A stretch of 64,000 bases of DNA from an uncultured Akkermansia sp. (lineage in GTDB: Bacteria; Verrucomicrobiota; Verrucomicrobiia; Verrucomicrobiales; V1-33). Shown in pieces: positions 1 to 64,000 of this stretch (positions are counted from its first letter, which is position 1; every line of letters begins with the position of its first letter). Location: NCBI GenBank assembly GCA_964523105.1, contig CAZFZN010000018.1, forward strand, positions 21,786 through 85,785, read 5' to 3'. A model generated the notes under the pieces. It saw only the letters and a list, made by a program, of their open reading frames with translations, was not told the origin of the DNA and made no database searches. The position numbers and the translations under genes were made by a program.

Positions 1-741
1 CCTCCTCCGCGCGACGACCGCAGCCGGCAACAATACGAAAAGGCTCCACCGGCGGCAGCGCCCGCACGGCACTCTAACACCGTCATGCAGACTCCGCCCG
101 CGGAGCCGCCTGTCGTGGAACCACCCGCAGAGGAGGAAGGCCCAAACAGCCCGCTCAAGTTCGCGCTCAAAGACCTGCAAACCGATCATCCCTACCTCGC
201 CGAACGCGGCCTCACGGCTGAAACGGCGACGGAGTTTGGACTCGGCTACTGCAAGCGCGGCACGATGGCGAGCCGCGTGGTCATTCCCATGCACAACACC
301 AGAGGTGAGTTGGTGGGCTACGCAGGCCGATGGCCGGGAGAACCGCCGGAGAAGCGCCCGAAATACAAACTGCCAGAGGGCTTCAAAAAGATGAGCGAGG
401 TTTTTAGTCTGCACCGCGCCCTGCGCGAGCCGGACGAATCCCCGCTGATCGTAGTCGAAGGATTCTTCGACGTGATGAAGCTCTGGCAGCTTGGCTGGCG
501 ACGCACCGTTTCGCTGATGGGCAGCCACCTGTCGGCGACGCACGAGCGGCTGCTGGCGGAAGCCGGCAGTCACAGCGGGATCGTCCTGCTGTTCGATGAA
601 GACGACGCCGGACGCGCCGGCAGAGCGAAAGCCCTGCTGCGACTGGCGACGAAGGCTTTCGTCAAAGCAATGCCCCTGCCGCGCGAAGGCGTGCAGCCGG
701 ATCACCTGACGGAAGATGAACTTCACACCCTGCTCGACTGA
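1..741 (+). CDS. Toprim-domain DNA primase-like protein (DnaG/phage type), probably 5'-truncated by the window edge
   Basis: The frame is stop-free from nt 1; the first ATG is at 85. Motifs: 'HPYLAERGLTAETATEFGLGY', 'VVIPMHNTRGELVGYAGR', and acidic Toprim-like 'LIVVEGFFDVMKL' and 'VLLFDEDDAGR'. The Pro/Glu-rich linker at the N-terminus suggests a zinc-finger domain upstream of the window. Confidence 0.65.
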   Translation, partial: PPPRDDRSRQQYEKAPPAAAPARHSNTVMQTPPAEPPVVEPPAEEEGPNSPLKFALKDLQTDHPYLAERGLTAETATEFGLGYCKRGTMASRVVIPMHNTRGELVGYAGRWPGEPPEKRPKYKLPEGFKKMSEVFSLHRALREPDESPLIVVEGFFDVMKLWQLGWRRTVSLMGSHLSATHERLLAEAGSHSGIVLLFDEDDAGRAGRAKALLRLATKAFVKAMPLPREGVQPDHLTEDELHTLLD

Positions 742-742
742 C

Positions 743-1072
743 ATGGACGTTCACTGCACCACCTGCGGAGAGCCGTGGGACACGTATCATCTGTGGCAGG
801 ACGCCATTTGGGAGACCGGCCTCGATGAAGAACAGGTCAGCAAGTGGAAACAGTTGCCGACGGAGGAAAAGCTCAAGCCGTTCTACCGGCGCGAGTTCGA
901 ATCCGCCGGCTACGAATTCGGCCAGTCGGTGATCAACGTCATCCGCTGCCCCGCCTGCCCGCCCGACGCGAAACCCGATCCGGCCAAACTCTACATGAAG
1001 GCTGAAATCGAAGCGATGCTCGCCGGAGACGAAGACGGACTCGCCTGCCACTACGAAGACCTCGGCTTATGA
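743..1072 (+). CDS. Small Cys-rich hypothetical protein (possible zinc ribbon)
   Basis: The ATG at 743 lies 2 nt after the primase stop (739-741). Two CxxC pairs are present: 'HCTTCGEPW' and 'IRCPACPPD'. No family recognised. Confidence 0.5.
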   Translation: MDVHCTTCGEPWDTYHLWQDAIWETGLDEEQVSKWKQLPTEEKLKPFYRREFESAGYEFGQSVINVIRCPACPPDAKPDPAKLYMKAEIEAMLAGDEDGLACHYEDLGL

Positions 1073-1377
1073 TCCTGCCATCCGAACACGCCAGCGGAGC
1101 GACTTCCGCCCCCGTGAAATTCCCGCTTGGACAGTTGTGCGCCACGCCTGCTGCCCTTGCCGAACTCACGCACGAGGACATTCAGACTGCCCTGAAACGC
1201 CATCTCCGTGGCGACTGGGGCGATCTCGACAAGGACGACAAGACCGAGAATGAGTTGTCGCTCCAAAAAGGATTTCGACTGCTCTCCGCCTACCAGGGCG
1301 CGAACGGCACGAAGTTCTGGATCATCACCGAAGCCGACCGCTCCGTCACGACCGTGCTCCTTCCCTCGGACTACTAA
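1069..1377 (+). CDS. Conserved small plasmid/ICE-associated protein of unknown function
   Basis: The start overlaps the upstream stop (ATGA at 1069-1072). The motif 'RGDWGDLDKDD..NE..L..GFRLLSAY......FWIITEADRSVTTVLLPSDY' matches, from memory, a ~100-aa family recurrent on plasmids and integrative elements. Confidence 0.6.
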   Translation: MILPSEHASGATSAPVKFPLGQLCATPAALAELTHEDIQTALKRHLRGDWGDLDKDDKTENELSLQKGFRLLSAYQGANGTKFWIITEADRSVTTVLLPSDY

Positions 1378-1429
1378 AATGCACATTCGCTCTCCCGAGA
1401 TGAAGAGCCACAGGCGAACTGTCATCGCC

Positions 1430-1655
1430 CGCCAAACCTCTCGCGCAAGAAAGCGCCGTCCCGTCCGGGACGCGAGAGTGTAATCACATCCCGGACAACC
1501 TGCGGAAACAGGCGGACGGCAATAGAGAGTGATGCCGAGTAAGTCAATGAATGCAACCGTGCGAACGGTGCTCATGATTTGCCCTGCCTCAGCACCGGAA
1601 AAATCCGGTGAATCGAAACGGCCCCGTTCAGCGACAGACTGAACGGGGCTTTTTG
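1430..1655 (+). ncRNA. Candidate structured RNA (or ori/oriT-like region) ending in an intrinsic terminator
   Basis: A series of hairpins on the + strand. They are: 1438-1445/1471-1478 (CTCTCGCG/CGCGAGAG) enclosing an inner GTCCC/GGGAC stem; 1556-1569 (ACCGT-GCGA-ACGGT, GNRA loop); 1593-1610 (CACCGGA-AAAA-TCCGGTG); and the terminator hairpin at 1622-1648. No convincing ORF. Confidence 0.25.
1622..1655 (+). terminator. Rho-independent terminator
   Basis: A perfect 10-bp stem CCCCGTTCAG (1622-1631) / CTGAACGGGG (1639-1648) with a 7-nt loop, followed by CTTTTTG. Confidence 0.55.
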
Positions 1656-1975
1656 CTGTGGAATAGCATGCCTTGAGTCGGTCAAACAGAATGCGGCTGC
1701 GGGCGTTGTTATGCGCGTCACCGATCCCATATTGATCGGTCAAATTTCGAATAGCAGACCCGGATCACTGTGGTCGGACTATAGGAGTTTCCCCGATTTT
1801 TTGCCGCTTACAGTTGAAGGCTGTCACGACTGACAACAAACCGTGTATATCCTGGTGGGAGTCGCGGACGGAACCATTACTTCATCGAATATGATCAACG
1901 TCTCAAAAGATTTTCGCGCTGCATTCCGCCGGGAACCCCGAATCTCTTCCTGAGCCACAGCATTTCGACCAGGTT

Positions 1976-4360
1976 ATGAATGTTCTGCCCCCGCTTCCCT
2001 TGACTCAGCGCCGGCGCGCTGATCTTGTGAGTCTGGGTGCGGGTCTGATGATGTTTGGTGCAGGACATCTGCTTTCGGGAGCGCTGTCCGAGTCCCAGCG
2101 CCCGGGAATTCTGGTGCTGTTGAGTATCGTCGTGACAGCTGCAACTGCAGGAGCTGTGGCAGTGGGGTTGGCCGGACAACGGGAAACGGCTGCCGATTGG
2201 CAAGCGGCGCGGCTGGGCGCGAGGACAGGACTGTTTTCCGCTGCTCTGAGTGCCGGAATGCTGGTGCTGGCCGCGAAACTGTCCGGAGCGGAGGGCATTC
2301 TTTCCATCTGGCTCGCAGCAGCGCTTTGCATTTTGCCGGGGGCAGTCTGTGGCATGGGGGGCGCCTCGATGGGCTTCAAATTATCGGCCGGAACCAGCCC
2401 GGAATCCGGGACGCGCGCGGAGGCGCCGTCGGTGTCAAGTGGCACCGGGGGTATCTCCTGGTTGGCATTGCCAATTTGGGGCCTCGCAGTTTGCGGCATG
2501 AGTGCGCCTCTCTATCTGAATTCCTGGCAGCGCTATTCTCCGCTTTTGAAAATCCAGGCGGTGCCGGGCTCGTCGGCAAAGCCAGCAGAGCCGGTGGAGC
2601 CGGCGCTAACTGTGGCTCCACCACAGCCACCCCCTCCGCCGTTTGAATTCACGCCGTCTTCGGAACTGGGCAGCACCAAGCCGCTTCAATGGGAGATATT
2701 CGCGCACATGACCCTGGCGGAGCTTGACGGAGACGGCCCTCTGGCGTTCACAGCAGACGGCCGGTTCGTGGCCGGAATCGCATCGGGGGATGTGGTGATT
2801 TACGACATCCACACCCTCCGCACCGAAAACACCTGGACGATGGGGTTCCCTGTGAATGCGCTCGCCTTCTCACCGGACGGCAAACAGCTTCTGCTCGTGA
2901 GCGGGGAGTCGCCGCCGCGCATCGGGGTGCTGCGAAGTGAAGGCTCCCGCGTGATCATGCTCCCCCAGCCCCGCAAGCGTCTCGTGCCCGCCGAGCAGCC
3001 GGTCTGGCTTGGCCCGAACGACGTGGTCTTCCTGAGTTCCGGCGCGGTTCCCGCCCGACTTGACCTGGCATCGCTTGAAATCAATCCCGCTGCGACTGAG
3101 GAAAGCTGGAAGCGCCGGTCGAACACTCAGCTGGACAAGTGGACGGTGGAGGGGCAGCCGACCTGGCCGGAGCGTTCCGCCTGGCAGTTCGCAGCGGTGC
3201 GGTTCGCAACCGAAACCGAGCTTCCGGAGGTCGAGAGTGTGACAGATATTTGGCCCATGCGGTTCGGACTGGCGCTCGGGATTATCGACCGGACCCGCGC
3301 CCTCTCGCGGATGTTCCCGAGCATTGATTTGGCAGCGGGCGACCGGTTTTTCGCCACTCCGAACGGCTCCATGTTTGTCAGGTGCCGGGGACGCAGAGTG
3401 GAGATATTCTATTTTCAACCGTCCGCCGCGACACCACAGTCGGCATGGTCCGTGACGATGCCCTGCGACCTGAATGACCTTCAGGACCCGGTCATTAAGC
3501 AGGCCGTCGAGGAGAAGGCGCTGTGCGCGTTCGCTTACCGCCCGCTCGTCAATCCGCTGAACAATCAGGTCATCGGGCCGGACCGGGGCCGCGTGCTCGC
3601 TTCAGTGAGGATCGCGACGTGGCAGGGCTCGCAAGCACTTTGCGCCAGCGACCTCCACTGCGATGACCCGTCAGGCGAGATCGTGATCGCCGACCCGCAC
3701 CGGTGGCACGGATCCCGTCCGGAGTTGCTCAGGATGCCGGTTCCGCACCGGTGGTGGTCCGCCGCGAAGCCCGCCGAGTTCTCACAGCGATCAACGCCGC
3801 TGCCTGTGCTCGACAATCAGCCGAGAGTGGACACGCGATTCGAGCGCGGAGCAGTCCGCATCACGGACATTCGCGAATACAGACCGCCCCCTCCGTCGCT
3901 GCCGGGGCCGCCGTCTCCGGCACAGCCTGCGGTTCCCACCGTTCCGGCATCCGCTCCTGCTCCCCCTGCGAACGATGGCGAATTGATTCACCGGTTCATC
4001 ATTGAGCACCACCGCAAGGCATCGGCAGGAGACTTCGCGGGCATTGCGGCGGACTATGCCGACCGCGTCGAATACCTCACGAAGGGTACGGTCACCCGCG
4101 CCTTCATCGAACAGGACGCGCGGAAGTACCACGAGGCTCACAGCCGTGTCAGGGAATGGAGCCCGGAGCACATGACCGTCCGCAAGGTGGCTCCCGGCCG
4201 GTACGAGGCGGAGTATGTGCTGCACTCGGAGACTGTCCTCGCCAAAGACGGCGTCACCAGCCGGACCACCGTTCCTCTTCGGCTGGTGATCGTAATGCAG
4301 GACGGAAAACTCAGGATCGTGAAGCAGGTCAGGATTCAGCAACCCGGTAAAAAGCCATGA
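1976..4360 (+). CDS. Polytopic membrane protein with beta-propeller-like central region and NTF2/SnoaL-like C-terminus (unknown function)
   Basis: The N-terminal ~190 aa are strongly hydrophobic, with about five TM segments (e.g. 'GILVLLSIVVTAATAGAVAVGLAG', 'ILSIWLAAALCILPGAVCGMGG'). A Pro-rich linker 'PPQPPPPPFEF' follows, then TolB/WD40-like strand motifs 'FTADGRFVAGIASGDVVIYD' and 'ALAFSPDGKQLLLVSG'. After a second Pro-rich linker, the C-terminal ~120 aa ('ELIHRFIIEHHRKASAGDFAGIAADYADRVEYL') look NTF2-like. The stop overlaps the next start (ATGA 4357-4360). Confidence 0.7.
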   Translation: MNVLPPLPLTQRRRADLVSLGAGLMMFGAGHLLSGALSESQRPGILVLLSIVVTAATAGAVAVGLAGQRETAADWQAARLGARTGLFSAALSAGMLVLAAKLSGAEGILSIWLAAALCILPGAVCGMGGASMGFKLSAGTSPESGTRAEAPSVSSGTGGISWLALPIWGLAVCGMSAPLYLNSWQRYSPLLKIQAVPGSSAKPAEPVEPALTVAPPQPPPPPFEFTPSSELGSTKPLQWEIFAHMTLAELDGDGPLAFTADGRFVAGIASGDVVIYDIHTLRTENTWTMGFPVNALAFSPDGKQLLLVSGESPPRIGVLRSEGSRVIMLPQPRKRLVPAEQPVWLGPNDVVFLSSGAVPARLDLASLEINPAATEESWKRRSNTQLDKWTVEGQPTWPERSAWQFAAVRFATETELPEVESVTDIWPMRFGLALGIIDRTRALSRMFPSIDLAAGDRFFATPNGSMFVRCRGRRVEIFYFQPSAATPQSAWSVTMPCDLNDLQDPVIKQAVEEKALCAFAYRPLVNPLNNQVIGPDRGRVLASVRIATWQGSQALCASDLHCDDPSGEIVIADPHRWHGSRPELLRMPVPHRWWSAAKPAEFSQRSTPLPVLDNQPRVDTRFERGAVRITDIREYRPPPPSLPGPPSPAQPAVPTVPASAPAPPANDGELIHRFIIEHHRKASAGDFAGIAADYADRVEYLTKGTVTRAFIEQDARKYHEAHSRVREWSPEHMTVRKVAPGRYEAEYVLHSETVLAKDGVTSRTTVPLRLVIVMQDGKLRIVKQVRIQQPGKKP

Positions 4361-5094
4361 TTGGATTCTTCAAGCGGACCAAGTCGGTAGTGCAGGCGCA
4401 CTGGTATGCGCCGATGCTGGACTACGAAACGGACGCCGCGGAATTCTACGCGGCCATCAAAGCCGAGGTCGGCAGCCGGGAATTTCCCGGCGTGGAAGTT
4501 TCGCATATCACCTTCAAGGAGGGCGGCCTGCTCTCAAGTGCCCGAGAGTATCTGCGCATCCGCCGCGAGCGGCTGCTCTTCGACGTGGGTTGCGGGCCGT
4601 TCGGCAAATGCTGGTATTATTCCTGCCGCGGCTGCATCCTCCCCCGCCGCATGACCTTGTGGGAGATTCTGCTCGCTTTCGCCACCATCGGCAGTTTTGC
4701 CCTGCTCTACATCATGTCCTTCGGCATGACCATCGGCCTGATTGTTCTGGGTGCGACACTCATCGCCATCGGAACGCTGCTGATGCAGGCGGGCAAATGG
4801 CCGGGACTCGATGACTTCCTCACCAATCTGCCGGTGGTGGGAGGCATCTACGAGCTGTTCTTCCGCCGGGAAACCTATCACCGGCAGGACACGCGGCTCG
4901 CCTTCTGCGATCTGGTAAATCACTTTATCCGCCGCAAGGTGGAGGAGGATGCTCTCGCACGCGGGCGGCAGGAAGTGCAGTTCATCGAGCAGAAGGACGT
5001 GCAGCAGCCGATGGGCTACAAAGACCTCGCAAAGGATGTTCTCCACCAGTTGATCGAAAGCACGAAGGATGGAAAGCCGAAGAAGCACGCATGA
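4357..5094 (+). CDS. Hypothetical 2-TM membrane protein
   Basis: 245 aa. It has a central hydrophobic pair ('LWEILLAFATIGSFALLYIMSF', 'IGLIVLGATLIAIGTLLM') between soluble N- and C-terminal regions. It is translationally coupled on both sides (ATGA at 4357 and 5091). No family recognised. Confidence 0.65.
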   Translation: MIGFFKRTKSVVQAHWYAPMLDYETDAAEFYAAIKAEVGSREFPGVEVSHITFKEGGLLSSAREYLRIRRERLLFDVGCGPFGKCWYYSCRGCILPRRMTLWEILLAFATIGSFALLYIMSFGMTIGLIVLGATLIAIGTLLMQAGKWPGLDDFLTNLPVVGGIYELFFRRETYHRQDTRLAFCDLVNHFIRRKVEEDALARGRQEVQFIEQKDVQQPMGYKDLAKDVLHQLIESTKDGKPKKHA

Positions 5095-8000
5095 GCACGG
5101 TGCAGGAAAAGCTGGCTGAGAACTTCCGGCGCTGGGCCTCGCGCGGGTGCGGGAAGCTGACATTCCCTGAGCCGGTGTCCCCGCGGCCTCCGTTTGTTCC
5201 ATTCCCTGGCCATCGCCTGGCCGTCGCTCGTCAGCCTGATACGGGACGGCGGGCGACGTTTCTTTCCCGCCTGACGGATCGCGTGACGCAGGCGATTGGC
5301 CCGCCAACCGGGCGGGAAATCGCCCTCATCGAAAATGAAGTGGATGAACCGGATCCGGACTGGCTCGGATGGGATGAACCTGAACTGGTGGAGCTTTCCC
5401 TGCTGTTGCCGCCCGATTTCACGGCCAGTCAGGAAGCGATGGCGCATTTTCTGTGCAGTATTTCGCTCGCCAGCCAGCCGGTGACGCTGGAGTGCCTGGG
5501 AACGCAGGGCAGGGTGACGGTGCAACTCTGCACGCATCTTGAAGATGCCGATCTGGTAGCCGGACAGTTGGCGGCCCATTTCCCGGAAATCATTTGCCGT
5601 CATTCCATGGGAGGAATGGATACCGTCTGGGGTCCTCCTGATTGTGAGGATGAGCGTGTGGTGATCGAGTTCGGACTCGCCGGTCCGTTCATGCTGCCCC
5701 TGGCCTCTGCCGGAAAGTCCGATCCCTTCGTTGGACTAACCGGCGCGCTGGCCGCGCTGAATGCGGAAACCGCAGGCATTTATCAGGTGATCTTCACACC
5801 GCTGAGCGAGCCGTGGAGTGTCCATGCCCTGGCCGCAGTGACTCGCGAAGACGGCAAGCCCTTCTTCGATGATGGTGCCGAACTCGTGAAAGGGACGCGG
5901 GAGAAGATGTCCCGCCCGCTTTACGGCGTCATCGTTCGACTCGCGGCGCGGGCTTCCTCGTTAAGTGAAGTCTGGCAGGTGGTTCGCCGCATGGCGGCAC
6001 CGCTGCGCCTTTTCAAACGCCATGAGGGTAACGAACTCGCGCCGGTGCCCAATGACGACTATGAGCACCACGGCCACTGTTACGACCTCGCCCTGCGCCG
6101 CTCCCGGCGTGTCGGAATGATTCTCAGTCAGGATGAACTCATCGGCTTCATCCGATTCCCCACCGCTGCGGTGCGCACGCCCGCTTTCATCCGTGTGGAC
6201 GCCGGCACTCGCGCGGTTTCGCAGCCGGCATCCTCCACCAGTGGCGTGTGCCTCGGTATCAATGAGCACGCCGGCCTGAGCGAGGAGGTCTGGCTGACTG
6301 CAGAACAGCGGGTGCGCCACCTGCACATCATCGGCGGCAGCGGCAGCGGCAAAACCACGCTCATGCTCAATCTGCTCCAGCAGGACATCGAGAATGGGGC
6401 CGGATTTGCCCTCCTCGATCCTCACGGTGACCTTGCGGACAAAGTGGTGGGCATCATTCCCCTGGAGCGCATGGATGACGTGGTGCTCCTTGATCCGGCC
6501 GACGAGCAATTCATCGTCCCCTTCAACTTTCTGTCGGCACACAGCGACTTTGAGAAGACGCTGCTGGCCTCGGATTTGGTGGCCATCTTCCGCGCTCAGT
6601 CCACGTCATGGGGCGATCAGATGAATACCGTCTTTGGAAACGCGATCCGCGCTTTCCTCGAAAGCAGTGAAGGAGGCACGCTGGCCGACCTCCGCCGCTT
6701 CCTGCTCGATCCCGACTGGCGCGAGCGATTCCTCACGACCGTGACCGACCCGGAGATTGTGTTTTATTGGAAGCGCGGGTTCCCGCAACTCGGCGGCAAC
6801 AAGAGCATCGGCCCCATCCTGACACGCCTGGAGACTTTTCTCGCACCGAAAGCGATTCGCTACATGGTTTCGCAGCGCGAGAACAGGCTCGACTTTGCGG
6901 AGATGATGGACAGCGGCAAGATTTTCATCGCTAAACTCCCGCAGGGTCAGATGGGCAGAGAGAACTCTCACCTGCTGGGCGCGCTCCTCGTCGCCAAACT
7001 CCAACAGATGGCCATGAGCCGCCAGCGCATGGACAGTGCGCAGCGCCGCCCGTTCTTCGTTTATGCCGATGAGTTCCAGAACTTCATCTGCCCCAGCATG
7101 GCGGAAATTCTCAGCGGTGCGCGCAAATACGGCATGGGCTTCATCCTGGCTCATCAGGACTTGCGTCAGTTAGAGCGCGACAAAGAAGTGGGAGCGGCGG
7201 TGCTTTCCAACGCGTTCACCCGCGTCGTCTTCCGCGTCGGCGACAGCGACGCCCGCACACTGGCAGAGGGCTTCGCCCACTTCCAGCCCCGCGATCTCCA
7301 AAATCTGTCCATCGGCAAAGCCCTCTGCCGCATCGAACGCGCCGACAACGACTTCAACCTGACCGTTCCATTGCCGAATGAGCCTGACGCTGGTGAAGCC
7401 GCCACCACCCGGCTCATTCATACCAGAGCCTCCCGTCTGTCCCATGCGCGCCCCCGCGCCGAAGTGGAAGCGGAGCTGTATCCGCCAACCCCTGAGCCAC
7501 CGACGAAGCGCAACAAAGAAACGCCGCCGCCGGAACCGGAAAATCCTCGGAAGGAAAGTTCCCCTGCGCCCGCTCCCGTATCACCGGAAACGCCACCGGT
7601 GCCGTCTTCGGTTTCAGAGACGGACACCGAGGAGCGTCCAGCGGCCCCTTCGCACAATCCCGGCAAAGGCGGGCCACTGCACATCACGCTGCAAAAGCTC
7701 ATCAAAGCCGCCGCGGAGGCCAGAGGCTTCCGCGCCGTCATTGAGTCACCCACAGGCACCGGCAAGGAAAGTGTCGATGTCGCGCTGCTGCGCGAAGACC
7801 AGCGCATCGCCTGCGAAATCTCCATCTCCACCACTGCCGAACAGGAACTCGGCAATGCCCGCAAGTGTCTCAGCCTGGACTTTCAACTTATCGCCCTCAT
7901 CCTCGCCGATGACCGCCGCCGCACCCAACTCAGCAATGCCATCGCCACCAGCTTTTCGCCCTCTGAACAGTCCCGCCTGCGCTGCTTCACCGCGGAGGAA

Positions 8001-8180
8001 TTCATCGCCTATCTGACCACCCTGCCGGAAGCGCCCGTCTCCAAACCCGGAGAGAAGACCATCCGCGGCTGGAAAGTAAAACGCACCCACGTCAAGCTGA
8101 CCGATGAAGAGCGCGCCGCCAAATCAAAGGCAGCCTTCGAGTTGCTGGCGCAGGAGATGAAACTGCCTCCGGAGGCATGA
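5091..8180 (+). CDS. FtsK/HerA/VirD4-superfamily P-loop ATPase (T4CP-like) with unknown N-terminal domain and PD-(D/E)xK-like C-terminal tail
   Basis: Walker A 'IIGGSGSGKTTLMLN' is followed by 'LLDPHGD' (HerA/VirB4/T4CP style), and Walker B is 'FFVYADEFQNF'. 'LAHQDLRQL' and 'VVFRVGDSDARTLAEGF' resemble the TraD/TraG C-terminal region. There is no TM segment, and the ~400-aa N-terminal domain is unassigned. A Pro/Glu-rich linker (nt ~7440-7660) precedes the tail 'GFRAVIESP..VDVALL..IACEISIS'. Confidence 0.85.
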   Translation: MSTVQEKLAENFRRWASRGCGKLTFPEPVSPRPPFVPFPGHRLAVARQPDTGRRATFLSRLTDRVTQAIGPPTGREIALIENEVDEPDPDWLGWDEPELVELSLLLPPDFTASQEAMAHFLCSISLASQPVTLECLGTQGRVTVQLCTHLEDADLVAGQLAAHFPEIICRHSMGGMDTVWGPPDCEDERVVIEFGLAGPFMLPLASAGKSDPFVGLTGALAALNAETAGIYQVIFTPLSEPWSVHALAAVTREDGKPFFDDGAELVKGTREKMSRPLYGVIVRLAARASSLSEVWQVVRRMAAPLRLFKRHEGNELAPVPNDDYEHHGHCYDLALRRSRRVGMILSQDELIGFIRFPTAAVRTPAFIRVDAGTRAVSQPASSTSGVCLGINEHAGLSEEVWLTAEQRVRHLHIIGGSGSGKTTLMLNLLQQDIENGAGFALLDPHGDLADKVVGIIPLERMDDVVLLDPADEQFIVPFNFLSAHSDFEKTLLASDLVAIFRAQSTSWGDQMNTVFGNAIRAFLESSEGGTLADLRRFLLDPDWRERFLTTVTDPEIVFYWKRGFPQLGGNKSIGPILTRLETFLAPKAIRYMVSQRENRLDFAEMMDSGKIFIAKLPQGQMGRENSHLLGALLVAKLQQMAMSRQRMDSAQRRPFFVYADEFQNFICPSMAEILSGARKYGMGFILAHQDLRQLERDKEVGAAVLSNAFTRVVFRVGDSDARTLAEGFAHFQPRDLQNLSIGKALCRIERADNDFNLTVPLPNEPDAGEAATTRLIHTRASRLSHARPRAEVEAELYPPTPEPPTKRNKETPPPEPENPRKESSPAPAPVSPETPPVPSSVSETDTEERPAAPSHNPGKGGPLHITLQKLIKAAAEARGFRAVIESPTGTGKESVDVALLREDQRIACEISISTTAEQELGNARKCLSLDFQLIALILADDRRRTQLSNAIATSFSPSEQSRLRCFTAEEFIAYLTTLPEAPVSKPGEKTIRGWKVKRTHVKLTDEERAAKSKAAFELLAQEMKLPPEA

Positions 8181-8184
8181 GCCG

Positions 8185-9393
8185 CTACTTCGTTTCCGAG
8201 CCCAGCGAAGGCACCGCCCCCACCGCCTTCCGCAGTGTTTCCAACTCCGTGTGAGTATAGCGGTCATTGATCGCCTTCGAGGCATGTCCGGTAAGCCGTT
8301 GCCGGAGTTCCTGCGACACCCCGGCATTGGCCATCGCCGAATTGAAGGAGTGGCGCAGTGAGTGGAATGTCAGCGAAGAGCGGTTCTTCCCTTTCGCTCC
8401 CCCCTTCTGAGTGACGGTTGCTTCGATTCCCGCGCTCTTCATGAGGGCCTTGAATCGCTCTGAAAGACCGTGGGCGCCGCCAATCTTCCGGGCTGTGGCG
8501 ACGGGAAAAACAGTAGCGGCGGCGGATTTGTCCGGGGCGCCATCCAGCCATTTGCGGAGCTCGGGATGAATGGGAATTTCGACAAATCGGCGGGTCTTGC
8601 GCTGGCCGAAAGCAAGGCTCATTCGCTTAAGGTCCACATTCTGCCAGCGCAGCGCCACCAGATCGCCAAGGCGCGCCCCCGTATAGTAACCGGCGAGGAT
8701 CAGTCCTTTCCAGTTTCGGTCGGCTACTCGAATGAGCTTCGCTACATCCTCGGGAGTGAACACGCCTTTCTCGATGGCGTCAGAACTTACCATCTCCACC
8801 GCTTCCGCCGGGTTGGTCTGGATTAGGCCCTGTCGGCGGGCAAGGTTGAGTGGTCCCCGCAAAATCTTGACCGCTATGTTGGCTGTCGCCGCTGCCCTCC
8901 CTTCCTTCAGCAGTTGATCGCGATACTTGCGGATGTCGGCTACCGAGAGCGCGGCGAGAGGCTGGCTGCGTTTGCCCGCGGGCAGGAACTTTAGAAATGA
9001 TTCGATTACGCCTTCGTAGCGTTCTGCGGTGCCTTTCGCCTTCGCCCCCTTCTTCTCCTCCACCCAGCCGCGCAGCCAGTCTTCGATGCTGGCATTGCGC
9101 AGGATTTCCCCCGTCGAGATTTCCATCATCTTGTTGATGAACCCCTGAGCGGATGATTCAGAAAGCATCCCGCGGGCCGCGAGGGTTGCTGCCTCCTCCA
9201 CCAGATGAAGCAGTCGGCGCTGCTTGTCATCGTCCGGGAGCGCCTTGCGCCCGCGTTTCTCCATCTCGGCTCCCGCCGCTACCGCTTCCGACTTGCTGGT
9301 CTTCTTGGTTGAGAGGTAGCGTCGCCTTCCCGCATTGTCGAAGTAGGAAACCCACCAGTAGGGCGAACCGGTTTTTCGGAAGATAGTAGCCAT
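8185..9393 (-). CDS. Tyrosine-type site-specific recombinase (phage/ICE integrase)
   Basis: 402 aa from ATG 9393 ('MATIFRKTGSPYWWVSYF'). The catalytic-region motifs 'GARLGDLVALRW', 'TFHSLRHSFNSAMA' and 'LTGHASKAINDRYTH' are present. The 141 extra upstream codons in the track ORF run through a tRNA fragment and are rejected. Confidence 0.9.
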   Translation of the reverse strand: MATIFRKTGSPYWWVSYFDNAGRRRYLSTKKTSKSEAVAAGAEMEKRGRKALPDDDKQRRLLHLVEEAATLAARGMLSESSAQGFINKMMEISTGEILRNASIEDWLRGWVEEKKGAKAKGTAERYEGVIESFLKFLPAGKRSQPLAALSVADIRKYRDQLLKEGRAAATANIAVKILRGPLNLARRQGLIQTNPAEAVEMVSSDAIEKGVFTPEDVAKLIRVADRNWKGLILAGYYTGARLGDLVALRWQNVDLKRMSLAFGQRKTRRFVEIPIHPELRKWLDGAPDKSAAATVFPVATARKIGGAHGLSERFKALMKSAGIEATVTQKGGAKGKNRSSLTFHSLRHSFNSAMANAGVSQELRQRLTGHASKAINDRYTHTELETLRKAVGAVPSLGSETK

Positions 9394-9410
9394 GAGTGCG
9401 TCGGGATTTT

Positions 9411-9463
9411 GGCAACAGTAGTGGCAACACTTGAGGATGTCACGGACGTTTTTTGATGTCACG
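9411..9463. promoter_or_regulatory. Short direct repeats between int and att core (candidate arm-type recombinase/RDF sites and int promoter)
   Basis: GGCAACA occurs at 9411-9417 and 9423-9429. GATGTCACG occurs at 9436-9444 and 9455-9463. Confidence 0.3.
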
Positions 9464-9499
9464 TTTCCCGAGAAATCACCAAAATGCAGGGAGGGGGAA

Positions 9500-9534
9500 T
9501 TGTAACACGGGTTCGATTCCCGTAGGGGTCGCCA
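9500..9534 (+). other. tRNA 3'-end fragment (T-arm + acceptor 3' strand + CCA) = putative att core / direct repeat of the integrative element
   Basis: T-stem ACGGG (9507-9511), loop TTCGATT, CCCGT (9519-9523), acceptor strand AGGGGTC, discriminator G and CCA (9532-9534). No matching 5' acceptor strand (GACCCCT), D-arm or anticodon arm lies upstream, so this is not a complete tRNA. Confidence 0.55.
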
Positions 9535-9640
9535 CTCCGGAAATCGAGGGTGAGGAATGCGGCGCGGAGCGCTGAAAAAAGAGCGTGCCTTTTCGGAGTC
9601 TGCCGCTATGACACCCGGCAGCCAAACCTGACCGCTCCGC

Positions 9641-11233
9641 ATGTCCAGATTCCTCCGCCTCGCCGCTGTTCTGCTTCTCTGTCTTTCCGCTTCATCCGCG
9701 CAGGTGGCGCCGCCGGCTCCGGCGCCGCAGAGTGCCCCGGCGGAGAGTGCCCCTGCAGCCGCTGCGACTGTCCCTGACGAAGGGCGGGTGGACAAGAAAA
9801 TCGACGCGCTGTTCAAGCCGCTGGCGGATTTTGCCGGCGAGACGATTTTGCGGCCGGTGAATGTGGCGGGGGTGCAGGTGCCGTGGGTGGTCTTCTGGCT
9901 GGCGGCGGCGGGTTTGTTTCTGACGGTTTATTTCCGGTTCGTGAATGTGCGGTCCTTCCCGCTGGCGATGCGGACGGTGCAGGGAAAATACTCGAAGCCG
10001 ACGGATCCGGGCGAGGTCACGCACTTTCAGGCCTTGAGTGCGGCGGTTTCCGGCACGGTGGGACTGGGGAACATCGCCGGGGTGGCCATCGGTGTCGCCA
10101 ATGGCGGCCCGGGGGTCATTTTCTGGCTGTTTCTGAGCGGATTCATCGGCATGACCACCAAATTTGCCGAGTGCACCCTGGGGGTAAAGTACCGGGAGAT
10201 CGCGAAAGACGGCACGGTGCACGGCGGCCCGATGTATTATCTCAAGAAGGGCTTCCACGAGCGCGGGCGTGCCAATCTCGGTGCGGGTCTGGCATTTTTC
10301 TTCGCGGTATGCTGCGTCTTCGCTTCCTTTGGCGGCGGCAATATCTTCCAGGTGAATCAGACCGTGGCGCAGCTCATCGAGATCACGGGCGGCGAGGGGA
10401 CCTTTTTCTACCGGAACGGCTACGTCGCGGGACTGGTGATGGCGGTGCTCACGGGACTGGTGATCATTGGCGGCATCAAGGGGATCGCGAAGGTCACGGG
10501 CCGGCTCGTGCCCGCCATGTGCCTCATTTATGTGATCTCGAGCCTGCTCGTGCTGGTGGTCAACATCACTGAGATTCCCGCCGCCATCGGGTTGATCGTG
10601 TCGGAGGCCTTCACGTGGAAGGCGGGAACGACCGGCGGCCTGCTGGTGGCGTTCATTTGGGGCATGCGCCGCGCCACCTTCAGCAACGAGGCTGGAATCG
10701 GCTCCGCGCCCATTGCGCACGCGGCGGTGAAGACCTCGAAGCCGGCCAGTGAGGGCGTGGTGGCCCTGCTGGAGCCGTTTGTGGATACCGTCGTCATTTG
10801 CACCATGACGGGGCTGGTGCTCATTGTGACGGGGAATCTCACGCCGCCCGCCGGAGAATTCGCCAACCCCGGCGTCACGATGGCTTCCAATGCCTTCAGC
10901 ACGCTGCACGGGTCGTTCAAGTATATCCTCTTCCTCAGCGTCTTCCTGTTCGCCTTCTCGACGCTCATCACGTGGAGCTATTACGGGCTGCAGGCATGGC
11001 AGTATGTCTTCGGGCGCAGCAAAGCCGCCGCGTGGACTTACAAGCTGATCTTCCTTGCCTTCATCGTCGTCGGCTCCGCCGCCTCACTGGGCAATGCGGT
11101 GGACTTTTCCGACGCCTCGCTCTTCGCCATGAGCATTCCGAATCTCATCGGCGTGTATTTTCTGCTGCCGGTGATCAAGCGTGAGTATCACGACTTCCTG
11201 GAGCACGCGAAGCGGATCGACCACGCGGGCTGA
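9641..11233 (+). CDS. agcS: Alanine/glycine:cation symporter (AGCS family)
   Basis: AGCS hallmark stretches 'QALSAAVSGTVGLGNIAGVAIGVANGGPGVIFWLFLSGFIGMTTKFAECTLGVKYRE' and 'GMRRATFSNEAGIGSAPIAHAAVKT'. The protein is multi-TM throughout. Confidence 0.9.
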   Translation: MSRFLRLAAVLLLCLSASSAQVAPPAPAPQSAPAESAPAAAATVPDEGRVDKKIDALFKPLADFAGETILRPVNVAGVQVPWVVFWLAAAGLFLTVYFRFVNVRSFPLAMRTVQGKYSKPTDPGEVTHFQALSAAVSGTVGLGNIAGVAIGVANGGPGVIFWLFLSGFIGMTTKFAECTLGVKYREIAKDGTVHGGPMYYLKKGFHERGRANLGAGLAFFFAVCCVFASFGGGNIFQVNQTVAQLIEITGGEGTFFYRNGYVAGLVMAVLTGLVIIGGIKGIAKVTGRLVPAMCLIYVISSLLVLVVNITEIPAAIGLIVSEAFTWKAGTTGGLLVAFIWGMRRATFSNEAGIGSAPIAHAAVKTSKPASEGVVALLEPFVDTVVICTMTGLVLIVTGNLTPPAGEFANPGVTMASNAFSTLHGSFKYILFLSVFLFAFSTLITWSYYGLQAWQYVFGRSKAAAWTYKLIFLAFIVVGSAASLGNAVDFSDASLFAMSIPNLIGVYFLLPVIKREYHDFLEHAKRIDHAG

Positions 11234-11436
11234 TCCTGACTTTGCCCACGGCACGCCAGCGGTTCCGGCCGCCCGCCGCGGCCTCCCGAACCGCAGGACG
11301 AGGATGGGAGTCCGGTACGCAGGACCGGCCGCTCGGTATCCGCACTTTTTCCCTGGATGGCCCCGTCATGGTCTTTTAAGCCAAGCCCACGCACTCTCAC
11401 TGCGTCACCACTCCGCCCCCCTTTCATAGTGCTGTT

Positions 11437-14400
11437 ATGACTCTCACCACCGCGATTCGCCGTGCCCTGATTCCGCTGTCCACCTGTCTTCCACTGCTCG
11501 CCGCGCCGGTGGCGGTGGACGATGTTTATACCACTTTGGAGGATACTCCGGCTTCGCCTGAGGGGCCGCCGCTGCTGAGCGTGAACTTTGACGCCGGGGC
11601 CGACGGGTTCACCTACGCGGACAACACCTTCGGGACCAACGCGGGAAACAACGCCGCAGGCAGCCATGAGGCATCCGGAGGATTTGGCAGCTCCGGCGGC
11701 CTTGAGGTGACGGTCGGAAACCGGCCCCCCAACAACAGCGGCGGAGGGCGGCAGTCGTCCGGCGGCTGGCAGCGCACGTTCAATCTCGATGCGGCGGGCA
11801 CGCTGCAGTTCTCCGGCCGCTACCGCCTTCAAACGCTGGGCGGCATGGAGGACAACGAATACGGGGACTTCATTCTCGACGTGGATGGCACCCGCTACGG
11901 TCCCGAGGGCACGGCACCGGCCCTGCGCATCGCCCGCCTGCTGGGCCCGAATGAGGAAAACTCCGGCAACAGCGCCGAGTCCGACAGCGGCTGGCAAACT
12001 TTCGCCCTGAGCATTCCGCTGACCGCCGGCAGCCATACCCTGACGCTCGGCGTTTACAACAATTCCTCGACGGCATTTGGCGAAGTCGTGCAATTGAACC
12101 TGGACGATGTCGTCATCGGGCCGCCGCCGGGCAGCGGCTCGGTGTTGTTCAACGACACCGGCGGCACCGGGACGGTCACGGCGACGCGACTGACCAGCCC
12201 GGCCAACGGAGTGCTCACGTTCGGCGCGAACGGCAACTTCACCTACACGCCCGTGCTGAACTGGAGCGGCACCGATTCCTTCACCTACCGCGCTTCGGAC
12301 AGCACCGGCGCCAGCAACCCCGCTACGGTGACCATTAACGTCACTCCGGTGAATGATGCACCCGCGGGTGGCACTGACAATTACTCGACGGCGGAGGACA
12401 CCCCGCTCACGGTGACGGCTCCCGGAGTGCTCGCGAATGACACGGATGTGGACAGCGCCGTCCTCACCGCCGTGAACGTGACCCAGCCCGCCAACGGCAC
12501 GGTGACACTCAATTCCAGCGGCTCCTTCACCTACACTCCCAACTCAAATCATGAAGGCGTCGATGCCTTCACCTATCAGGTCAGCGACGGGGCGCTGGAA
12601 AGCCCGCCGGTTACGGTGAACCTGACAGTGACCGGCGTCCCGGATGCGCCGGAGACGGCGGACGACACGTATTACACTCCCTCGGGCAGCGCGCTCATCG
12701 TCAATCAGGCGTCGCAGCCGGCCGGCTCGAACGTCACCTTCATCATCGCCGCCCCTGACACTCCCTCCGGCGGCACCGCGCAGCCGGGCGACCCTTGGAA
12801 ATACCTCGACAACGGCACGGACCAGGGCACGGCATGGCAGGCACTCGAATTTGACGACAGCACGTGGAGAACCGGGCGCGGCGAACTGGGCTACGGCGAC
12901 GCCGACGGCGAGAACCGGCCGGAGTTTACCGTGATCGAGGACAATCCGGTGCCGGGTTACACCTCGAATGCCAGCGACCGCTACATCACCACCTACTTCC
13001 GCAAGGTCTTCGAAGTGGAGGACTTCCGCCGCATTTCCGGCCTCACCATGAGCCTGCTGCGCGATGACGGCGCCGTGGTCTGGCTCAACGGCAACCGCGT
13101 CTTCTGGGAGAATGGCCTGAACAACGCCACCTACCAAACCCTCACCAGCGGCAGCATCGGCAACGAAGCCACGCACGAATCGATCCCGCTCACCGGTGCC
13201 GAGCAGTACCTGCGGGACGGCGAAAACGTCCTGGCGGTGGAAATCCACCAGCAGTCCACCAGCAGCTCGGACATGAGTTTCGATCTCGGGCTGACCGCGC
13301 TGGACCGGCCCTACGGCGGCGTTCTGGCCAATGACAGCGATCCGGAGGGCCAGCCGATGACCGCCGCCGTGGTGCAGCAGCCGGCGCACGGCACGCTCAC
13401 CTTCAATGCCAACGGCACGTTCACCTACAACGCCGCCGCCGGCTTCCAGGGCACGGACACCTTCACCTACACCGCCAGCGACGGCAGCCTGACATCTCCG
13501 CCGGCCACGGTCACCATCACCGTCGGCCCGCCCTTCAATCAGCCGCCCGTCGCCGCACCCAACACTTACAATGGCACGGAGGACACCGTGCTCACCGTGG
13601 CGGCGGCGAACGGCGTGCTCGCCAATGACGCGGATCCCGAAAGCCAGCCGCTCACCGCGGTGCTCGTTTCCCAGTCGGCCAACGGCACGGTCGCGCTCGC
13701 ACCGGACGGCTCGTTCACGTTCACTCCGGCTGCCGACTGGAACGGTGCCACCACATTCACCTACCGCGCCAGCGACGGCCTGAAGCTTTCGCCCATCACC
13801 ACTGTCACGCTCAATTTCGCGGCCGTGCCGGATGTGCCCGTGGCCGTGGAGGATGTCTATCGCACCAGCACCGGCACTCCGCTGGTGGTCAGCAGTGTCT
13901 CCCCCGGCACCACCAGCCCGGTTACACTGATCGTGGCCGCCCCGGAAACGACCGGCGGCGTGGCGCAGCCGGGCGACACATGGCGCTATCTCGACAACGG
14001 CACCGATCAGGGCACGGCGTGGCAGGCGATCGATTTCAACGACTCCGGCTGGAAAGAGGGCGCCGGCGAACTTGGCTATGGTGATGAAAGCGACAACCGT
14101 CCGGAGATCACCGTCATCGAGGACGACGACACGCCGGGCTACAGCTCCTCCAGCAACCGCTACATCACCTATTATTTCCGGAAATCCTTCTCCATCGCGG
14201 ACCGGCTGCGCGTTTCCAATCTCAGCATGTCGTTGCTGCGGGATGACGGAGCCGTGGTGTATCTCAACGGCAACCGGCTCCACGCCGACGGCTCCCTCGC
14301 GACCGCCAGTCCCCTGACGTATCTGACGCCGGCGGACAACACTTCCAACGAATCCACGCACGAACTCATCCCGCTGCCCAATGCGGCGCAGCATTTGGTG

Positions 14401-17400
14401 GACGGCCTCAATGTGCTCGCGGTGGAGGTGCACCAGAACAATTCGACGAGTTCGGATGTCAGTTTCGACCTCGGCCTTGTCGCCGAGGAGGCGGGATACG
14501 GCGGGGTGCTGCACAACGACCGCGACCCCGAGGGCAATTCGTTCACCGCATCCCTCGTCACCCCGCCGGCGAACGGCACGCTCTCCCTCGCGCCTAACGG
14601 GACGTTCACCTACACGCCCACTCCGGGTTATCGCGGTACGGATACCTTCACCTACCGTGCCGTGGACGCCACCGGGCCCTCCGCGCCGGCCACGGTTTCC
14701 ATCATCGTCAGCAGCGGCGTGAATCAACGGCCCGCCGCCGCCGCCGATGCCTACTCCCCGGTGGAGGACGCGACGTTCACCCGCAGCGCCGCTCAGGGCG
14801 TGCTCGCCAACGATACCGATCCCGATGGCGACGCGCTCAGCGCTGTGCTCGTGACCAGCACATCCAACGGCAGCCTGACACTCAATGCCGACGGCTCGTT
14901 CACCTACCTCGCCTCGCCCAACTACAGCGGGCCTGACAGTTTCACCTACCGGGCGCGCGACAGCGGCAACCTTTACAGCGACGCCGTCGTGGTGAGCCTG
15001 ACGGTCACTCCCGCCAACGATCCGCCGGATGCCGCCGGCGAAACCTATGGCACCGATCCCGGGCAGACCCTCAACGTTCCGATCGGTCAGGGCGTGCTGA
15101 TCAACGATTCGGACATCGACGGCGACAACCTCACCGCGCAACTCGTCGCGCCGCCGGCCTCCGGCACGCTCAATCTCAGCGCGAACGGTGCCTTCGTTTA
15201 TACGCCTGCCGCTGCGGGCACGTTCACTTTCACCTACGCCGCCTTCGACGGCACGGTCCAGTCCGCGCCCGCCACCGTGACGCTTATCGTCAACGGCCGG
15301 CCCGTCGCCGCGGCGGACAGCTATACGACCGATGAAGACGCGCCGCTCTCGCGCAACGCCCCCGGCGTGCTCGGCAATGACACCGATCCGGAAAACGAAC
15401 CGCTCAGTGCGGACCTGATCACGCCGCCGGCCAGCGGCACGCTCGACTTCACCGCCGGCGGCTCCTTCACCTACACGCCGAACGCCAACTACTTCGGCAG
15501 CGACAGCTTCACTTATACCGTGACCGACGGGAAGCGCACCTCGCTGCCGGCGACGGTCTCGATCACCGTGACCGCCGTGAATGATGTCCCGGTGGCCGGC
15601 GCGGACAACTACGGCGTGCTCAAGGACACGCCGCTCACCATTTCCGCCGCCAACGGCGTGCTCCGGAATGACACCGACGTGGACAGCCCCGCACTCACCG
15701 CCACACTCGTGCAAACGACTTCCAGCGGCGCGCTCACGCTCAACAGCGACGGCTCCTTCAATTACACGCCGAATTCCGGCTACACCGGTCCTGACACTTT
15801 CATCTACCGGGCCGGCGACGGCGCGCTGCAAAGCACGGACACCACTGTCACGCTGAATGTCGCCGAAGTGGTGGAGACCGTGCTCATCAGCGAAATCATG
15901 TTCAATCCGACCAACGGAGTGGCGGCGCAGGAGTATATTGAGCTGCTCAATTACGGCAGCGTGGCGGTGGACCTCGGCGGCTGGAAATTCGATGCCGGCG
16001 TCAACTACATCTTCCCGTCGCCGACGCCGCTCCCGGCGGGCGGGCGCATCGTGGTGCCGGCTGACCCCGCTGCTTTCGATGCGCGCTGGCCGGGCGTCAA
16101 CAACCGCACGTCCACCGGCTGGGCCGCCGGCGGCAGCTCTCTCAGCAACAGCGGCGAGCGAATCCGGCTGGAGCGCCCGGACTTCACGCAGCCCGGTGAG
16201 TTCATCAGCGTCAATGAAATCGAATACAGCGACGAAGGCGACTGGGCGGTGCGCCGGGTGGAGACGGTGGGCAACAACACCGGCTGGCGCTGGAACAGCG
16301 GCGCCGACGGCGGCGGCCAGTCACTGCAGCTCCGCACGCTGCAAATCAGCAACGAATACGGCCACAACTGGATGTCCGCCGATCCCACGCCCGGCGCGGC
16401 CAACACCGCGGCGGCCGCGACGAATCTCGCTCCCGTCATCCTCGACGTCAAACATTCCCCCGCGGTGCCCGGCCCCGCGCAGCAGGTCCATATCACCTGC
16501 GAACTCGTGGACGAAAATACCGCCGGCCTCAGCGCCACGGCCTACTGGCGGCTCGCCGTTTCCAATCCGGCGGCCTTCGCGGCTGCTCCCATGTTCGATG
16601 ACGGACTGCACAACGACGGAGCGGCCGGCGACGGCACATTCGGCGCCGCCCTGCCCGCCCAGACCGCCGGGAGCATCGTGGAATTCTATGTCACGGCCAC
16701 CGACGGCGCGGAATCCCGCTCGTGGCCTGCCCCCGCTCTCAGCGCCGGCGGCAATCCGCTCAGTCAGGCCGCCTCCGCCAATTGTTTCTACCAGGTCGAT
16801 CCCGAAGCATGGGCCGGGGACCAGCCGATCTACCGGCTTATCATGTCGCGTCCGGAGGGCGATGCCTTCGTCTCCACCGACTACGATCGCGGCGAAGGCA
16901 GCGACACTGACAAGAACGTGACCGTCATTTTCGGTCAGGGTGAGGACATGGACATCCGGTATCAGGGCGGCGTGCGCTATCGCGGCGCCGGCAGCCGCGG
17001 CAGCTATCGCCCTCACAACTGGAAGCTCAACCTCCCGCACGACCGGCCGTGGCAGGACTGGAGCAACTTCAATCTGAACTCCCTTTCCTCGCACGTGCTC
17101 GTCCTCGGCAGCCGCCTCATGCAGGGCGCAGGGCTGGCCACGGAGATCGGCACCGCCACCGCCGTGCGCTTCAACGGAGAAAACCGCATGGTCACGGGCA
17201 ATCCCAGCGGCGTCGCCGTTTACGGGCTTTATTCCCACCAGACGCCCATGGGCAGCGAGTGGGCGGACCTCGCCTTTCCCGCGGATCCCGGCGGAAATAT
17301 CTACAAGAAGGGCCGCGGCGGCAGCGCCGGCTGGCGGCTCCGTGAATCCTCGCCCGGCGTGCCCAACATCTCCGGCTACCAGAACGATGCATGGTTCAAG

Positions 17401-20400
17401 GAAACCAATGTCACGGAAAACGACTGGACCGATCTGAATGACTTCATCCGCACCATGCGTCAGGCGACGAGCAACGCCGTCAATCCGCCGTCATTCGATT
17501 TCGATCTCGCCTCCACCGTGGCCGACCTCGAGCAGTGGGCGCGCTGGTGGGCTTTCTGCGTCATCATCAATCACCGCGAAACCAATCTGAGCAACGGGGT
17601 GGACGACGACTACTCGATCTACATTCGCAAGTCCGACCGCAAAACGATGCTGCTGGCGCATGACTTCGACACCACCTTCGGCGCCGGCGACACCTCCTCG
17701 TCGCCCGCCGCCACCATCTGGCAGGCCTACGATACCTCGTTTGTCAGTGAAAAGAGCTTCACGTCGGCCGGGCTCGACATCCCGCGCGCCATGTTCTACA
17801 ACAACCGGTTCGTGCGGCGCTTCAAATGGCATCTGCGGGATTTGCTGAACACGGTTTTCAGTCAGGCCAACTTCGACGCCGTCGTGGAGAGCGCGCTCGG
17901 CGCCACCACGGGTTCCGGCCCCTGGGTGCCGCAGAGTGAACGCGACCGGCTCCGGTCGTTCATGAACTCCCGGCGGAATTACATCCTGACGCAACTGCCG
18001 TCAGCATTCACCGCGGTCACCAATCTGCCGGTGAGCAACGGATTCCCGACCACCACCTCCGCGAACGACACCGGGATGAGCGGCTTCCTCGACGGCGCCA
18101 TCACCGATCGCGTGCTGATCAACGGAGTGCCCGCGTCCGTGAACAACCACGACAACACATGGACCGCCGCCGGCGTGGCCGCGGGACTGCTGCCGGGCAT
18201 CAATACGGTCAATGTCACCGCCCTCGATGCCGCCGGTGCCGTCGTCGGGAGCCGCACCCTGGTCATCCATTTTGACGACGGCAGCACTGCGGCGAAGGAC
18301 GGCAGCCTCGCGGCGGACGAAATCTGGTCGGCGGCCGGCGGTCCCTATCTTATCAGCACCGGCGTCACCGTCCCGTCCGGCGTTACCCTGACCATTCAGC
18401 CGGGAGCCAGCGTTTATCTCGCCGCGGGTGCCGGTCTGACGGTGAACCCGGGCGGACGGCTCGTGGCGGAGGGCACTCCGGACCGGCTGATCCGCTTCAC
18501 GCGGCCGCCTGGCACCGCGGGCACGTGGGGCGGCATCACAGCCGCCGGTTCGCCGGAGGTGCGGCTGAGCGACGCAGTCATTGAATTCAACGACAGCACC
18601 GCCATTTCCCTCACCGGCGGAAGCACAGGCGTTCTGGAGCGCCTGACATTTCTGAATGGCGCGCGGGCCTCGCTTCAGCTCGACGCCAGTTCATGGACGG
18701 TGAGCCGTTGTTCCTTTCCCGCCATGACGGCCGGCTCGTCCTTCACCACGGTGAACGGAAACGGCATCGCGGCGGGCGGGCAGGGAGTGATTCGCGACTG
18801 CAGCTTCGGTGCGGTCAGCGGCAACAACGACGTGATCCGCTTTTCCAACTGCCACCGCCCCGGCCCGGTGCTGCGCGTGCTGAACTGTGAGTTCGCCGGA
18901 TCGGGGGACGACCTCATCGAGCTTCGCAGCGCCGATGCATGGATCGAGGGCAACGTCTTCGCGCACGTGCACAAGGCGGGCACGGACAGCGCCGCGGCGG
19001 TCGTCGCCGGCGACTCCGGCTCCGGAAAGAGCGAGGTCACATTCGTGAGGAATTTCGTTTACGACTGTGATATCGCCGTGACCGCGAAGGAAGGCAGCTC
19101 CGCCGCCCTGCTGTACAATACGATCGCTAACATCACGAAGACCGGCGGATCGGAAACACAGAGCGCTGTGCTCAATCTGGCGGATACGCTCGACGGAACC
19201 CAAACCGGCGCGGGCGCGGTGCTCACCGGAAACGTGATCGCCGTCGCGGAAGGACTGACGCGGCAGTATCAAGGCGCGCTCAGCAGCGTGACCTTCTCCG
19301 GCAACATTTTGCCGGCTGCCTGGAGCGGTCCGGGTTCCGGAAATGTCGTGGTGGCGGATGCCCTGCTCAATCTTGCGGGCATCACGACTCCGGCGACCGC
19401 CACAGCCGCGCAGATCCGGACGGCGCTCGCTCCGCAACTCTGCTCGCCCGCCGCCGGCTCCGGCATCGCGGGCGGGGACCTCGGGGCCACCTTGCCTCCG
19501 GGAATTGCCGCCGGCGGATTGCCGCCGCTCACCACCGCCCTGGACAGCGCCTCGATTCAGCCGGGACCGGCGGGAGTCTTTGCCGCGCCGGCATGGAACT
19601 TCGGCTATACGCACTACCGCTGGTCGTCCAACGGCACGACGTGGAGCGCCGATACTCCCGTCTCCACGCCGCTCGCCCTGACAGGATTGTCCTCCGGATT
19701 GCAAACGCTGTACCTCCTCGGCAGAGAGGACAGCGGTGTCTGGCAAACGGTCCCGACCGTGGTCACATGGAATGTGAACACAGCCCTGCCGCCGGTGATG
19801 CTGTCAGAGGTTCTCGCGTCCAATCTCTCCGCCTATCCGCTCGGTGCGACCCGGCCCGATGTCATCGAACTCCACAACTACGGGCCTGCCGGCGTCAGCC
19901 TGGCCGGCTTTGGCCTGACCGATGAGTCGGACACGCCGTTCAAGTTCACCTTCCCGTCCGGAGTCGTCATTCCCGCCGGCGGCTATCTGCTGGTCATGGC
20001 CGACAGCCTGCCTCCGCAGAGTGGCGAACTGCACACCGGATTCGGGCTCGATGCCGGCGGCGAAATCATCAGCCTGACCACTCCCGCCGGAGTGCTCGCG
20101 GACCGCGTTACCTTCGGTCCGCAGATCGCCGACCGCAGCGTGGCCCGCACCGGCGTCCGCCTCGGATGGAGCCTGGCCACGTTCACTCCCGCCGCGGCCA
20201 ATGCCGCCGTCTGCGATCTCGGTCCGCCTTCCGGACTGCGCCTCAACGAGTGGCTGGCCACGAACGACTTCATCGTCGAGGACGACTTCGTCGAAATCTA
20301 CAACCCGTCTCCGAAGCCGGTGAATCTGAGCGGCATGATGCTCACGGACAATTTCATGAGCCTCAACGCCCTTCACGCGATGGGGGACTCGGCGGTGCAT

Positions 20401-21807
20401 GTCATCGCTCCGCTGAGCTTCATCGCCGGAAGCGGATTCGTGAGCTTCATCGCCGACGGCAATGAAGAAAACGGCGGCGACCATCTGAGCTTCAAACTGG
20501 CACAGTTCCACGAAACGCTCGGCCTCGCCGACGCCTCCGGCATACCGGTGGATTACGCCGTGCTCTCCGTGGCCCGCCGGGACATCAGTGAAGGCCGGGC
20601 TGCCGACGGCGGCATCGCCACCGCCTTCTTCACTGTTCCCACACCGGGATTCTCCAATACAACCGACCTGACACTCGAGGTTCCGCTGCGCAATGCGCTG
20701 CGCATCACCGAGATCATGTACAATCCGTCGTCGTCCTCGCAGCCCGAGTTCATCGAATTCCGCAACACCGGCGCCACGCCTCTCGACCTGACCGGAGTGA
20801 ACTTTACCTCCGGTATCACCTTCACTTTCCCGTCCATGATTCTGGCGCCGGGGGCCTACACCGTCATCACCGATAATGCGGCGCGCTTTGCCGCCAGTTA
20901 CCCCGGGGTGACGCCGGCCGGGGTTTATAGCGGCAGGCTCGACAATGCCGGCGAACGCCTGCGTTTCGAGATCGCCGAGTATCCCGTCGGCGTGCTCGAC
21001 TTCAGCTATAACGACACATGGTATCCTCTCACTGACGGTCAGGGCGCTTCGCTGCAGATTGTGGATGCCAGCCGTCCGCCCTCCACATGGGGCGACCGCG
21101 AATCATGGCAGGCCGGCGTGCCGAGCCCCGGCAGCACCACCGGCTTCGGAGTCGTCGCCGGCCCGGACCGCCGCACCGCGTATCCCGCCGCCGCCGTGCT
21201 CGATGGCACGCTGTTCACCGGTCAGTTCGCCGCGGGCGATATCACGCTCGCGTGGAGCAAGGTCAGCGGACCCGGCACGGTGAATTTCACCGCGCCCCCC
21301 AGCACGGACACCAACGTGACCTTCAGCGCGCCCGGCGTCTATGAACTGCGCCTCACCGCCACGGCCCCCGGTCCGCTGACTTCGCTGGATCACGTCCTCG
21401 TGATCAGTGAGGAAAACTACGACGACTGGGCGCTGCGGCTGCTGCCCGGCCCGGTGCCGCTGGACCGCCTCCGGACAGCCGATCCCGACCGCGATGGCCT
21501 GCTCAATTTCATGGAATATGCACTCGGCACGCATCCGGGCCGGAACGACGCCGGTGCGGCATGGACGCTCAGCACGGCGGACGGTTTTCTCTCGCTCGAC
21601 TACCGGCGCAATCCGACCGCGGTGGCCGGGATTCAGATTATTCCGCAGATCGCCGATGATCTCAATGCATGGGACGAAAGCGAAAGCGGCACGGTCCACG
21701 GCGTGATCGACACCACCGGCGGCGTGGAAACATGGCGTGCCCGCGACGTCCAGCCCATCATTCCCGGCCAGCGCCGCTACCTGCGCCTGAAGTTCATCAT
21801 GCCGTAG
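11437..21807 (+). CDS. Giant secreted/surface protein: cadherin-like tandem repeats, four lamin-tail (LTD) domains, CotH domain, right-handed beta-helix region
   Basis: 3456 aa with a signal peptide 'LSTCLPLLAAPVAV'. It has ~95-aa repeats ending 'DSFTY.A.DG.......VT..V..VNDAP' (nt ~12130-15860). LTD motifs start at ~15880 ('VLISEIMFNP..EYIELLN'), ~19793, ~20236 and ~20698. A CotH-like region spans ~16830-18000 ('YRLIMS', 'HNWKLNLPHD', 'LLAHDFDTTFG'). Parallel beta-helix repeats span ~18315-19330, and there is a C-terminal 'DPDRDGLLNFMEYALGTHP' calcium-binding-like motif. Confidence 0.9.
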   Translation: MTLTTAIRRALIPLSTCLPLLAAPVAVDDVYTTLEDTPASPEGPPLLSVNFDAGADGFTYADNTFGTNAGNNAAGSHEASGGFGSSGGLEVTVGNRPPNNSGGGRQSSGGWQRTFNLDAAGTLQFSGRYRLQTLGGMEDNEYGDFILDVDGTRYGPEGTAPALRIARLLGPNEENSGNSAESDSGWQTFALSIPLTAGSHTLTLGVYNNSSTAFGEVVQLNLDDVVIGPPPGSGSVLFNDTGGTGTVTATRLTSPANGVLTFGANGNFTYTPVLNWSGTDSFTYRASDSTGASNPATVTINVTPVNDAPAGGTDNYSTAEDTPLTVTAPGVLANDTDVDSAVLTAVNVTQPANGTVTLNSSGSFTYTPNSNHEGVDAFTYQVSDGALESPPVTVNLTVTGVPDAPETADDTYYTPSGSALIVNQASQPAGSNVTFIIAAPDTPSGGTAQPGDPWKYLDNGTDQGTAWQALEFDDSTWRTGRGELGYGDADGENRPEFTVIEDNPVPGYTSNASDRYITTYFRKVFEVEDFRRISGLTMSLLRDDGAVVWLNGNRVFWENGLNNATYQTLTSGSIGNEATHESIPLTGAEQYLRDGENVLAVEIHQQSTSSSDMSFDLGLTALDRPYGGVLANDSDPEGQPMTAAVVQQPAHGTLTFNANGTFTYNAAAGFQGTDTFTYTASDGSLTSPPATVTITVGPPFNQPPVAAPNTYNGTEDTVLTVAAANGVLANDADPESQPLTAVLVSQSANGTVALAPDGSFTFTPAADWNGATTFTYRASDGLKLSPITTVTLNFAAVPDVPVAVEDVYRTSTGTPLVVSSVSPGTTSPVTLIVAAPETTGGVAQPGDTWRYLDNGTDQGTAWQAIDFNDSGWKEGAGELGYGDESDNRPEITVIEDDDTPGYSSSSNRYITYYFRKSFSIADRLRVSNLSMSLLRDDGAVVYLNGNRLHADGSLATASPLTYLTPADNTSNESTHELIPLPNAAQHLVDGLNVLAVEVHQNNSTSSDVSFDLGLVAEEAGYGGVLHNDRDPEGNSFTASLVTPPANGTLSLAPNGTFTYTPTPGYRGTDTFTYRAVDATGPSAPATVSIIVSSGVNQRPAAAADAYSPVEDATFTRSAAQGVLANDTDPDGDALSAVLVTSTSNGSLTLNADGSFTYLASPNYSGPDSFTYRARDSGNLYSDAVVVSLTVTPANDPPDAAGETYGTDPGQTLNVPIGQGVLINDSDIDGDNLTAQLVAPPASGTLNLSANGAFVYTPAAAGTFTFTYAAFDGTVQSAPATVTLIVNGRPVAAADSYTTDEDAPLSRNAPGVLGNDTDPENEPLSADLITPPASGTLDFTAGGSFTYTPNANYFGSDSFTYTVTDGKRTSLPATVSITVTAVNDVPVAGADNYGVLKDTPLTISAANGVLRNDTDVDSPALTATLVQTTSSGALTLNSDGSFNYTPNSGYTGPDTFIYRAGDGALQSTDTTVTLNVAEVVETVLISEIMFNPTNGVAAQEYIELLNYGSVAVDLGGWKFDAGVNYIFPSPTPLPAGGRIVVPADPAAFDARWPGVNNRTSTGWAAGGSSLSNSGERIRLERPDFTQPGEFISVNEIEYSDEGDWAVRRVETVGNNTGWRWNSGADGGGQSLQLRTLQISNEYGHNWMSADPTPGAANTAAAATNLAPVILDVKHSPAVPGPAQQVHITCELVDENTAGLSATAYWRLAVSNPAAFAAAPMFDDGLHNDGAAGDGTFGAALPAQTAGSIVEFYVTATDGAESRSWPAPALSAGGNPLSQAASANCFYQVDPEAWAGDQPIYRLIMSRPEGDAFVSTDYDRGEGSDTDKNVTVIFGQGEDMDIRYQGGVRYRGAGSRGSYRPHNWKLNLPHDRPWQDWSNFNLNSLSSHVLVLGSRLMQGAGLATEIGTATAVRFNGENRMVTGNPSGVAVYGLYSHQTPMGSEWADLAFPADPGGNIYKKGRGGSAGWRLRESSPGVPNISGYQNDAWFKETNVTENDWTDLNDFIRTMRQATSNAVNPPSFDFDLASTVADLEQWARWWAFCVIINHRETNLSNGVDDDYSIYIRKSDRKTMLLAHDFDTTFGAGDTSSSPAATIWQAYDTSFVSEKSFTSAGLDIPRAMFYNNRFVRRFKWHLRDLLNTVFSQANFDAVVESALGATTGSGPWVPQSERDRLRSFMNSRRNYILTQLPSAFTAVTNLPVSNGFPTTTSANDTGMSGFLDGAITDRVLINGVPASVNNHDNTWTAAGVAAGLLPGINTVNVTALDAAGAVVGSRTLVIHFDDGSTAAKDGSLAADEIWSAAGGPYLISTGVTVPSGVTLTIQPGASVYLAAGAGLTVNPGGRLVAEGTPDRLIRFTRPPGTAGTWGGITAAGSPEVRLSDAVIEFNDSTAISLTGGSTGVLERLTFLNGARASLQLDASSWTVSRCSFPAMTAGSSFTTVNGNGIAAGGQGVIRDCSFGAVSGNNDVIRFSNCHRPGPVLRVLNCEFAGSGDDLIELRSADAWIEGNVFAHVHKAGTDSAAAVVAGDSGSGKSEVTFVRNFVYDCDIAVTAKEGSSAALLYNTIANITKTGGSETQSAVLNLADTLDGTQTGAGAVLTGNVIAVAEGLTRQYQGALSSVTFSGNILPAAWSGPGSGNVVVADALLNLAGITTPATATAAQIRTALAPQLCSPAAGSGIAGGDLGATLPPGIAAGGLPPLTTALDSASIQPGPAGVFAAPAWNFGYTHYRWSSNGTTWSADTPVSTPLALTGLSSGLQTLYLLGREDSGVWQTVPTVVTWNVNTALPPVMLSEVLASNLSAYPLGATRPDVIELHNYGPAGVSLAGFGLTDESDTPFKFTFPSGVVIPAGGYLLVMADSLPPQSGELHTGFGLDAGGEIISLTTPAGVLADRVTFGPQIADRSVARTGVRLGWSLATFTPAAANAAVCDLGPPSGLRLNEWLATNDFIVEDDFVEIYNPSPKPVNLSGMMLTDNFMSLNALHAMGDSAVHVIAPLSFIAGSGFVSFIADGNEENGGDHLSFKLAQFHETLGLADASGIPVDYAVLSVARRDISEGRAADGGIATAFFTVPTPGFSNTTDLTLEVPLRNALRITEIMYNPSSSSQPEFIEFRNTGATPLDLTGVNFTSGITFTFPSMILAPGAYTVITDNAARFAASYPGVTPAGVYSGRLDNAGERLRFEIAEYPVGVLDFSYNDTWYPLTDGQGASLQIVDASRPPSTWGDRESWQAGVPSPGSTTGFGVVAGPDRRTAYPAAAVLDGTLFTGQFAAGDITLAWSKVSGPGTVNFTAPPSTDTNVTFSAPGVYELRLTATAPGPLTSLDHVLVISEENYDDWALRLLPGPVPLDRLRTADPDRDGLLNFMEYALGTHPGRNDAGAAWTLSTADGFLSLDYRRNPTAVAGIQIIPQIADDLNAWDESESGTVHGVIDTTGGVETWRARDVQPIIPGQRRYLRLKFIMP
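12130..15860 (+). repeat. Coding tandem array of cadherin-like/Ig-like ~95-aa modules, interrupted by two copies of a ~225-aa insert module (12637-13320 and 13825-14510)
   Basis: The protein-level period is visible in the translation. The two insert modules share 'PGD.W.YLDNGTDQGTAWQA..F.DS.W..G.GELGYGD....NRPE.TVIED...PGY.S....RYIT.YFRK.F...D..R.S.L.MSLLRDDGAVV.LNGNR'. Confidence 0.7.
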
Positions 21808-21830
21808 GCGGCGGTCCGCCGCGCGCCTTG

Positions 21831-23273
21831 TCAGGCGATCAGCTCCCGGATGACCCGGCCGCCGAACTGGCTGAGCTGCTTGAAGCGTCCGGCGTGATAA
21901 TACGTCAGGCGATTGTCATCGAGCCCGAGCAGCCGCAGCAGCGTGACATGGAAATCGCGCACGTGCGCGCGGTCCGCGACGGCCTCCATGCCGAGGTCGT
22001 CCGTGGCGCCGATGGTGTGGCCCGCGCGGCAGCCGCCGCCGGCCAGCCAGATGGTCATGGCATTCGGATTGTGGTCGCGCCCGTAGGCCGTGCCGCCGCG
22101 CACGCCGTTGTCCGGCGTCCGTCCGAATTCGCCGCACCACACGATCAACGTGCACTCCAGCAAACCGCGCTGTTTCAGATCCGCGATGAGCGCGGCGATG
22201 GGCTGATCCACGCTGCGCACGAGATTGCCGTGAGCGCGCTCGATGTAGTCGTGACTGTCCCACGAGCCGTGATAAATCTGCACGAAGCGCACGCCTTTCT
22301 CAACGAGCCTGCGGGCGAGCAGGCACTTGCGGCCGAAGGCGGCGGTGGGCTCGTGGTCGAGGCCATAAAGTTCCCTCGTCCGGCTGTCCTCCGTGGAAAG
22401 ATCGAGCACTCCTGGCACCTGCATTTGCATGCGGAAGGCGAGTTCGTAGCTGTCCATGCGCGCCGCGAGTTCGTCATGTCCGGGATGCGCCGCGGCGTGG
22501 CCGGCATTCAGCGCGGCGATAAGATCGAGGTTTTTGCGCTGATGCTCCCGGGTGACACCTTCCGGCGGCGCGAGGTCGGGAATCGGGGAGCCCTGGGGCC
22601 GCAGCGGGGTGCCCTGAAAATGCGCCGGCAGGAATCCGCTGCTCCAGTTGGCACCGCCGCCCTGCGGAAAGCTCACCTCCGGCAGCACGATGAAGCCGGG
22701 CAGGTTTTCATTGAGTGATCCGAGGCCGTAGTTCACCCATGCGCCGAGGCCGGGATCTCCGCCGAACCGGTTGCCCGTATTCATCTGATACATCGCCGTG
22801 GGATGATTCACGCTGTCCACAGTGCAGCCGCGGTAGAAACAAATGTCGTCCGCCACTTTCGCAAGGTGCGTCCAGTTCTCCGCCATGTCGGCGCCGCTCT
22901 GGCCTGCCCTGACAAACTTGAAGGGACTTCGCACGTAATAGCGCCGGCCGCTTTCCATCGCCGACTTCTCCCTGCCTTCGCGCACAAACTCCTTCAGGTG
23001 CATTTTCTCCAGCAACGGCTTGGGATCGAACGTGTCGATGTGCGATGGTCCGCCCTCCATCATGAGGAAGATAACATTTTTCGCCTTCACCGGTGAATGA
23101 CCCGGTTTCGGCGTGAGGGGGCCGGATTTCTGCTCCGCGGCGAGCCGGGAAGTGAAGGCGATGCTCCCGAGCGAAGCTCCCAGCGAATACAGAAACGCGC
23201 GCCGCGTGGGCGCATGCGCCGCGCGGGCTCCTGTGCAGGGAAAGTAACCGGGTTTCATTTCGGGCTGCGGCAC
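21831..23273 (-). CDS. DUF1501 family protein (sulfatase-fold, Tat signal)
   Basis: A Tat-like signal 'TRRAFLYSLGASLGSIAF', plus 'NVIFLMMEGGPSHIDTFDPKP', 'GSWDSHD', 'LIVWCGEFGRTP' and 'GRDHNP'. Confidence 0.9.
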   Translation of the reverse strand: MPQPEMKPGYFPCTGARAAHAPTRRAFLYSLGASLGSIAFTSRLAAEQKSGPLTPKPGHSPVKAKNVIFLMMEGGPSHIDTFDPKPLLEKMHLKEFVREGREKSAMESGRRYYVRSPFKFVRAGQSGADMAENWTHLAKVADDICFYRGCTVDSVNHPTAMYQMNTGNRFGGDPGLGAWVNYGLGSLNENLPGFIVLPEVSFPQGGGANWSSGFLPAHFQGTPLRPQGSPIPDLAPPEGVTREHQRKNLDLIAALNAGHAAAHPGHDELAARMDSYELAFRMQMQVPGVLDLSTEDSRTRELYGLDHEPTAAFGRKCLLARRLVEKGVRFVQIYHGSWDSHDYIERAHGNLVRSVDQPIAALIADLKQRGLLECTLIVWCGEFGRTPDNGVRGGTAYGRDHNPNAMTIWLAGGGCRAGHTIGATDDLGMEAVADRAHVRDFHVTLLRLLGLDDNRLTYYHAGRFKQLSQFGGRVIRELIA

Positions 23274-23299
23274 CGGTAATCACCGGGAAGCAGCGGTGC

Positions 23300-23530
23300 C
23301 ACTGCCTTTTCGCGGATGCCGCGCGGGACCGTCACCGGTTCGCCCGCGCATGGAGCCGTGGGACGAAATCGCCGCGGCCTGGAAAGTGGTCGGAGTTGCT
23401 GTACGAGGTCCTTCATTTCACCGCTGTCCTCCGCGAGGTGATAGAGCCGCGGAGGGGGGACGCCCTGACCGCGCACAACGGTCAGGGTGCCGGCAATCAT
23501 GTCATAGCGCACGGGCTTCCAGCCGGGCGG
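23300..23530 (-). pseudogene. Relic of a second sulfatase gene (C-terminal end only)
   Basis: An alternative minus frame reads '[40 protein letters not shown]'. This is the typical sulfatase C-terminal 'WK...LY.L..D..E..(N/D)L' motif. It lies just after, and slightly overlaps, the end of the intact sulfatase, which has its own copy ('[22 protein letters not shown]'). The boundaries are approximate. Confidence 0.3.
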
Positions 23531-24836
23531 GACGCACGTTTTTGAATTGATCGAGTGCGCCTTGCAGTTTGACCGCCGCCGCGGCTGCCCCGCCCTGGAG
23601 TTCCCCGGTCTGCAGCGGCTTTCTCTCCTCTGCATCCGCGGCGAGATCGAAGAACTTCCCGTTGCGGTAGAGTTTATAGTTCCGGTCGAAAGCGAATTCA
23701 TGCACCGTGCGGTTATTACCCTGACGCGGCGAGTACCATGAGTAAATCCAATCGCGCGGGGTTCCCTGCCGGCCGCGCAGCTGCGGCAGAAAACTGCGGC
23801 CGTCCAGCGTCAGGCCGGGCGGCGGTTCGATCCCGGCGGCTTCGCACAGCGTCGGGAGGAAGTCTGTCGTGTCCACGAGGTCATGGAGCACCGCCCCGGG
23901 CTTGATGGCGGCGGGCCAGTTCACGATGAGGGGCACATGCATTCCGGCGCGGGTGGTGGTGCCTTTGCCGCCGGTCACGACGCGGTCGCCCATGCGCGAG
24001 GTGGTGCCGCGGCCGGTGCCGTTGTCGCCGAGAAAGATCAGCAGCGTGTTTTCACGGATGCCGAGCGCATCGAGTTTCTCCACAACCCGGCCGATGAGTT
24101 TGTCCATGTAAGTCACCATGTCGCCGAAGTGTTCGGGCCGGCGGTGGATCTCTTCCCCGCGGGCCTGCGGGTCCCACGATTTGCTGTTCGGCGTCGGCTG
24201 ATAGGGCGAGTGCGTCAGCAGCATCGGGTAGTAGAGGAGGAATGGTCCGTCCTTTTTCCGTTCCATGAAATCGAGAGCGTGCCGGTTGATCAGGTCAGGG
24301 CCGTATTCGCCGCCGGTGAAGTCCTTTTCGGCGCCGTTGATTTCCAGCCCGGGATTGGCGTAGCGGGGCGGCCGGCGGGTGTGCTGCCAGAGGCAGTGTT
24401 CGTCGAATCCAAAGCGCTTCGGGAGGTCCGGCGTGCGGCCCAGTTGCCACTTTCCGGCGATGCAGGTGGCGTAGCCCGTTTTCTGCAAGAGGCTGGCGAA
24501 CGTGACCGCGTCCGGTGCCATTTCTCCGAAGCGAACGTAGTTCCTGACATTGGACTGTCCGGTCATCAGCTGCACCCGGGTGGGAGTGCAGAGCGGCTGC
24601 GCGTAGCAGTGGGTGAAGCGCGCGCCGGTGGCCGCGAGGCGGTCCAGCGCGGGCGTGGGATAGCTCGTGCCGCCATTGGCGCCGATGGTTTCATAGCCGA
24701 GGTCGTCCGCCATGATGAGGATGACGTTCGGGCGGGACGCTTCGGCGCCCGGCGCAGGCTTTCCGATTAGAAGGGAAACCAGGAAGAGCAGAGCGGACAG
24801 AGGGTTCATGGGTGCGCGGAGTTTCATGGTGTTCAT
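23502..24836 (-). CDS. Arylsulfatase-family (formylglycine-dependent) sulfatase, secreted
   Basis: '[17 protein letters not shown]', the FGly signature '[12 protein letters not shown]' (CxPxR), 'LLIFLGDNG' and '[17 protein letters not shown]'. The signal peptide runs from '[23 protein letters not shown]'. The start was chosen at 24836; 24827 or 24863 are possible. Confidence 0.88.
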
Positions 24837-25153
24837 TCTGCCGCGCTGTCGGAGCGCTGCCAAACTTTATGACGCGCGACCGCGGGCGGGAGCGTATCCG
24901 CGCGGTGTTGATGGCGCAGCCGCGGCACCCGGGCACGGATGATGGTCTGGAATTGAAAGGCATCCAGGTGGCGCCACCGCCGCTTTTCGCAGCCAAGCAC
25001 GGGCAGGCGCCGCCCCTGCTCATCGGCTCATGCTTCTTTACGGCATACCACGCGCACCCCGAGCCGCCGCTCCTTGAGGTCGAATTTCACTGCGGTGAAC
25101 GTCCAGGGCTCTTCAATTCCCAGCATCCGGCGCAGCAGTTCTTTCCCGGTCAT
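24833..25153 (-). pseudogene. ISL3-family transposase relic (N-terminal ~100 codons, in-frame stop, DDE domain deleted)
   Basis: The translation is 'MTGKELLRRMLGIEEPWTFTAVKFDLKERRLGVRVVCRKEA*ADEQGRRLPVLGCEKRRWRHLDAFQFQTIIRARVPRLRHQH...'. The 'LG...PW.........D' start and 'RRWRHLD..QF.T.I.ARVPR' block are characteristic of ISL3 transposase N-termini. There is a TGA at 25028-25030. The reading frame ends overlapping the sulfatase ATG (GAATGA at ~24833-24838). Confidence 0.65.
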
Positions 25154-25281
25154 CCGGTCGTTTACCCGGCTTCCGCCGCGATTTCAATCCCACGGAAATG
25201 CCGGGAGAACCCTTTCTTCCCTGACGCAGCCCGCTACTCAGCTGCCGCCGGATAAACCCGTGGCATAGCGCTATCACATGT

Positions 25282-28143
25282 TCAATAGATCCATAAGAAC
25301 TCATTGGAGTTGAAAAGCGCGAGGCACACATCGGCGAAAGCACGGGTCCTGGCGTCGCAGTCCGGGGGCTGCAGGTCGGGCACGAAGTCCGCGGCGGCGT
25401 GCAGCTTTTCGGTGAAGGAAAACTTTTCGCCGGTGTTTTCCTCCACTGCATTGCGGCGCACTTCCAGGGGCGGCCGGACCGCAACGAACCGGGCCCTGGC
25501 CTGAATCCCCTCCATTTCGCGCCAGTGAGCGAGGCAGGCGGTTAGTTCGCCGGCTTGAGGGACACGGCCATAAACGAGCAGGAAGGCGCGCTCGATCGCA
25601 TCGGAGTCGTTCCGGCTCTCTTTCAGAACCCGGGCCGCAAGGGCTAGAGAGCGCGCGTGACTTGCCGGGCTGTTGAAAAACGTGAAGACCTGCGGCGTGA
25701 CGGTGCTGACTTCGCGGCGCTCGCAGGAGAAGTCCGGCGACGGTGCGTTGAAGACCTCCATCGCGGGGGCGGCGAGGCCGCGGAGTTTCAGCGAGTAGAG
25801 CGAGCGGCGGTGACGCTGGGAGGGCAGGGGATTGGGCACCCATGCGGCGGCAAAGGTGCCCATGACCTGCCTCGGCTGGAGCGCCGCAACGGCATTGATT
25901 TCGGGCCGGCCGGGAATGCCTCCTGGCGTGCGGTTCAATTCCCCGCTCGCCGCCAGCATCGCGTCGCGCAGTTCCTCCGCAGTGAGCCGGCGCGGCAGGA
26001 AGACGGCATAGGCAGCGCCGGCGGCGTCTTTGTCTGCGGCAGCCTGACGGTTGAGAGCCACGGCACCGCGGCGATAGGCTTCGCTCGACATGATGAGCCG
26101 GTGCATGGCTTTGACTGACCAGCCGCTGGCGACGAATTCCGCCGCCAGCCAGTCGAGCAGTTCCGGGTGAGTGGGTTTCTTTCCGGTGCTGCCGAAGTTG
26201 TTGGGATTTCCGGCAAGGGGCTGACCGAAATGCCACATCCAAATCCGGTTCACCATGACGCGTGCGGTCAGTGGATTCTCCGCCGAAGCCACCCAGGCCG
26301 CGAACGCTTTGCGCCGTCCGGCGATGCCGTCAGGGATGTCCGCCTTCGCACCGGGATTGAAGGCGGTGACGGCGCTGAGCACGCCGGGCGATACTTTTTC
26401 CCCCGGCGAAGACGGATCGCCGCCTGACAGAATGGACGTCTCCTCCAGTTCACCGGTTTTCATCCGGTCCGGCGGCATGCGCTGCGGTGCATTGACCGAG
26501 GTTTGTTGCGGCGTGCGGCCGCTATAAACCGAGAGTGCGAAGGGTTGATAACGCTCCAGCTCCCAGCGCAGCCGTTCGAGCCCTTTGCGGGCGACCCGTT
26601 CGAGTCCGAACTCCTCCGGAGTGAAGCCCGTCAGTTTCGGCGGGTATTGATCCTCTGCGAGCCCCGCCTTGCGCATCGCCTCGCGGGCCATGGAAAACAC
26701 ATCGGAAAAGCCGCGCCGGCTGTTGCCCCCGTCACGCTGCAGCCCGGCGACCGCGGCGTTCCACTTCGCCGGATCGAGCTTCTGTTCCGCGTACCAGCGC
26801 CGGGCATTCTCCAGCAGCTTCGCATCCAGCCGCGCGAGGGAGGCGAGGTGTTCCGCCCGTCGCAGCTCCGCGTATTTCCGTTCTTCGAATCCCGCCGTGT
26901 TCTCGCTCTTCAAAAACGGCGCCGCCCGCTCCGCCAGCTGGGTCGTCGCGAAAACCGCCTGCACCGCATAGTAATCGCGCGCCGGCACGGGATCGAACTT
27001 GTGATCATGGCAGCGGGCGCACTGCAGCGAATGTGCGAGGAAAGTTTCACCGACCGCATTCGTCACATCGTCGAGGAACCGCTGCCGCGCCACCTTCGGC
27101 ACTTCCATCGCGGTCAGCTCCCACGGCCCCATGCGCAGGAAGCCCGCGGCCACCAGCAGTTCCGGATCGCCCGGTGCGATTTCGTCGCCCGCGATTTGCT
27201 CCCTGACAAACCGGTCGTAGGGCCGGTCTTCATGGAAGGCCCGCACCACATAGTCGCGGTAGCGCCATGCATTGCCGCGCTCGTAGTCGTTCGCAAATCC
27301 GCTCGAATCGGCATACCGCACCACGTCCAGCCAGTGCTGCGCCATGCGTTCGCCGTAATGAGGCGACGCGAGCAGCCGGTCGATGAGACGATCCACCGCA
27401 GGGCGGTCCCCGGCATTCGATTCGCGCTCGAATTGCGCTGCCTCTTCCGGCGACGGCGGGAGTCCCGTGAGATCGAAGGTGGCGCGCCTGACAAAAGTGC
27501 GCGCGTCCGCCGGCGGAGCGGCCGCCAGTCCTGCGGGCATGGCTGCTTCGAGGAACGCATCCACCGGGTGGCGCCCGGGAGCGCCCGGCACCGCAGGCCT
27601 CCGCACCGGCTGATACGCCCACAAGGCATCCGGAAGATAACGCCGGCTGGTCCATTCCGGTGAAAGGCCCCCGCTCGTCGGGACGGGCGTGCCGTCCTCC
27701 GCGGCCCACTTCGCGGCATTCACCCGCGCGATTTCCGCGCGCCGGGTTTCATCCGGCCAGGGCGCCCCGGCCCGGATCCACGCCCCGATGAATTCCATCT
27801 CTCCGGCGTCGAGTCTGTCCGCCTCCTTGGGAGGCATGGGCTCCCATGTTTCGTGGGAGCGCCCCACCGCATGAAATAGCGGGCTTTGTTCCGGCCGGCC
27901 CGCGACCAGCGCCGGCTGGCCGCTCTCGCCTCCCTGCAACAGAGATTCGAGCGAACGCATGTCGAGCCCGCCTTTCATTTTGGCCGGATCGTCGCCGTGG
28001 CAGGCGAGGCACTTCGCTTTGAAGAGGGGCGCGATCCTGCGCACGAAAAGTTCCTCGCCTTCCTGAGACTCCGCAGCGGATCCAGCCTGCATCCACGCGG
28101 AGCAGATAAGAGGAAGAAATGTCAGGCGGAGCATGGCGGACAT
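25282..28143 (-). CDS. PSCyt1/PSCyt2(DUF1549)/PSD1(DUF1553) family protein (planctomycete-type cytochrome c domain protein)
   Basis: Signal peptide; haem motif 'CLACHG'; 'DRLIDRLLASPHYGERMAQHWLDVVRYADS'; 'CARCHDHKFDP'; and a long DUF1553-type C-terminal region. Confidence 0.9.
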   Translation of the reverse strand: MSAMLRLTFLPLICSAWMQAGSAAESQEGEELFVRRIAPLFKAKCLACHGDDPAKMKGGLDMRSLESLLQGGESGQPALVAGRPEQSPLFHAVGRSHETWEPMPPKEADRLDAGEMEFIGAWIRAGAPWPDETRRAEIARVNAAKWAAEDGTPVPTSGGLSPEWTSRRYLPDALWAYQPVRRPAVPGAPGRHPVDAFLEAAMPAGLAAAPPADARTFVRRATFDLTGLPPSPEEAAQFERESNAGDRPAVDRLIDRLLASPHYGERMAQHWLDVVRYADSSGFANDYERGNAWRYRDYVVRAFHEDRPYDRFVREQIAGDEIAPGDPELLVAAGFLRMGPWELTAMEVPKVARQRFLDDVTNAVGETFLAHSLQCARCHDHKFDPVPARDYYAVQAVFATTQLAERAAPFLKSENTAGFEERKYAELRRAEHLASLARLDAKLLENARRWYAEQKLDPAKWNAAVAGLQRDGGNSRRGFSDVFSMAREAMRKAGLAEDQYPPKLTGFTPEEFGLERVARKGLERLRWELERYQPFALSVYSGRTPQQTSVNAPQRMPPDRMKTGELEETSILSGGDPSSPGEKVSPGVLSAVTAFNPGAKADIPDGIAGRRKAFAAWVASAENPLTARVMVNRIWMWHFGQPLAGNPNNFGSTGKKPTHPELLDWLAAEFVASGWSVKAMHRLIMSSEAYRRGAVALNRQAAADKDAAGAAYAVFLPRRLTAEELRDAMLAASGELNRTPGGIPGRPEINAVAALQPRQVMGTFAAAWVPNPLPSQRHRRSLYSLKLRGLAAPAMEVFNAPSPDFSCERREVSTVTPQVFTFFNSPASHARSLALAARVLKESRNDSDAIERAFLLVYGRVPQAGELTACLAHWREMEGIQARARFVAVRPPLEVRRNAVEENTGEKFSFTEKLHAAADFVPDLQPPDCDARTRAFADVCLALFNSNEFLWIY

Positions 28144-28243
28144 GGGATCCGGAATGCTTACCGTCGATGCTGCAGCACGGCAATTCCGTTCATCCGGAGG
28201 GGGCTGGCAGTTTCCCGCACCCGGACGCTGTGCCCGGGATGGC

Positions 28244-29251
28244 CTAGCTGTTCTTGCGGGTTCCGGCCACCAGTCCGGCGCCGTGCTTTCGCAGCAACTC
28301 GAAACCCATCAGACACAGTCCCACGGCGGCGAGGGCGAGCACCTGACCCTGGAATCCGAGCGCCGCACGCTCGTTATAGCAGGTCCAGATGAACTGCCCC
28401 ACACAGAGCACCGCGACGAAAATGAGCGTGTGTTTTCGCCCGATGATATCGACCATGAGAGCGCCGAGCGGCGCCCCCAGGGCCACGATCGGCGCGGCGG
28501 CGAGCCAGTTGCCAAAGACGCCGGGCTGAACGCCGGTGGTCAGGTTTTTGATGAGAATGCCGAGCACGGAGGTGAAAGCCATAATGATGACCGAAGTGGG
28601 TATCGCGATCTTGAGGTCGGCGCGGCACAGCAGCACGAGAATGGTGTAGATCACCATGTCGATGCCCACGCCGGTGACGGCGGCCACCGTGGCACCGGAG
28701 GCAAGGCCGGCTGCGAAACCCACGCGAAAATCCCAGCGCTCGTCAAACTCCGTCATGCCGTGACGCGAGGCGATCTCTCCGATTCGCCAAAGATGCAGCA
28801 CGCCGAAGCTGGCCCAGACCACCGCGAACACCAGCTTGATCCAAAGTTCCGGAACCAGCGGCGCGAGGGCGAAGATTCCCAAAGGAAGTCCCGCCACTGC
28901 ACCCGCCATGGCGCCTTTAAGCATGGACCACGCGAGCGGCTGCCGCCGGCAAAGGATGAAGATGGCCGCACTGGTCATGCCGATGGACTGCACGGCGAAA
29001 CTGAAATCCCGTCCGAGACTGGCGGGCTGGTCGAACAGCAGCACGAGAATGGGAAATCCCACAGTGCCTCCGCCCATCGGTGTGGACCCCGCGACATAAC
29101 TGCCCGCCGCCATGGACAGCGCGATGGGCCAGTGCTCCGTGACCATGGCCCACCGGTCGTGTCCGAAGACGAGCCATGCCCATGTGGTGTAGAAGGCGGC
29201 CAGCCAGAGGAACCAGATCCAAAGGCGTTTTTTCAGCGGGGGATTGATCAT
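28244..29251 (-). CDS. TauE/SafE (DUF81) family anion permease
   Basis: 335 aa and hydrophobic throughout (about 8 TM). 'GSYVAGSTPMGGGTVGFPILVLLF' is typical of the family. The opposite-strand 452-aa ORF is low-complexity. Confidence 0.8.
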   Translation of the reverse strand: MINPPLKKRLWIWFLWLAAFYTTWAWLVFGHDRWAMVTEHWPIALSMAAGSYVAGSTPMGGGTVGFPILVLLFDQPASLGRDFSFAVQSIGMTSAAIFILCRRQPLAWSMLKGAMAGAVAGLPLGIFALAPLVPELWIKLVFAVVWASFGVLHLWRIGEIASRHGMTEFDERWDFRVGFAAGLASGATVAAVTGVGIDMVIYTILVLLCRADLKIAIPTSVIIMAFTSVLGILIKNLTTGVQPGVFGNWLAAAPIVALGAPLGALMVDIIGRKHTLIFVAVLCVGQFIWTCYNERAALGFQGQVLALAAVGLCLMGFELLRKHGAGLVAGTRKNS

Positions 29252-29448
29252 GAGCGCCGCTCTGTATCGTCAGGGCGGCGGATTGCAATGACTCTGGAGC
29301 CGGGGAAGCGCAGCGGCCGTCAGGTCCTGCCGGGGGGGAGCGGCAATTCCCTGGAAAAGCGATGGGTCCGCGGCGAAAGCAGGCGACCGGACGCCGCGCC
29401 GGCGCGACCGCTTGCACCGGCGCGGCCGCGCGGCGGACCCTGCCATTC

Positions 29449-30066
29449 ATGTTCCGACGCTTCCTCGCCAAAGTTCTCACGCCGCCCATGATCGTGCTGG
29501 CGTCGCTGTTCATGTTTCTGGAGGACTGGGTGTGGGATCATCTCGCGGCTCTGATGGCATGGCTGGCCCGCGCGCCGGTGCTGCGCTGGCTGGAATCCCG
29601 CATCGCCGCTCTGCCGCCCTATCCGGCCCTCGCGCTGTTCATTCTGCCCGGATTGCTCCTGATGCCGGTGAAGATCGTCGCGCTGTGGCTCATCGCACAC
29701 GGTCAGGCCCTGGCCGGCGGCGGCGTGTTTCTCGCGGCCAAAGTGGTCGGCACGGCGATTGTTGCGCGGCTGTTCGCCATCTGCCGCCCGACGCTGCTCA
29801 CGGTGAAGTGGTTCCGGTCTGTTTATGAGTGGCTCCTGCGGCTCAAGGCCCGCCTCTATCATTCCGCGCCGTGGCAGGCCGCCGTCGCATGGAAGAACCG
29901 CCTCCGGGCGCGCTGGCGGGAATTCACCGCTCCCTGGCGCGGCGGGCGACTTAAGCGGCGCTGGCGCGCGGTGACATGGCTGATGCGCCGGAAATTCCGC
30001 AGGCCGCACGCCGCGCCGCAGGCGGAAAAGCGTCCCGGCACGGGAGAGGCGGGAGAATCCTCCTGA
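29449..30066 (+). CDS. Hypothetical membrane protein with Arg/Trp-rich C-terminal tail
   Basis: Start chosen at 'MFRRFLAKVLTPPMIVLASLFMFLEDWVW'. There are 3-4 TM segments. The basic tail is 'RLRARWREFTAPWRGGRLKRRWRAVTWLMRRKFRR'. No family recognised. Confidence 0.55.
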   Translation: MFRRFLAKVLTPPMIVLASLFMFLEDWVWDHLAALMAWLARAPVLRWLESRIAALPPYPALALFILPGLLLMPVKIVALWLIAHGQALAGGGVFLAAKVVGTAIVARLFAICRPTLLTVKWFRSVYEWLLRLKARLYHSAPWQAAVAWKNRLRARWREFTAPWRGGRLKRRWRAVTWLMRRKFRRPHAAPQAEKRPGTGEAGESS

Positions 30067-30078
30067 CACATCGCCGGC

Positions 30079-31467
30079 TCAGCCCTGCGGCTGGGGCACC
30101 ATGCCGGTGTCCGGCGGCGCTGCCGCAGCAAGGCTTCCGTTCAGGGCGCGGCGCAGCGCCAGCGGCATCAGCCATGCGGAGACAGCCAGCATCCCCGCGG
30201 CGGCGGCCGTGACGGCTCCCGTGAGCCCGTGGCTGCGGATGCCATACCATGTGAGCACGAGGATCAGCGCGGCTTCCCCGAGCAGGATTATTGCCGCGGT
30301 GCGTGCTAGGCCGATGCTCCCGAGCATCACGTAATGCAGGTGCGACCATGCGCTGAAAGCGAACAGCACTCCGAACGCCGTGAACTGCGCGGTGGTGATG
30401 CCGCCGTCCGTCTTCAGCCACCAGCGCGTGAACCACGGCCCCAGCAGGGAGAAGCCGCACACGACGAGGACCGCGCACGGTGCGAAGTATTTCATCATCT
30501 GCACGCGCGCCGCGCCCACCCAGACGAAGTCGCGCCGGTGCGCGGCATCGGCCATCGCCGGCCAAAGCGGGCGTGTGATCATAATGACGAAGCCCATGCC
30601 GATGAGCCCCAGTTGTGTCAGGATCCAGTAATGCGCCACGTCCGCCGCGCCGCCGTGCGCGTCGCTGCGGCCCAGCATGAATTTCGGCGCCTCGCGCACC
30701 ACGATGGGCGCCACCATGCCGGCGGCGAAGAGCGCCAGTCCTTCAAACGTCATGCTGCGCACCAGCCGCCGGTCGATGCGTCGCAGCGAAGGCACCAGCC
30801 ACGGGCGCTTCCACAGCAGGCTCGCGGCGTTCGCGCCCGAAAAGCCAATCAGCAGTCCATAGACCGCCACGATGAGAAACACGGGCGCGGGGAACACCGC
30901 AATGCCGAGCCAGAGCAACCCGGCGGCACAGACGTTGTGCACCGAGCCGAAGGCGTTGCCGATGTGGATCTCCTGGTAGCCCTCCCGCGCCCGCTCCAGA
31001 GCCGCGAGAATCATGAGCGTAACGAAGATGCCCAGGCTCACCCATGCGGTTTGCCTGAGTTCGCTTTCGTACGGCGCGAAGGCGTCGCTGAAGAGCGTCG
31101 TCATCGGCACCGCTGTGAACAGCAGCGCAATGATCAGTCCGCCGGTGAGCGCGAGTGCGGTGGATACGAAGAACGCGGTGCTGACGATGACTCCCTGACG
31201 TTCCTGGTCGCCCGATGCCACGGCGCCCGCGAGGCGCCGCACCATTCCCGGGCCCGTGCCGAGGTCAGCCATGCTCACCAGCCACATGAGCGACTGCATC
31301 ACGCCGAAAATCGCCGCGCGCTCCTCTCCCAGCAGATGATAGGCGAGCGGGATGGAAATGAGCATCAGCAGGACGTTCCCGCCCTTGCTCAGGATGCTGG
31401 TGAACACCGCGAGCAGGATGCTGCGCCTGCGGTGTTGCCGGGGACAGTGGCCGGTGGGCGGGTTCAT
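30079..31467 (-). CDS. Polysaccharide flippase (Wzx/MOP superfamily)
   Basis: 462 aa from ATG 31467 ('MNPPTGH..ILLAVFTSILSKGGNVLLMLISIPLAYHLLGEERAAIFGV'). About 12 TM. The start overlaps the upstream stop (ATGA at 31464-31467). Confidence 0.75.
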   Translation of the reverse strand: MNPPTGHCPRQHRRRSILLAVFTSILSKGGNVLLMLISIPLAYHLLGEERAAIFGVMQSLMWLVSMADLGTGPGMVRRLAGAVASGDQERQGVIVSTAFFVSTALALTGGLIIALLFTAVPMTTLFSDAFAPYESELRQTAWVSLGIFVTLMILAALERAREGYQEIHIGNAFGSVHNVCAAGLLWLGIAVFPAPVFLIVAVYGLLIGFSGANAASLLWKRPWLVPSLRRIDRRLVRSMTFEGLALFAAGMVAPIVVREAPKFMLGRSDAHGGAADVAHYWILTQLGLIGMGFVIMITRPLWPAMADAAHRRDFVWVGAARVQMMKYFAPCAVLVVCGFSLLGPWFTRWWLKTDGGITTAQFTAFGVLFAFSAWSHLHYVMLGSIGLARTAAIILLGEAALILVLTWYGIRSHGLTGAVTAAAAGMLAVSAWLMPLALRRALNGSLAAAAPPDTGMVPQPQG

Positions 31468-32873
31468 GCAGGGGCGATCCGGGGAAGTGCCGCCGCGAGC
31501 AGCTGTGCCGTCCGCTGACGGGCCGCGGTGAGGTGCCGCGCATCGCGCAACACGAGCTGCGGCAGTGCGGCGATGAATCCGAGCACCAGTCCGGCGGCGC
31601 GCTCGATGAAGGGGTTGAATGTCAGGCTCGCGGCCAGAAACGCGAGCATGCCCGCGAACGGCAGCCAGCCGAAATGGAGCGGGGCCGCGCCCGTCAGCGC
31701 GGCGCACCTGCCCGCCTGCCATGCCATGACGGTGGCGATGAGGAAGAAGGCGATGTGAAAGCCGAGGCTGATGATTCCGCCGCTGAAAAGGGCGTAAGTC
31801 CAGATCGCGTGGCCGGGAAACCAGATTTCGCGGAAGTCGGCGCGGAAGACGTCCTGACTGCCGTAAGTGTAGGCGCAGAGTTCCGGCGCGTAGGCTTCGT
31901 CCCAGTAATACTTCTGCCCGATACCCATGCCGAAGGTGTAGTTCAGCGGATCGCCGTTGAGAATTCTGATGAAGGCATCCGTCTCCGCGAGACGTGTCAG
32001 GGCGGACGGATCCATGCTGGAGGATTCACTGCCCGTCGCGTGGAAGAGGCGCTCCTCCCAGCGGGTCAGGACGTGAGGATTCGCTGCGAGGAACAGCCCG
32101 GAAGCCAGCAGCAAAGCCGCGAGCCCGCCGGCCAGATGCCGCAATTTGGCGCCTCCGAAGCCTGGCGGAAGCATGCCGTGCCTCCGGCTGAACCATGCGC
32201 CAATCAAAGCACCGAGCATGGCCGCCCCGATAATGAAAACCGCACTGCGGGTCACACTGTAGGCATAAGAGGCGATGCCCAGTCCGCCCAGCAGCACCGG
32301 CCACACCGGCCGTGTGCGCTGCAGAAAAAGTCCGCACATGAGAAACGCCATCAGCAGCGGGAGCGACTGGCTGAGCATTTCCACCCGCACCTGCTCCGGA
32401 TTCGCTCCGGAAATCACGAGTGCATGGAAGGCCCGCCACACCACGTTGAACGCGCAGGCCAGCAGCATTGGCAGCAGCACCCGGCGAAACGAAACGCCGA
32501 AGCCGGAGGCCACCTGACAAACGATCATGCTCGTGAGGACGAGGAACCAGGGGATGATGGTGCGGATGTAGTTGCCCGGCGCCACCTGCTGCACTAGCGC
32601 CGTGACGGCGCTGCCGGCGAGAAAGACACTCCACAGCAGAATCAGCCAGCCGAGCGGCCGCAGAAAGAGGACGCGCCACCCGATAACCGCCATCAGCAGC
32701 CCGGTTCCTGCGGTGACGGCGAACGTGACCATCTGCAGGGCCGTGCCTCCCTGCTCGCCGCGGAAGTCGAGCGCCCATGAAAGGCAATAGATCCACGTCA
32801 GTACGAGCACGGAGCGGCGGCTGGCGGCGGACGTGGCGCCGGCGCCGGGGAAAGGCATCGTTTCAGCACGCAT
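31464..32873 (-). CDS. O-antigen ligase/polymerase-like (Wzy-type) membrane protein
   Basis: 469 aa and polytopic (10+ TM), with one larger loop. It sits between the priming transferase and the flippase. The call rests mainly on topology and context. Confidence 0.6.
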   Translation of the reverse strand: MRAETMPFPGAGATSAASRRSVLVLTWIYCLSWALDFRGEQGGTALQMVTFAVTAGTGLLMAVIGWRVLFLRPLGWLILLWSVFLAGSAVTALVQQVAPGNYIRTIIPWFLVLTSMIVCQVASGFGVSFRRVLLPMLLACAFNVVWRAFHALVISGANPEQVRVEMLSQSLPLLMAFLMCGLFLQRTRPVWPVLLGGLGIASYAYSVTRSAVFIIGAAMLGALIGAWFSRRHGMLPPGFGGAKLRHLAGGLAALLLASGLFLAANPHVLTRWEERLFHATGSESSSMDPSALTRLAETDAFIRILNGDPLNYTFGMGIGQKYYWDEAYAPELCAYTYGSQDVFRADFREIWFPGHAIWTYALFSGGIISLGFHIAFFLIATVMAWQAGRCAALTGAAPLHFGWLPFAGMLAFLAASLTFNPFIERAAGLVLGFIAALPQLVLRDARHLTAARQRTAQLLAAALPRIAPA

Positions 32874-34362
32874 TGTCGCGTTTCACAAAGGTCAGGAGCA
32901 TGATCTGGAAGTCCCACAGCAGATTCCAGTTTTCGATGTAGAAGAGATCGTACTTCACGCGCTCTCGCAGGCAGGTGTCGCCGCGGAAACCGTTCACCTG
33001 CGCCCAGCCGGTGATGCCCGGCTTGACGTCGTGCCGCGCCTGATAGTGCGGGATTTCCTCCTTGAGCGCGGCGATCAGTTCCGGGCGCTCCGGACGCGGC
33101 CCCACCAGACTCATTTCGCCGTTCAGCACGTTCCAGAACTGGGGCAGTTCGTCGAGGTTGTACTTTCGCATCAAGCTGCCGCACTTCAGCAGCCGGGGAT
33201 CGCCTTTTACGGTCCAGCCCACCCCGTGCTGTTCGCTGTCGCGCCGCATGCTGCGGATTTTCCAGATGCGGAATGACTTGCCGTCGCGTCCCGCGCGCGT
33301 CTGGCTGTAGAAGACCGGGCCGCGGTCCTCGAGCCAAACCAGCACGCCCAGCAGCAGGATGACCGGCGCGCTCAGCAGGAGGCCGAGCAGCGCGCCGGCG
33401 ATGTCCGCAGTGCGTTTCAGGTATTGATTGAACGGCGAGTGCAGCGGCAGCCGGCTCACGCCCAGCACCGGCACGCCGCGGATGCTGTCGAGACTCAGGC
33501 CGCTGAGCAGAATCTGGAAACAGTTCGGCACGATTTTGAAATCCACCAGTTCCTTCTCGCACAGCACCGAGAGGCCGGTGAGCTGGTCGCGCGACAGATT
33601 CAGGTCGCTCACCAGCACCAAATCGATATCCCCGCGGGTGACGATGCGCTGCAGTTCATCGAACTCCCCGGCGATTGAAATGTCAGGGCCGGGTCGCAGA
33701 CTGCCGAACCCGCCCGGCGGGCGAACCACGCCGGCCACTTCGTAGGTATGGCGCTTCGATTCGGTGAGGCGGGACACGAGATTTTGCGAATCCTCCGACC
33801 AGCCGACCAGCAGCACGCGCTCCTTGAGCCGGCGGGCCGACTGTTCGCGGCGCACAAGCCGGTTGAGCACCACACGCCACGTCAAAAGTCCCACCAGACA
33901 AAGCGCGAAGCCGATCCCGCAATAAAGGCGCGAGACGGCCGGCTGCACTTTCAGCACGAAGGACACCCCCATGATGCACACCACCCACGCGAGACACGCT
34001 TTGGCGATGGACTGGCTGACGCCGGTCAGCGACAGCAGATGCTGCGGGTGATAGGTGCGGAAGTGCACCAGCAACACGCCCATGAGCGCGATGCCGGTGA
34101 GTATGTGGCCCAGGTAGTCATTGAAGATCACCGATTCGGCAAAGTAGCCCCGGCTTTGCAGAGGGCTGACGAACCGCACCCAGTAGGCCAGCAACAGCAT
34201 CCATGCGATGACGGCGAGATCGCCGAGGAAACTGACGATCTCCATCCTGGCGGTGAAGTTGCGGCGGTCGGCGCGGCGTTCGAGCCCGGTGCGGTGGGTG
34301 AGGTCACTTGCGGCGACGGCACGGACCGGGGGAAGCGAGGTGAGGGCGGCGGTGTTCTGCAT
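32863..34362 (-). CDS. Polyprenyl-phosphate glycosylphosphotransferase (WbaP/EpsB-like priming sugar transferase)
   Basis: 499 aa from ATG 34362. There are N-terminal TM segments. The C-terminal 'bacterial sugar transferase' motifs are 'DELPQFWNVLNGEMSLVGPRPERP' and 'KPGITGWAQVNGFRGD'. Confidence 0.88.
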   Translation of the reverse strand: MQNTAALTSLPPVRAVAASDLTHRTGLERRADRRNFTARMEIVSFLGDLAVIAWMLLLAYWVRFVSPLQSRGYFAESVIFNDYLGHILTGIALMGVLLVHFRTYHPQHLLSLTGVSQSIAKACLAWVVCIMGVSFVLKVQPAVSRLYCGIGFALCLVGLLTWRVVLNRLVRREQSARRLKERVLLVGWSEDSQNLVSRLTESKRHTYEVAGVVRPPGGFGSLRPGPDISIAGEFDELQRIVTRGDIDLVLVSDLNLSRDQLTGLSVLCEKELVDFKIVPNCFQILLSGLSLDSIRGVPVLGVSRLPLHSPFNQYLKRTADIAGALLGLLLSAPVILLLGVLVWLEDRGPVFYSQTRAGRDGKSFRIWKIRSMRRDSEQHGVGWTVKGDPRLLKCGSLMRKYNLDELPQFWNVLNGEMSLVGPRPERPELIAALKEEIPHYQARHDVKPGITGWAQVNGFRGDTCLRERVKYDLFYIENWNLLWDFQIMLLTFVKRDNAC

Positions 34363-34376
34363 GTCAGGGGAAAATG

Positions 34377-36626
34377 TCAGGCCCGGGCCGGCGGGGCCGG
34401 CAGAAGCGCGGGGGCGCGAAGAGCGGCGGCAAAGTCGCCGCACGCGAATTCCTCCCGCAGGGCCGATTCCGGGGCGGCGTTGAGCACGAACCCCGCCGGC
34501 CGTGCTCCGGCCGCTGTCAGACGGTTCACAGTTTGCAGGACTTCGCTCCGCCTCGTCCGTGCGGCGTGCACCACGAGGCACACGGCATCCGCGTGGCGCG
34601 CCAGCGGCAGGGCGTCGGCATACCGCCCGGCAGCCGCGGTGTCGATCACGACGCGGTGAAACCACTTGAGCGATTCCTGCAGGAGCCGGGCAAAGGCCGG
34701 TTCGCCGAGCACTTCCGCCGGATGAGCCCGCGGCGTCCCCGCGGAAAACAGAAACAGATTGGGCCGCTCCGTCCGGCGGCAGAGCTTCGCCTCGGCGTCA
34801 AATTCCCCGCTGAGATAATCCGCCAGGCCGGCGTCCGCGCGGCCGTTGAGCAGGATGTCGTCCAGCACCGGCGCGCGGAGATTGGCATCGATGAGCAGGG
34901 TGCGATAGCCCTGCTGGGCGAGGCTGGCGGCGAAATTGACAGCGAGGCTGGTCTTGCCTTCGCCGGGACAGGCGCTGGTGAAGAGAAAGCTCCTGGCGCC
35001 GCCCGGCCGTCCCGCGGTGGCCAGCGAGGCGCGCAGACTGCGGATCGACTCCTCGGCCGCGCTGTCCTGCCGGCTTCCATAAGTCAGCAGTTCCCTGCCG
35101 GTGCCGGGTTTGAGGCGGGGCATAACAGTGAGGCACGGCATACGGAGCAGACGCTCCGCCGCAGCGGCGCTGCGGATGGTGCGGTCCAGCAGCAGGAGCA
35201 GCGCGATGACTGCGATGCCCAGCATGCCGCCGCCAAAAGCACCGGCCGCCAGGGTCAGGAGCCGGCGCGGCTTCCACGGCGCGGAGGGCACGAGCGGCTC
35301 GGCCACCACCCGAAGCGCCCCGGTGCCGAAGCCCGCATTGGCCCTCTCCTCGTTCAGTCGCGTCAGGACGCTGGAGTAGGTTTCACGCGAGGACTTCAGT
35401 TCACGCGCGAGAGTTTGAAACTCGCCCGCCACGACCGCGAACCGGTTCTGCTGATCCTTGAGCGAGGCAATCTCGCGCTCGATGCGTGCGGCATTTTCCC
35501 GGGCTTTGGAGTGCTTCGCCTGCTCCTCCCGGGCGGCGGTCAGGAGCGATTGCCGCAGGCCGCCCGCGATCTCCTGGATTTGCTGCTGCATCGCCCGGTA
35601 CGCCGGATGTTTGGGGCCGTAATCGGTTTCGGCAAACTTCGCCTGCGCTTCGCCGAGAGCTTTGCGCTGCGCGATGACCGCCTCCTGTGAGGCGAGGCCC
35701 GGCACCGCGAGCAGCGCCTGGATGTCCGTGCCGGCGGCGTCGATGCGTGCCATTTGTGCTGCAAGTCCTGCGAGCTCCGCGCCGGCCCTGACGGCGTCGG
35801 TTTCGAGAACTTTGAGACGGTCCTCAAAGCCGTTGGTCTTCATGTCGGAAGGCGACTCCTCCAGCGGCAGCGCCGGATAATCCGCGCGGAATTCATTCAC
35901 TGCTTTTTGTGAGGAATCCATGCGGCCCTTCGCCTCCCCGGCCTCCCGCTCCAGCGCCGCGATGGCTTTTTCCTTGAGAGGCGAGATGGAGTCGGGGTCG
36001 CGCTGCACGACGAGATCGATGATCATCTGACAGATGTCCCTCGCGCGCTTCGGATCGGTGTCCTCAACGTGAATGACGATGTTTCGGGTGCCGCGCTCCA
36101 GGGTGGCGGAAACGCGGCGGCTCAACGCCATGACCGCCTGATCGTCTGTCAGTCCCTCCCCGGCCTGCTCGCCTGCGAGGACCGGATCGTGGTGAAGCTT
36201 GAAGCGATGCGCCACTTCCAGCAGCACATTCTGCCCGGCGATCTGACGCTCGATGCTGCGCAGCATTTCCAGCGACTTCAAATCCTCGCCCCGCATCGTG
36301 GTGGAGGGAATCAGTTCACTGCGCTCCTGCACCACGCCGATTTCACCGAGCGCCAGATACAGGACCGGGGACCGTTTCAGATAGTACCATGCCGCCGCGA
36401 TGCACAGTCCGGTGCAGAGCAGCAGCACCGGCCAGAACCGGCGCAGCGCCCTGACCGCTGCACTGAAGTCGATGGCGGGAGGATCCGCGGCGGGCGGCTG
36501 CATGAGTGATTGCAGCAGTTGCAGCTGCAGCACCGGCAGCGACGCCGTGGCGTCCGGCGGACGGGGCGCGCTTTCGGCGGCCACGGGCGTGAGCAGCTTT
36601 TCGGCGGACGGGCTGGATTCGTTCAT
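34377..36626 (-). CDS. Polysaccharide co-polymerase / BY-kinase-type protein (Wzc/GumC-like)
   Basis: 749 aa from ATG 36626. It has a Wzz-type N-terminal region with a long coiled-coil segment between two TM helices. The C-terminal P-loop domain has 'SACPGEGKTSLAVNFAASLAQ' (Walker A), 'LLIDANLRAP' (A') and 'VVIDTAA' (B). No C-terminal tyrosine cluster is visible. Confidence 0.85.
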   Translation of the reverse strand: MNESSPSAEKLLTPVAAESAPRPPDATASLPVLQLQLLQSLMQPPAADPPAIDFSAAVRALRRFWPVLLLCTGLCIAAAWYYLKRSPVLYLALGEIGVVQERSELIPSTTMRGEDLKSLEMLRSIERQIAGQNVLLEVAHRFKLHHDPVLAGEQAGEGLTDDQAVMALSRRVSATLERGTRNIVIHVEDTDPKRARDICQMIIDLVVQRDPDSISPLKEKAIAALEREAGEAKGRMDSSQKAVNEFRADYPALPLEESPSDMKTNGFEDRLKVLETDAVRAGAELAGLAAQMARIDAAGTDIQALLAVPGLASQEAVIAQRKALGEAQAKFAETDYGPKHPAYRAMQQQIQEIAGGLRQSLLTAAREEQAKHSKARENAARIEREIASLKDQQNRFAVVAGEFQTLARELKSSRETYSSVLTRLNEERANAGFGTGALRVVAEPLVPSAPWKPRRLLTLAAGAFGGGMLGIAVIALLLLLDRTIRSAAAAERLLRMPCLTVMPRLKPGTGRELLTYGSRQDSAAEESIRSLRASLATAGRPGGARSFLFTSACPGEGKTSLAVNFAASLAQQGYRTLLIDANLRAPVLDDILLNGRADAGLADYLSGEFDAEAKLCRRTERPNLFLFSAGTPRAHPAEVLGEPAFARLLQESLKWFHRVVIDTAAAGRYADALPLARHADAVCLVVHAARTRRSEVLQTVNRLTAAGARPAGFVLNAAPESALREEFACGDFAAALRAPALLPAPPARA

Positions 36627-36639
36627 GGCGTGAGGCCGG

Positions 36640-37206
36640 TTAGAAAGCGGCTTCCTTGACCCAGATGACGTCGCCGTCGCGCAGCGGAACATCGGTCTGC
36701 GGATGGCGCAGGATGTTTTTGACATTGACCTCAAAGGTCCGGCTGCCGCGCTTCAGCAGGACAGTGCGCTGGTTGGCGCGGGTGTTGAAGCTTCCCGCCG
36801 TGCCGATGGCCTCCAGCAGCGTCATCGTGCGGTTGCGCGGCAGGGCGAAATTCCCGGGCCGGTTCACCTGCCCGGCCACGGTGAAGCTGGCGCGCGCGTA
36901 TTCGACGACATTCACCGAAACCTGGGGCTTTTTGAGCCAGCCGTCAGCGTAGAGAGCCTCGATGCGCGCCCGCGCCTGCACCGGTGTCAGCCCGGCGAGC
37001 GCGATGCCGCCGATGAACTGCAGTGATACGGAACCGTCCGCGCCGATGGGGCCGCGCACGCTGAGTTCGTCGTGCTTGAAGACGCGGATTTCGACGGTGT
37101 CGCCGGCCCGCAGTTTGTAGGCGGAGTTGCCGGCATCCTGCGCCGCCAGCACGCCGGCGGACGCGGCTAACATCAGGACGTGCACGAGTTGCTTCAGTCG
37201 GTTCAT
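36640..37206 (-). CDS. Periplasmic polysaccharide export protein (Wza-like Poly_export + SLBB, short form)
   Basis: Signal peptide 'LMLAASAGVLAAQD'; 'YKLRAGDTVEIRVF'; 'GPIGADGSVSLQFIGGIALAGLT'; and C-terminal 'PLRDGDVIWV'. Confidence 0.8.
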   Translation of the reverse strand: MNRLKQLVHVLMLAASAGVLAAQDAGNSAYKLRAGDTVEIRVFKHDELSVRGPIGADGSVSLQFIGGIALAGLTPVQARARIEALYADGWLKKPQVSVNVVEYARASFTVAGQVNRPGNFALPRNRTMTLLEAIGTAGSFNTRANQRTVLLKRGSRTFEVNVKNILRHPQTDVPLRDGDVIWVKEAAF

Positions 37207-37254
37207 GTTTTTACGGCGATAATGTGGGAATGGATGTTGTTAGGTGTCGGGGCG

Positions 37255-38631
37255 TCAAAAGTCGCAGGCAAAGGCCAGGCCCGCCTGCGCGGCATCGAAG
37301 TCGTAGAGATCGATGGTCGAGTCGTCGTGGCGGCGGCTGTAGTAGAGTTCGAGGCGGCGGCCCTGCCTCAGCTCGTACCGCAGACTGGGCCGGATGAAGA
37401 AGTACTCGTCCTTGCGCCGGCTCCCGGGTGCTCCGGCCCTGGCAGGTTCGTAATCCAGCTCTTCATAGCCCGCTTCGATGCCGGCTGTGAGAGACCGGCC
37501 CAGACTTTGCTGCACACGAAGTGAAGCGCCGGTGCGGGTGACGTTTTCACCGTCCACCGAGCCGCTGGCGGTGACGTCCCGATAGACTGTTCCGCTGATC
37601 GCAGTGCGTGCCGTGGGGCGGTATGCGGCGGTGATGTCGAAGACCGGGGTATCCTGCGAACCGGCCTCCGTGTCGCGCCACTCCATGCCGCCTTTGGCCT
37701 CGAGTGTCAGCTTCCCCGCCGGGGCCACGCTGACTTTGACGAGCGCGCGGGTGAAGTCCTGCTTCTGCTGCCCCTCCACATTGAGTTGGCCCATGGCGCC
37801 GCCCACCGCGACTTCCGTCCGGCCGGAAAACCGGTAACCGACGTAAGTTTCCGCGACCCATTCATCATAGTCCTCCAGCGCTCCCTCGCGGTAATGGACG
37901 CTGTTCCAGCCGGCGCTGGCATCGATCATGGTATTGCCGCCCAATTCATAGCGCGCGCGAACCCGGGCCGCGGCTTCGTCGCGATCCACGCGGTCACTCA
38001 ATTCAACCGTGGCGCCGGAGAGCCGCTGATACCGGCCGTCCACACCCAGCACGAGCCGGCCCAGCCGTTTCTGAGCATCGAATCCCAGACTGTGATCCAG
38101 GCTGTTTTCCTCACTGTGGCTGGCGAAGACGCTGGCGGAAGCCGCATAACCCGCTGAGACATAGGTGCCTTGTTTCGAGGTCACGTCACCGCGCTGATAT
38201 CGCAGAGAAGGTGTCAGCAGGAACACGAAATCCTCCTCCTCTTTGCCCGGACGGCTCAGGGAAATATTGTCGTCGTAAATGGCCCGGGACTCCACCGAGA
38301 GGGTCCATCGCTTCTTCGCTTCCACCGGAGCCAGGGCCTCCAGCGGGGCATTCTCCATGCCTTCCGGCATCAGCGGGATGGCCGGCTCCAGCGGGGAAAG
38401 CTCCGTGGTGACACTCACCGGGCCACCGGCCTGCGCAGGAACACTCGCGCTGCGCACGGGTACTCTTGTGGCCCGGGGAATCGGTGCGCCGAAACCAGCT
38501 GGAGCACTGTCCGTGTCCGCTCGCAGCTCCGCAGCAGCGGTCGAAATCCAGAGTGCCGCCATTAATCCCGACACGATGCTGCCGCGGCGGCATCGCAGGC
38601 CACTGGGGCAACAGAAGGCGGTCGGGTTCAT
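37255..38631 (-). CDS. Outer-membrane beta-barrel protein associated with the EPS locus
   Basis: A signal-like N-terminus and an alternating hydrophobic/polar strand pattern over ~330 aa. The C-terminus is aromatic ('GLAFACDF'). Confidence 0.65.
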   Translation of the reverse strand: MNPTAFCCPSGLRCRRGSIVSGLMAALWISTAAAELRADTDSAPAGFGAPIPRATRVPVRSASVPAQAGGPVSVTTELSPLEPAIPLMPEGMENAPLEALAPVEAKKRWTLSVESRAIYDDNISLSRPGKEEEDFVFLLTPSLRYQRGDVTSKQGTYVSAGYAASASVFASHSEENSLDHSLGFDAQKRLGRLVLGVDGRYQRLSGATVELSDRVDRDEAAARVRARYELGGNTMIDASAGWNSVHYREGALEDYDEWVAETYVGYRFSGRTEVAVGGAMGQLNVEGQQKQDFTRALVKVSVAPAGKLTLEAKGGMEWRDTEAGSQDTPVFDITAAYRPTARTAISGTVYRDVTASGSVDGENVTRTGASLRVQQSLGRSLTAGIEAGYEELDYEPARAGAPGSRRKDEYFFIRPSLRYELRQGRRLELYYSRRHDDSTIDLYDFDAAQAGLAFACDF

Positions 38632-38886
38632 TTTTGAAATTGAGAAAAAATCTTACAAGTGATTCTAAGTATAGGCAGTTCGTCGGCGGTGTCCACAAAT
38701 TTTATAATTTCAAGGCTCAATGCTTCCTTTTAGCAATGACTGTATTCGCGCCCCGAGCGCCTTCGGCTGCATTACGCCGGGAGAATGCTCAATGACCCTT
38801 GAAATTCCATTCCGTATTGCAATTCTGGTTTTTAGAATTATCCGTCTTAGCCCGGCGTATTACAAATTTCACCACCACGATCCCGC

Positions 38887-39659
38887 ATGGAACTCATCGC
38901 CTTTCAAATCGACATCGCATGGCATGATTTCGAGGCCAATCTCGCAGGGATCACTGCCCTGCTTGAAATTGCCCGCCCGGCTTCCGGCGCGCTGATCGTG
39001 CTGCCGGAAATGTGCCTCAGCGGATTCAGCCGGGAGGTTGCGGCCGCGACGGCGGGCTGCTCTGCGGGCGAAAGCGCCCTGGCAGGGCTGGCAAAAGCCC
39101 ATGGCGTCGCGATCATGGCCGGTTTGGCGGTTCCGGGGACGAACTGCGGCGCGAATGAATCCGTGACGTGGGGGCCTGACGGGCGCGAACTGGCGCGCTA
39201 CCGGAAATTGCAGCCCTTCTCGCTCGCAGGAGAGCAGGAAAATTACCCTGCCGGCGACCGGGTGGTGACCTTTCAATATGGCGGATTCACCATCGCGCCG
39301 TTCATCTGTTATGATCTGCGCTTTCCGGAACTCTTCCGCGCCGCGGCGGTCAAGGGTGCTGAACTGATCGCCGTAGTCGCGAACTGGCCGAACCAGCGTC
39401 AGCACCACTGGACCACGCTTCTCAAAGCCCGCGCCATCGAAAACCAGGCGGCGGTCATCGGAGTGAACCGGGCCGGCACCGATCCTGAATTCACCTACGA
39501 TGGCGGCAGTCTCATCCTCGGACCGCAGGCGGAAGTGCTGGCAGAGGCCGGCAGCGCGCCCGGTTTCATCCGTGCGGAGATCACTCCCGAACTCGTGCGC
39601 GAATGGCGCGACCGCTTTCCTGCACTGCGCGACCGCCGTTCCGACTACGCCCAGCTGTG

Positions 39660-39660
<1 letters not shown>
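38887..39660 (+). CDS. Carbon-nitrogen hydrolase (nitrilase superfamily) protein
   Basis: Glu-Lys-Cys triad contexts 'LIVLPEMCLSGF', 'YRKLQPFS' and 'APFICYDLRFPELF'. The stop overlaps the NRPS start (TGATG at 39658-39662). Confidence 0.85.
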
Positions 39661-45929
<6,269 letters not shown>

Positions 45930-46073
45930 ACTCAGAATCGCCAACTGCCCGCAGCAAGGCCGTCCCGGCCTTGTCGAGTCGCGCCGACACGTCACGCGCG
46001 CTCCAATTGCCATGTGCAACCACCAAGGGCGGGACGCCCTTGCCACGGCTCTCCCGCAATTCCGCACTTCCTC

Positions 46074-49000
46074 ATGCCTGCTGAAACAGACACTCCTCTG
46101 GATGGAATCGCCATCGTCGGCATGGCCGGACGCTTTCCTGGCGCGCCGGATATTGACGCGTTCTGGCGCGTCCTGACCGAAGGCCGTGAGACCATCACCA
46201 CCTTCGACCGCAGCACACTGCCCGCTGAAGAGCCGGCTAATGATGCCGACTACGTCCCCCGTCGCGGCATCCTGGAAAAGCCGGAGTGGTTCGACGCCGC
46301 ATTCTTCAACATCGCTCCGCGCGAAGCCGAAGTCATGGACCCGCAGCAGCGCGTCTTCTTGGAACTCGCATGGCACGCGCTGGAAAACGCCGGCTGCGAT
46401 CCGCAGCAGTTTGCCGGCTCCATCGGCGTCTTCGCCGGGATGAGCAACAATTCGTGGCTCCAGCACCGTGTTCTGCCCAACAGGGAACTCCGCCAGCAGG
46501 TCGGCTACGAGAACGCGATGATCTGCAACGAGAAGGACTATCTCGCCACGCGCACCGCGTACAAACTGAACCTCCGCGGCCCTGCGCTCAACATCTACAC
46601 CGCGTGCAGCACCTCGCTCGTGGCCGTGTGTCAGGCGGTGCAGGCGCTGCAAAGTTTCCAGTGCGACGCCGCTCTCGCCGGCGGCATCAGCATCAAGTGG
46701 CCGCAGGAACGCGGCTTCACTGCGCAGGAGGGCAGCATCTATTCGCCCGACGGCCACTGCCGCCCCTACGATGCCGCCGCCACCGGCACCGTCTTCAGCA
46801 ACGGCGCGGGCGTCGTCGTATTGAAACGACTCGAAGACGCCGTGCGCGACGGCGATCACATCTGGGCCGTTATCAAAGGCGCGGCGCTCAACAACGATGG
46901 CGCGGATAAAGTCAGCTTCACCGCGCCCAGCGTGGACGGGCATGCAGAAGTCATCTCGCTGGCCTACGCGCTCGCCGGATTCGAGCCGGACACCATCGGC
47001 TACGTCGAAGGCCACGGCACCGCCACCCCCATTGGCGACCCCATCGAAGTCGCTGGCCTGACAAAAGCCTTCAGACAAGGAACAGAGCGCACCAACTTCT
47101 GCGGTTTGGGATCGTTGAAGTCCAACACCGGCCACATGGACGCCGCCAGTGGTGTGGCTGGATTGATAAAGGCCACACTGGCTGTGCATCACGCGAAGCT
47201 GCCGCCGACGCTGCATTTCAAATCGCCAAACCCGGCGCTGATGCTGGAGACCACGCCGTTCTTCGTCGTGGATAAGCTCCAGGACTGGAAATCGAACGGC
47301 CCGCGCCGCGCCGGCGTCAGCAGCTTTGGCGTTGGCGGCACGAACGCGCACGTGGCATTGGAGCAAGCCCCCGCAACCGTGGCCCAGGCTTCCAGCCTGT
47401 GTGGCGTGTCCGCGGGCTTCCAGCCTGCGGAAGCCAGTGCAGGCTGGAAGCCCGCGCAAAACGTCACAGCCAGGATGGCTGTGCTGCCGCTCTCCGCCAG
47501 ATCCCCCGCCGCGCTTGATTCCATCTGCGAAAACCTCGCCGCATGGCTGGAAACTCAAGACGCCCGGCTCGCCGACGTCGCATGGACTTTACAAACTGGA
47601 CGCCGCAGCTTCCCCCACCGCCGCGTCATCGTTGCTGCGAACAAATTGGAAGCCATCGCGCATCTCCGCGCCAAAGCCGCGGCGGTGAAACAGGACCGAA
47701 GCAATGTCCCCGTCGTGTTCATCTTCCCCGGTCAGGGCGCCCAGCACCTGAGGATGGGCGCCGGGACTTACGCAGCGGAGCCGGTCTTTCGCGAAGCTTT
47801 CGATCAATGCGCGGACCTTTTCGCATCACACGGGATCGATCTGCACGCGCTGCTCAAAGTGGCCGGGGCTGCCAGCCCGCAGAGTGAAGACTCCGGGCTG
47901 GAAGCCCGGGCCACGGACGCCGCCGCTCTCAATGAAACGCGTCACACCCAGCCCGCGCTGTTCGCCGTCGAATATGCTCTCGCGGTTCTACTAACATCGT
48001 GGGGCTTCAAGCCCGCCGGAATGCTAGGCCACAGCATCGGTGAATATGTCGCCGCCACCCTTGCCGGCACGTTTTTCTTGGAAGACGCCGTAAAGCTGGT
48101 CGCCGCGCGCGGTCGCATCATGTTCGCCCAGCCTGCCGGCTCCATGCTCGCCGTGCGGCTCCCGGAAGCGGAAGTCGCCGCAAAGCTGCCGGCCACGCTC
48201 GACATCGCCACCATCAACGGCCCCGGCAACACGGTCGTCGCCGGGCCGACAGATGACATCACAGCCTTCGCAGCTGTATTGGAAAAAGACGGCATCAGCG
48301 CCACGGTGCTGAAAACCAGTCATGCCTTTCACAGCCGCATGATGGACGGCGCGCTGGAGGAATTCCGTGCGGCTTTTGAAGGCATCACGCTCCGCGAGCC
48401 GGAGACGCCGTGGATTTCCAATGTGTCAGGCAAAACGATCACCGCCGCGGACGCGACCTCGCCCGACTACTGGGTGCGCCACCTCCGCAACGCTGTGCGC
48501 TTCGCCGACGGCATCGCCGCTCTGACCGCGGAGGGACCGTGCGTGTTCATCGAGTACGGCCCGGGCACATCGTTCGCGCCGCTCATCCGCCAGCATCCTG
48601 CGGCGAAGGACTGCGAATGCGTGTCGCTGTTCCCGCCTGCCAAAGACGAAGGCACCGGAGAACATCGTGTGCTGCTCGCCGGCATTGGCAGGCTGTGGAT
48701 GGCGGGCGTGACGATTGATTGGAAAGCCCTGCACAGCGGGCCGCGCAGCAAGGTGCCGCTGCCGGGCTATCCATTCGAGCGGCAGCGGTTTTGCCCGGAT
48801 GTGGCGTTGCCGGCGGGCACGCAGCGGGATGGTGAGGGGTGGTTGATTTACCCTGATACCATGGCGGGCGATCTCTCACGCCCCTCCGGGGCTGAACAGA
48901 ATTTGGTGGGCGGCATTTCCGGCGGTTCCGCTTCGCTCCACCACCGGCTAATATCTGACGGCCCTCCGGGCCTCCAATCCATCAGTGCCTCCCGTGCGGC

Positions 49001-52000
49001 TGCGGTTACCGGTTCCGCAGGAGACAATGCCATCGGTCCCGCTCCCGGAGGGAGCACAGAAATTAGCCGGTGGTGCAGCGAGGAACGAGCGGAACGACCG
49101 GACACCGGCCAACAAAAACCTCAAGCCCCGGAGGGGCGTCAGAACCTCACGCGCGCGGCGCACCTCACCGAGGAAATCCGCAGCATCCTGCACCGCGCGT
49201 CCGGCCTGGACATCAGCATGGCGGATCCGTCGGCGGAGTTCCTGGACCTTGGTTTTGACTCACTGTTTCTCACGCAGGCCAGCCTCGCGCTGAAGAAGCA
49301 CTTCGGCGTGAAGATCACCTTCCGCCAGCTCATGGAGCAGCAGCACAGTATGGCGGCTCTCGCGGCGTGGCTGGATGAAAAACTGCCGGCGGGGCAGTTC
49401 ATGCCGGCTGCTGTAGCGTGGGCATCCTGCCCACCGGCAACGGATCGGGGGCAGGATGCCCCCGCTGCTTCAACACCGGCCGCGGGTTCTGTGGAGGACC
49501 GGCTGGCGCGGATCGAGGCGGCGCTCGGCGGGCTCACCGGTGATGCGCCGCCTCAGCCTTCGCCGGCTAACGGCACTGAGGCTTTTACCGTTCGCGTCAA
49601 AGAACAGACCGGCTCCGGCGAGAAGAAGATCGCCTTCGGCCCCTTCCGTCCGATGGAGAAAACGCCTGCGGGCTCGCTCACGCCGCAGCAGCAGGCGCAT
49701 CTGGACAAGCTCATCGCCGACTACGTCGCGCGGTACCCAAAGACCCGCGCATTCACAGCGGAACACCGGCCGGTCTTCGCCGATCCGCGCGCGGTCGGAG
49801 GATTCAATCCGCTGTGGAAAGAGATGGTCTTCCCTGCCGTCACCGATCGCAGTGAAGGCGCATACCTCCATGACATTGACGGCCATCAGTGGATTGATGT
49901 CGTGCATGGATTCGGCTCCGGATTCTTTGGCCACAAACCGCCATTTGTCGTCGAAGCCATCAAGGAACAGCTCGACCGCGGCTATGAAATCGGCCCCACC
50001 TGTCCCATCGCGGGCGAAGTGGCGAAGCTGGTCTGCGAGTTTTCCGGCAAAGATCGCGTCGCTTTCTGCAATACCGGCAGCGAGGCGCTCATGGCCGCCA
50101 TTCGCGTGAGCCGCACCATCACCGGACGCGACCGCATCGCCATGTTCGCCGGCGCCTATCACGGCATCTTCGACGAAGTGCTGGCTCGCCCGCTCGTGTC
50201 GAACGGCGAGTTGCGCACCATTCCCATCGCGCCGGGCATTCCGGAGAGCGCGCAGGCGAGTATCATCGTGCTGGAATACGGCCACCCCGAGTCGCTGGAA
50301 ATCATCAAACGCCACGCGCACGAGATCGCGGCGGTGCTCGTCGAGCCGGTGCCAAGCCGGCGGCCGGACATCGCGCCGGTGGAGTTTGTGCAGGAACTGC
50401 GGCGCATCACGGCGGACGCCGGCACGGCGCTCGTGTTCGATGAAGTCGTGCTCGGCTTCCGCACGCATCCCAAAGGCGCACAGCACTTGTTCGGCATCAG
50501 TGCGGATCTTGTCAGCTATGGCAAAGTCATCGGCGGCGGCATGCCGCTGGGTGTGCTGGCGGGCACGAGCCGGTTCATGGACGCGCTGGACGGCGGGCAG
50601 TGGCAATACGGCGACGACAGCGCGCCGGAAGTCGGAGTCACGTTCTTTGCGGGCACCTTCATCCGCCACCCGCTCACCATGGCCGCCGCGCGCGCGGTGC
50701 TGCACAGGCTCAAAGCCGAAGGCCCGGCGCTCCAGGCGGACAATGACGCGAAGGCGGCGCGCTTTGTGGATAAGTTGAATGGGCTGTTCGCGGAACTCGG
50801 CGTGCCGGTGGTCGTGTCGCGCTACAGCAGCCTGTGGATGCTGCACCCCGAGCCGTCGCTGAAGCATTTCAGCCTGTTGTTCTATCATCTGCGGCTGCGC
50901 GGAGTACACATCTGGGAAGGGCGAGGGAACTTCGTGAGCCTGGCGCACACGGAGGCAGATTTAGAGAAAGTGCTCGCTGCATTCCGCGAGAGCATCCTCG
51001 CGCTGCAAGCCGGGGGCTTCCTGCCCGGCGGTGCGCCTCAGCCGGTGGTCGTTCCGACGACGCCGGCGCAGCGCGAAATGTTCCTGCAGTCGCAACTCAG
51101 TGCCGATGCCTCGCTGGCTTGCCACGAGAGCCTGACTCTGAAGCTCACTGGCCCGGTGGATGCGGAGCGGGTCGCGCGCGTGCTGGAGCAAATCGCCGGG
51201 CGTCATGATGCGCTGCGCGGCAGTTTCAGTGCAGATGGCATGATGATGACGGTGGCTGCGAAAGCAGCGTGGCCGCTACGCGTGGTGGACAGCGCTGCGG
51301 AGCAGTGCGCGGAGGAGGATTTTCTGAAGCCGTTCGATCTGAGCACCGGCCCGCTGGTGCGCGCGACGCTCGTCCGCGGCCCAGCCGCCGTGGACTGCTC
51401 CAACTTGTTGGAGCCTTCGGCAGCGGCGACTCGTCGCCGGGAGAGCGGCTCAGCGAACGGAGACAACTTCCATCATCGGAACGGCGCGAATGGGACTGCG
51501 CCTGAGCGAACGGGCGTGAAACCCCGGCAACAAGTTGCCGCAGCCGAAAGGCTGAGACAAGTCTCAGCAGTCCAGGGCGGCTCCGCTGCACTCATTCTGA
51601 CGGCGCATCACATTGTGTGCGATGGCTGGTCGTTCGGCGTGGTGGTGGAGGAATTTTGCCGGCTCTATGCGGAGGAAGGTGGGGCCGCCGGCCCGGCGGC
51701 ATCCTATGCCTCCTATGCCGTGGAGGATGCGGAGCGCCGGAAGTCGCCGGAGCATGCGGAGCAACTGGCATGGTGGAGGAACAAGTTCACCAGCGTGCCG
51801 GCACCGCTGGCGCTGCCGGCGGATCGCCCGCGTGCTGCTGCGCCGCGCTATGAGTCGGCGATGACGCATCGCGACCTTCCGGCGCAACTCACCGCGCGGC
51901 TGCATCAATTTTGCGCGGAGCGGAAAGTGACACCGTATCACGTCGCGCTGGCGGCATTTCGCGTTCTCGTGGGGCGGCTGAGCGGACAGAATGAATTCGT

Positions 52001-55000
52001 CATCGGCACGCCATCGGCGGCGCAGATTTCGCGGGACTTGCCTGACTTGGTCGGGCATTGCGTGCAGTTCCTGCCGCTGCGTCTTTCTCACGCCGCAGAG
52101 GACACGGGCGAGACTTTGCTCGCCAGCACGCGAAATGAAGTGCTCGATTCGTCGGAGAACGATGGGGTGACCTTTGGCGAAGTTCTGGAGCAGTTGCCGC
52201 AGTTGTCCGCGGCGGCGCGGCGCGGGCTGGTGCCGGTGAGTTTTTCGTTCGAGACCATGCCGCAGCCGGTGTCGTTCGCGGGGATCAGCGGCACGGTGGA
52301 GATGAATGCCAAGCGGCGGCTGTCGTTCGAGGCGAGCTTCTACGTGCAGCACAGCGACGCGGCGATTCGCCTTGTATGCGCATGGCAGACGGCGCTGTTC
52401 GATGAAGCGACCATTGAGCGCTGGCTGGGCCACTACTGCACGGTGCTGGACGCACTGATCTCTGCGCCGGCGGCTCCGGTTTCCAGGCTGCCACTGCTGA
52501 CAGCGGCAGAGCGCGAGTCGCTGCTGCATGGATTCTCGTCAGACGTAAAAGTTCCGGCGAACGAGCGGTGTCTGCATACCTGGTTTGAGGACATAGCGGC
52601 GAAGTTCCAGAGTCGTGTGGCGGTGAATGGCGGCGGGATGGCGCTGACTTATGCGGAACTGAATGCGCAGGCGAACCGCCTCGCGCACCGGCTGCGCGCG
52701 ATGGGCGTGACGCGCGAGTCGCTGGTGGGGATTTGTCTGGAGCGCACGCCGCTGATGCTGGTGGCGGTGCTCGGGATTTTGAAAGCGGGCGGGGCTTATG
52801 TGCCCATTGATCTGAGCTATCCGGCGGAGCGGCTGGCGTTTATGCTGGAGGATGCGGCGGCGCCGGTGCTGGTGACGCAGAGTTCTTTGGAGGGGCGAGT
52901 GCCGGAGACGAAGGTGCGGGTGGTGCTGGTGGATGAGGCCTATAGACCGGATATGGCCTGTGAGGCGCATGCGAATCCACCCTGCGTGAACGATAAACAC
53001 GATGCGGCCTATGTGATCTACACCAGCGGCAGCACCGGAAAGCCGAAGGGCTGCGTGGTGACGCACCACAATGTAACGCGGCTCATGCGCGGCACAGAGC
53101 ACTGGTATGGCTTTGGGCCGGAGGATGTGTGGACGCTCTTTCACAGCATTGCGTTCGATTTCAGTGTTTGGGAAATCTGGGGCGCACTGCTCTACGGCGG
53201 GCGCGTGGTGGTGGTTCCGTTTGAAGTGAGCCGCTCACCGGATGAATTCCGTTCGCTGCTTTCCAGTGAAAACGTGACGGTGCTGAATCAGACGCCGAGC
53301 GCGTTCCGGCAACTTATCCGGGCGGACGAGCGCGCCACGACACCGCTGGCGCTGCATTACGTGATCTTCGGCGGCGAGGCGCTGGAAATGGAGAGTCTGC
53401 GCCCGTGGTTTGCGCTCCACGGGGATGAGAAGCCGCGCCTTGTTAACATGTACGGCATCACCGAGACGACGGTGCATGTGACTTACCGGGCGCTCAGCAT
53501 GAACGATCTCGCGGGCGGCAGTGTTATTGGCGAGCCGATCCCCGATTTGCAGGTGTATGTGCTGGACCCGGTAACGCTGGAGCCTCAGCCGATTGGCGTG
53601 TGCGGCGAGATGTATGTCGGCGGCGACGGGTTGGCGCGGGGGTATTTGAACAGGGATACGCTGACTGCGGAGAGGTTTCCGGCGATGGAATCGTGGCGTG
53701 GACCTCTGCTTCACGAGGATACCATAGACGGGGAACGGAGGTCCCCGCGACGGCTTTACAGAACCGGCGACCTCGCACGGCGGCTGGCGAATGGCGATCT
53801 GGAGTATCTGGGGCGCATTGACCACCAGGTGAAGATCCGCGGCTTCCGCATCGAGTTGGGGGAAATCGAGAGCGTGTTGAACACCCATGCTGCGGTGCGT
53901 GAGTCCGCGGTGTTCCCTCAAATGCATAATGGCGAGCAGCGGCTCGTGGCGTGGCTCGTCGCAAAGAACACGCCGCCCACGCACAACGAATTGCGCGCGC
54001 ATCTCTTGGCGAAGCTGCCGGACTACATGGTGCCGTCGGCGTTCGTGGTGATGGAGAAGTTTCCGCTCACCACCAATGGCAAACTCGACCGCGCGGCACT
54101 GCCGTCGCCGGAGAATGCGGCGCTCGCGGTGGCGGCGGAGACGTTCATCGCGCCGGAGGGCGAGCGCGAGACGAAGCTGGCGGCGATCTGGGAGAGCGTG
54201 CTCGGGCGCAATCAGATCGGGCGCGAGTCGGACTTCTTCGCCGTCGGCGGCACTTCGCTGAATGCGCTGTCGGTCATGGAGCGCGTGCATCGCGAATTCG
54301 GCGTGAAGCTGCCGCTGGGCGTGATGTTTGAATCGCCGCGGCTCAGCGAATTTGCCGCGCGCATTGAAGTTGCGGCGCTGGAGCCGGCGAGTCATTCACC
54401 CATCACGTGCATTCAGCCGGAGGGCGACGGCACGCCGCTTTTCCTGCTGCACGGCGGTGACGGCGGCGCTCTTTTTTACCGCAACCTGCTGCCGAAGCTG
54501 GGCCGCGCGCATCCGGTATGGGTCATCGAATCGCCGGCCATCACCGACGACGCCTGGCTGCTGGCGCGGCACAGCATTGAGTCGTGTGCCGTGGAGTATT
54601 TGAAACTCATCCGCAGCGTGTATCCGTCAGGCCCGGTGATCGTCGGCGGCTACAGCTATGGCGGCGTGGTGGCGTATGAGCTGTGCCAACTGCTGCGCGA
54701 GCAGGGCGGCGAGGCGGAGATGCTGCTGCTCTTCGACACCGAGAATCCGGCGAACGGCCCGCGCGAGTACAGTCTCACCGAACGCATCGCCGCCGGCTGG
54801 CGACTGGGCGGCAGCGGCGTCGGCAGCAAGATCAAGCACCTCGCCAGCCGCTTTAGCGAAGGCCTGCGCAGCAAAGGCAAACACGACGCCACCGTCGCGG
54901 AAGTGCGCAAGCTCACCGACGCAGGCCGCGTGGCCGACACCGCCGAATTGCGCACCGCGCAAATCCACGAGACGCATGTGGACGCGCTGAATGCCTGGGA

Positions 55001-55226
55001 GCCTGAATTCTACGACGGCCCGGCGGTGCTGTTCCGAACCGATGCGATCAGCGACAAGTACGAGCGCACCGAGGACTACAACTGGCGCGCCACCACGCCT
55101 TCTTTGAAAATCGTGCGCGTGGGCGGCGATCACCTTGTGCTTTTTGAAGAGCCGTGGGTCAGTGTGCTGGCGGAGAAACTGCACCTTGAACTGGACGCTC
55201 TGCGCACCGAAGCGGCGACGCTATGA
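46074..55226 (+). CDS. Hybrid PKS-NRPS megasynthase, domain order KS-AT-ACP-aminotransferase-C-A-T-TE
   Basis: KS has Cys 46605 ('TACSTS'), 'EGHGTATPIGD' and 'KSNTGHMDAASG'. AT has 'GHSIGE' (Ser 48033) and 'HAFH' (48321-48332). ACP has 'LGFDSL' (Ser 49260). The class-III aminotransferase has 'CNTGSEALMAAIRVSR', 'FDEVVLGFR' and 'YGKVIGGG' (Lys 50523). C has 'HHIVCDG' at 51606-51626. A has 'TSGSTGKPKG' at 53022-53051 and 'FDFSVWE' at 53154-53174. T has 'GGTS' (Ser 54255). TE has 'GYSYGG' (Ser 54654) and 'GGDH'. The start was chosen at ATG 46074 ('MPAETDTPLDGIAIVGMAGRFPGA'). Confidence 0.92.
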   Translation: MPAETDTPLDGIAIVGMAGRFPGAPDIDAFWRVLTEGRETITTFDRSTLPAEEPANDADYVPRRGILEKPEWFDAAFFNIAPREAEVMDPQQRVFLELAWHALENAGCDPQQFAGSIGVFAGMSNNSWLQHRVLPNRELRQQVGYENAMICNEKDYLATRTAYKLNLRGPALNIYTACSTSLVAVCQAVQALQSFQCDAALAGGISIKWPQERGFTAQEGSIYSPDGHCRPYDAAATGTVFSNGAGVVVLKRLEDAVRDGDHIWAVIKGAALNNDGADKVSFTAPSVDGHAEVISLAYALAGFEPDTIGYVEGHGTATPIGDPIEVAGLTKAFRQGTERTNFCGLGSLKSNTGHMDAASGVAGLIKATLAVHHAKLPPTLHFKSPNPALMLETTPFFVVDKLQDWKSNGPRRAGVSSFGVGGTNAHVALEQAPATVAQASSLCGVSAGFQPAEASAGWKPAQNVTARMAVLPLSARSPAALDSICENLAAWLETQDARLADVAWTLQTGRRSFPHRRVIVAANKLEAIAHLRAKAAAVKQDRSNVPVVFIFPGQGAQHLRMGAGTYAAEPVFREAFDQCADLFASHGIDLHALLKVAGAASPQSEDSGLEARATDAAALNETRHTQPALFAVEYALAVLLTSWGFKPAGMLGHSIGEYVAATLAGTFFLEDAVKLVAARGRIMFAQPAGSMLAVRLPEAEVAAKLPATLDIATINGPGNTVVAGPTDDITAFAAVLEKDGISATVLKTSHAFHSRMMDGALEEFRAAFEGITLREPETPWISNVSGKTITAADATSPDYWVRHLRNAVRFADGIAALTAEGPCVFIEYGPGTSFAPLIRQHPAAKDCECVSLFPPAKDEGTGEHRVLLAGIGRLWMAGVTIDWKALHSGPRSKVPLPGYPFERQRFCPDVALPAGTQRDGEGWLIYPDTMAGDLSRPSGAEQNLVGGISGGSASLHHRLISDGPPGLQSISASRAAAVTGSAGDNAIGPAPGGSTEISRWCSEERAERPDTGQQKPQAPEGRQNLTRAAHLTEEIRSILHRASGLDISMADPSAEFLDLGFDSLFLTQASLALKKHFGVKITFRQLMEQQHSMAALAAWLDEKLPAGQFMPAAVAWASCPPATDRGQDAPAASTPAAGSVEDRLARIEAALGGLTGDAPPQPSPANGTEAFTVRVKEQTGSGEKKIAFGPFRPMEKTPAGSLTPQQQAHLDKLIADYVARYPKTRAFTAEHRPVFADPRAVGGFNPLWKEMVFPAVTDRSEGAYLHDIDGHQWIDVVHGFGSGFFGHKPPFVVEAIKEQLDRGYEIGPTCPIAGEVAKLVCEFSGKDRVAFCNTGSEALMAAIRVSRTITGRDRIAMFAGAYHGIFDEVLARPLVSNGELRTIPIAPGIPESAQASIIVLEYGHPESLEIIKRHAHEIAAVLVEPVPSRRPDIAPVEFVQELRRITADAGTALVFDEVVLGFRTHPKGAQHLFGISADLVSYGKVIGGGMPLGVLAGTSRFMDALDGGQWQYGDDSAPEVGVTFFAGTFIRHPLTMAAARAVLHRLKAEGPALQADNDAKAARFVDKLNGLFAELGVPVVVSRYSSLWMLHPEPSLKHFSLLFYHLRLRGVHIWEGRGNFVSLAHTEADLEKVLAAFRESILALQAGGFLPGGAPQPVVVPTTPAQREMFLQSQLSADASLACHESLTLKLTGPVDAERVARVLEQIAGRHDALRGSFSADGMMMTVAAKAAWPLRVVDSAAEQCAEEDFLKPFDLSTGPLVRATLVRGPAAVDCSNLLEPSAAATRRRESGSANGDNFHHRNGANGTAPERTGVKPRQQVAAAERLRQVSAVQGGSAALILTAHHIVCDGWSFGVVVEEFCRLYAEEGGAAGPAASYASYAVEDAERRKSPEHAEQLAWWRNKFTSVPAPLALPADRPRAAAPRYESAMTHRDLPAQLTARLHQFCAERKVTPYHVALAAFRVLVGRLSGQNEFVIGTPSAAQISRDLPDLVGHCVQFLPLRLSHAAEDTGETLLASTRNEVLDSSENDGVTFGEVLEQLPQLSAAARRGLVPVSFSFETMPQPVSFAGISGTVEMNAKRRLSFEASFYVQHSDAAIRLVCAWQTALFDEATIERWLGHYCTVLDALISAPAAPVSRLPLLTAAERESLLHGFSSDVKVPANERCLHTWFEDIAAKFQSRVAVNGGGMALTYAELNAQANRLAHRLRAMGVTRESLVGICLERTPLMLVAVLGILKAGGAYVPIDLSYPAERLAFMLEDAAAPVLVTQSSLEGRVPETKVRVVLVDEAYRPDMACEAHANPPCVNDKHDAAYVIYTSGSTGKPKGCVVTHHNVTRLMRGTEHWYGFGPEDVWTLFHSIAFDFSVWEIWGALLYGGRVVVVPFEVSRSPDEFRSLLSSENVTVLNQTPSAFRQLIRADERATTPLALHYVIFGGEALEMESLRPWFALHGDEKPRLVNMYGITETTVHVTYRALSMNDLAGGSVIGEPIPDLQVYVLDPVTLEPQPIGVCGEMYVGGDGLARGYLNRDTLTAERFPAMESWRGPLLHEDTIDGERRSPRRLYRTGDLARRLANGDLEYLGRIDHQVKIRGFRIELGEIESVLNTHAAVRESAVFPQMHNGEQRLVAWLVAKNTPPTHNELRAHLLAKLPDYMVPSAFVVMEKFPLTTNGKLDRAALPSPENAALAVAAETFIAPEGERETKLAAIWESVLGRNQIGRESDFFAVGGTSLNALSVMERVHREFGVKLPLGVMFESPRLSEFAARIEVAALEPASHSPITCIQPEGDGTPLFLLHGGDGGALFYRNLLPKLGRAHPVWVIESPAITDDAWLLARHSIESCAVEYLKLIRSVYPSGPVIVGGYSYGGVVAYELCQLLREQGGEAEMLLLFDTENPANGPREYSLTERIAAGWRLGGSGVGSKIKHLASRFSEGLRSKGKHDATVAEVRKLTDAGRVADTAELRTAQIHETHVDALNAWEPEFYDGPAVLFRTDAISDKYERTEDYNWRATTPSLKIVRVGGDHLVLFEEPWVSVLAEKLHLELDALRTEAATL
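47382..47489 (+). repeat. Copy 2 of the ~110-nt palindromic element, in frame in the KS-AT linker
   Basis: It contains a perfect 17-bp inverted repeat GCGGGCTTCCAGCCTGC (47412-47428) / GCAGGCTGGAAGCCCGC (47439-47455). A second hairpin CACAGCC-AGGAT-GGCTGTG follows. It is translated as 'AQASSLCGVSAGFQPAEASAGWKPAQNVTARMAVLP'. Confidence 0.75.
48879..49138. repeat. Two inverted copies of a ~93-nt element forming a ~260-bp palindrome, in frame in the AT-ACP linker
   Basis: The reverse complement of the left arm (48879-48971) aligns with the right arm (49044-49138). The aligned strings are 'cccggagggccgtcagatattagccggtggtggagcgaagcggaac...agccccggaggggcg' and 'cccggagggagcacagaaattagccggtggtgcagcgaggaacgagcggaac...agccccggaggggcg'. 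The spacer is 72 bp. Confidence 0.75.
49420..49461. repeat. 13-bp perfect inverted repeat (GGGCATCCTGCCC / GGGCAGGATGCCC), in frame in the ACP-aminotransferase linker
   Basis: The arms lie at 49420-49432 and 49449-49461 with a 16-nt loop. It is translated as 'WASCPPATDRGQDAP'. Confidence 0.7.
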
Positions 55227-55927
55227 ATGCACCTCCGGAGCCGGTTTGGTCTGCACTCTGGTGCGGAGTGGACCTGCGCGTCTTCACCACGGGCGGGGAC
55301 TCGCGGCTTTTACTCGATGCTGCCGCAAGTGTGTTGAGCGGCGACGAGCAGGAACGGGCGGCACGGTTTCACTTTCAGAATGACCGCGAACGCTGGATGC
55401 GCTCACGGGCGCTGCTGCGTCTGGTGCTGGGCGAGAGGCTGGGCCTGAATGCGCAGGCACTGGAGTTCAAAACCGGAACGTATGGGAAGCCCTCACTGAA
55501 CAGGCAGGGGGACAGGATGTCCCCGCTGCACTTCAATCTCTCGCACTCGGGTGAATATGCAGCAGTGGCCGTATCGGAGCAGCCAGTGGGCGTGGATATT
55601 GAATCCTGGAATCCCGGCCTCGACGTGCATGAGATCGCGGGCTTTTCTTTTCATAGCGATGAGGCGGAGGCCGTGCGCCACAGTTCGGAACCGGAGCGGC
55701 TGTTCCGGCAGCTCTGGACAGCCAAGGAAGCGGTGATGAAGTGCCACGGCCAGGGCATGCAGATTGCCCCTCGCAGCGTGCGGCTTGAATTCCGGGAAGG
55801 GTTTCCGGCAGCGGCGGAACGAATGGATTTCGATCCGGAGGACTTCCCGGACTGGACGAAACACTTCCAGCTGACATCCCATGAGATGCCGGGGCAATGG
55901 ACGCTCGCGGCTGCATTGCCGGCGTGA
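55223..55927 (+). CDS. 4'-phosphopantetheinyl transferase (Sfp type)
   Basis: 'PVGVDIESW' and 'LWTAKEAVMKCHG'. The start overlaps the megasynthase stop (ATGA 55223-55226). Confidence 0.88.
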   Translation: MNAPPEPVWSALWCGVDLRVFTTGGDSRLLLDAAASVLSGDEQERAARFHFQNDRERWMRSRALLRLVLGERLGLNAQALEFKTGTYGKPSLNRQGDRMSPLHFNLSHSGEYAAVAVSEQPVGVDIESWNPGLDVHEIAGFSFHSDEAEAVRHSSEPERLFRQLWTAKEAVMKCHGQGMQIAPRSVRLEFREGFPAAAERMDFDPEDFPDWTKHFQLTSHEMPGQWTLAAALPA

Positions 55928-56014
55928 AGACACGGGAGCGGTGGCCCGGCTGCTCCTGCTCTCCCGATGGAGCGGGCGTGACAAACCGGCGGCAGCGTGT
56001 AGGAGAGGCGGCCT

Positions 56015-57355
56015 ATGAAACTCACCTTCGTTTTTCTTCCACTCGCGTGCTCCGCCTTCGCTGCCATCGGCGCGCCCAACGCCGCCGGCACACTCCCGCA
56101 GAACGGACGCCTTGCTGTCGTGGGCGATTCCATCACCGAGCAAAAGCAATACTCGAAATTCATCGAAGCCTACATCGTCGCGTGCAGCGGGCGTTCGGAC
56201 GTGCGCGTGTTTCAGTTTGGCTGGAGCGGGGAGCGGGCGGATGGTTTTGCGGCGCGGGCGGCGAATGATCTCGCGGTGTTCCAGCCGACGACGGTGACTC
56301 TTTGCTACGGCATGAACGACGGGAGTTATCAGCCCTTCAATGACCAGATTGGCGGCGCGTACGAGAAGAACATGCGCCGGGTGCTGACGACGCTCAAGGA
56401 AATCGGCGTGAAGCATGTCGTGGTCGGCTCGCCGGGCGCGGTGGATACGTTTTTCTTCAAGCGCGACAACTTTGCGCCGAAGTCGGGCGCCGACGGCTAC
56501 AATGACAATCTGCGGCAGCTCGGCGGTATCGGAAAGAAACTCGCGGGAGAATTCGGTCAGCTGTTCGCGGACGTGCATCAGCCGATGATTGACGCGATGC
56601 TCAAGGCGAAGCCCGTGCTCGGCGAAAAGTACGACGTGTGCGGCGGCGACGGCTTCCATCCGAATGCGAACGGGCACCTCGTGATGGCGCAGGCGTTTCT
56701 CAAAGGTCTCGGCTGCGATGGCGACATCGGCACCATCACAGTGGACCTGAACGGAGCCGCACAGGCGACCGATGGCCACAAAGTCTTGAGCAGCGCGGCG
56801 GGTTCGGTGGAGTTGGAGAGCACGCGCTATCCGTTCTGTTTTCAGGGCGATGAGAAGTCGTCCGGCGGCACCCGGAGCATTGCGCCGTTCATTCCCTTCA
56901 ATGCGGAACTGAACCGACTCGTTCTCAAAGTGGCGAATCTGAACGAAGCGCAGGCAAAGGTGGAATGGGGCGGCCGGACGAAGAGATTCTCCAAAGAGCA
57001 ACTGGCGGCGGGCATCAATCTGGCGGCCGAGTTTGCCGGCGCGACGCCGTTCGATGCCGCCTTCGGTGAGTATCTGAACCGCGTGGGCCAGAAGCAAAAC
57101 TACGAGACCCTGCTCATCAAACAGCTCGTGACCAATTTCCGCCATTTCGGCGGCGTGGCGCAGGAGGACAAAGAGGTGGCGGCGGCATTCGAAACGCTGC
57201 GCGCGAAACTCGGAGCGCACCAGAAGGTGCTCGACGACAAGGCGCGTGAGGCCCTGCAGCCGGTGAAGCATTCCATCAAGGTTACGCCGCTGGGAGCGGC
57301 GGAGCTGGAGGCTGAAGCTCGATTTGGCAGGGAAATCGGAAAAGGGGAGAAGTGA
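56015..57355 (+). CDS. Secreted SGNH/GDSL-family hydrolase with extra C-terminal domain
   Basis: Signal peptide 'FLPLACSAFAAIGA'; block I 'LAVVGDSITEQ'; block III 'CYGMNDG'; block V 'GGDGFHPNANGH'. Confidence 0.82.
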   Translation: MKLTFVFLPLACSAFAAIGAPNAAGTLPQNGRLAVVGDSITEQKQYSKFIEAYIVACSGRSDVRVFQFGWSGERADGFAARAANDLAVFQPTTVTLCYGMNDGSYQPFNDQIGGAYEKNMRRVLTTLKEIGVKHVVVGSPGAVDTFFFKRDNFAPKSGADGYNDNLRQLGGIGKKLAGEFGQLFADVHQPMIDAMLKAKPVLGEKYDVCGGDGFHPNANGHLVMAQAFLKGLGCDGDIGTITVDLNGAAQATDGHKVLSSAAGSVELESTRYPFCFQGDEKSSGGTRSIAPFIPFNAELNRLVLKVANLNEAQAKVEWGGRTKRFSKEQLAAGINLAAEFAGATPFDAAFGEYLNRVGQKQNYETLLIKQLVTNFRHFGGVAQEDKEVAAAFETLRAKLGAHQKVLDDKAREALQPVKHSIKVTPLGAAELEAEARFGREIGKGEK

Positions 57356-57440
57356 AACCCCGCCCTCCATCATTTCCCTTGCCGCCGGAGCGGCGTCATC
57401 CACAATGCCCGCGCACCGCAAGGCGGTGACAAGCCGGACC

Positions 57441-57516
57441 GGGGGTATAGCTCAGTTGGTAGAGCGTCTCGTTCGCAATGAGAAGGTCAGGGGTTCGAAT
57501 CCCCTTACCTCCACCA
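57441..57516 (+). tRNA. tRNA-Ala (anticodon CGC)
   Basis: Manual cloverleaf. The acceptor is GGGGGTA/TACCTCC with G3:U70 (the Ala identity pair). The D-arm is GCTCAGTTGGTAGAGC. The anticodon stem is TCTCG/TGAGA with loop TTCGCAA (anticodon CGC). The T-arm is AGGGG-TTCGAAT-CCCCT. CCA is encoded. Confidence 0.93.
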
Positions 57517-57638
57517 GGTCCGGCAGCGGGGAGGGGGAGCGGATATTTGTTTGCCGGATGCAAAAGTCTCCCGATAGTCGCGGCTCCGCCCGCCGCTTTG
57601 CGCGGAATTTCGGGCGGCGCTTCCTGCAATCTCTCTCC

Positions 57639-58574
57639 ATGCGCCTCCCCGTCATCCTTTCCATCGTCCTGGCTGCACCTCTCGCCGCCGCGCCGGCCAC
57701 CGTCGAACTCAACCGGGGCGGCTCGGTGAAAGGCGAACTGCTCAGTGAATCCGGCGAGAAAGTCGTCGTGGACCTCGGCTTCACCGTGCTCAGCGTGCCG
57801 CGGGACGCGATCACGCGCATCGTCAAAGAGGAAACCAAACCCGCCCCCGCGGCGGCCTACAATGAAGACCTCTACCGCGCCGATCCGAATGCCCGGCCCC
57901 AGGCGGTGAAGGATTTGGTCAGGGAAATCGGCGACCGCGTGGTGCTCATCAAGACGCCCTCCGGCCTCGGCTCCGGTTTCATCATTCACCCTGACGGCTA
58001 TCTCATCACCAACGATCACGTCGTCTCCGGGGAAAACGAAGTTACCGTCACCGTTTTCGGGAGCGGGACGGAGCGGCAGACCTACAATAACGTCCGCATC
58101 CTCGCCACCAGCGGCGACCTCGATCTCGCCCTGCTGAAGATAGAAACCCCTGACAAGAAGCAATTCCCCACGGTGCCCCTCGGCGACGCCGACGACATCA
58201 AGCAGGGCCAGCCCGTCTTCGCCATCGGGGCCCCGCTGGGCCTTGAGCGCAGCGTCAGCGAAGGCATCGTCTCGCTGCGGAACCGCAATGAAGGCGGCAG
58301 CCTCTACATTCAGACCACCACGCAGATCAATCCCGGCAACTCCGGCGGCCCGCTCTTCAATCTGCGCGGCGAAGTGATCGGCGTGAACAACATGAAGATC
58401 GTCGCCACCGGCGCGGAGGGCCTCGGCTTTGCCATTCCGGCGACGACGCTGAAGAACTTCCTCAAAAACCGCGACACCTACGCCTTCGATCCGGCAAATC
58501 CCAACGCCGGCTTCCGCTACAACAAGCCGCCGAAGCCGGAGTCCGCGCCGGCACCGGCACCGGCGGTGAAATGA
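57639..58574 (+). CDS. Trypsin-like serine protease (S1C/HtrA-like catalytic domain, no PDZ)
   Basis: Start at 'MRLPVILSIVLAAPLAAAPA' (signal peptide). The catalytic triad contexts are 'LITNDHVV', 'DLDLALLKI' and 'NPGNSGGPLFN'. The track ORF's upstream 105 codons overlap tRNA-Ala and are rejected. Confidence 0.85.
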   Translation: MRLPVILSIVLAAPLAAAPATVELNRGGSVKGELLSESGEKVVVDLGFTVLSVPRDAITRIVKEETKPAPAAAYNEDLYRADPNARPQAVKDLVREIGDRVVLIKTPSGLGSGFIIHPDGYLITNDHVVSGENEVTVTVFGSGTERQTYNNVRILATSGDLDLALLKIETPDKKQFPTVPLGDADDIKQGQPVFAIGAPLGLERSVSEGIVSLRNRNEGGSLYIQTTTQINPGNSGGPLFNLRGEVIGVNNMKIVATGAEGLGFAIPATTLKNFLKNRDTYAFDPANPNAGFRYNKPPKPESAPAPAPAVK

Positions 58575-58596
58575 ACAGGATGCCGCCTCACAAAAA

Positions 58597-60510
58597 ATGA
58601 AAACGACACGACTTCTGGCGCTGCTGTGGCTGGGTTTCGCTCCGCTGGCGCCCGCGAAGACAGACTTCGCCGCGCTCTTTCCCTCCGACACTGTGGTTTA
58701 TGCCGAGGTAGGCGATCCGGAGAAACTGGCGAAGCTGCCGGAGCATCCGGTGGTCAAATGCCTCGAGCCGGGCCGGTTGGGCGAATTTGTAATGAAGGCG
58801 CTGGGCGGCCTGTGGGACGGCGAGAGCATGAAGGATCTGGAGAAGGAAACAGGATTGAGCCTCGCAGAACTGCGCGGCAGGTTAACCGGCGGCCTCGCGG
58901 CTGGCGCCTTCGATGCGAAGCTGGCGATGAAGGATTCCAGCATCGAGTTTGCCGTCGTCGCGGAATACACCGGCGGGGAGGCGGAGGTCGGCAAACTCTT
59001 CACCGCGGCGATCCGCATGGACAAGGAATCCATGGAGGAGGATCACAAGCTGATGCAGGAGGTTCACGAGGAGATGAAGCAGGAAGCGAAAGCGGAGGGC
59101 GAAGAGGAGCCGGAGGCGCCGGAACTGGAAATCAACTGGCTGCAGGACCTGACCCGGGAGGGCGAGCAGACCAAAGACCACTCCGGGACCGCGCTGCACA
59201 TTTATAAAATGAGCGCAGCCGCCGCGGAGAAGCGCGATGCGGAATGGGACGAACTCGCGTGGTGCGTGCGCGACGGCCTGTTTTTCCTCGCCAGCGGGGA
59301 GGAGCCCCTCCGCGATATGCTCGACCGCGCCGCCGCCCGGCGCACCGAGGGCACGCTTGCGGGCAGCCGGCATCACGCCGCCGCCCTCGCTGAATCCGCC
59401 GGGTCTGAGGTTTTTCTCTGCGGGCATCTCGGCGAAGTGATGCCTGCGCTCATGCAGATGATGAAGGAGGAGAGCGGGGCCGAAACCTCCCGCGGTCCGG
59501 TACCCACGCCCGCGGTGATACTCGGCACATTCGGATTCGACAAACTCCGCATGATTTTGTTCGGCCTGAAAATCGAGGACGACGCGATGACATTGCGCGC
59601 CGGTTTCACGCACGAGGGCCAGCCGGGATTCTGCAAACTGTTCCAACTCGCACGCCAGGACCCGCCTGCTATTTTCCCCGTCGATGCCCGGGATGTCTCA
59701 TGGATGCCGCTCGACCTCAAGGCCGCGGTGCAGCAGGCCGAACTGCTGTTCGAGAGCATCCTGCCGGGCTGGGAGAAAATCCTCACCATGTCGCTCGCCC
59801 GCAGCGCCACGCCGCTGCCGCCGGTGGACTTCAGGAAAGAGGTGCTGCCGCACCTGGGCAGGGGTTACTTTCAGGTCACCAAATCCTACGCCGCCAGCAC
59901 GGCCGAGAGCGTGGAGGAAAGCGAGGACGACGTGCTCGCAGACGTGAAGGCCATCAACATTTCCAATCCGAAGATCGAAGGCGCGGTCTTCGGCATCGGC
60001 GTCAGTGATCACAAGGCGCTCCAGCCCGCGCTCACCGCCTTCATGGAGAATCTCGACAAGCGCGGCGCGAAGGCGCAGAAGCGCGATTACCTTCAATTCT
60101 CCGTGCACGATATCCGCTCCGGATCCTCGCCGGAGTTGCCACTGGTCTGTGTGCTCACGGAGGAATGGCTGCTGCTCTCCGTGGGGCGGCAGGAACTCCT
60201 GGAGAGCATGCTCGCGCGCATCGCCCGGCCGGAGGGAGAGCATCTCTTTTCCCGTCCAGACATCGTCGCAGGATTCAAGGCCCTGCCGGACGATCCCGGA
60301 GGCAGCACCTACGGCGACCTTCGCGAACTCGCGCAAATCCTTGCTTACGCGCTCGCTGCCACGCTGGCCGACGAGACAGAAGAAACCTTCGACGACACCG
60401 ACTCGCTGCTCAAGGACTTCAAGTTCCCCATCCACTCCTTCGAGCGCTCCATCTTCACCGAAAACGTCACGCGCAGCATCATGCGCATCATGCCGCGCTC
60501 AGCGGAGTGA
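58597..60510 (+). CDS. Secreted hypothetical protein (DUF3352-like, from memory), paralog A
   Basis: Signal peptide 'LLALLWLGFAPLAPA'. It shares 'P.D.V.Y.E......L....HPVVK' near the N-terminus and 'VLT.EWL.LS.G.QE.LE..LAR' near the C-terminus with the next ORF. Confidence 0.7.
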   Translation: MKTTRLLALLWLGFAPLAPAKTDFAALFPSDTVVYAEVGDPEKLAKLPEHPVVKCLEPGRLGEFVMKALGGLWDGESMKDLEKETGLSLAELRGRLTGGLAAGAFDAKLAMKDSSIEFAVVAEYTGGEAEVGKLFTAAIRMDKESMEEDHKLMQEVHEEMKQEAKAEGEEEPEAPELEINWLQDLTREGEQTKDHSGTALHIYKMSAAAAEKRDAEWDELAWCVRDGLFFLASGEEPLRDMLDRAAARRTEGTLAGSRHHAAALAESAGSEVFLCGHLGEVMPALMQMMKEESGAETSRGPVPTPAVILGTFGFDKLRMILFGLKIEDDAMTLRAGFTHEGQPGFCKLFQLARQDPPAIFPVDARDVSWMPLDLKAAVQQAELLFESILPGWEKILTMSLARSATPLPPVDFRKEVLPHLGRGYFQVTKSYAASTAESVEESEDDVLADVKAINISNPKIEGAVFGIGVSDHKALQPALTAFMENLDKRGAKAQKRDYLQFSVHDIRSGSSPELPLVCVLTEEWLLLSVGRQELLESMLARIARPEGEHLFSRPDIVAGFKALPDDPGGSTYGDLRELAQILAYALAATLADETEETFDDTDSLLKDFKFPIHSFERSIFTENVTRSIMRIMPRSAE

Positions 60511-60542
60511 GGCGCTCCTTCCCCAACTCACACACCACACCA

Positions 60543-62393
60543 ATGAAATACCCCAAGCCCCTGCTCTCCCGCGCCCCGCGACTCGCTCTGGCGCTGTCTT
60601 CACTGTTCGCTCTGCGCTGCCTTGCCGCCGATCCCGCGGCCGTGCTGCCGGATGAGTCCGTCGCCTACATCGAGATGGATTCGCAGGCCATCTACAAGCT
60701 CGTGGACCATCCGGTCGTCAAAGCCATGCCGCTGGCCGACCTCGAGAAGCTTTTCCTCAAGATGTCAGGCAGTTCGCCGGAGGAGGCCGCCGCCATCGAG
60801 AAGCGTCTCGCCGAGGCCACGGGCATTCCCTATGAGGAACTGGAAAAGAAGTTCGGCCGTTTCGCCGCCAGCATCCACGATCTCGATATCCCTGACAATC
60901 CTTCGCCGGAAAATGTCGGCGCCGAAGCCTCGCTGGCTTACGAATTCGACGGGGATGAGGCGCTGGTGCAGAAATTCGTCGAAGCCATGGCGACTGAAGT
61001 TCTCGCCGAGGCGGAGAAACAGGCCGGCGGCGAGGCCGAGCAGATGAAGGAGTTCATCAGCAAGGCGAAGGACTTTTTCGAGCACAGCACGGCCGAGCAC
61101 GAGGGGGCTAAAATTCATGTGTTCAAACTCAAGGACACAGAGGAAACGAAGGAGGCTCCAAAATTCGTGCGCGAGTGGGCGTGGGCGGTTCACGAAAAGA
61201 TGATCCTCGCCTCGTCCGGTCAGGACGGCGTGGAGGAAATGCTCGACCGGCTCAAGAGCGGCGCCAACACCGGCTCGCTGGCCGCCTCCGCTCATTATAA
61301 GAAGGACCACGAAAAGGCCGGCCCCACGGTGGGCATGGCCAGCCTCAACCTGGAAACGATCCTCGGCCTCGTGGAAAAGCATGCCCTGCCCATGGCGGAC
61401 GGCATCGAGATCGATGTGAAGAAAGTCTGGACCGCGCTGGGTGCGGACAAACTCCAGAGTGCCGTGATTGCCGCCGGGGCGGAAGCTGAAACGCTCGACC
61501 TCGCGATGCTGCTGAACTGGAGCGAAAAGCCCGGCCTCTTCGGCATCTTTGCCGTGCCCGGTCCCGGTACGGCCCCGGCCTTTCTGCCCAAAGGCCTCGC
61601 CGCCGCGGGCTATCAGCAGCTCGATTTCGACAAGACCCTCGACAACGCCATCAAGCTCGCCGCGCAAATCTATCCGCCGGCCGAAATGGTGGTCGAAACC
61701 GCCCTGACCGCGGCCAAGGGCCAGGTGGGCGTGGACATTCGCAAGGATCTGCTCGGTCAGCTCGGCCCTGACATCTGGGTCGCCTCGCGCTACGACGAGG
61801 AGGGCATCAAGCCGCCCGGCCCGCTCGGCGCGTCGGAGATGGCCCTGCTGGGGCTGCTCGGCATGAACGGCGTCTATGGCGTCAGGGTCAAGGACTCCAA
61901 AGCCTTCTCCCTCGCGCTGGACTCCATCATCAACAAGGTCGCGTCCCGCGAGGCCGTTTTTGAAACCCGGGAATATCAGGGGTTCACCATCAACAATGTG
62001 AAAGATGCCCCGGAGGAGTTCAAAGTCGGTTATGTCCTCACCGATGAATGGCTCATCCTCAGCATGGGCGGTCAGGAGGTGCTGGAGCAAATCCTCGCGA
62101 GGCTCGGCAAGGACGGTGAAGACGGCTTCTTCGCGCAAAAGGCCATCGCCAAATCGCTCGACAGTCTGCGCGGCGGGCAGATGTCCACCACCGGCGGGGA
62201 TGTGGGCGCCAATGCCAAAGCGATGCTCGGAATGTTCAGCGGCATGATGAAACAGGCGGGCGGCGATGCACCGGAGATTCCCTTCGATGAACTCAGCAAG
62301 CTGCTCGACGTGCCCCTCATCATGGTGGACAAAACATGGATCGAGGACAGCCATGCCGAATACCGCCTGCGGCTGGCGCCGAAGGGCGAGTGA
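60543..62393 (+). CDS. Secreted hypothetical protein (DUF3352-like), paralog B
   Basis: Start at 'MKYPKPLLSRAPRLALALSSLFALRCLAA' (ATG 60543, in frame with the longer track ORF). It is similar to 58597-60510 at both ends. Confidence 0.7.
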   Translation: MKYPKPLLSRAPRLALALSSLFALRCLAADPAAVLPDESVAYIEMDSQAIYKLVDHPVVKAMPLADLEKLFLKMSGSSPEEAAAIEKRLAEATGIPYEELEKKFGRFAASIHDLDIPDNPSPENVGAEASLAYEFDGDEALVQKFVEAMATEVLAEAEKQAGGEAEQMKEFISKAKDFFEHSTAEHEGAKIHVFKLKDTEETKEAPKFVREWAWAVHEKMILASSGQDGVEEMLDRLKSGANTGSLAASAHYKKDHEKAGPTVGMASLNLETILGLVEKHALPMADGIEIDVKKVWTALGADKLQSAVIAAGAEAETLDLAMLLNWSEKPGLFGIFAVPGPGTAPAFLPKGLAAAGYQQLDFDKTLDNAIKLAAQIYPPAEMVVETALTAAKGQVGVDIRKDLLGQLGPDIWVASRYDEEGIKPPGPLGASEMALLGLLGMNGVYGVRVKDSKAFSLALDSIINKVASREAVFETREYQGFTINNVKDAPEEFKVGYVLTDEWLILSMGGQEVLEQILARLGKDGEDGFFAQKAIAKSLDSLRGGQMSTTGGDVGANAKAMLGMFSGMMKQAGGDAPEIPFDELSKLLDVPLIMVDKTWIEDSHAEYRLRLAPKGE

Positions 62394-62402
62394 TTCCCTG
62401 AC

Positions 62403-63140
62403 ATGACGGACAGCGCCGCGGGCCGTCCCCGCAACATCATCTTCGACTGGTCCGGCACCCTGGTGGACGATCTCCCGCCGGTGCTGGAGGCCACCAATGC
62501 CGTGATGCGCGCCTTCGGGCGGGCGGAACTGACGCGCGAGGAATTCCGGGCGCAGTTCCGCCTGCCGTTTCTGCACTGGTATGAGGAAGTGCTCCCGGGC
62601 GTGACGCCGGAGGCGCTGGACCGCGTCTTTCTCGACGCCTTCGCGGCCTCGCGGGAGCCGGTCACCGTGCTGCCGCACGCGCGGGAGTTTCTCCACTGCT
62701 GCGCCGGCGCCGGCACGCGCATGTTCGTGCTCAGCAGCGCGCCGCAGCACGCCGTGGAGCAGCAGGCCCGCGAACTCGGACTCCACGAATACTTCGAACA
62801 CCTCTACGCCGGCGTGCGGGACAAGCGGGAGCGCATCGGCGGCATTCTGCACGAACGCGCCCTCGTCCGCGAACACACGCTGCTCATTGGCGACATGCGC
62901 CACGACATTCACACTGCCCGCGCCGGCGGCATCGCCTCCGTCGCCGTGCTCACCGGATACGAATATCCTGAAGTCGTCGCCGAGGCGGAGCCCGACCTCA
63001 CCGTCAACAACCTCGCCGAACTGCACGCGATGCACTTCAGCGCGGACGGATACCAGGCCGGGCTGAAAATCTCAGATGCCCGCGGAGAGACGCAGATACT
63101 TAACAGGCTGGAATCGATGCTGCCCTCGTTAGAAGGGTGA
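62403..63140 (+). CDS. HAD-superfamily hydrolase (subfamily IA-like)
   Basis: Motif I 'IIFDWSGTLVDD', motif II 'VLSSAP' and motif IV 'LIGDMRHDIHTARAGG'. Confidence 0.8.
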   Translation: MTDSAAGRPRNIIFDWSGTLVDDLPPVLEATNAVMRAFGRAELTREEFRAQFRLPFLHWYEEVLPGVTPEALDRVFLDAFAASREPVTVLPHAREFLHCCAGAGTRMFVLSSAPQHAVEQQARELGLHEYFEHLYAGVRDKRERIGGILHERALVREHTLLIGDMRHDIHTARAGGIASVAVLTGYEYPEVVAEAEPDLTVNNLAELHAMHFSADGYQAGLKISDARGETQILNRLESMLPSLEG

Positions 63141-63215
63141 ATGCTCATCAAGCGATCGTCCGTGTTCGTCAGTGCCCTTCGGCGGTTGTTGGACCATCCA
63201 TGTTGTTTTTCAGTC

Positions 63216-64000
63216 TCAGGCCGCCAGCCGGTGGGTTGGTTGTGGCTGCCCCGGGCGGAACGATTCCTCCGCCACCCGCCGCGCCCGGATGCCGCGCGGT
63301 CCGTTCTTCAGGGCCTCCTGCACGGCTACTGCCAGCAGTTCCGGCGCGCCCTCTGCCCTCAGATTCACCAAAAGCGTAGCTTGTGTCACCGGCCCGGCCA
63401 GTTCCCGCCGCAGTTCCGGCTCCCCGTCATTCCGCACCAAACTCACCGCCGCCATCGCCTGTAGTCCGGGCGTCCCGCCCGCCTCCTTTGACTTCGGGCG
63501 GGACGCCCGAGCCACTTTCTCAATCTCCTCCGCCACCAGCGACATCTTGAAATGCGCCACCTCCGACCGCGTCGCCCGCAGCACCGACCGCACCCGCCGC
63601 GCCAGATCAAGAAGCCATGCATTGCCATCGAACCCGCCATCCCTTTCAGCCTTCAGCCTTCGGACTTCATACTTCCCATTGTACCACCCCAGCATCGCCT
63701 CGCCTTTTCCGTAGCGTTCGTAGTCCACTTCCATTAGGCTCCGCGTATGCCCGTCACGATTGGTCAGCGCCTCAAAGAGCGGCTCCAGTCCCGTTCCGTC
63801 CCGGCTGGCCACGGCCATGATCTCCGCCTCCGGGTACTCCCGCCCGAGCGCCTCCCGCAGCCGCGCCAATCGCTCCGGCGCGATCACGTCCGTCTTGTTG
63901 ATCACGATGATCTCCGCCTCTTCAAGCTGCTTGCGGTAGATGTAGTTCACATCCGGCGAAAAGATCGGCTCCGCCTCCACCCCAAGCGTCTGCATCGCCC
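63216..64000 (-). CDS. G3E-family (CobW/HypB/UreG-like) GTPase, N-terminus outside the window
   Basis: 'AEIIVINKTDV' (NKxD) lies near the window edge and the P-loop is expected beyond nt 64000. The C-terminal ~200 aa domain is unassigned. Confidence 0.6.
   Translation of the reverse strand, partial: AMQTLGVEAEPIFSPDVNYIYRKQLEEAEIIVINKTDVIAPERLARLREALGREYPEAEIMAVASRDGTGLEPLFEALTNRDGHTRSLMEVDYERYGKGEAMLGWYNGKYEVRRLKAERDGGFDGNAWLLDLARRVRSVLRATRSEVAHFKMSLVAEEIEKVARASRPKSKEAGGTPGLQAMAAVSLVRNDGEPELRRELAGPVTQATLLVNLRAEGAPELLAVAVQEALKNGPRGIRARRVAEESFRPGQPQPTHRLAA

Follow-up and report, generated by a model that had tools for sequence, protein, structure and literature searches.

A three-gene operon encoding a polytopic membrane protein (A), a small protein with two transmembrane (TM) segments (B), and an ATPase with a nuclease-like tail (C) lies beside an integrase gene in DNA of an uncultured Akkermansia sp., which raises the question of what these proteins do for the element that carries them. 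The window, that is, the whole stretch of DNA analyzed, is 64,000 nucleotides long, and the element occupies its left end.

The operon and its element

The features are as follows:
1-741, forward strand: 3' part of a DnaG-like primase (Toprim), a backbone gene truncated by the left edge of the window
716-1072, forward strand: small conserved ORF, 118 aa
1069-1377, forward strand: small conserved ORF, 102 aa (cluster 4)
1620-1650, forward strand: strong intrinsic terminator, a 12-bp stem with 8 GC pairs and then TTTTTGCTG, which ends the primase/small-ORF operon
1976-4360, forward strand: gene A, 794 aa; about 5 TM segments, Pro-rich linker, beta-propeller, second Pro-rich linker, and C-terminal domain of ~130 aa
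4357-5094, forward strand: gene B, 245 aa; soluble N-part of ~98 aa, 2-TM hairpin at ~99-146, and helical C-part
5091-8180, forward strand: gene C, 1029 aa
8185-9393, reverse strand: tyrosine integrase, convergent with C
9509-9534, forward strand: 3' tRNA/tmRNA-like fragment (T-arm, acceptor, CCA), GGGTTCGATTCCCGTAGGGGTCGCCA, occurring once in the window

The preliminary description of this DNA proposed that the three genes are coupled through ATGA overlaps, which was borne out by the ORF coordinates and the junction sequences (gccATGAttgg for A/B, overlapping at 4357-4360; cgcATGAgcac for B/C, at 5091-5094). The arrangement is more than chance, given that both the B-C adjacency and the full trio recur elsewhere, the latter at ~10 loci in genomes and 8 in metagenomes. 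PADLOC and literature look-ups likewise upheld the view that the trio matches no named system. A-B-C forms a separate transcription unit, since the strong terminator lies in the gap (1378-1975) that precedes it, and its promoter region is presumably at 1660-1975, downstream of the terminator. No consensus sigma-70 promoter was found in this ~600-bp gap, nor any homologue of the small genes that relatives carry there.

The primase fragment (Pfam Toprim_2 5e-12, NCBIfam dnaG 2e-30) is already open at window base 1; zf-CHC2+Toprim primases of ~360 aa, encoded in 19 related loci, match it over their C-terminal part at 50-66% identity. The 118-aa ORF, without a Pfam or PHROG match, has tblastn matches at the same position in 5 related loci, and the 102-aa ORF, without a Pfam match, has them directly 3' of the primase in 14. 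The location of the operon within an integrative element, 5' of an integrase, was also confirmed: the integrase (Pfam Phage_integrase 4e-20, Phage_int_SAM_5 4e-9) is 60-62% identical to those at the same place in two related loci (L001 and L086), and most relatives have a large serine recombinase instead. The fragment at 9509-9534 is probably an att remnant at the right end of the element. ARAGORN found no full gene there, and the match to Rfam tmRNA positions 346-363 (E 0.0016) is below gathering; similarity to related elements ends near 9522, and the host Na:Ala symporter begins at 9641. As for the reported lack of relaxase and type IV secretion system (T4SS) genes, the latter part stood, given that no T4SS channel genes recur in relatives, but the former did not: no relaxase is visible because the window ends inside the primase, and syntenic relatives carry a MOB_C relaxase, ArdC, and a second ATPase just upstream of that gene.

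Domain architecture of A, B, and C

Sequence profiles and AF2 models predict four parts in C:
5091-6275, forward strand: N-domain, residues 1-395; DUF8128, VirB4-NTD-like fold
6276-7370, forward strand: motor, residues ~396-760; type IV coupling protein (T4CP)-type P-loop with Walker A K421 and Walker B D660/E661
7371-7652, forward strand: linker, residues ~761-854; Pro/Glu-rich and poorly conserved, with insertions and deletions among family members
7653-8180, forward strand: nuclease, residues 855-1029; PD-(D/E)xK domain and C-terminal helical extension

The motor matches Pfam TrwB_AAD_bind (4.9e-16, residues 403-724), TraG-D_C (7e-7), T4SS-DNA_transf (8.5e-6), and DUF87, with the T4CP models above gathering thresholds, and PDB entries for DotL (3.5e-6) and TrwB (0.027); hhalign gave 92% to the T4CP of R46 versus 47% to its VirB4. 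These matches support the assignment of C to the T4CP/HerA-class ATPases, and a hydropathy scan found no TM segment, in keeping with the claim that it has no membrane anchor. All of the motifs first quoted for C are present in the translation (GSGSGKT, DPHGD, VYADEF, and VVFRVGDSDARTL), and the motor motifs, among them Walker A (GSGSGKT) and Walker B (VYADEF), are near-invariant across the family alignment. The motor also carries a putative all-alpha insertion.

The N-domain, initially left unassigned, corresponds to PF26449 (DUF8128), as assigned on homologues; no mention of DUF8128 was found in the literature. In Foldseek, R388 TrwK/VirB4 structures filled the top 10 PDB places for its AF2 model (pLDDT 91.7, pTM 0.87; matches at E 1e-4, probability 1.0, 350-377 columns, TM ~0.4), suggesting a VirB4-NTD-like fold, although no link to VirB4 was detected at the sequence level. 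Bacillus phage proteins match better than TrwK/VirB4 (E 5e-15, BFVD), and lytic Bacillus phages have the same pairing of N-domain and ATPase (phrog_5156, 1e-51). The nuclease-like tail proved genuine: its AF2 model (pLDDT 91.6) has an alpha-beta-beta-beta-alpha-beta core, its top Foldseek matches are the restriction enzyme EcoT38I, AF1548, R2 RLE, Bax1, Can2, and Hjc, and four residues, H864, E885, D896, and E919, do not vary across the family, while two more, E909 and K925, are near-invariant. Several family members have weak Pfam matches to SfsA, CoiA_nuc, and Mrr_cat. The Walker and nuclease sites of C thus look active.

Protein B has no match in Pfam, PADLOC, NCBIfam, PHROG, or PDB; its invariant residues are R63, Y65, S89, and D178. 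Its description as a 2-TM protein holds for this lineage, in which hydropathy places the two segments at about residues 99-146, but not in general, given that the central hairpin is missing in many Bacteroidota and Desulfobacterota versions. For A, the family profile matches YVTN/WD40/TolB propellers in the PDB (1l0q, 4e-11), Pfam propeller matches are weak, and the TM helices are Ala/Gly-rich, with several in the first ~180 residues (3-5 in homologues by hydropathy scan), in agreement with the polytopic, beta-propeller-like protein first proposed. The C-terminal domain of A is conserved.

A family of small integrative elements

Our survey covered 80 C-containing loci, of which the 51 with at least 9 kb upstream were used for upstream-gene counts. 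B lies immediately upstream of C, and is translationally coupled to it, in 72-74 of the 80; the two are nearly always -4 to +28 nt apart, and the pair spans at least 8 phyla, including Verrucomicrobiota, Acidobacteriota, Bacteroidota, and Planctomycetota. A, by comparison, is present in only ~11 of the 80 loci, all of one verrucomicrobial sublineage, and is 23-46% identical to its relatives, versus 75-79% for B and C at the same locus; it evolves much faster than they do. Thus, of the trio, only the B-C pair is a conserved unit, and "cargo" is a fitting term for A alone, a lineage-specific accessory gene in a variable slot outside the conserved core. A TIR gene was observed near this slot in surveyed loci.

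B-C is part of the backbone of integrative mobilizable elements that form a widespread but previously undescribed family and are small, ~14-15 kb long where the entire element is visible. A recombinase is present in 61 of the 80 loci, usually a large serine recombinase beside B-C, and several genomes carry two copies (L047/L055, L013/L036, L011/L018, and L017/L050). At least one of four upstream genes was found in 35 of the 51 loci: an ATPase-only T4CP-like paralogue (21 loci), a primase (17), ArdC (10), or a Replic_Relax protein (10), Replic_Relax (PF13814) being the MOB_C relaxase superfamily. A serine integrase with MOB_C and VirD4 is a recognized class of integrative mobilizable element (PMC5357655). 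No T4SS channel genes were recurrent in the surveyed loci.

We considered whether C is simply the ordinary T4CP of the element, with the N-domain and tail as incidental decorations. The Pfam scores above gathering, the name that automated annotation gives in databases ([quoted passage not shown]), and the relaxase in related elements would fit, but C has no TM anchor, the NCBIfam T4CP and VirB4 models all score far under cutoff (e.g., SXT_TraD, 42 versus 366 bits), and it is the separate paralogue that aligns whole-domain to a bona fide T4CP (hhalign, 94% to that of R46 over 286 columns). Given also that the N-domain and nuclease, with invariant residues, are present in every one of hundreds of C homologues, we regard this explanation as very improbable.

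In pairwise comparisons, the divergence of B tracks that of C (Spearman 0.81), and the divergence of C in turn tracks that of the serine recombinase next to it (0.64; Mantel p = 0.002). B-C lies directly beside the recombinase in ~40 loci. This proximity and co-divergence could indicate that B-C maintains the excised element in an FtsK-like role rather than transferring it, by resolving or segregating replicated circles, processing replication intermediates with the primase, or coupling excision/integration to DNA handling. The encoded primase implies that the elements probably replicate after excision, and many PD-(D/E)xK enzymes are junction resolvases, with Hjc among the fold matches of the nuclease. 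Even so, in Acidobacteriota loci (L030 and L035) C and the recombinase lie as much as 8 kb apart, with cargo in between, Pfam detected neither an FtsK_SpoIIIE nor a KOPS-binding gamma-domain signature in C, and such a role leaves B and the second ATPase unexplained, which makes it improbable in our estimation.

Around the constant B-C pair the genes differ, and include DNA methylases, a type I S subunit, SAVED, and TCAD9+HD. This adjacency to restriction-modification and defense-type genes, the absent channel genes, and the fusion of ATPase and nuclease with intact catalytic residues raise the possibility of an inter-element or anti-phage conflict module, akin to HerA-nuclease, DndH/SspH-type, or Hachiman/DdmD-type systems, in which the translocase would load onto foreign DNA, of a phage, plasmid, or competing or helper element, for degradation by the nuclease, with B (and here A) as an envelope-associated sensor or regulator. 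The relatives in lytic phages, the fast evolution of A, as in arms-race proteins, and the 226 of 291 plasmid relatives of the ATPase on plasmids typed non-mobilizable point the same way, as do PADLOC matches of the ATPase domain to mad8 (3e-19), DndH (5e-5), and HerA (2e-4). These matches, however, are confined to the generic P-loop domain (~60 bits), and the short paralogue scores equally; A and B have no PADLOC match, and the defining partners of MADS, Dnd, Ssp, and HerA systems are all missing. Moreover, B-C is invariant whereas the true defense cargo varies, and it co-diverges with the recombinase and is almost never found outside these elements. We consider a conflict role rather unlikely, though it is the main rival to the reading given next.

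A possible role in mobilization

We tentatively propose, with somewhat less than even confidence, that B-C is the DNA-processing and translocation module for mobilization of the element. The T4CP domains and TrwK/VirB4-like N-domain of C, the tight coupling and co-divergence of B and C with each other and with the recombinase, the mobile-element context, the link to a MOB_C relaxase, backbone status, and multiple copies per genome, the active-looking catalytic sites, and precedents for membrane tethering all argue for it. The precedents are VirB3, a small 2-TM protein that does for VirB4 what B would do for C, and pIP501, in which a 2-TM TraI is paired with the TM-less coupling protein TraJ. 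virB3 adjoins and often overlaps virB4 and co-evolves with it, and anchoring of TraJ by TraI has been proposed (PMC12857230).

Several observations weaken this reading. For mobilization, the relaxase together with the second T4CP-like ATPase would already be enough, and the role of B-C may therefore be a different one; moreover, the MOB_C relaxase or ArdC is found in only ~20% of loci. No similarity between B and VirB3 was detected, B lacks the hairpin in many lineages, the nuclease tail does not specifically resemble the MOB_C relaxase that these elements encode (hhalign, 1.5%), and the lytic phages that share the N-domain and ATPase do not conjugate. Translocase-nuclease fusions are also commoner among conflict systems.

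For mobilization, C would act as a soluble VirB4/VirD4-class motor, probably hexameric, with an endonuclease on a flexible linker, and B would be its obligate partner, the hairpin tethering the motor to the inner membrane in this lineage. After integrase-driven excision, B-C would cut or nick the element DNA and pump it to the mating channel of a co-resident conjugative system, working alongside the ATPase-only paralogue; in this sublineage its helpers would also include ArdC, the primase, and the MOB_C relaxase. Fast-evolving and lineage-specific, A would be an envelope accessory that is co-transcribed with the pair.

The A-B-C operon and the right end of its element

The operon encodes a membrane/propeller protein (A), an ATPase-nuclease (C) and, between them, the small partner of C (B).

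Features of the operon and its surroundings (window positions)
1620-1650, forward strand: strong intrinsic terminator with a 12-bp stem (8 GC pairs) and a T-run
1976-4360, forward strand: A, ORF of 794 aa
4357-5094, forward strand: B, ORF of 245 aa
5091-8180, forward strand: C, ORF of 1029 aa
8185-9393, reverse strand, convergent with C: tyrosine integrase (domain match)
9509-9534, forward strand: tRNA/tmRNA-like 3' fragment GGGTTCGATTCCCGTAGGGGTCGCCA, with T-arm, acceptor and CCA; the remainder of the gene is absent
9641 (start): host Na:Ala symporter gene (domain match)

The coordinates of the three ORFs were exactly those of the preliminary description, and reading the A/B (...gccATGAttgg...) and B/C (...cgcATGAgcac...) junctions confirmed that each stop overlaps the next start. 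The integrase reported after the operon was likewise recovered, as the convergent tyrosine integrase. The region before A had been described as ~600 bp of noncoding DNA. This gap of 598 bp does lack homologues of the small genes that relatives carry there, but a strong terminator lies inside it and divides the primase/small-ORF operon from A-B-C, which thus form a separate transcription unit. The left-hand primase ORF is open from window base 1, so the element is cut by the window; the region expected to hold its relaxase, ArdC and short ATPase (a second, ATPase-only paralogue of the motor of C that resembles type IV coupling proteins, T4CPs) lies left of base 1.

Similarity to related elements ends near 9522, and the tRNA/tmRNA-like fragment is flanked by the integrase on one side and the host symporter gene on the other. 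The Rfam tmRNA match at the fragment was sub-threshold, and no Rfam family matched positions 1-12000 at the gathering threshold. The fragment is a probable att remnant, and an intact copy of the target gene would be expected at the left end of the element, outside the window. Together, the tyrosine integrase, the 3' fragment and the end of similarity place an integrase at the element end beside a probable att site, as expected of an integrative mobilizable element (IME).

Elsewhere in the window, a giant forward-strand ORF of 3456 aa (11437-21807) resembles a host surface adhesin: it encodes repeats of Big_9, cadherin-like and lamin-tail domains as well as a CotH kinase-like domain and a beta-helix. 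Two further forward-strand genes encode an NRPS (39603-45929; C-A-T-C...) and a hybrid PKS-NRPS (46014-55226; KS, AT, class-III aminotransferase, C, A, T, TE), a layout of the iturin/mycosubtilin-type lipopeptide synthetases that is unusual in a GC-rich, presumably verrucomicrobial genome.

Domain composition of C and its partner B

From its N-terminus, C comprises a domain whose modelled fold resembles that of VirB4, a motor of the T4CP type, a linker rich in Pro and a predicted PD-(D/E)xK nuclease. All of the motifs quoted earlier for the ATPase were found (GSGSGKT, with K421; DPHGD; VYADEF, with D660/E661; and VVFRVGDSDARTL), and a hydropathy scan detected no TM segment, in agreement with the earlier reading. 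The Pfam T4CP families TrwB_AAD_bind, TraG-D_C, T4SS-DNA_transf and DUF87 cover residues 403-724, all above gathering scores (TrwB_AAD_bind, 4.9e-16 and 59 bits versus a cutoff of 20.5 over residues 403-724; TraG-D_C, 29.6 bits versus a cutoff of 22), and Pfam gave no match to FtsK_SpoIIIE or CagE_TrbE_VirB in C. Every curated NCBIfam TraD/VirD4/VirB4 model scored far below its cutoff (SXT_TraD, 42 versus 366 bits; TraD_Ftype, 24 versus 521; conj_TOL_TraD, 23 versus 648), including TIGR00929 VirB4_CagE, which reached 29 bits against a 643-bit cutoff over residues 645-733 only. PDB sequence matches were weak (DotL, 3.5e-6; TrwB, 0.027). The hhalign probability of the motor was 92% with the R46 T4CP versus 47% with the R46 VirB4, and by profile comparison it appears nearer to T4CPs than to VirB4.

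Like TrwB, VirD4 and TraD, C combines a nucleotide-binding domain bearing Walker A/B with a putative all-alpha domain, according to Pfam and hhalign. Unlike these proteins, it has no N-terminal TM anchor, its N-terminus being a 395-aa predicted soluble domain (pLDDT 91.7), and it adds this VirB4-like N-domain of about 400 aa and the PD-(D/E)xK tail, while the same elements hold a second, plain T4CP-like ATPase. That C is an ordinary coupling protein is very improbable.

Residues 1-395 of C correspond to Pfam DUF8128 (PF26449), a name taken from the precomputed annotation of homologues. The AlphaFold2 model of this N-domain, made from 83 homologues, was confident (pLDDT 91.7, pTM 0.87), and its ten best PDB matches were all TrwK/VirB4 of the R388 type IV secretion system (T4SS; E ~1e-4, probability 1.0, 350-377 aligned columns, TM ~0.4). 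We dropped a sequence-level kinship to VirB4, given that a PDB profile search found no such link and that hhalign of C against R46 VirB4 and F TraC aligned the Walker regions alone. In overall layout, VirB4 proteins such as TrwK of R388 resemble C in having an N-domain of ~400 aa followed by a P-loop domain. The likeness extends to the gene upstream: as with B-C, a small 2-TM protein is encoded immediately before virB4 with overlapping stop and start, and virB3 adjoins virB4 and co-evolves with it (PMC12857230). C differs from VirB4 in its extra nuclease tail, in the lack of sequence-level similarity of its N-domain and in a motor closer to T4CPs.

Uncharacterized Bacillus phage proteins matched the N-domain model better than TrwK did (E 5e-15), and phrog_5156 is collinear with C over residues ~266-797 (E 1e-51). 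Among the relatives in BFVD/PHROG, U5Q0H6 of phage Slash, gp155/gp156 of phage G and ORF201 of 0305phi8-36 differ from C in length (~550-910 aa), in having no nuclease tail and in coming from large phages rather than integrative elements; phages JL and SP-10 also gave matches. A DUF8128-like N-domain joined to a T4CP-like ATPase without a nuclease occurs in large Bacillus phages. Plasmids of Streptomyces, Bacillus, haloarchaea and Sulfolobus also frequently carry TM-less relatives of the ATPase, and the majority of these plasmids are typed as non-mobilizable. No full-length homologue of C was found in the phage or plasmid collections. About 1000 homologues of C were found, nearly all of ~1000-1070 aa among the 120 listed, and in a representative library the N-domain occurred in 866 clusters at 50% identity, always N-terminal in proteins of ~1000-1060 aa or their fragments. 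The domain architecture of C is thus fixed among these homologues.

The tail of C had been described as PD-(D/E)xK-like, and the modelled fold, the Foldseek matches and the invariant acidic residues agree on this. The AF2 model of residues 855-1029 (pLDDT 91.6) has an alpha-beta-beta-beta-alpha-beta core, and Foldseek matched it to restriction enzymes (EcoT38I), Bax1, Can2, Hjc and R2 RLE. In 70 homologues, H864, E885, D896 and E919 were invariant and E909 and K925 nearly so; the predicted tail therefore shows both the core fold and the acidic residues on strands 2 and 3 that mark the superfamily. Several members of the C family also match SfsA, CoiA_nuc and Mrr_cat weakly in Pfam. The predicted nuclease tail may have a nicking function. 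We also asked whether C might be a coupling protein with a MOB_C relaxase as its tail and rejected the idea: compared by hhalign with the Replic_Relax family of these elements, the tail reached a probability of 1.5%, and C had no match to PF13814, the MOB_C relaxase superfamily (PMC5357655).

B had no match in Pfam, PADLOC, NCBIfam, PHROG or PDB. A hydropathy scan placed a TM hairpin at residues ~99-146, and conserved residues lie in the N-part (W16, R63, Y65, R67, R70, C78 and S89) and the C-part (Y174 and D178). Many of the Bacteroidota and Desulfobacterota versions lack the central hairpin through deletion, and some of them carry an N-terminal TM segment instead, so membrane tethering by B is plausible in this lineage and not universal for the family. 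B was rejected as a VirB3 homologue (hhalign probability 0.1%; PDB profile search, spurious GPCR matches only), from which it also differs in its length of 245 aa and its conserved soluble domains. It occupies the adjacent, overlapping position of virB3 without the similarity, and the related elements, unlike VirB4 systems, showed no recurrent VirB6/8/9/10 genes. A further analogy is found in pIP501, where anchoring of the TM-less TraJ by the 2-TM TraI has been proposed (PMC12857230); as with C and B, a TM-less motor is paired with a separate small 2-TM protein. In four related loci (L010, L013, L025 and L036), an extra short B-like gene (142-145 aa, 2 TM) stands in tandem with full-length B, just upstream of it.

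Gene neighborhoods of the B-C pair

The neighborhood scan, with one genome per species, found 193 relatives, of which 80 loci were kept. These span Verrucomicrobiota, Acidobacteriota, Bacteroidota (Chitinophagaceae and others), Planctomycetota, Desulfobacterota, Chloroflexota, Sumerlaeota, a sponge-symbiont lineage and more, and several genomes hold two copies. B stood directly upstream of C in 72-74 of the 80 loci, with a gap of -4 to +28 nt in nearly all, whereas A was present in only ~11, all close verrucomicrobial relatives. The trio had been presented as a unit and as the cargo of an element; these neighborhoods show instead that B-C is a conserved pair and the backbone of the elements and that A is a lineage-specific accessory in a variable slot. 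Divergence was correlated between B and C (Spearman 0.81) and between C and the recombinase (0.64; Mantel p = 0.002).

A large serine recombinase (Resolvase, Recombinase and Zn ribbon), often abutting a truncated comM/yifB-like gene, lies downstream of C in 57-62 loci, and a tyrosine integrase takes its place in ~10, the window included. Recurrent backbone genes comprise the short ATPase, a TM-less paralogue of the C motor of ~400 aa (hhalign to the R46 T4CP, 94% over 286 columns), a zf-CHC2/Toprim primase, ArdC (ArdcN and MPTase-PolyVal), a Replic_Relax protein and small ORFs. Upstream sequence of 9 kb or more was available at 51 loci, and 35 of these had at least one of short ATPase (21), primase (17), MOB_C-type Replic_Relax relaxase (10) and ArdC (10). 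In the closest syntenic relatives (L002, L003 and L051), the whole element measures ~14-15 kb and reads short ATPase, ArdC, relaxase, primase, small ORFs, A, B, C and recombinase; an Acidobacteriota block consists of short ATPase, B and C (L028, L030, L032 and L035). In Bacteroidota and some others (L064, L067, L068, L075, L078, L059, L045 and L047), a second, divergently oriented serine recombinase lies beside the short ATPase, and the position of the B-C block between two recombinases hints at elements in tandem or nested in one another, or at a system that uses two recombinases. One element (L071) has three tandem ArdC-like genes ~5.5-7.3 kb upstream of C.

The slot upstream of B was heterogeneous in a TM scan: ~11 loci had an A-type gene there, ~8 had a PEGA-domain protein encoded on the other strand and many had neither, and we accordingly rejected a conserved VirB6-like polytopic protein at this position. 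One annotated locus has TCAD9 and HD in the slot that A fills in the window. More broadly, the upstream neighbors were heterogeneous, including DNA methylases, a type I S subunit, SAVED, RadC, transporters, restriction-modification/defence genes and host genes.

A begins with several Ala/Gly-rich TM helices in its first ~180 residues (hydropathy scan) and is ordered as ~5 TM helices, a beta-propeller and a conserved C-terminal domain of ~130 aa. Its family profile matched the PDB propeller 1l0q (4e-11), followed by WD40 and TolB, and from one weak SnoaL match we would guess that the C-terminal domain is NTF2-like. A metagenome search from A's side recovered 11 loci, 8 of them with B directly downstream and with C too where the contig allows. 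In two others (L089 and L092), A-like proteins of 924-993 aa lie next to serine-recombinase fragments without B-C, so A is not strictly tied to the B-C module. Relative to the closest relative (L086), A is 46% identical, B 79% and C 75%; A thus evolves much faster, and this uneven divergence within the operon suggests diversifying selection on A, a presumed periplasmic protein.

The absence of T4SS channel genes beside the operon, reported in the preliminary description, extended to the relatives: no such family recurred among 146 upstream neighbor proteins (25 most frequent Pfam families listed, a survey that single occurrences could escape), and neither VirB6/8/9/10 genes nor conserved polytopic or channel genes were found across the loci. 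Serine integrase, MOB_C and VirD4 together define a recognized IME class, streptococcal class 8 (PMC5357655), and the related elements resemble it in their serine recombinase, Replic_Relax/MOB_C protein and T4CP-like ATPase, their compactness and their lack of mating-pore genes. Several syntenic relatives (L002, L003, L051 and others) encode Replic_Relax and ArdC along with a short T4CP-like ATPase, as an IME with a relaxase and/or coupling protein of its own would. The related elements differ from class 8 in adding B-C, a primase and often ArdC, and in their hosts (Verrucomicrobiota, Acidobacteriota, Bacteroidota and other phyla); in the window copy, a tyrosine integrase at a tRNA/tmRNA-like site replaces the serine recombinase.

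Possible roles of the B-C pair

The union of a ring-translocase-class ATPase with a restriction-endonuclease-fold nuclease also recalls HerA-DUF4297, Sir2-HerA, NurA-HerA, DndH/SspH and mad8, and the main rival to a transfer role is that B-C is a conflict module. The ATPase-nuclease fusion itself, the defence-type cargo adjoining B-C and the homologues in lytic Bacillus phages speak for this, as do P-loop-level PADLOC matches: mad8 scored 3e-19 and 67 bits on C, and alike on the short paralogue, while HerA/DndH/SspH-type matches covered 40-75 residues around the P-loop or Walker B (E 5e-5 to 0.06). However, B-C is invariant, is linked to the recombinase and has no partner gene of any named system, and it forms a backbone rather than the cargo of a defence island. 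C lacks the HAS-barrel N-domain of HerA-type proteins, and its nuclease is fused, whereas in HerA systems it is a separate subunit. Full-length HerA/Dnd/Ssp matches were likewise missing in C, and the defining partners of MADS (a methyltransferase and others), Dnd (DndFG) and Sir2 systems were absent. MADS is an 8-gene operon (10.1101/2023.03.30.534895), of which only the mad8 ATPase profile was matched, with no other mad genes in the window operon. We therefore rejected placing C in any named defence system; its PADLOC matches (mad8, DndH and HerA) were confined to its P-loop core and A and B had none, in line with the earlier remark that the trio was not recognized as any named system. A conflict role of B-C is somewhat less probable than a transfer role. 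A role of the pair in maintenance or resolution appears unlikely.

The actinomycete, FtsK-like TraB offers a further comparison, whose logic was already invoked in the preliminary description: its small elements, too, have a ring ATPase that bears a DNA-recognition/processing domain, alongside an integrase and a replication gene but without a T4SS. C differs in having no FtsK_SpoIIIE match, the hosts here are diderm and non-mycelial, and the related elements also bear the ssDNA-conjugation hallmarks MOB_C relaxase and ArdC. We considered that C on a VirB3-like B, together with the T4CP paralogue and A, could form a minimal self-sufficient DNA-transfer machine whose composition is unrelated to canonical T4SSs. 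The excised element would then move between diderm cells without a VirB6-B10 channel, and A would serve in this lineage as an envelope protein with a polytopic membrane domain, a periplasmic propeller and a C-terminal domain, its gene standing where that of VirB6 does in the prgH-prgI-prgJ order of pCF10. If true, this would be a Gram-negative counterpart of single-ATPase TraB transfer, but we regard it as very improbable.

The best-supported reading, which we hold tentatively, is that B-C processes and translocates the DNA of the element during horizontal transfer. C would be a ring motor of the VirB4/VirD4 class that carries its own endonuclease, and its partner B would hold it, as suggested by the virB3-virB4 and TraI-TraJ precedents (PMC12857230). 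The short T4CP paralogue would cooperate with the pair, as would the MOB_C relaxase, ArdC and primase in this lineage, and the mating channel would be supplied in trans.

The T4CP/VirB4-class ATPase, the PD-(D/E)xK nuclease and the IME are already known kinds; what is new is that the fusion is fixed, that B is its obligate partner, that a second ATPase is paired with it and that the element family spans multiple phyla. Our literature search found no mention of DUF8128/PF26449 and no description of comparable modules. The VirB4-like N-domain joins many unannotated phage, plasmid and archaeal "T4CP-like" proteins under one architecture.

Collectively, our findings define a compact multi-phylum element family. 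Its invariant core comprises a pair of conjugation-class ATPases, of which one is fused to a nuclease, and an uncharacterized partner, with no mating channel. Knowledge of integrative-element mobility is scant for Verrucomicrobiota, Acidobacteriota, Chitinophagaceae and other groups that have received little study. A transfer role, if true, would represent a new route by which small elements hijack or bypass T4SSs and would provide a function for DUF8128, whereas under a conflict role, conjugation parts would make up a new ATPase-nuclease system that is carried as a mobile-element backbone. On either reading, the variable slot beside B-C is a collection site for cargo, including defence-type genes.
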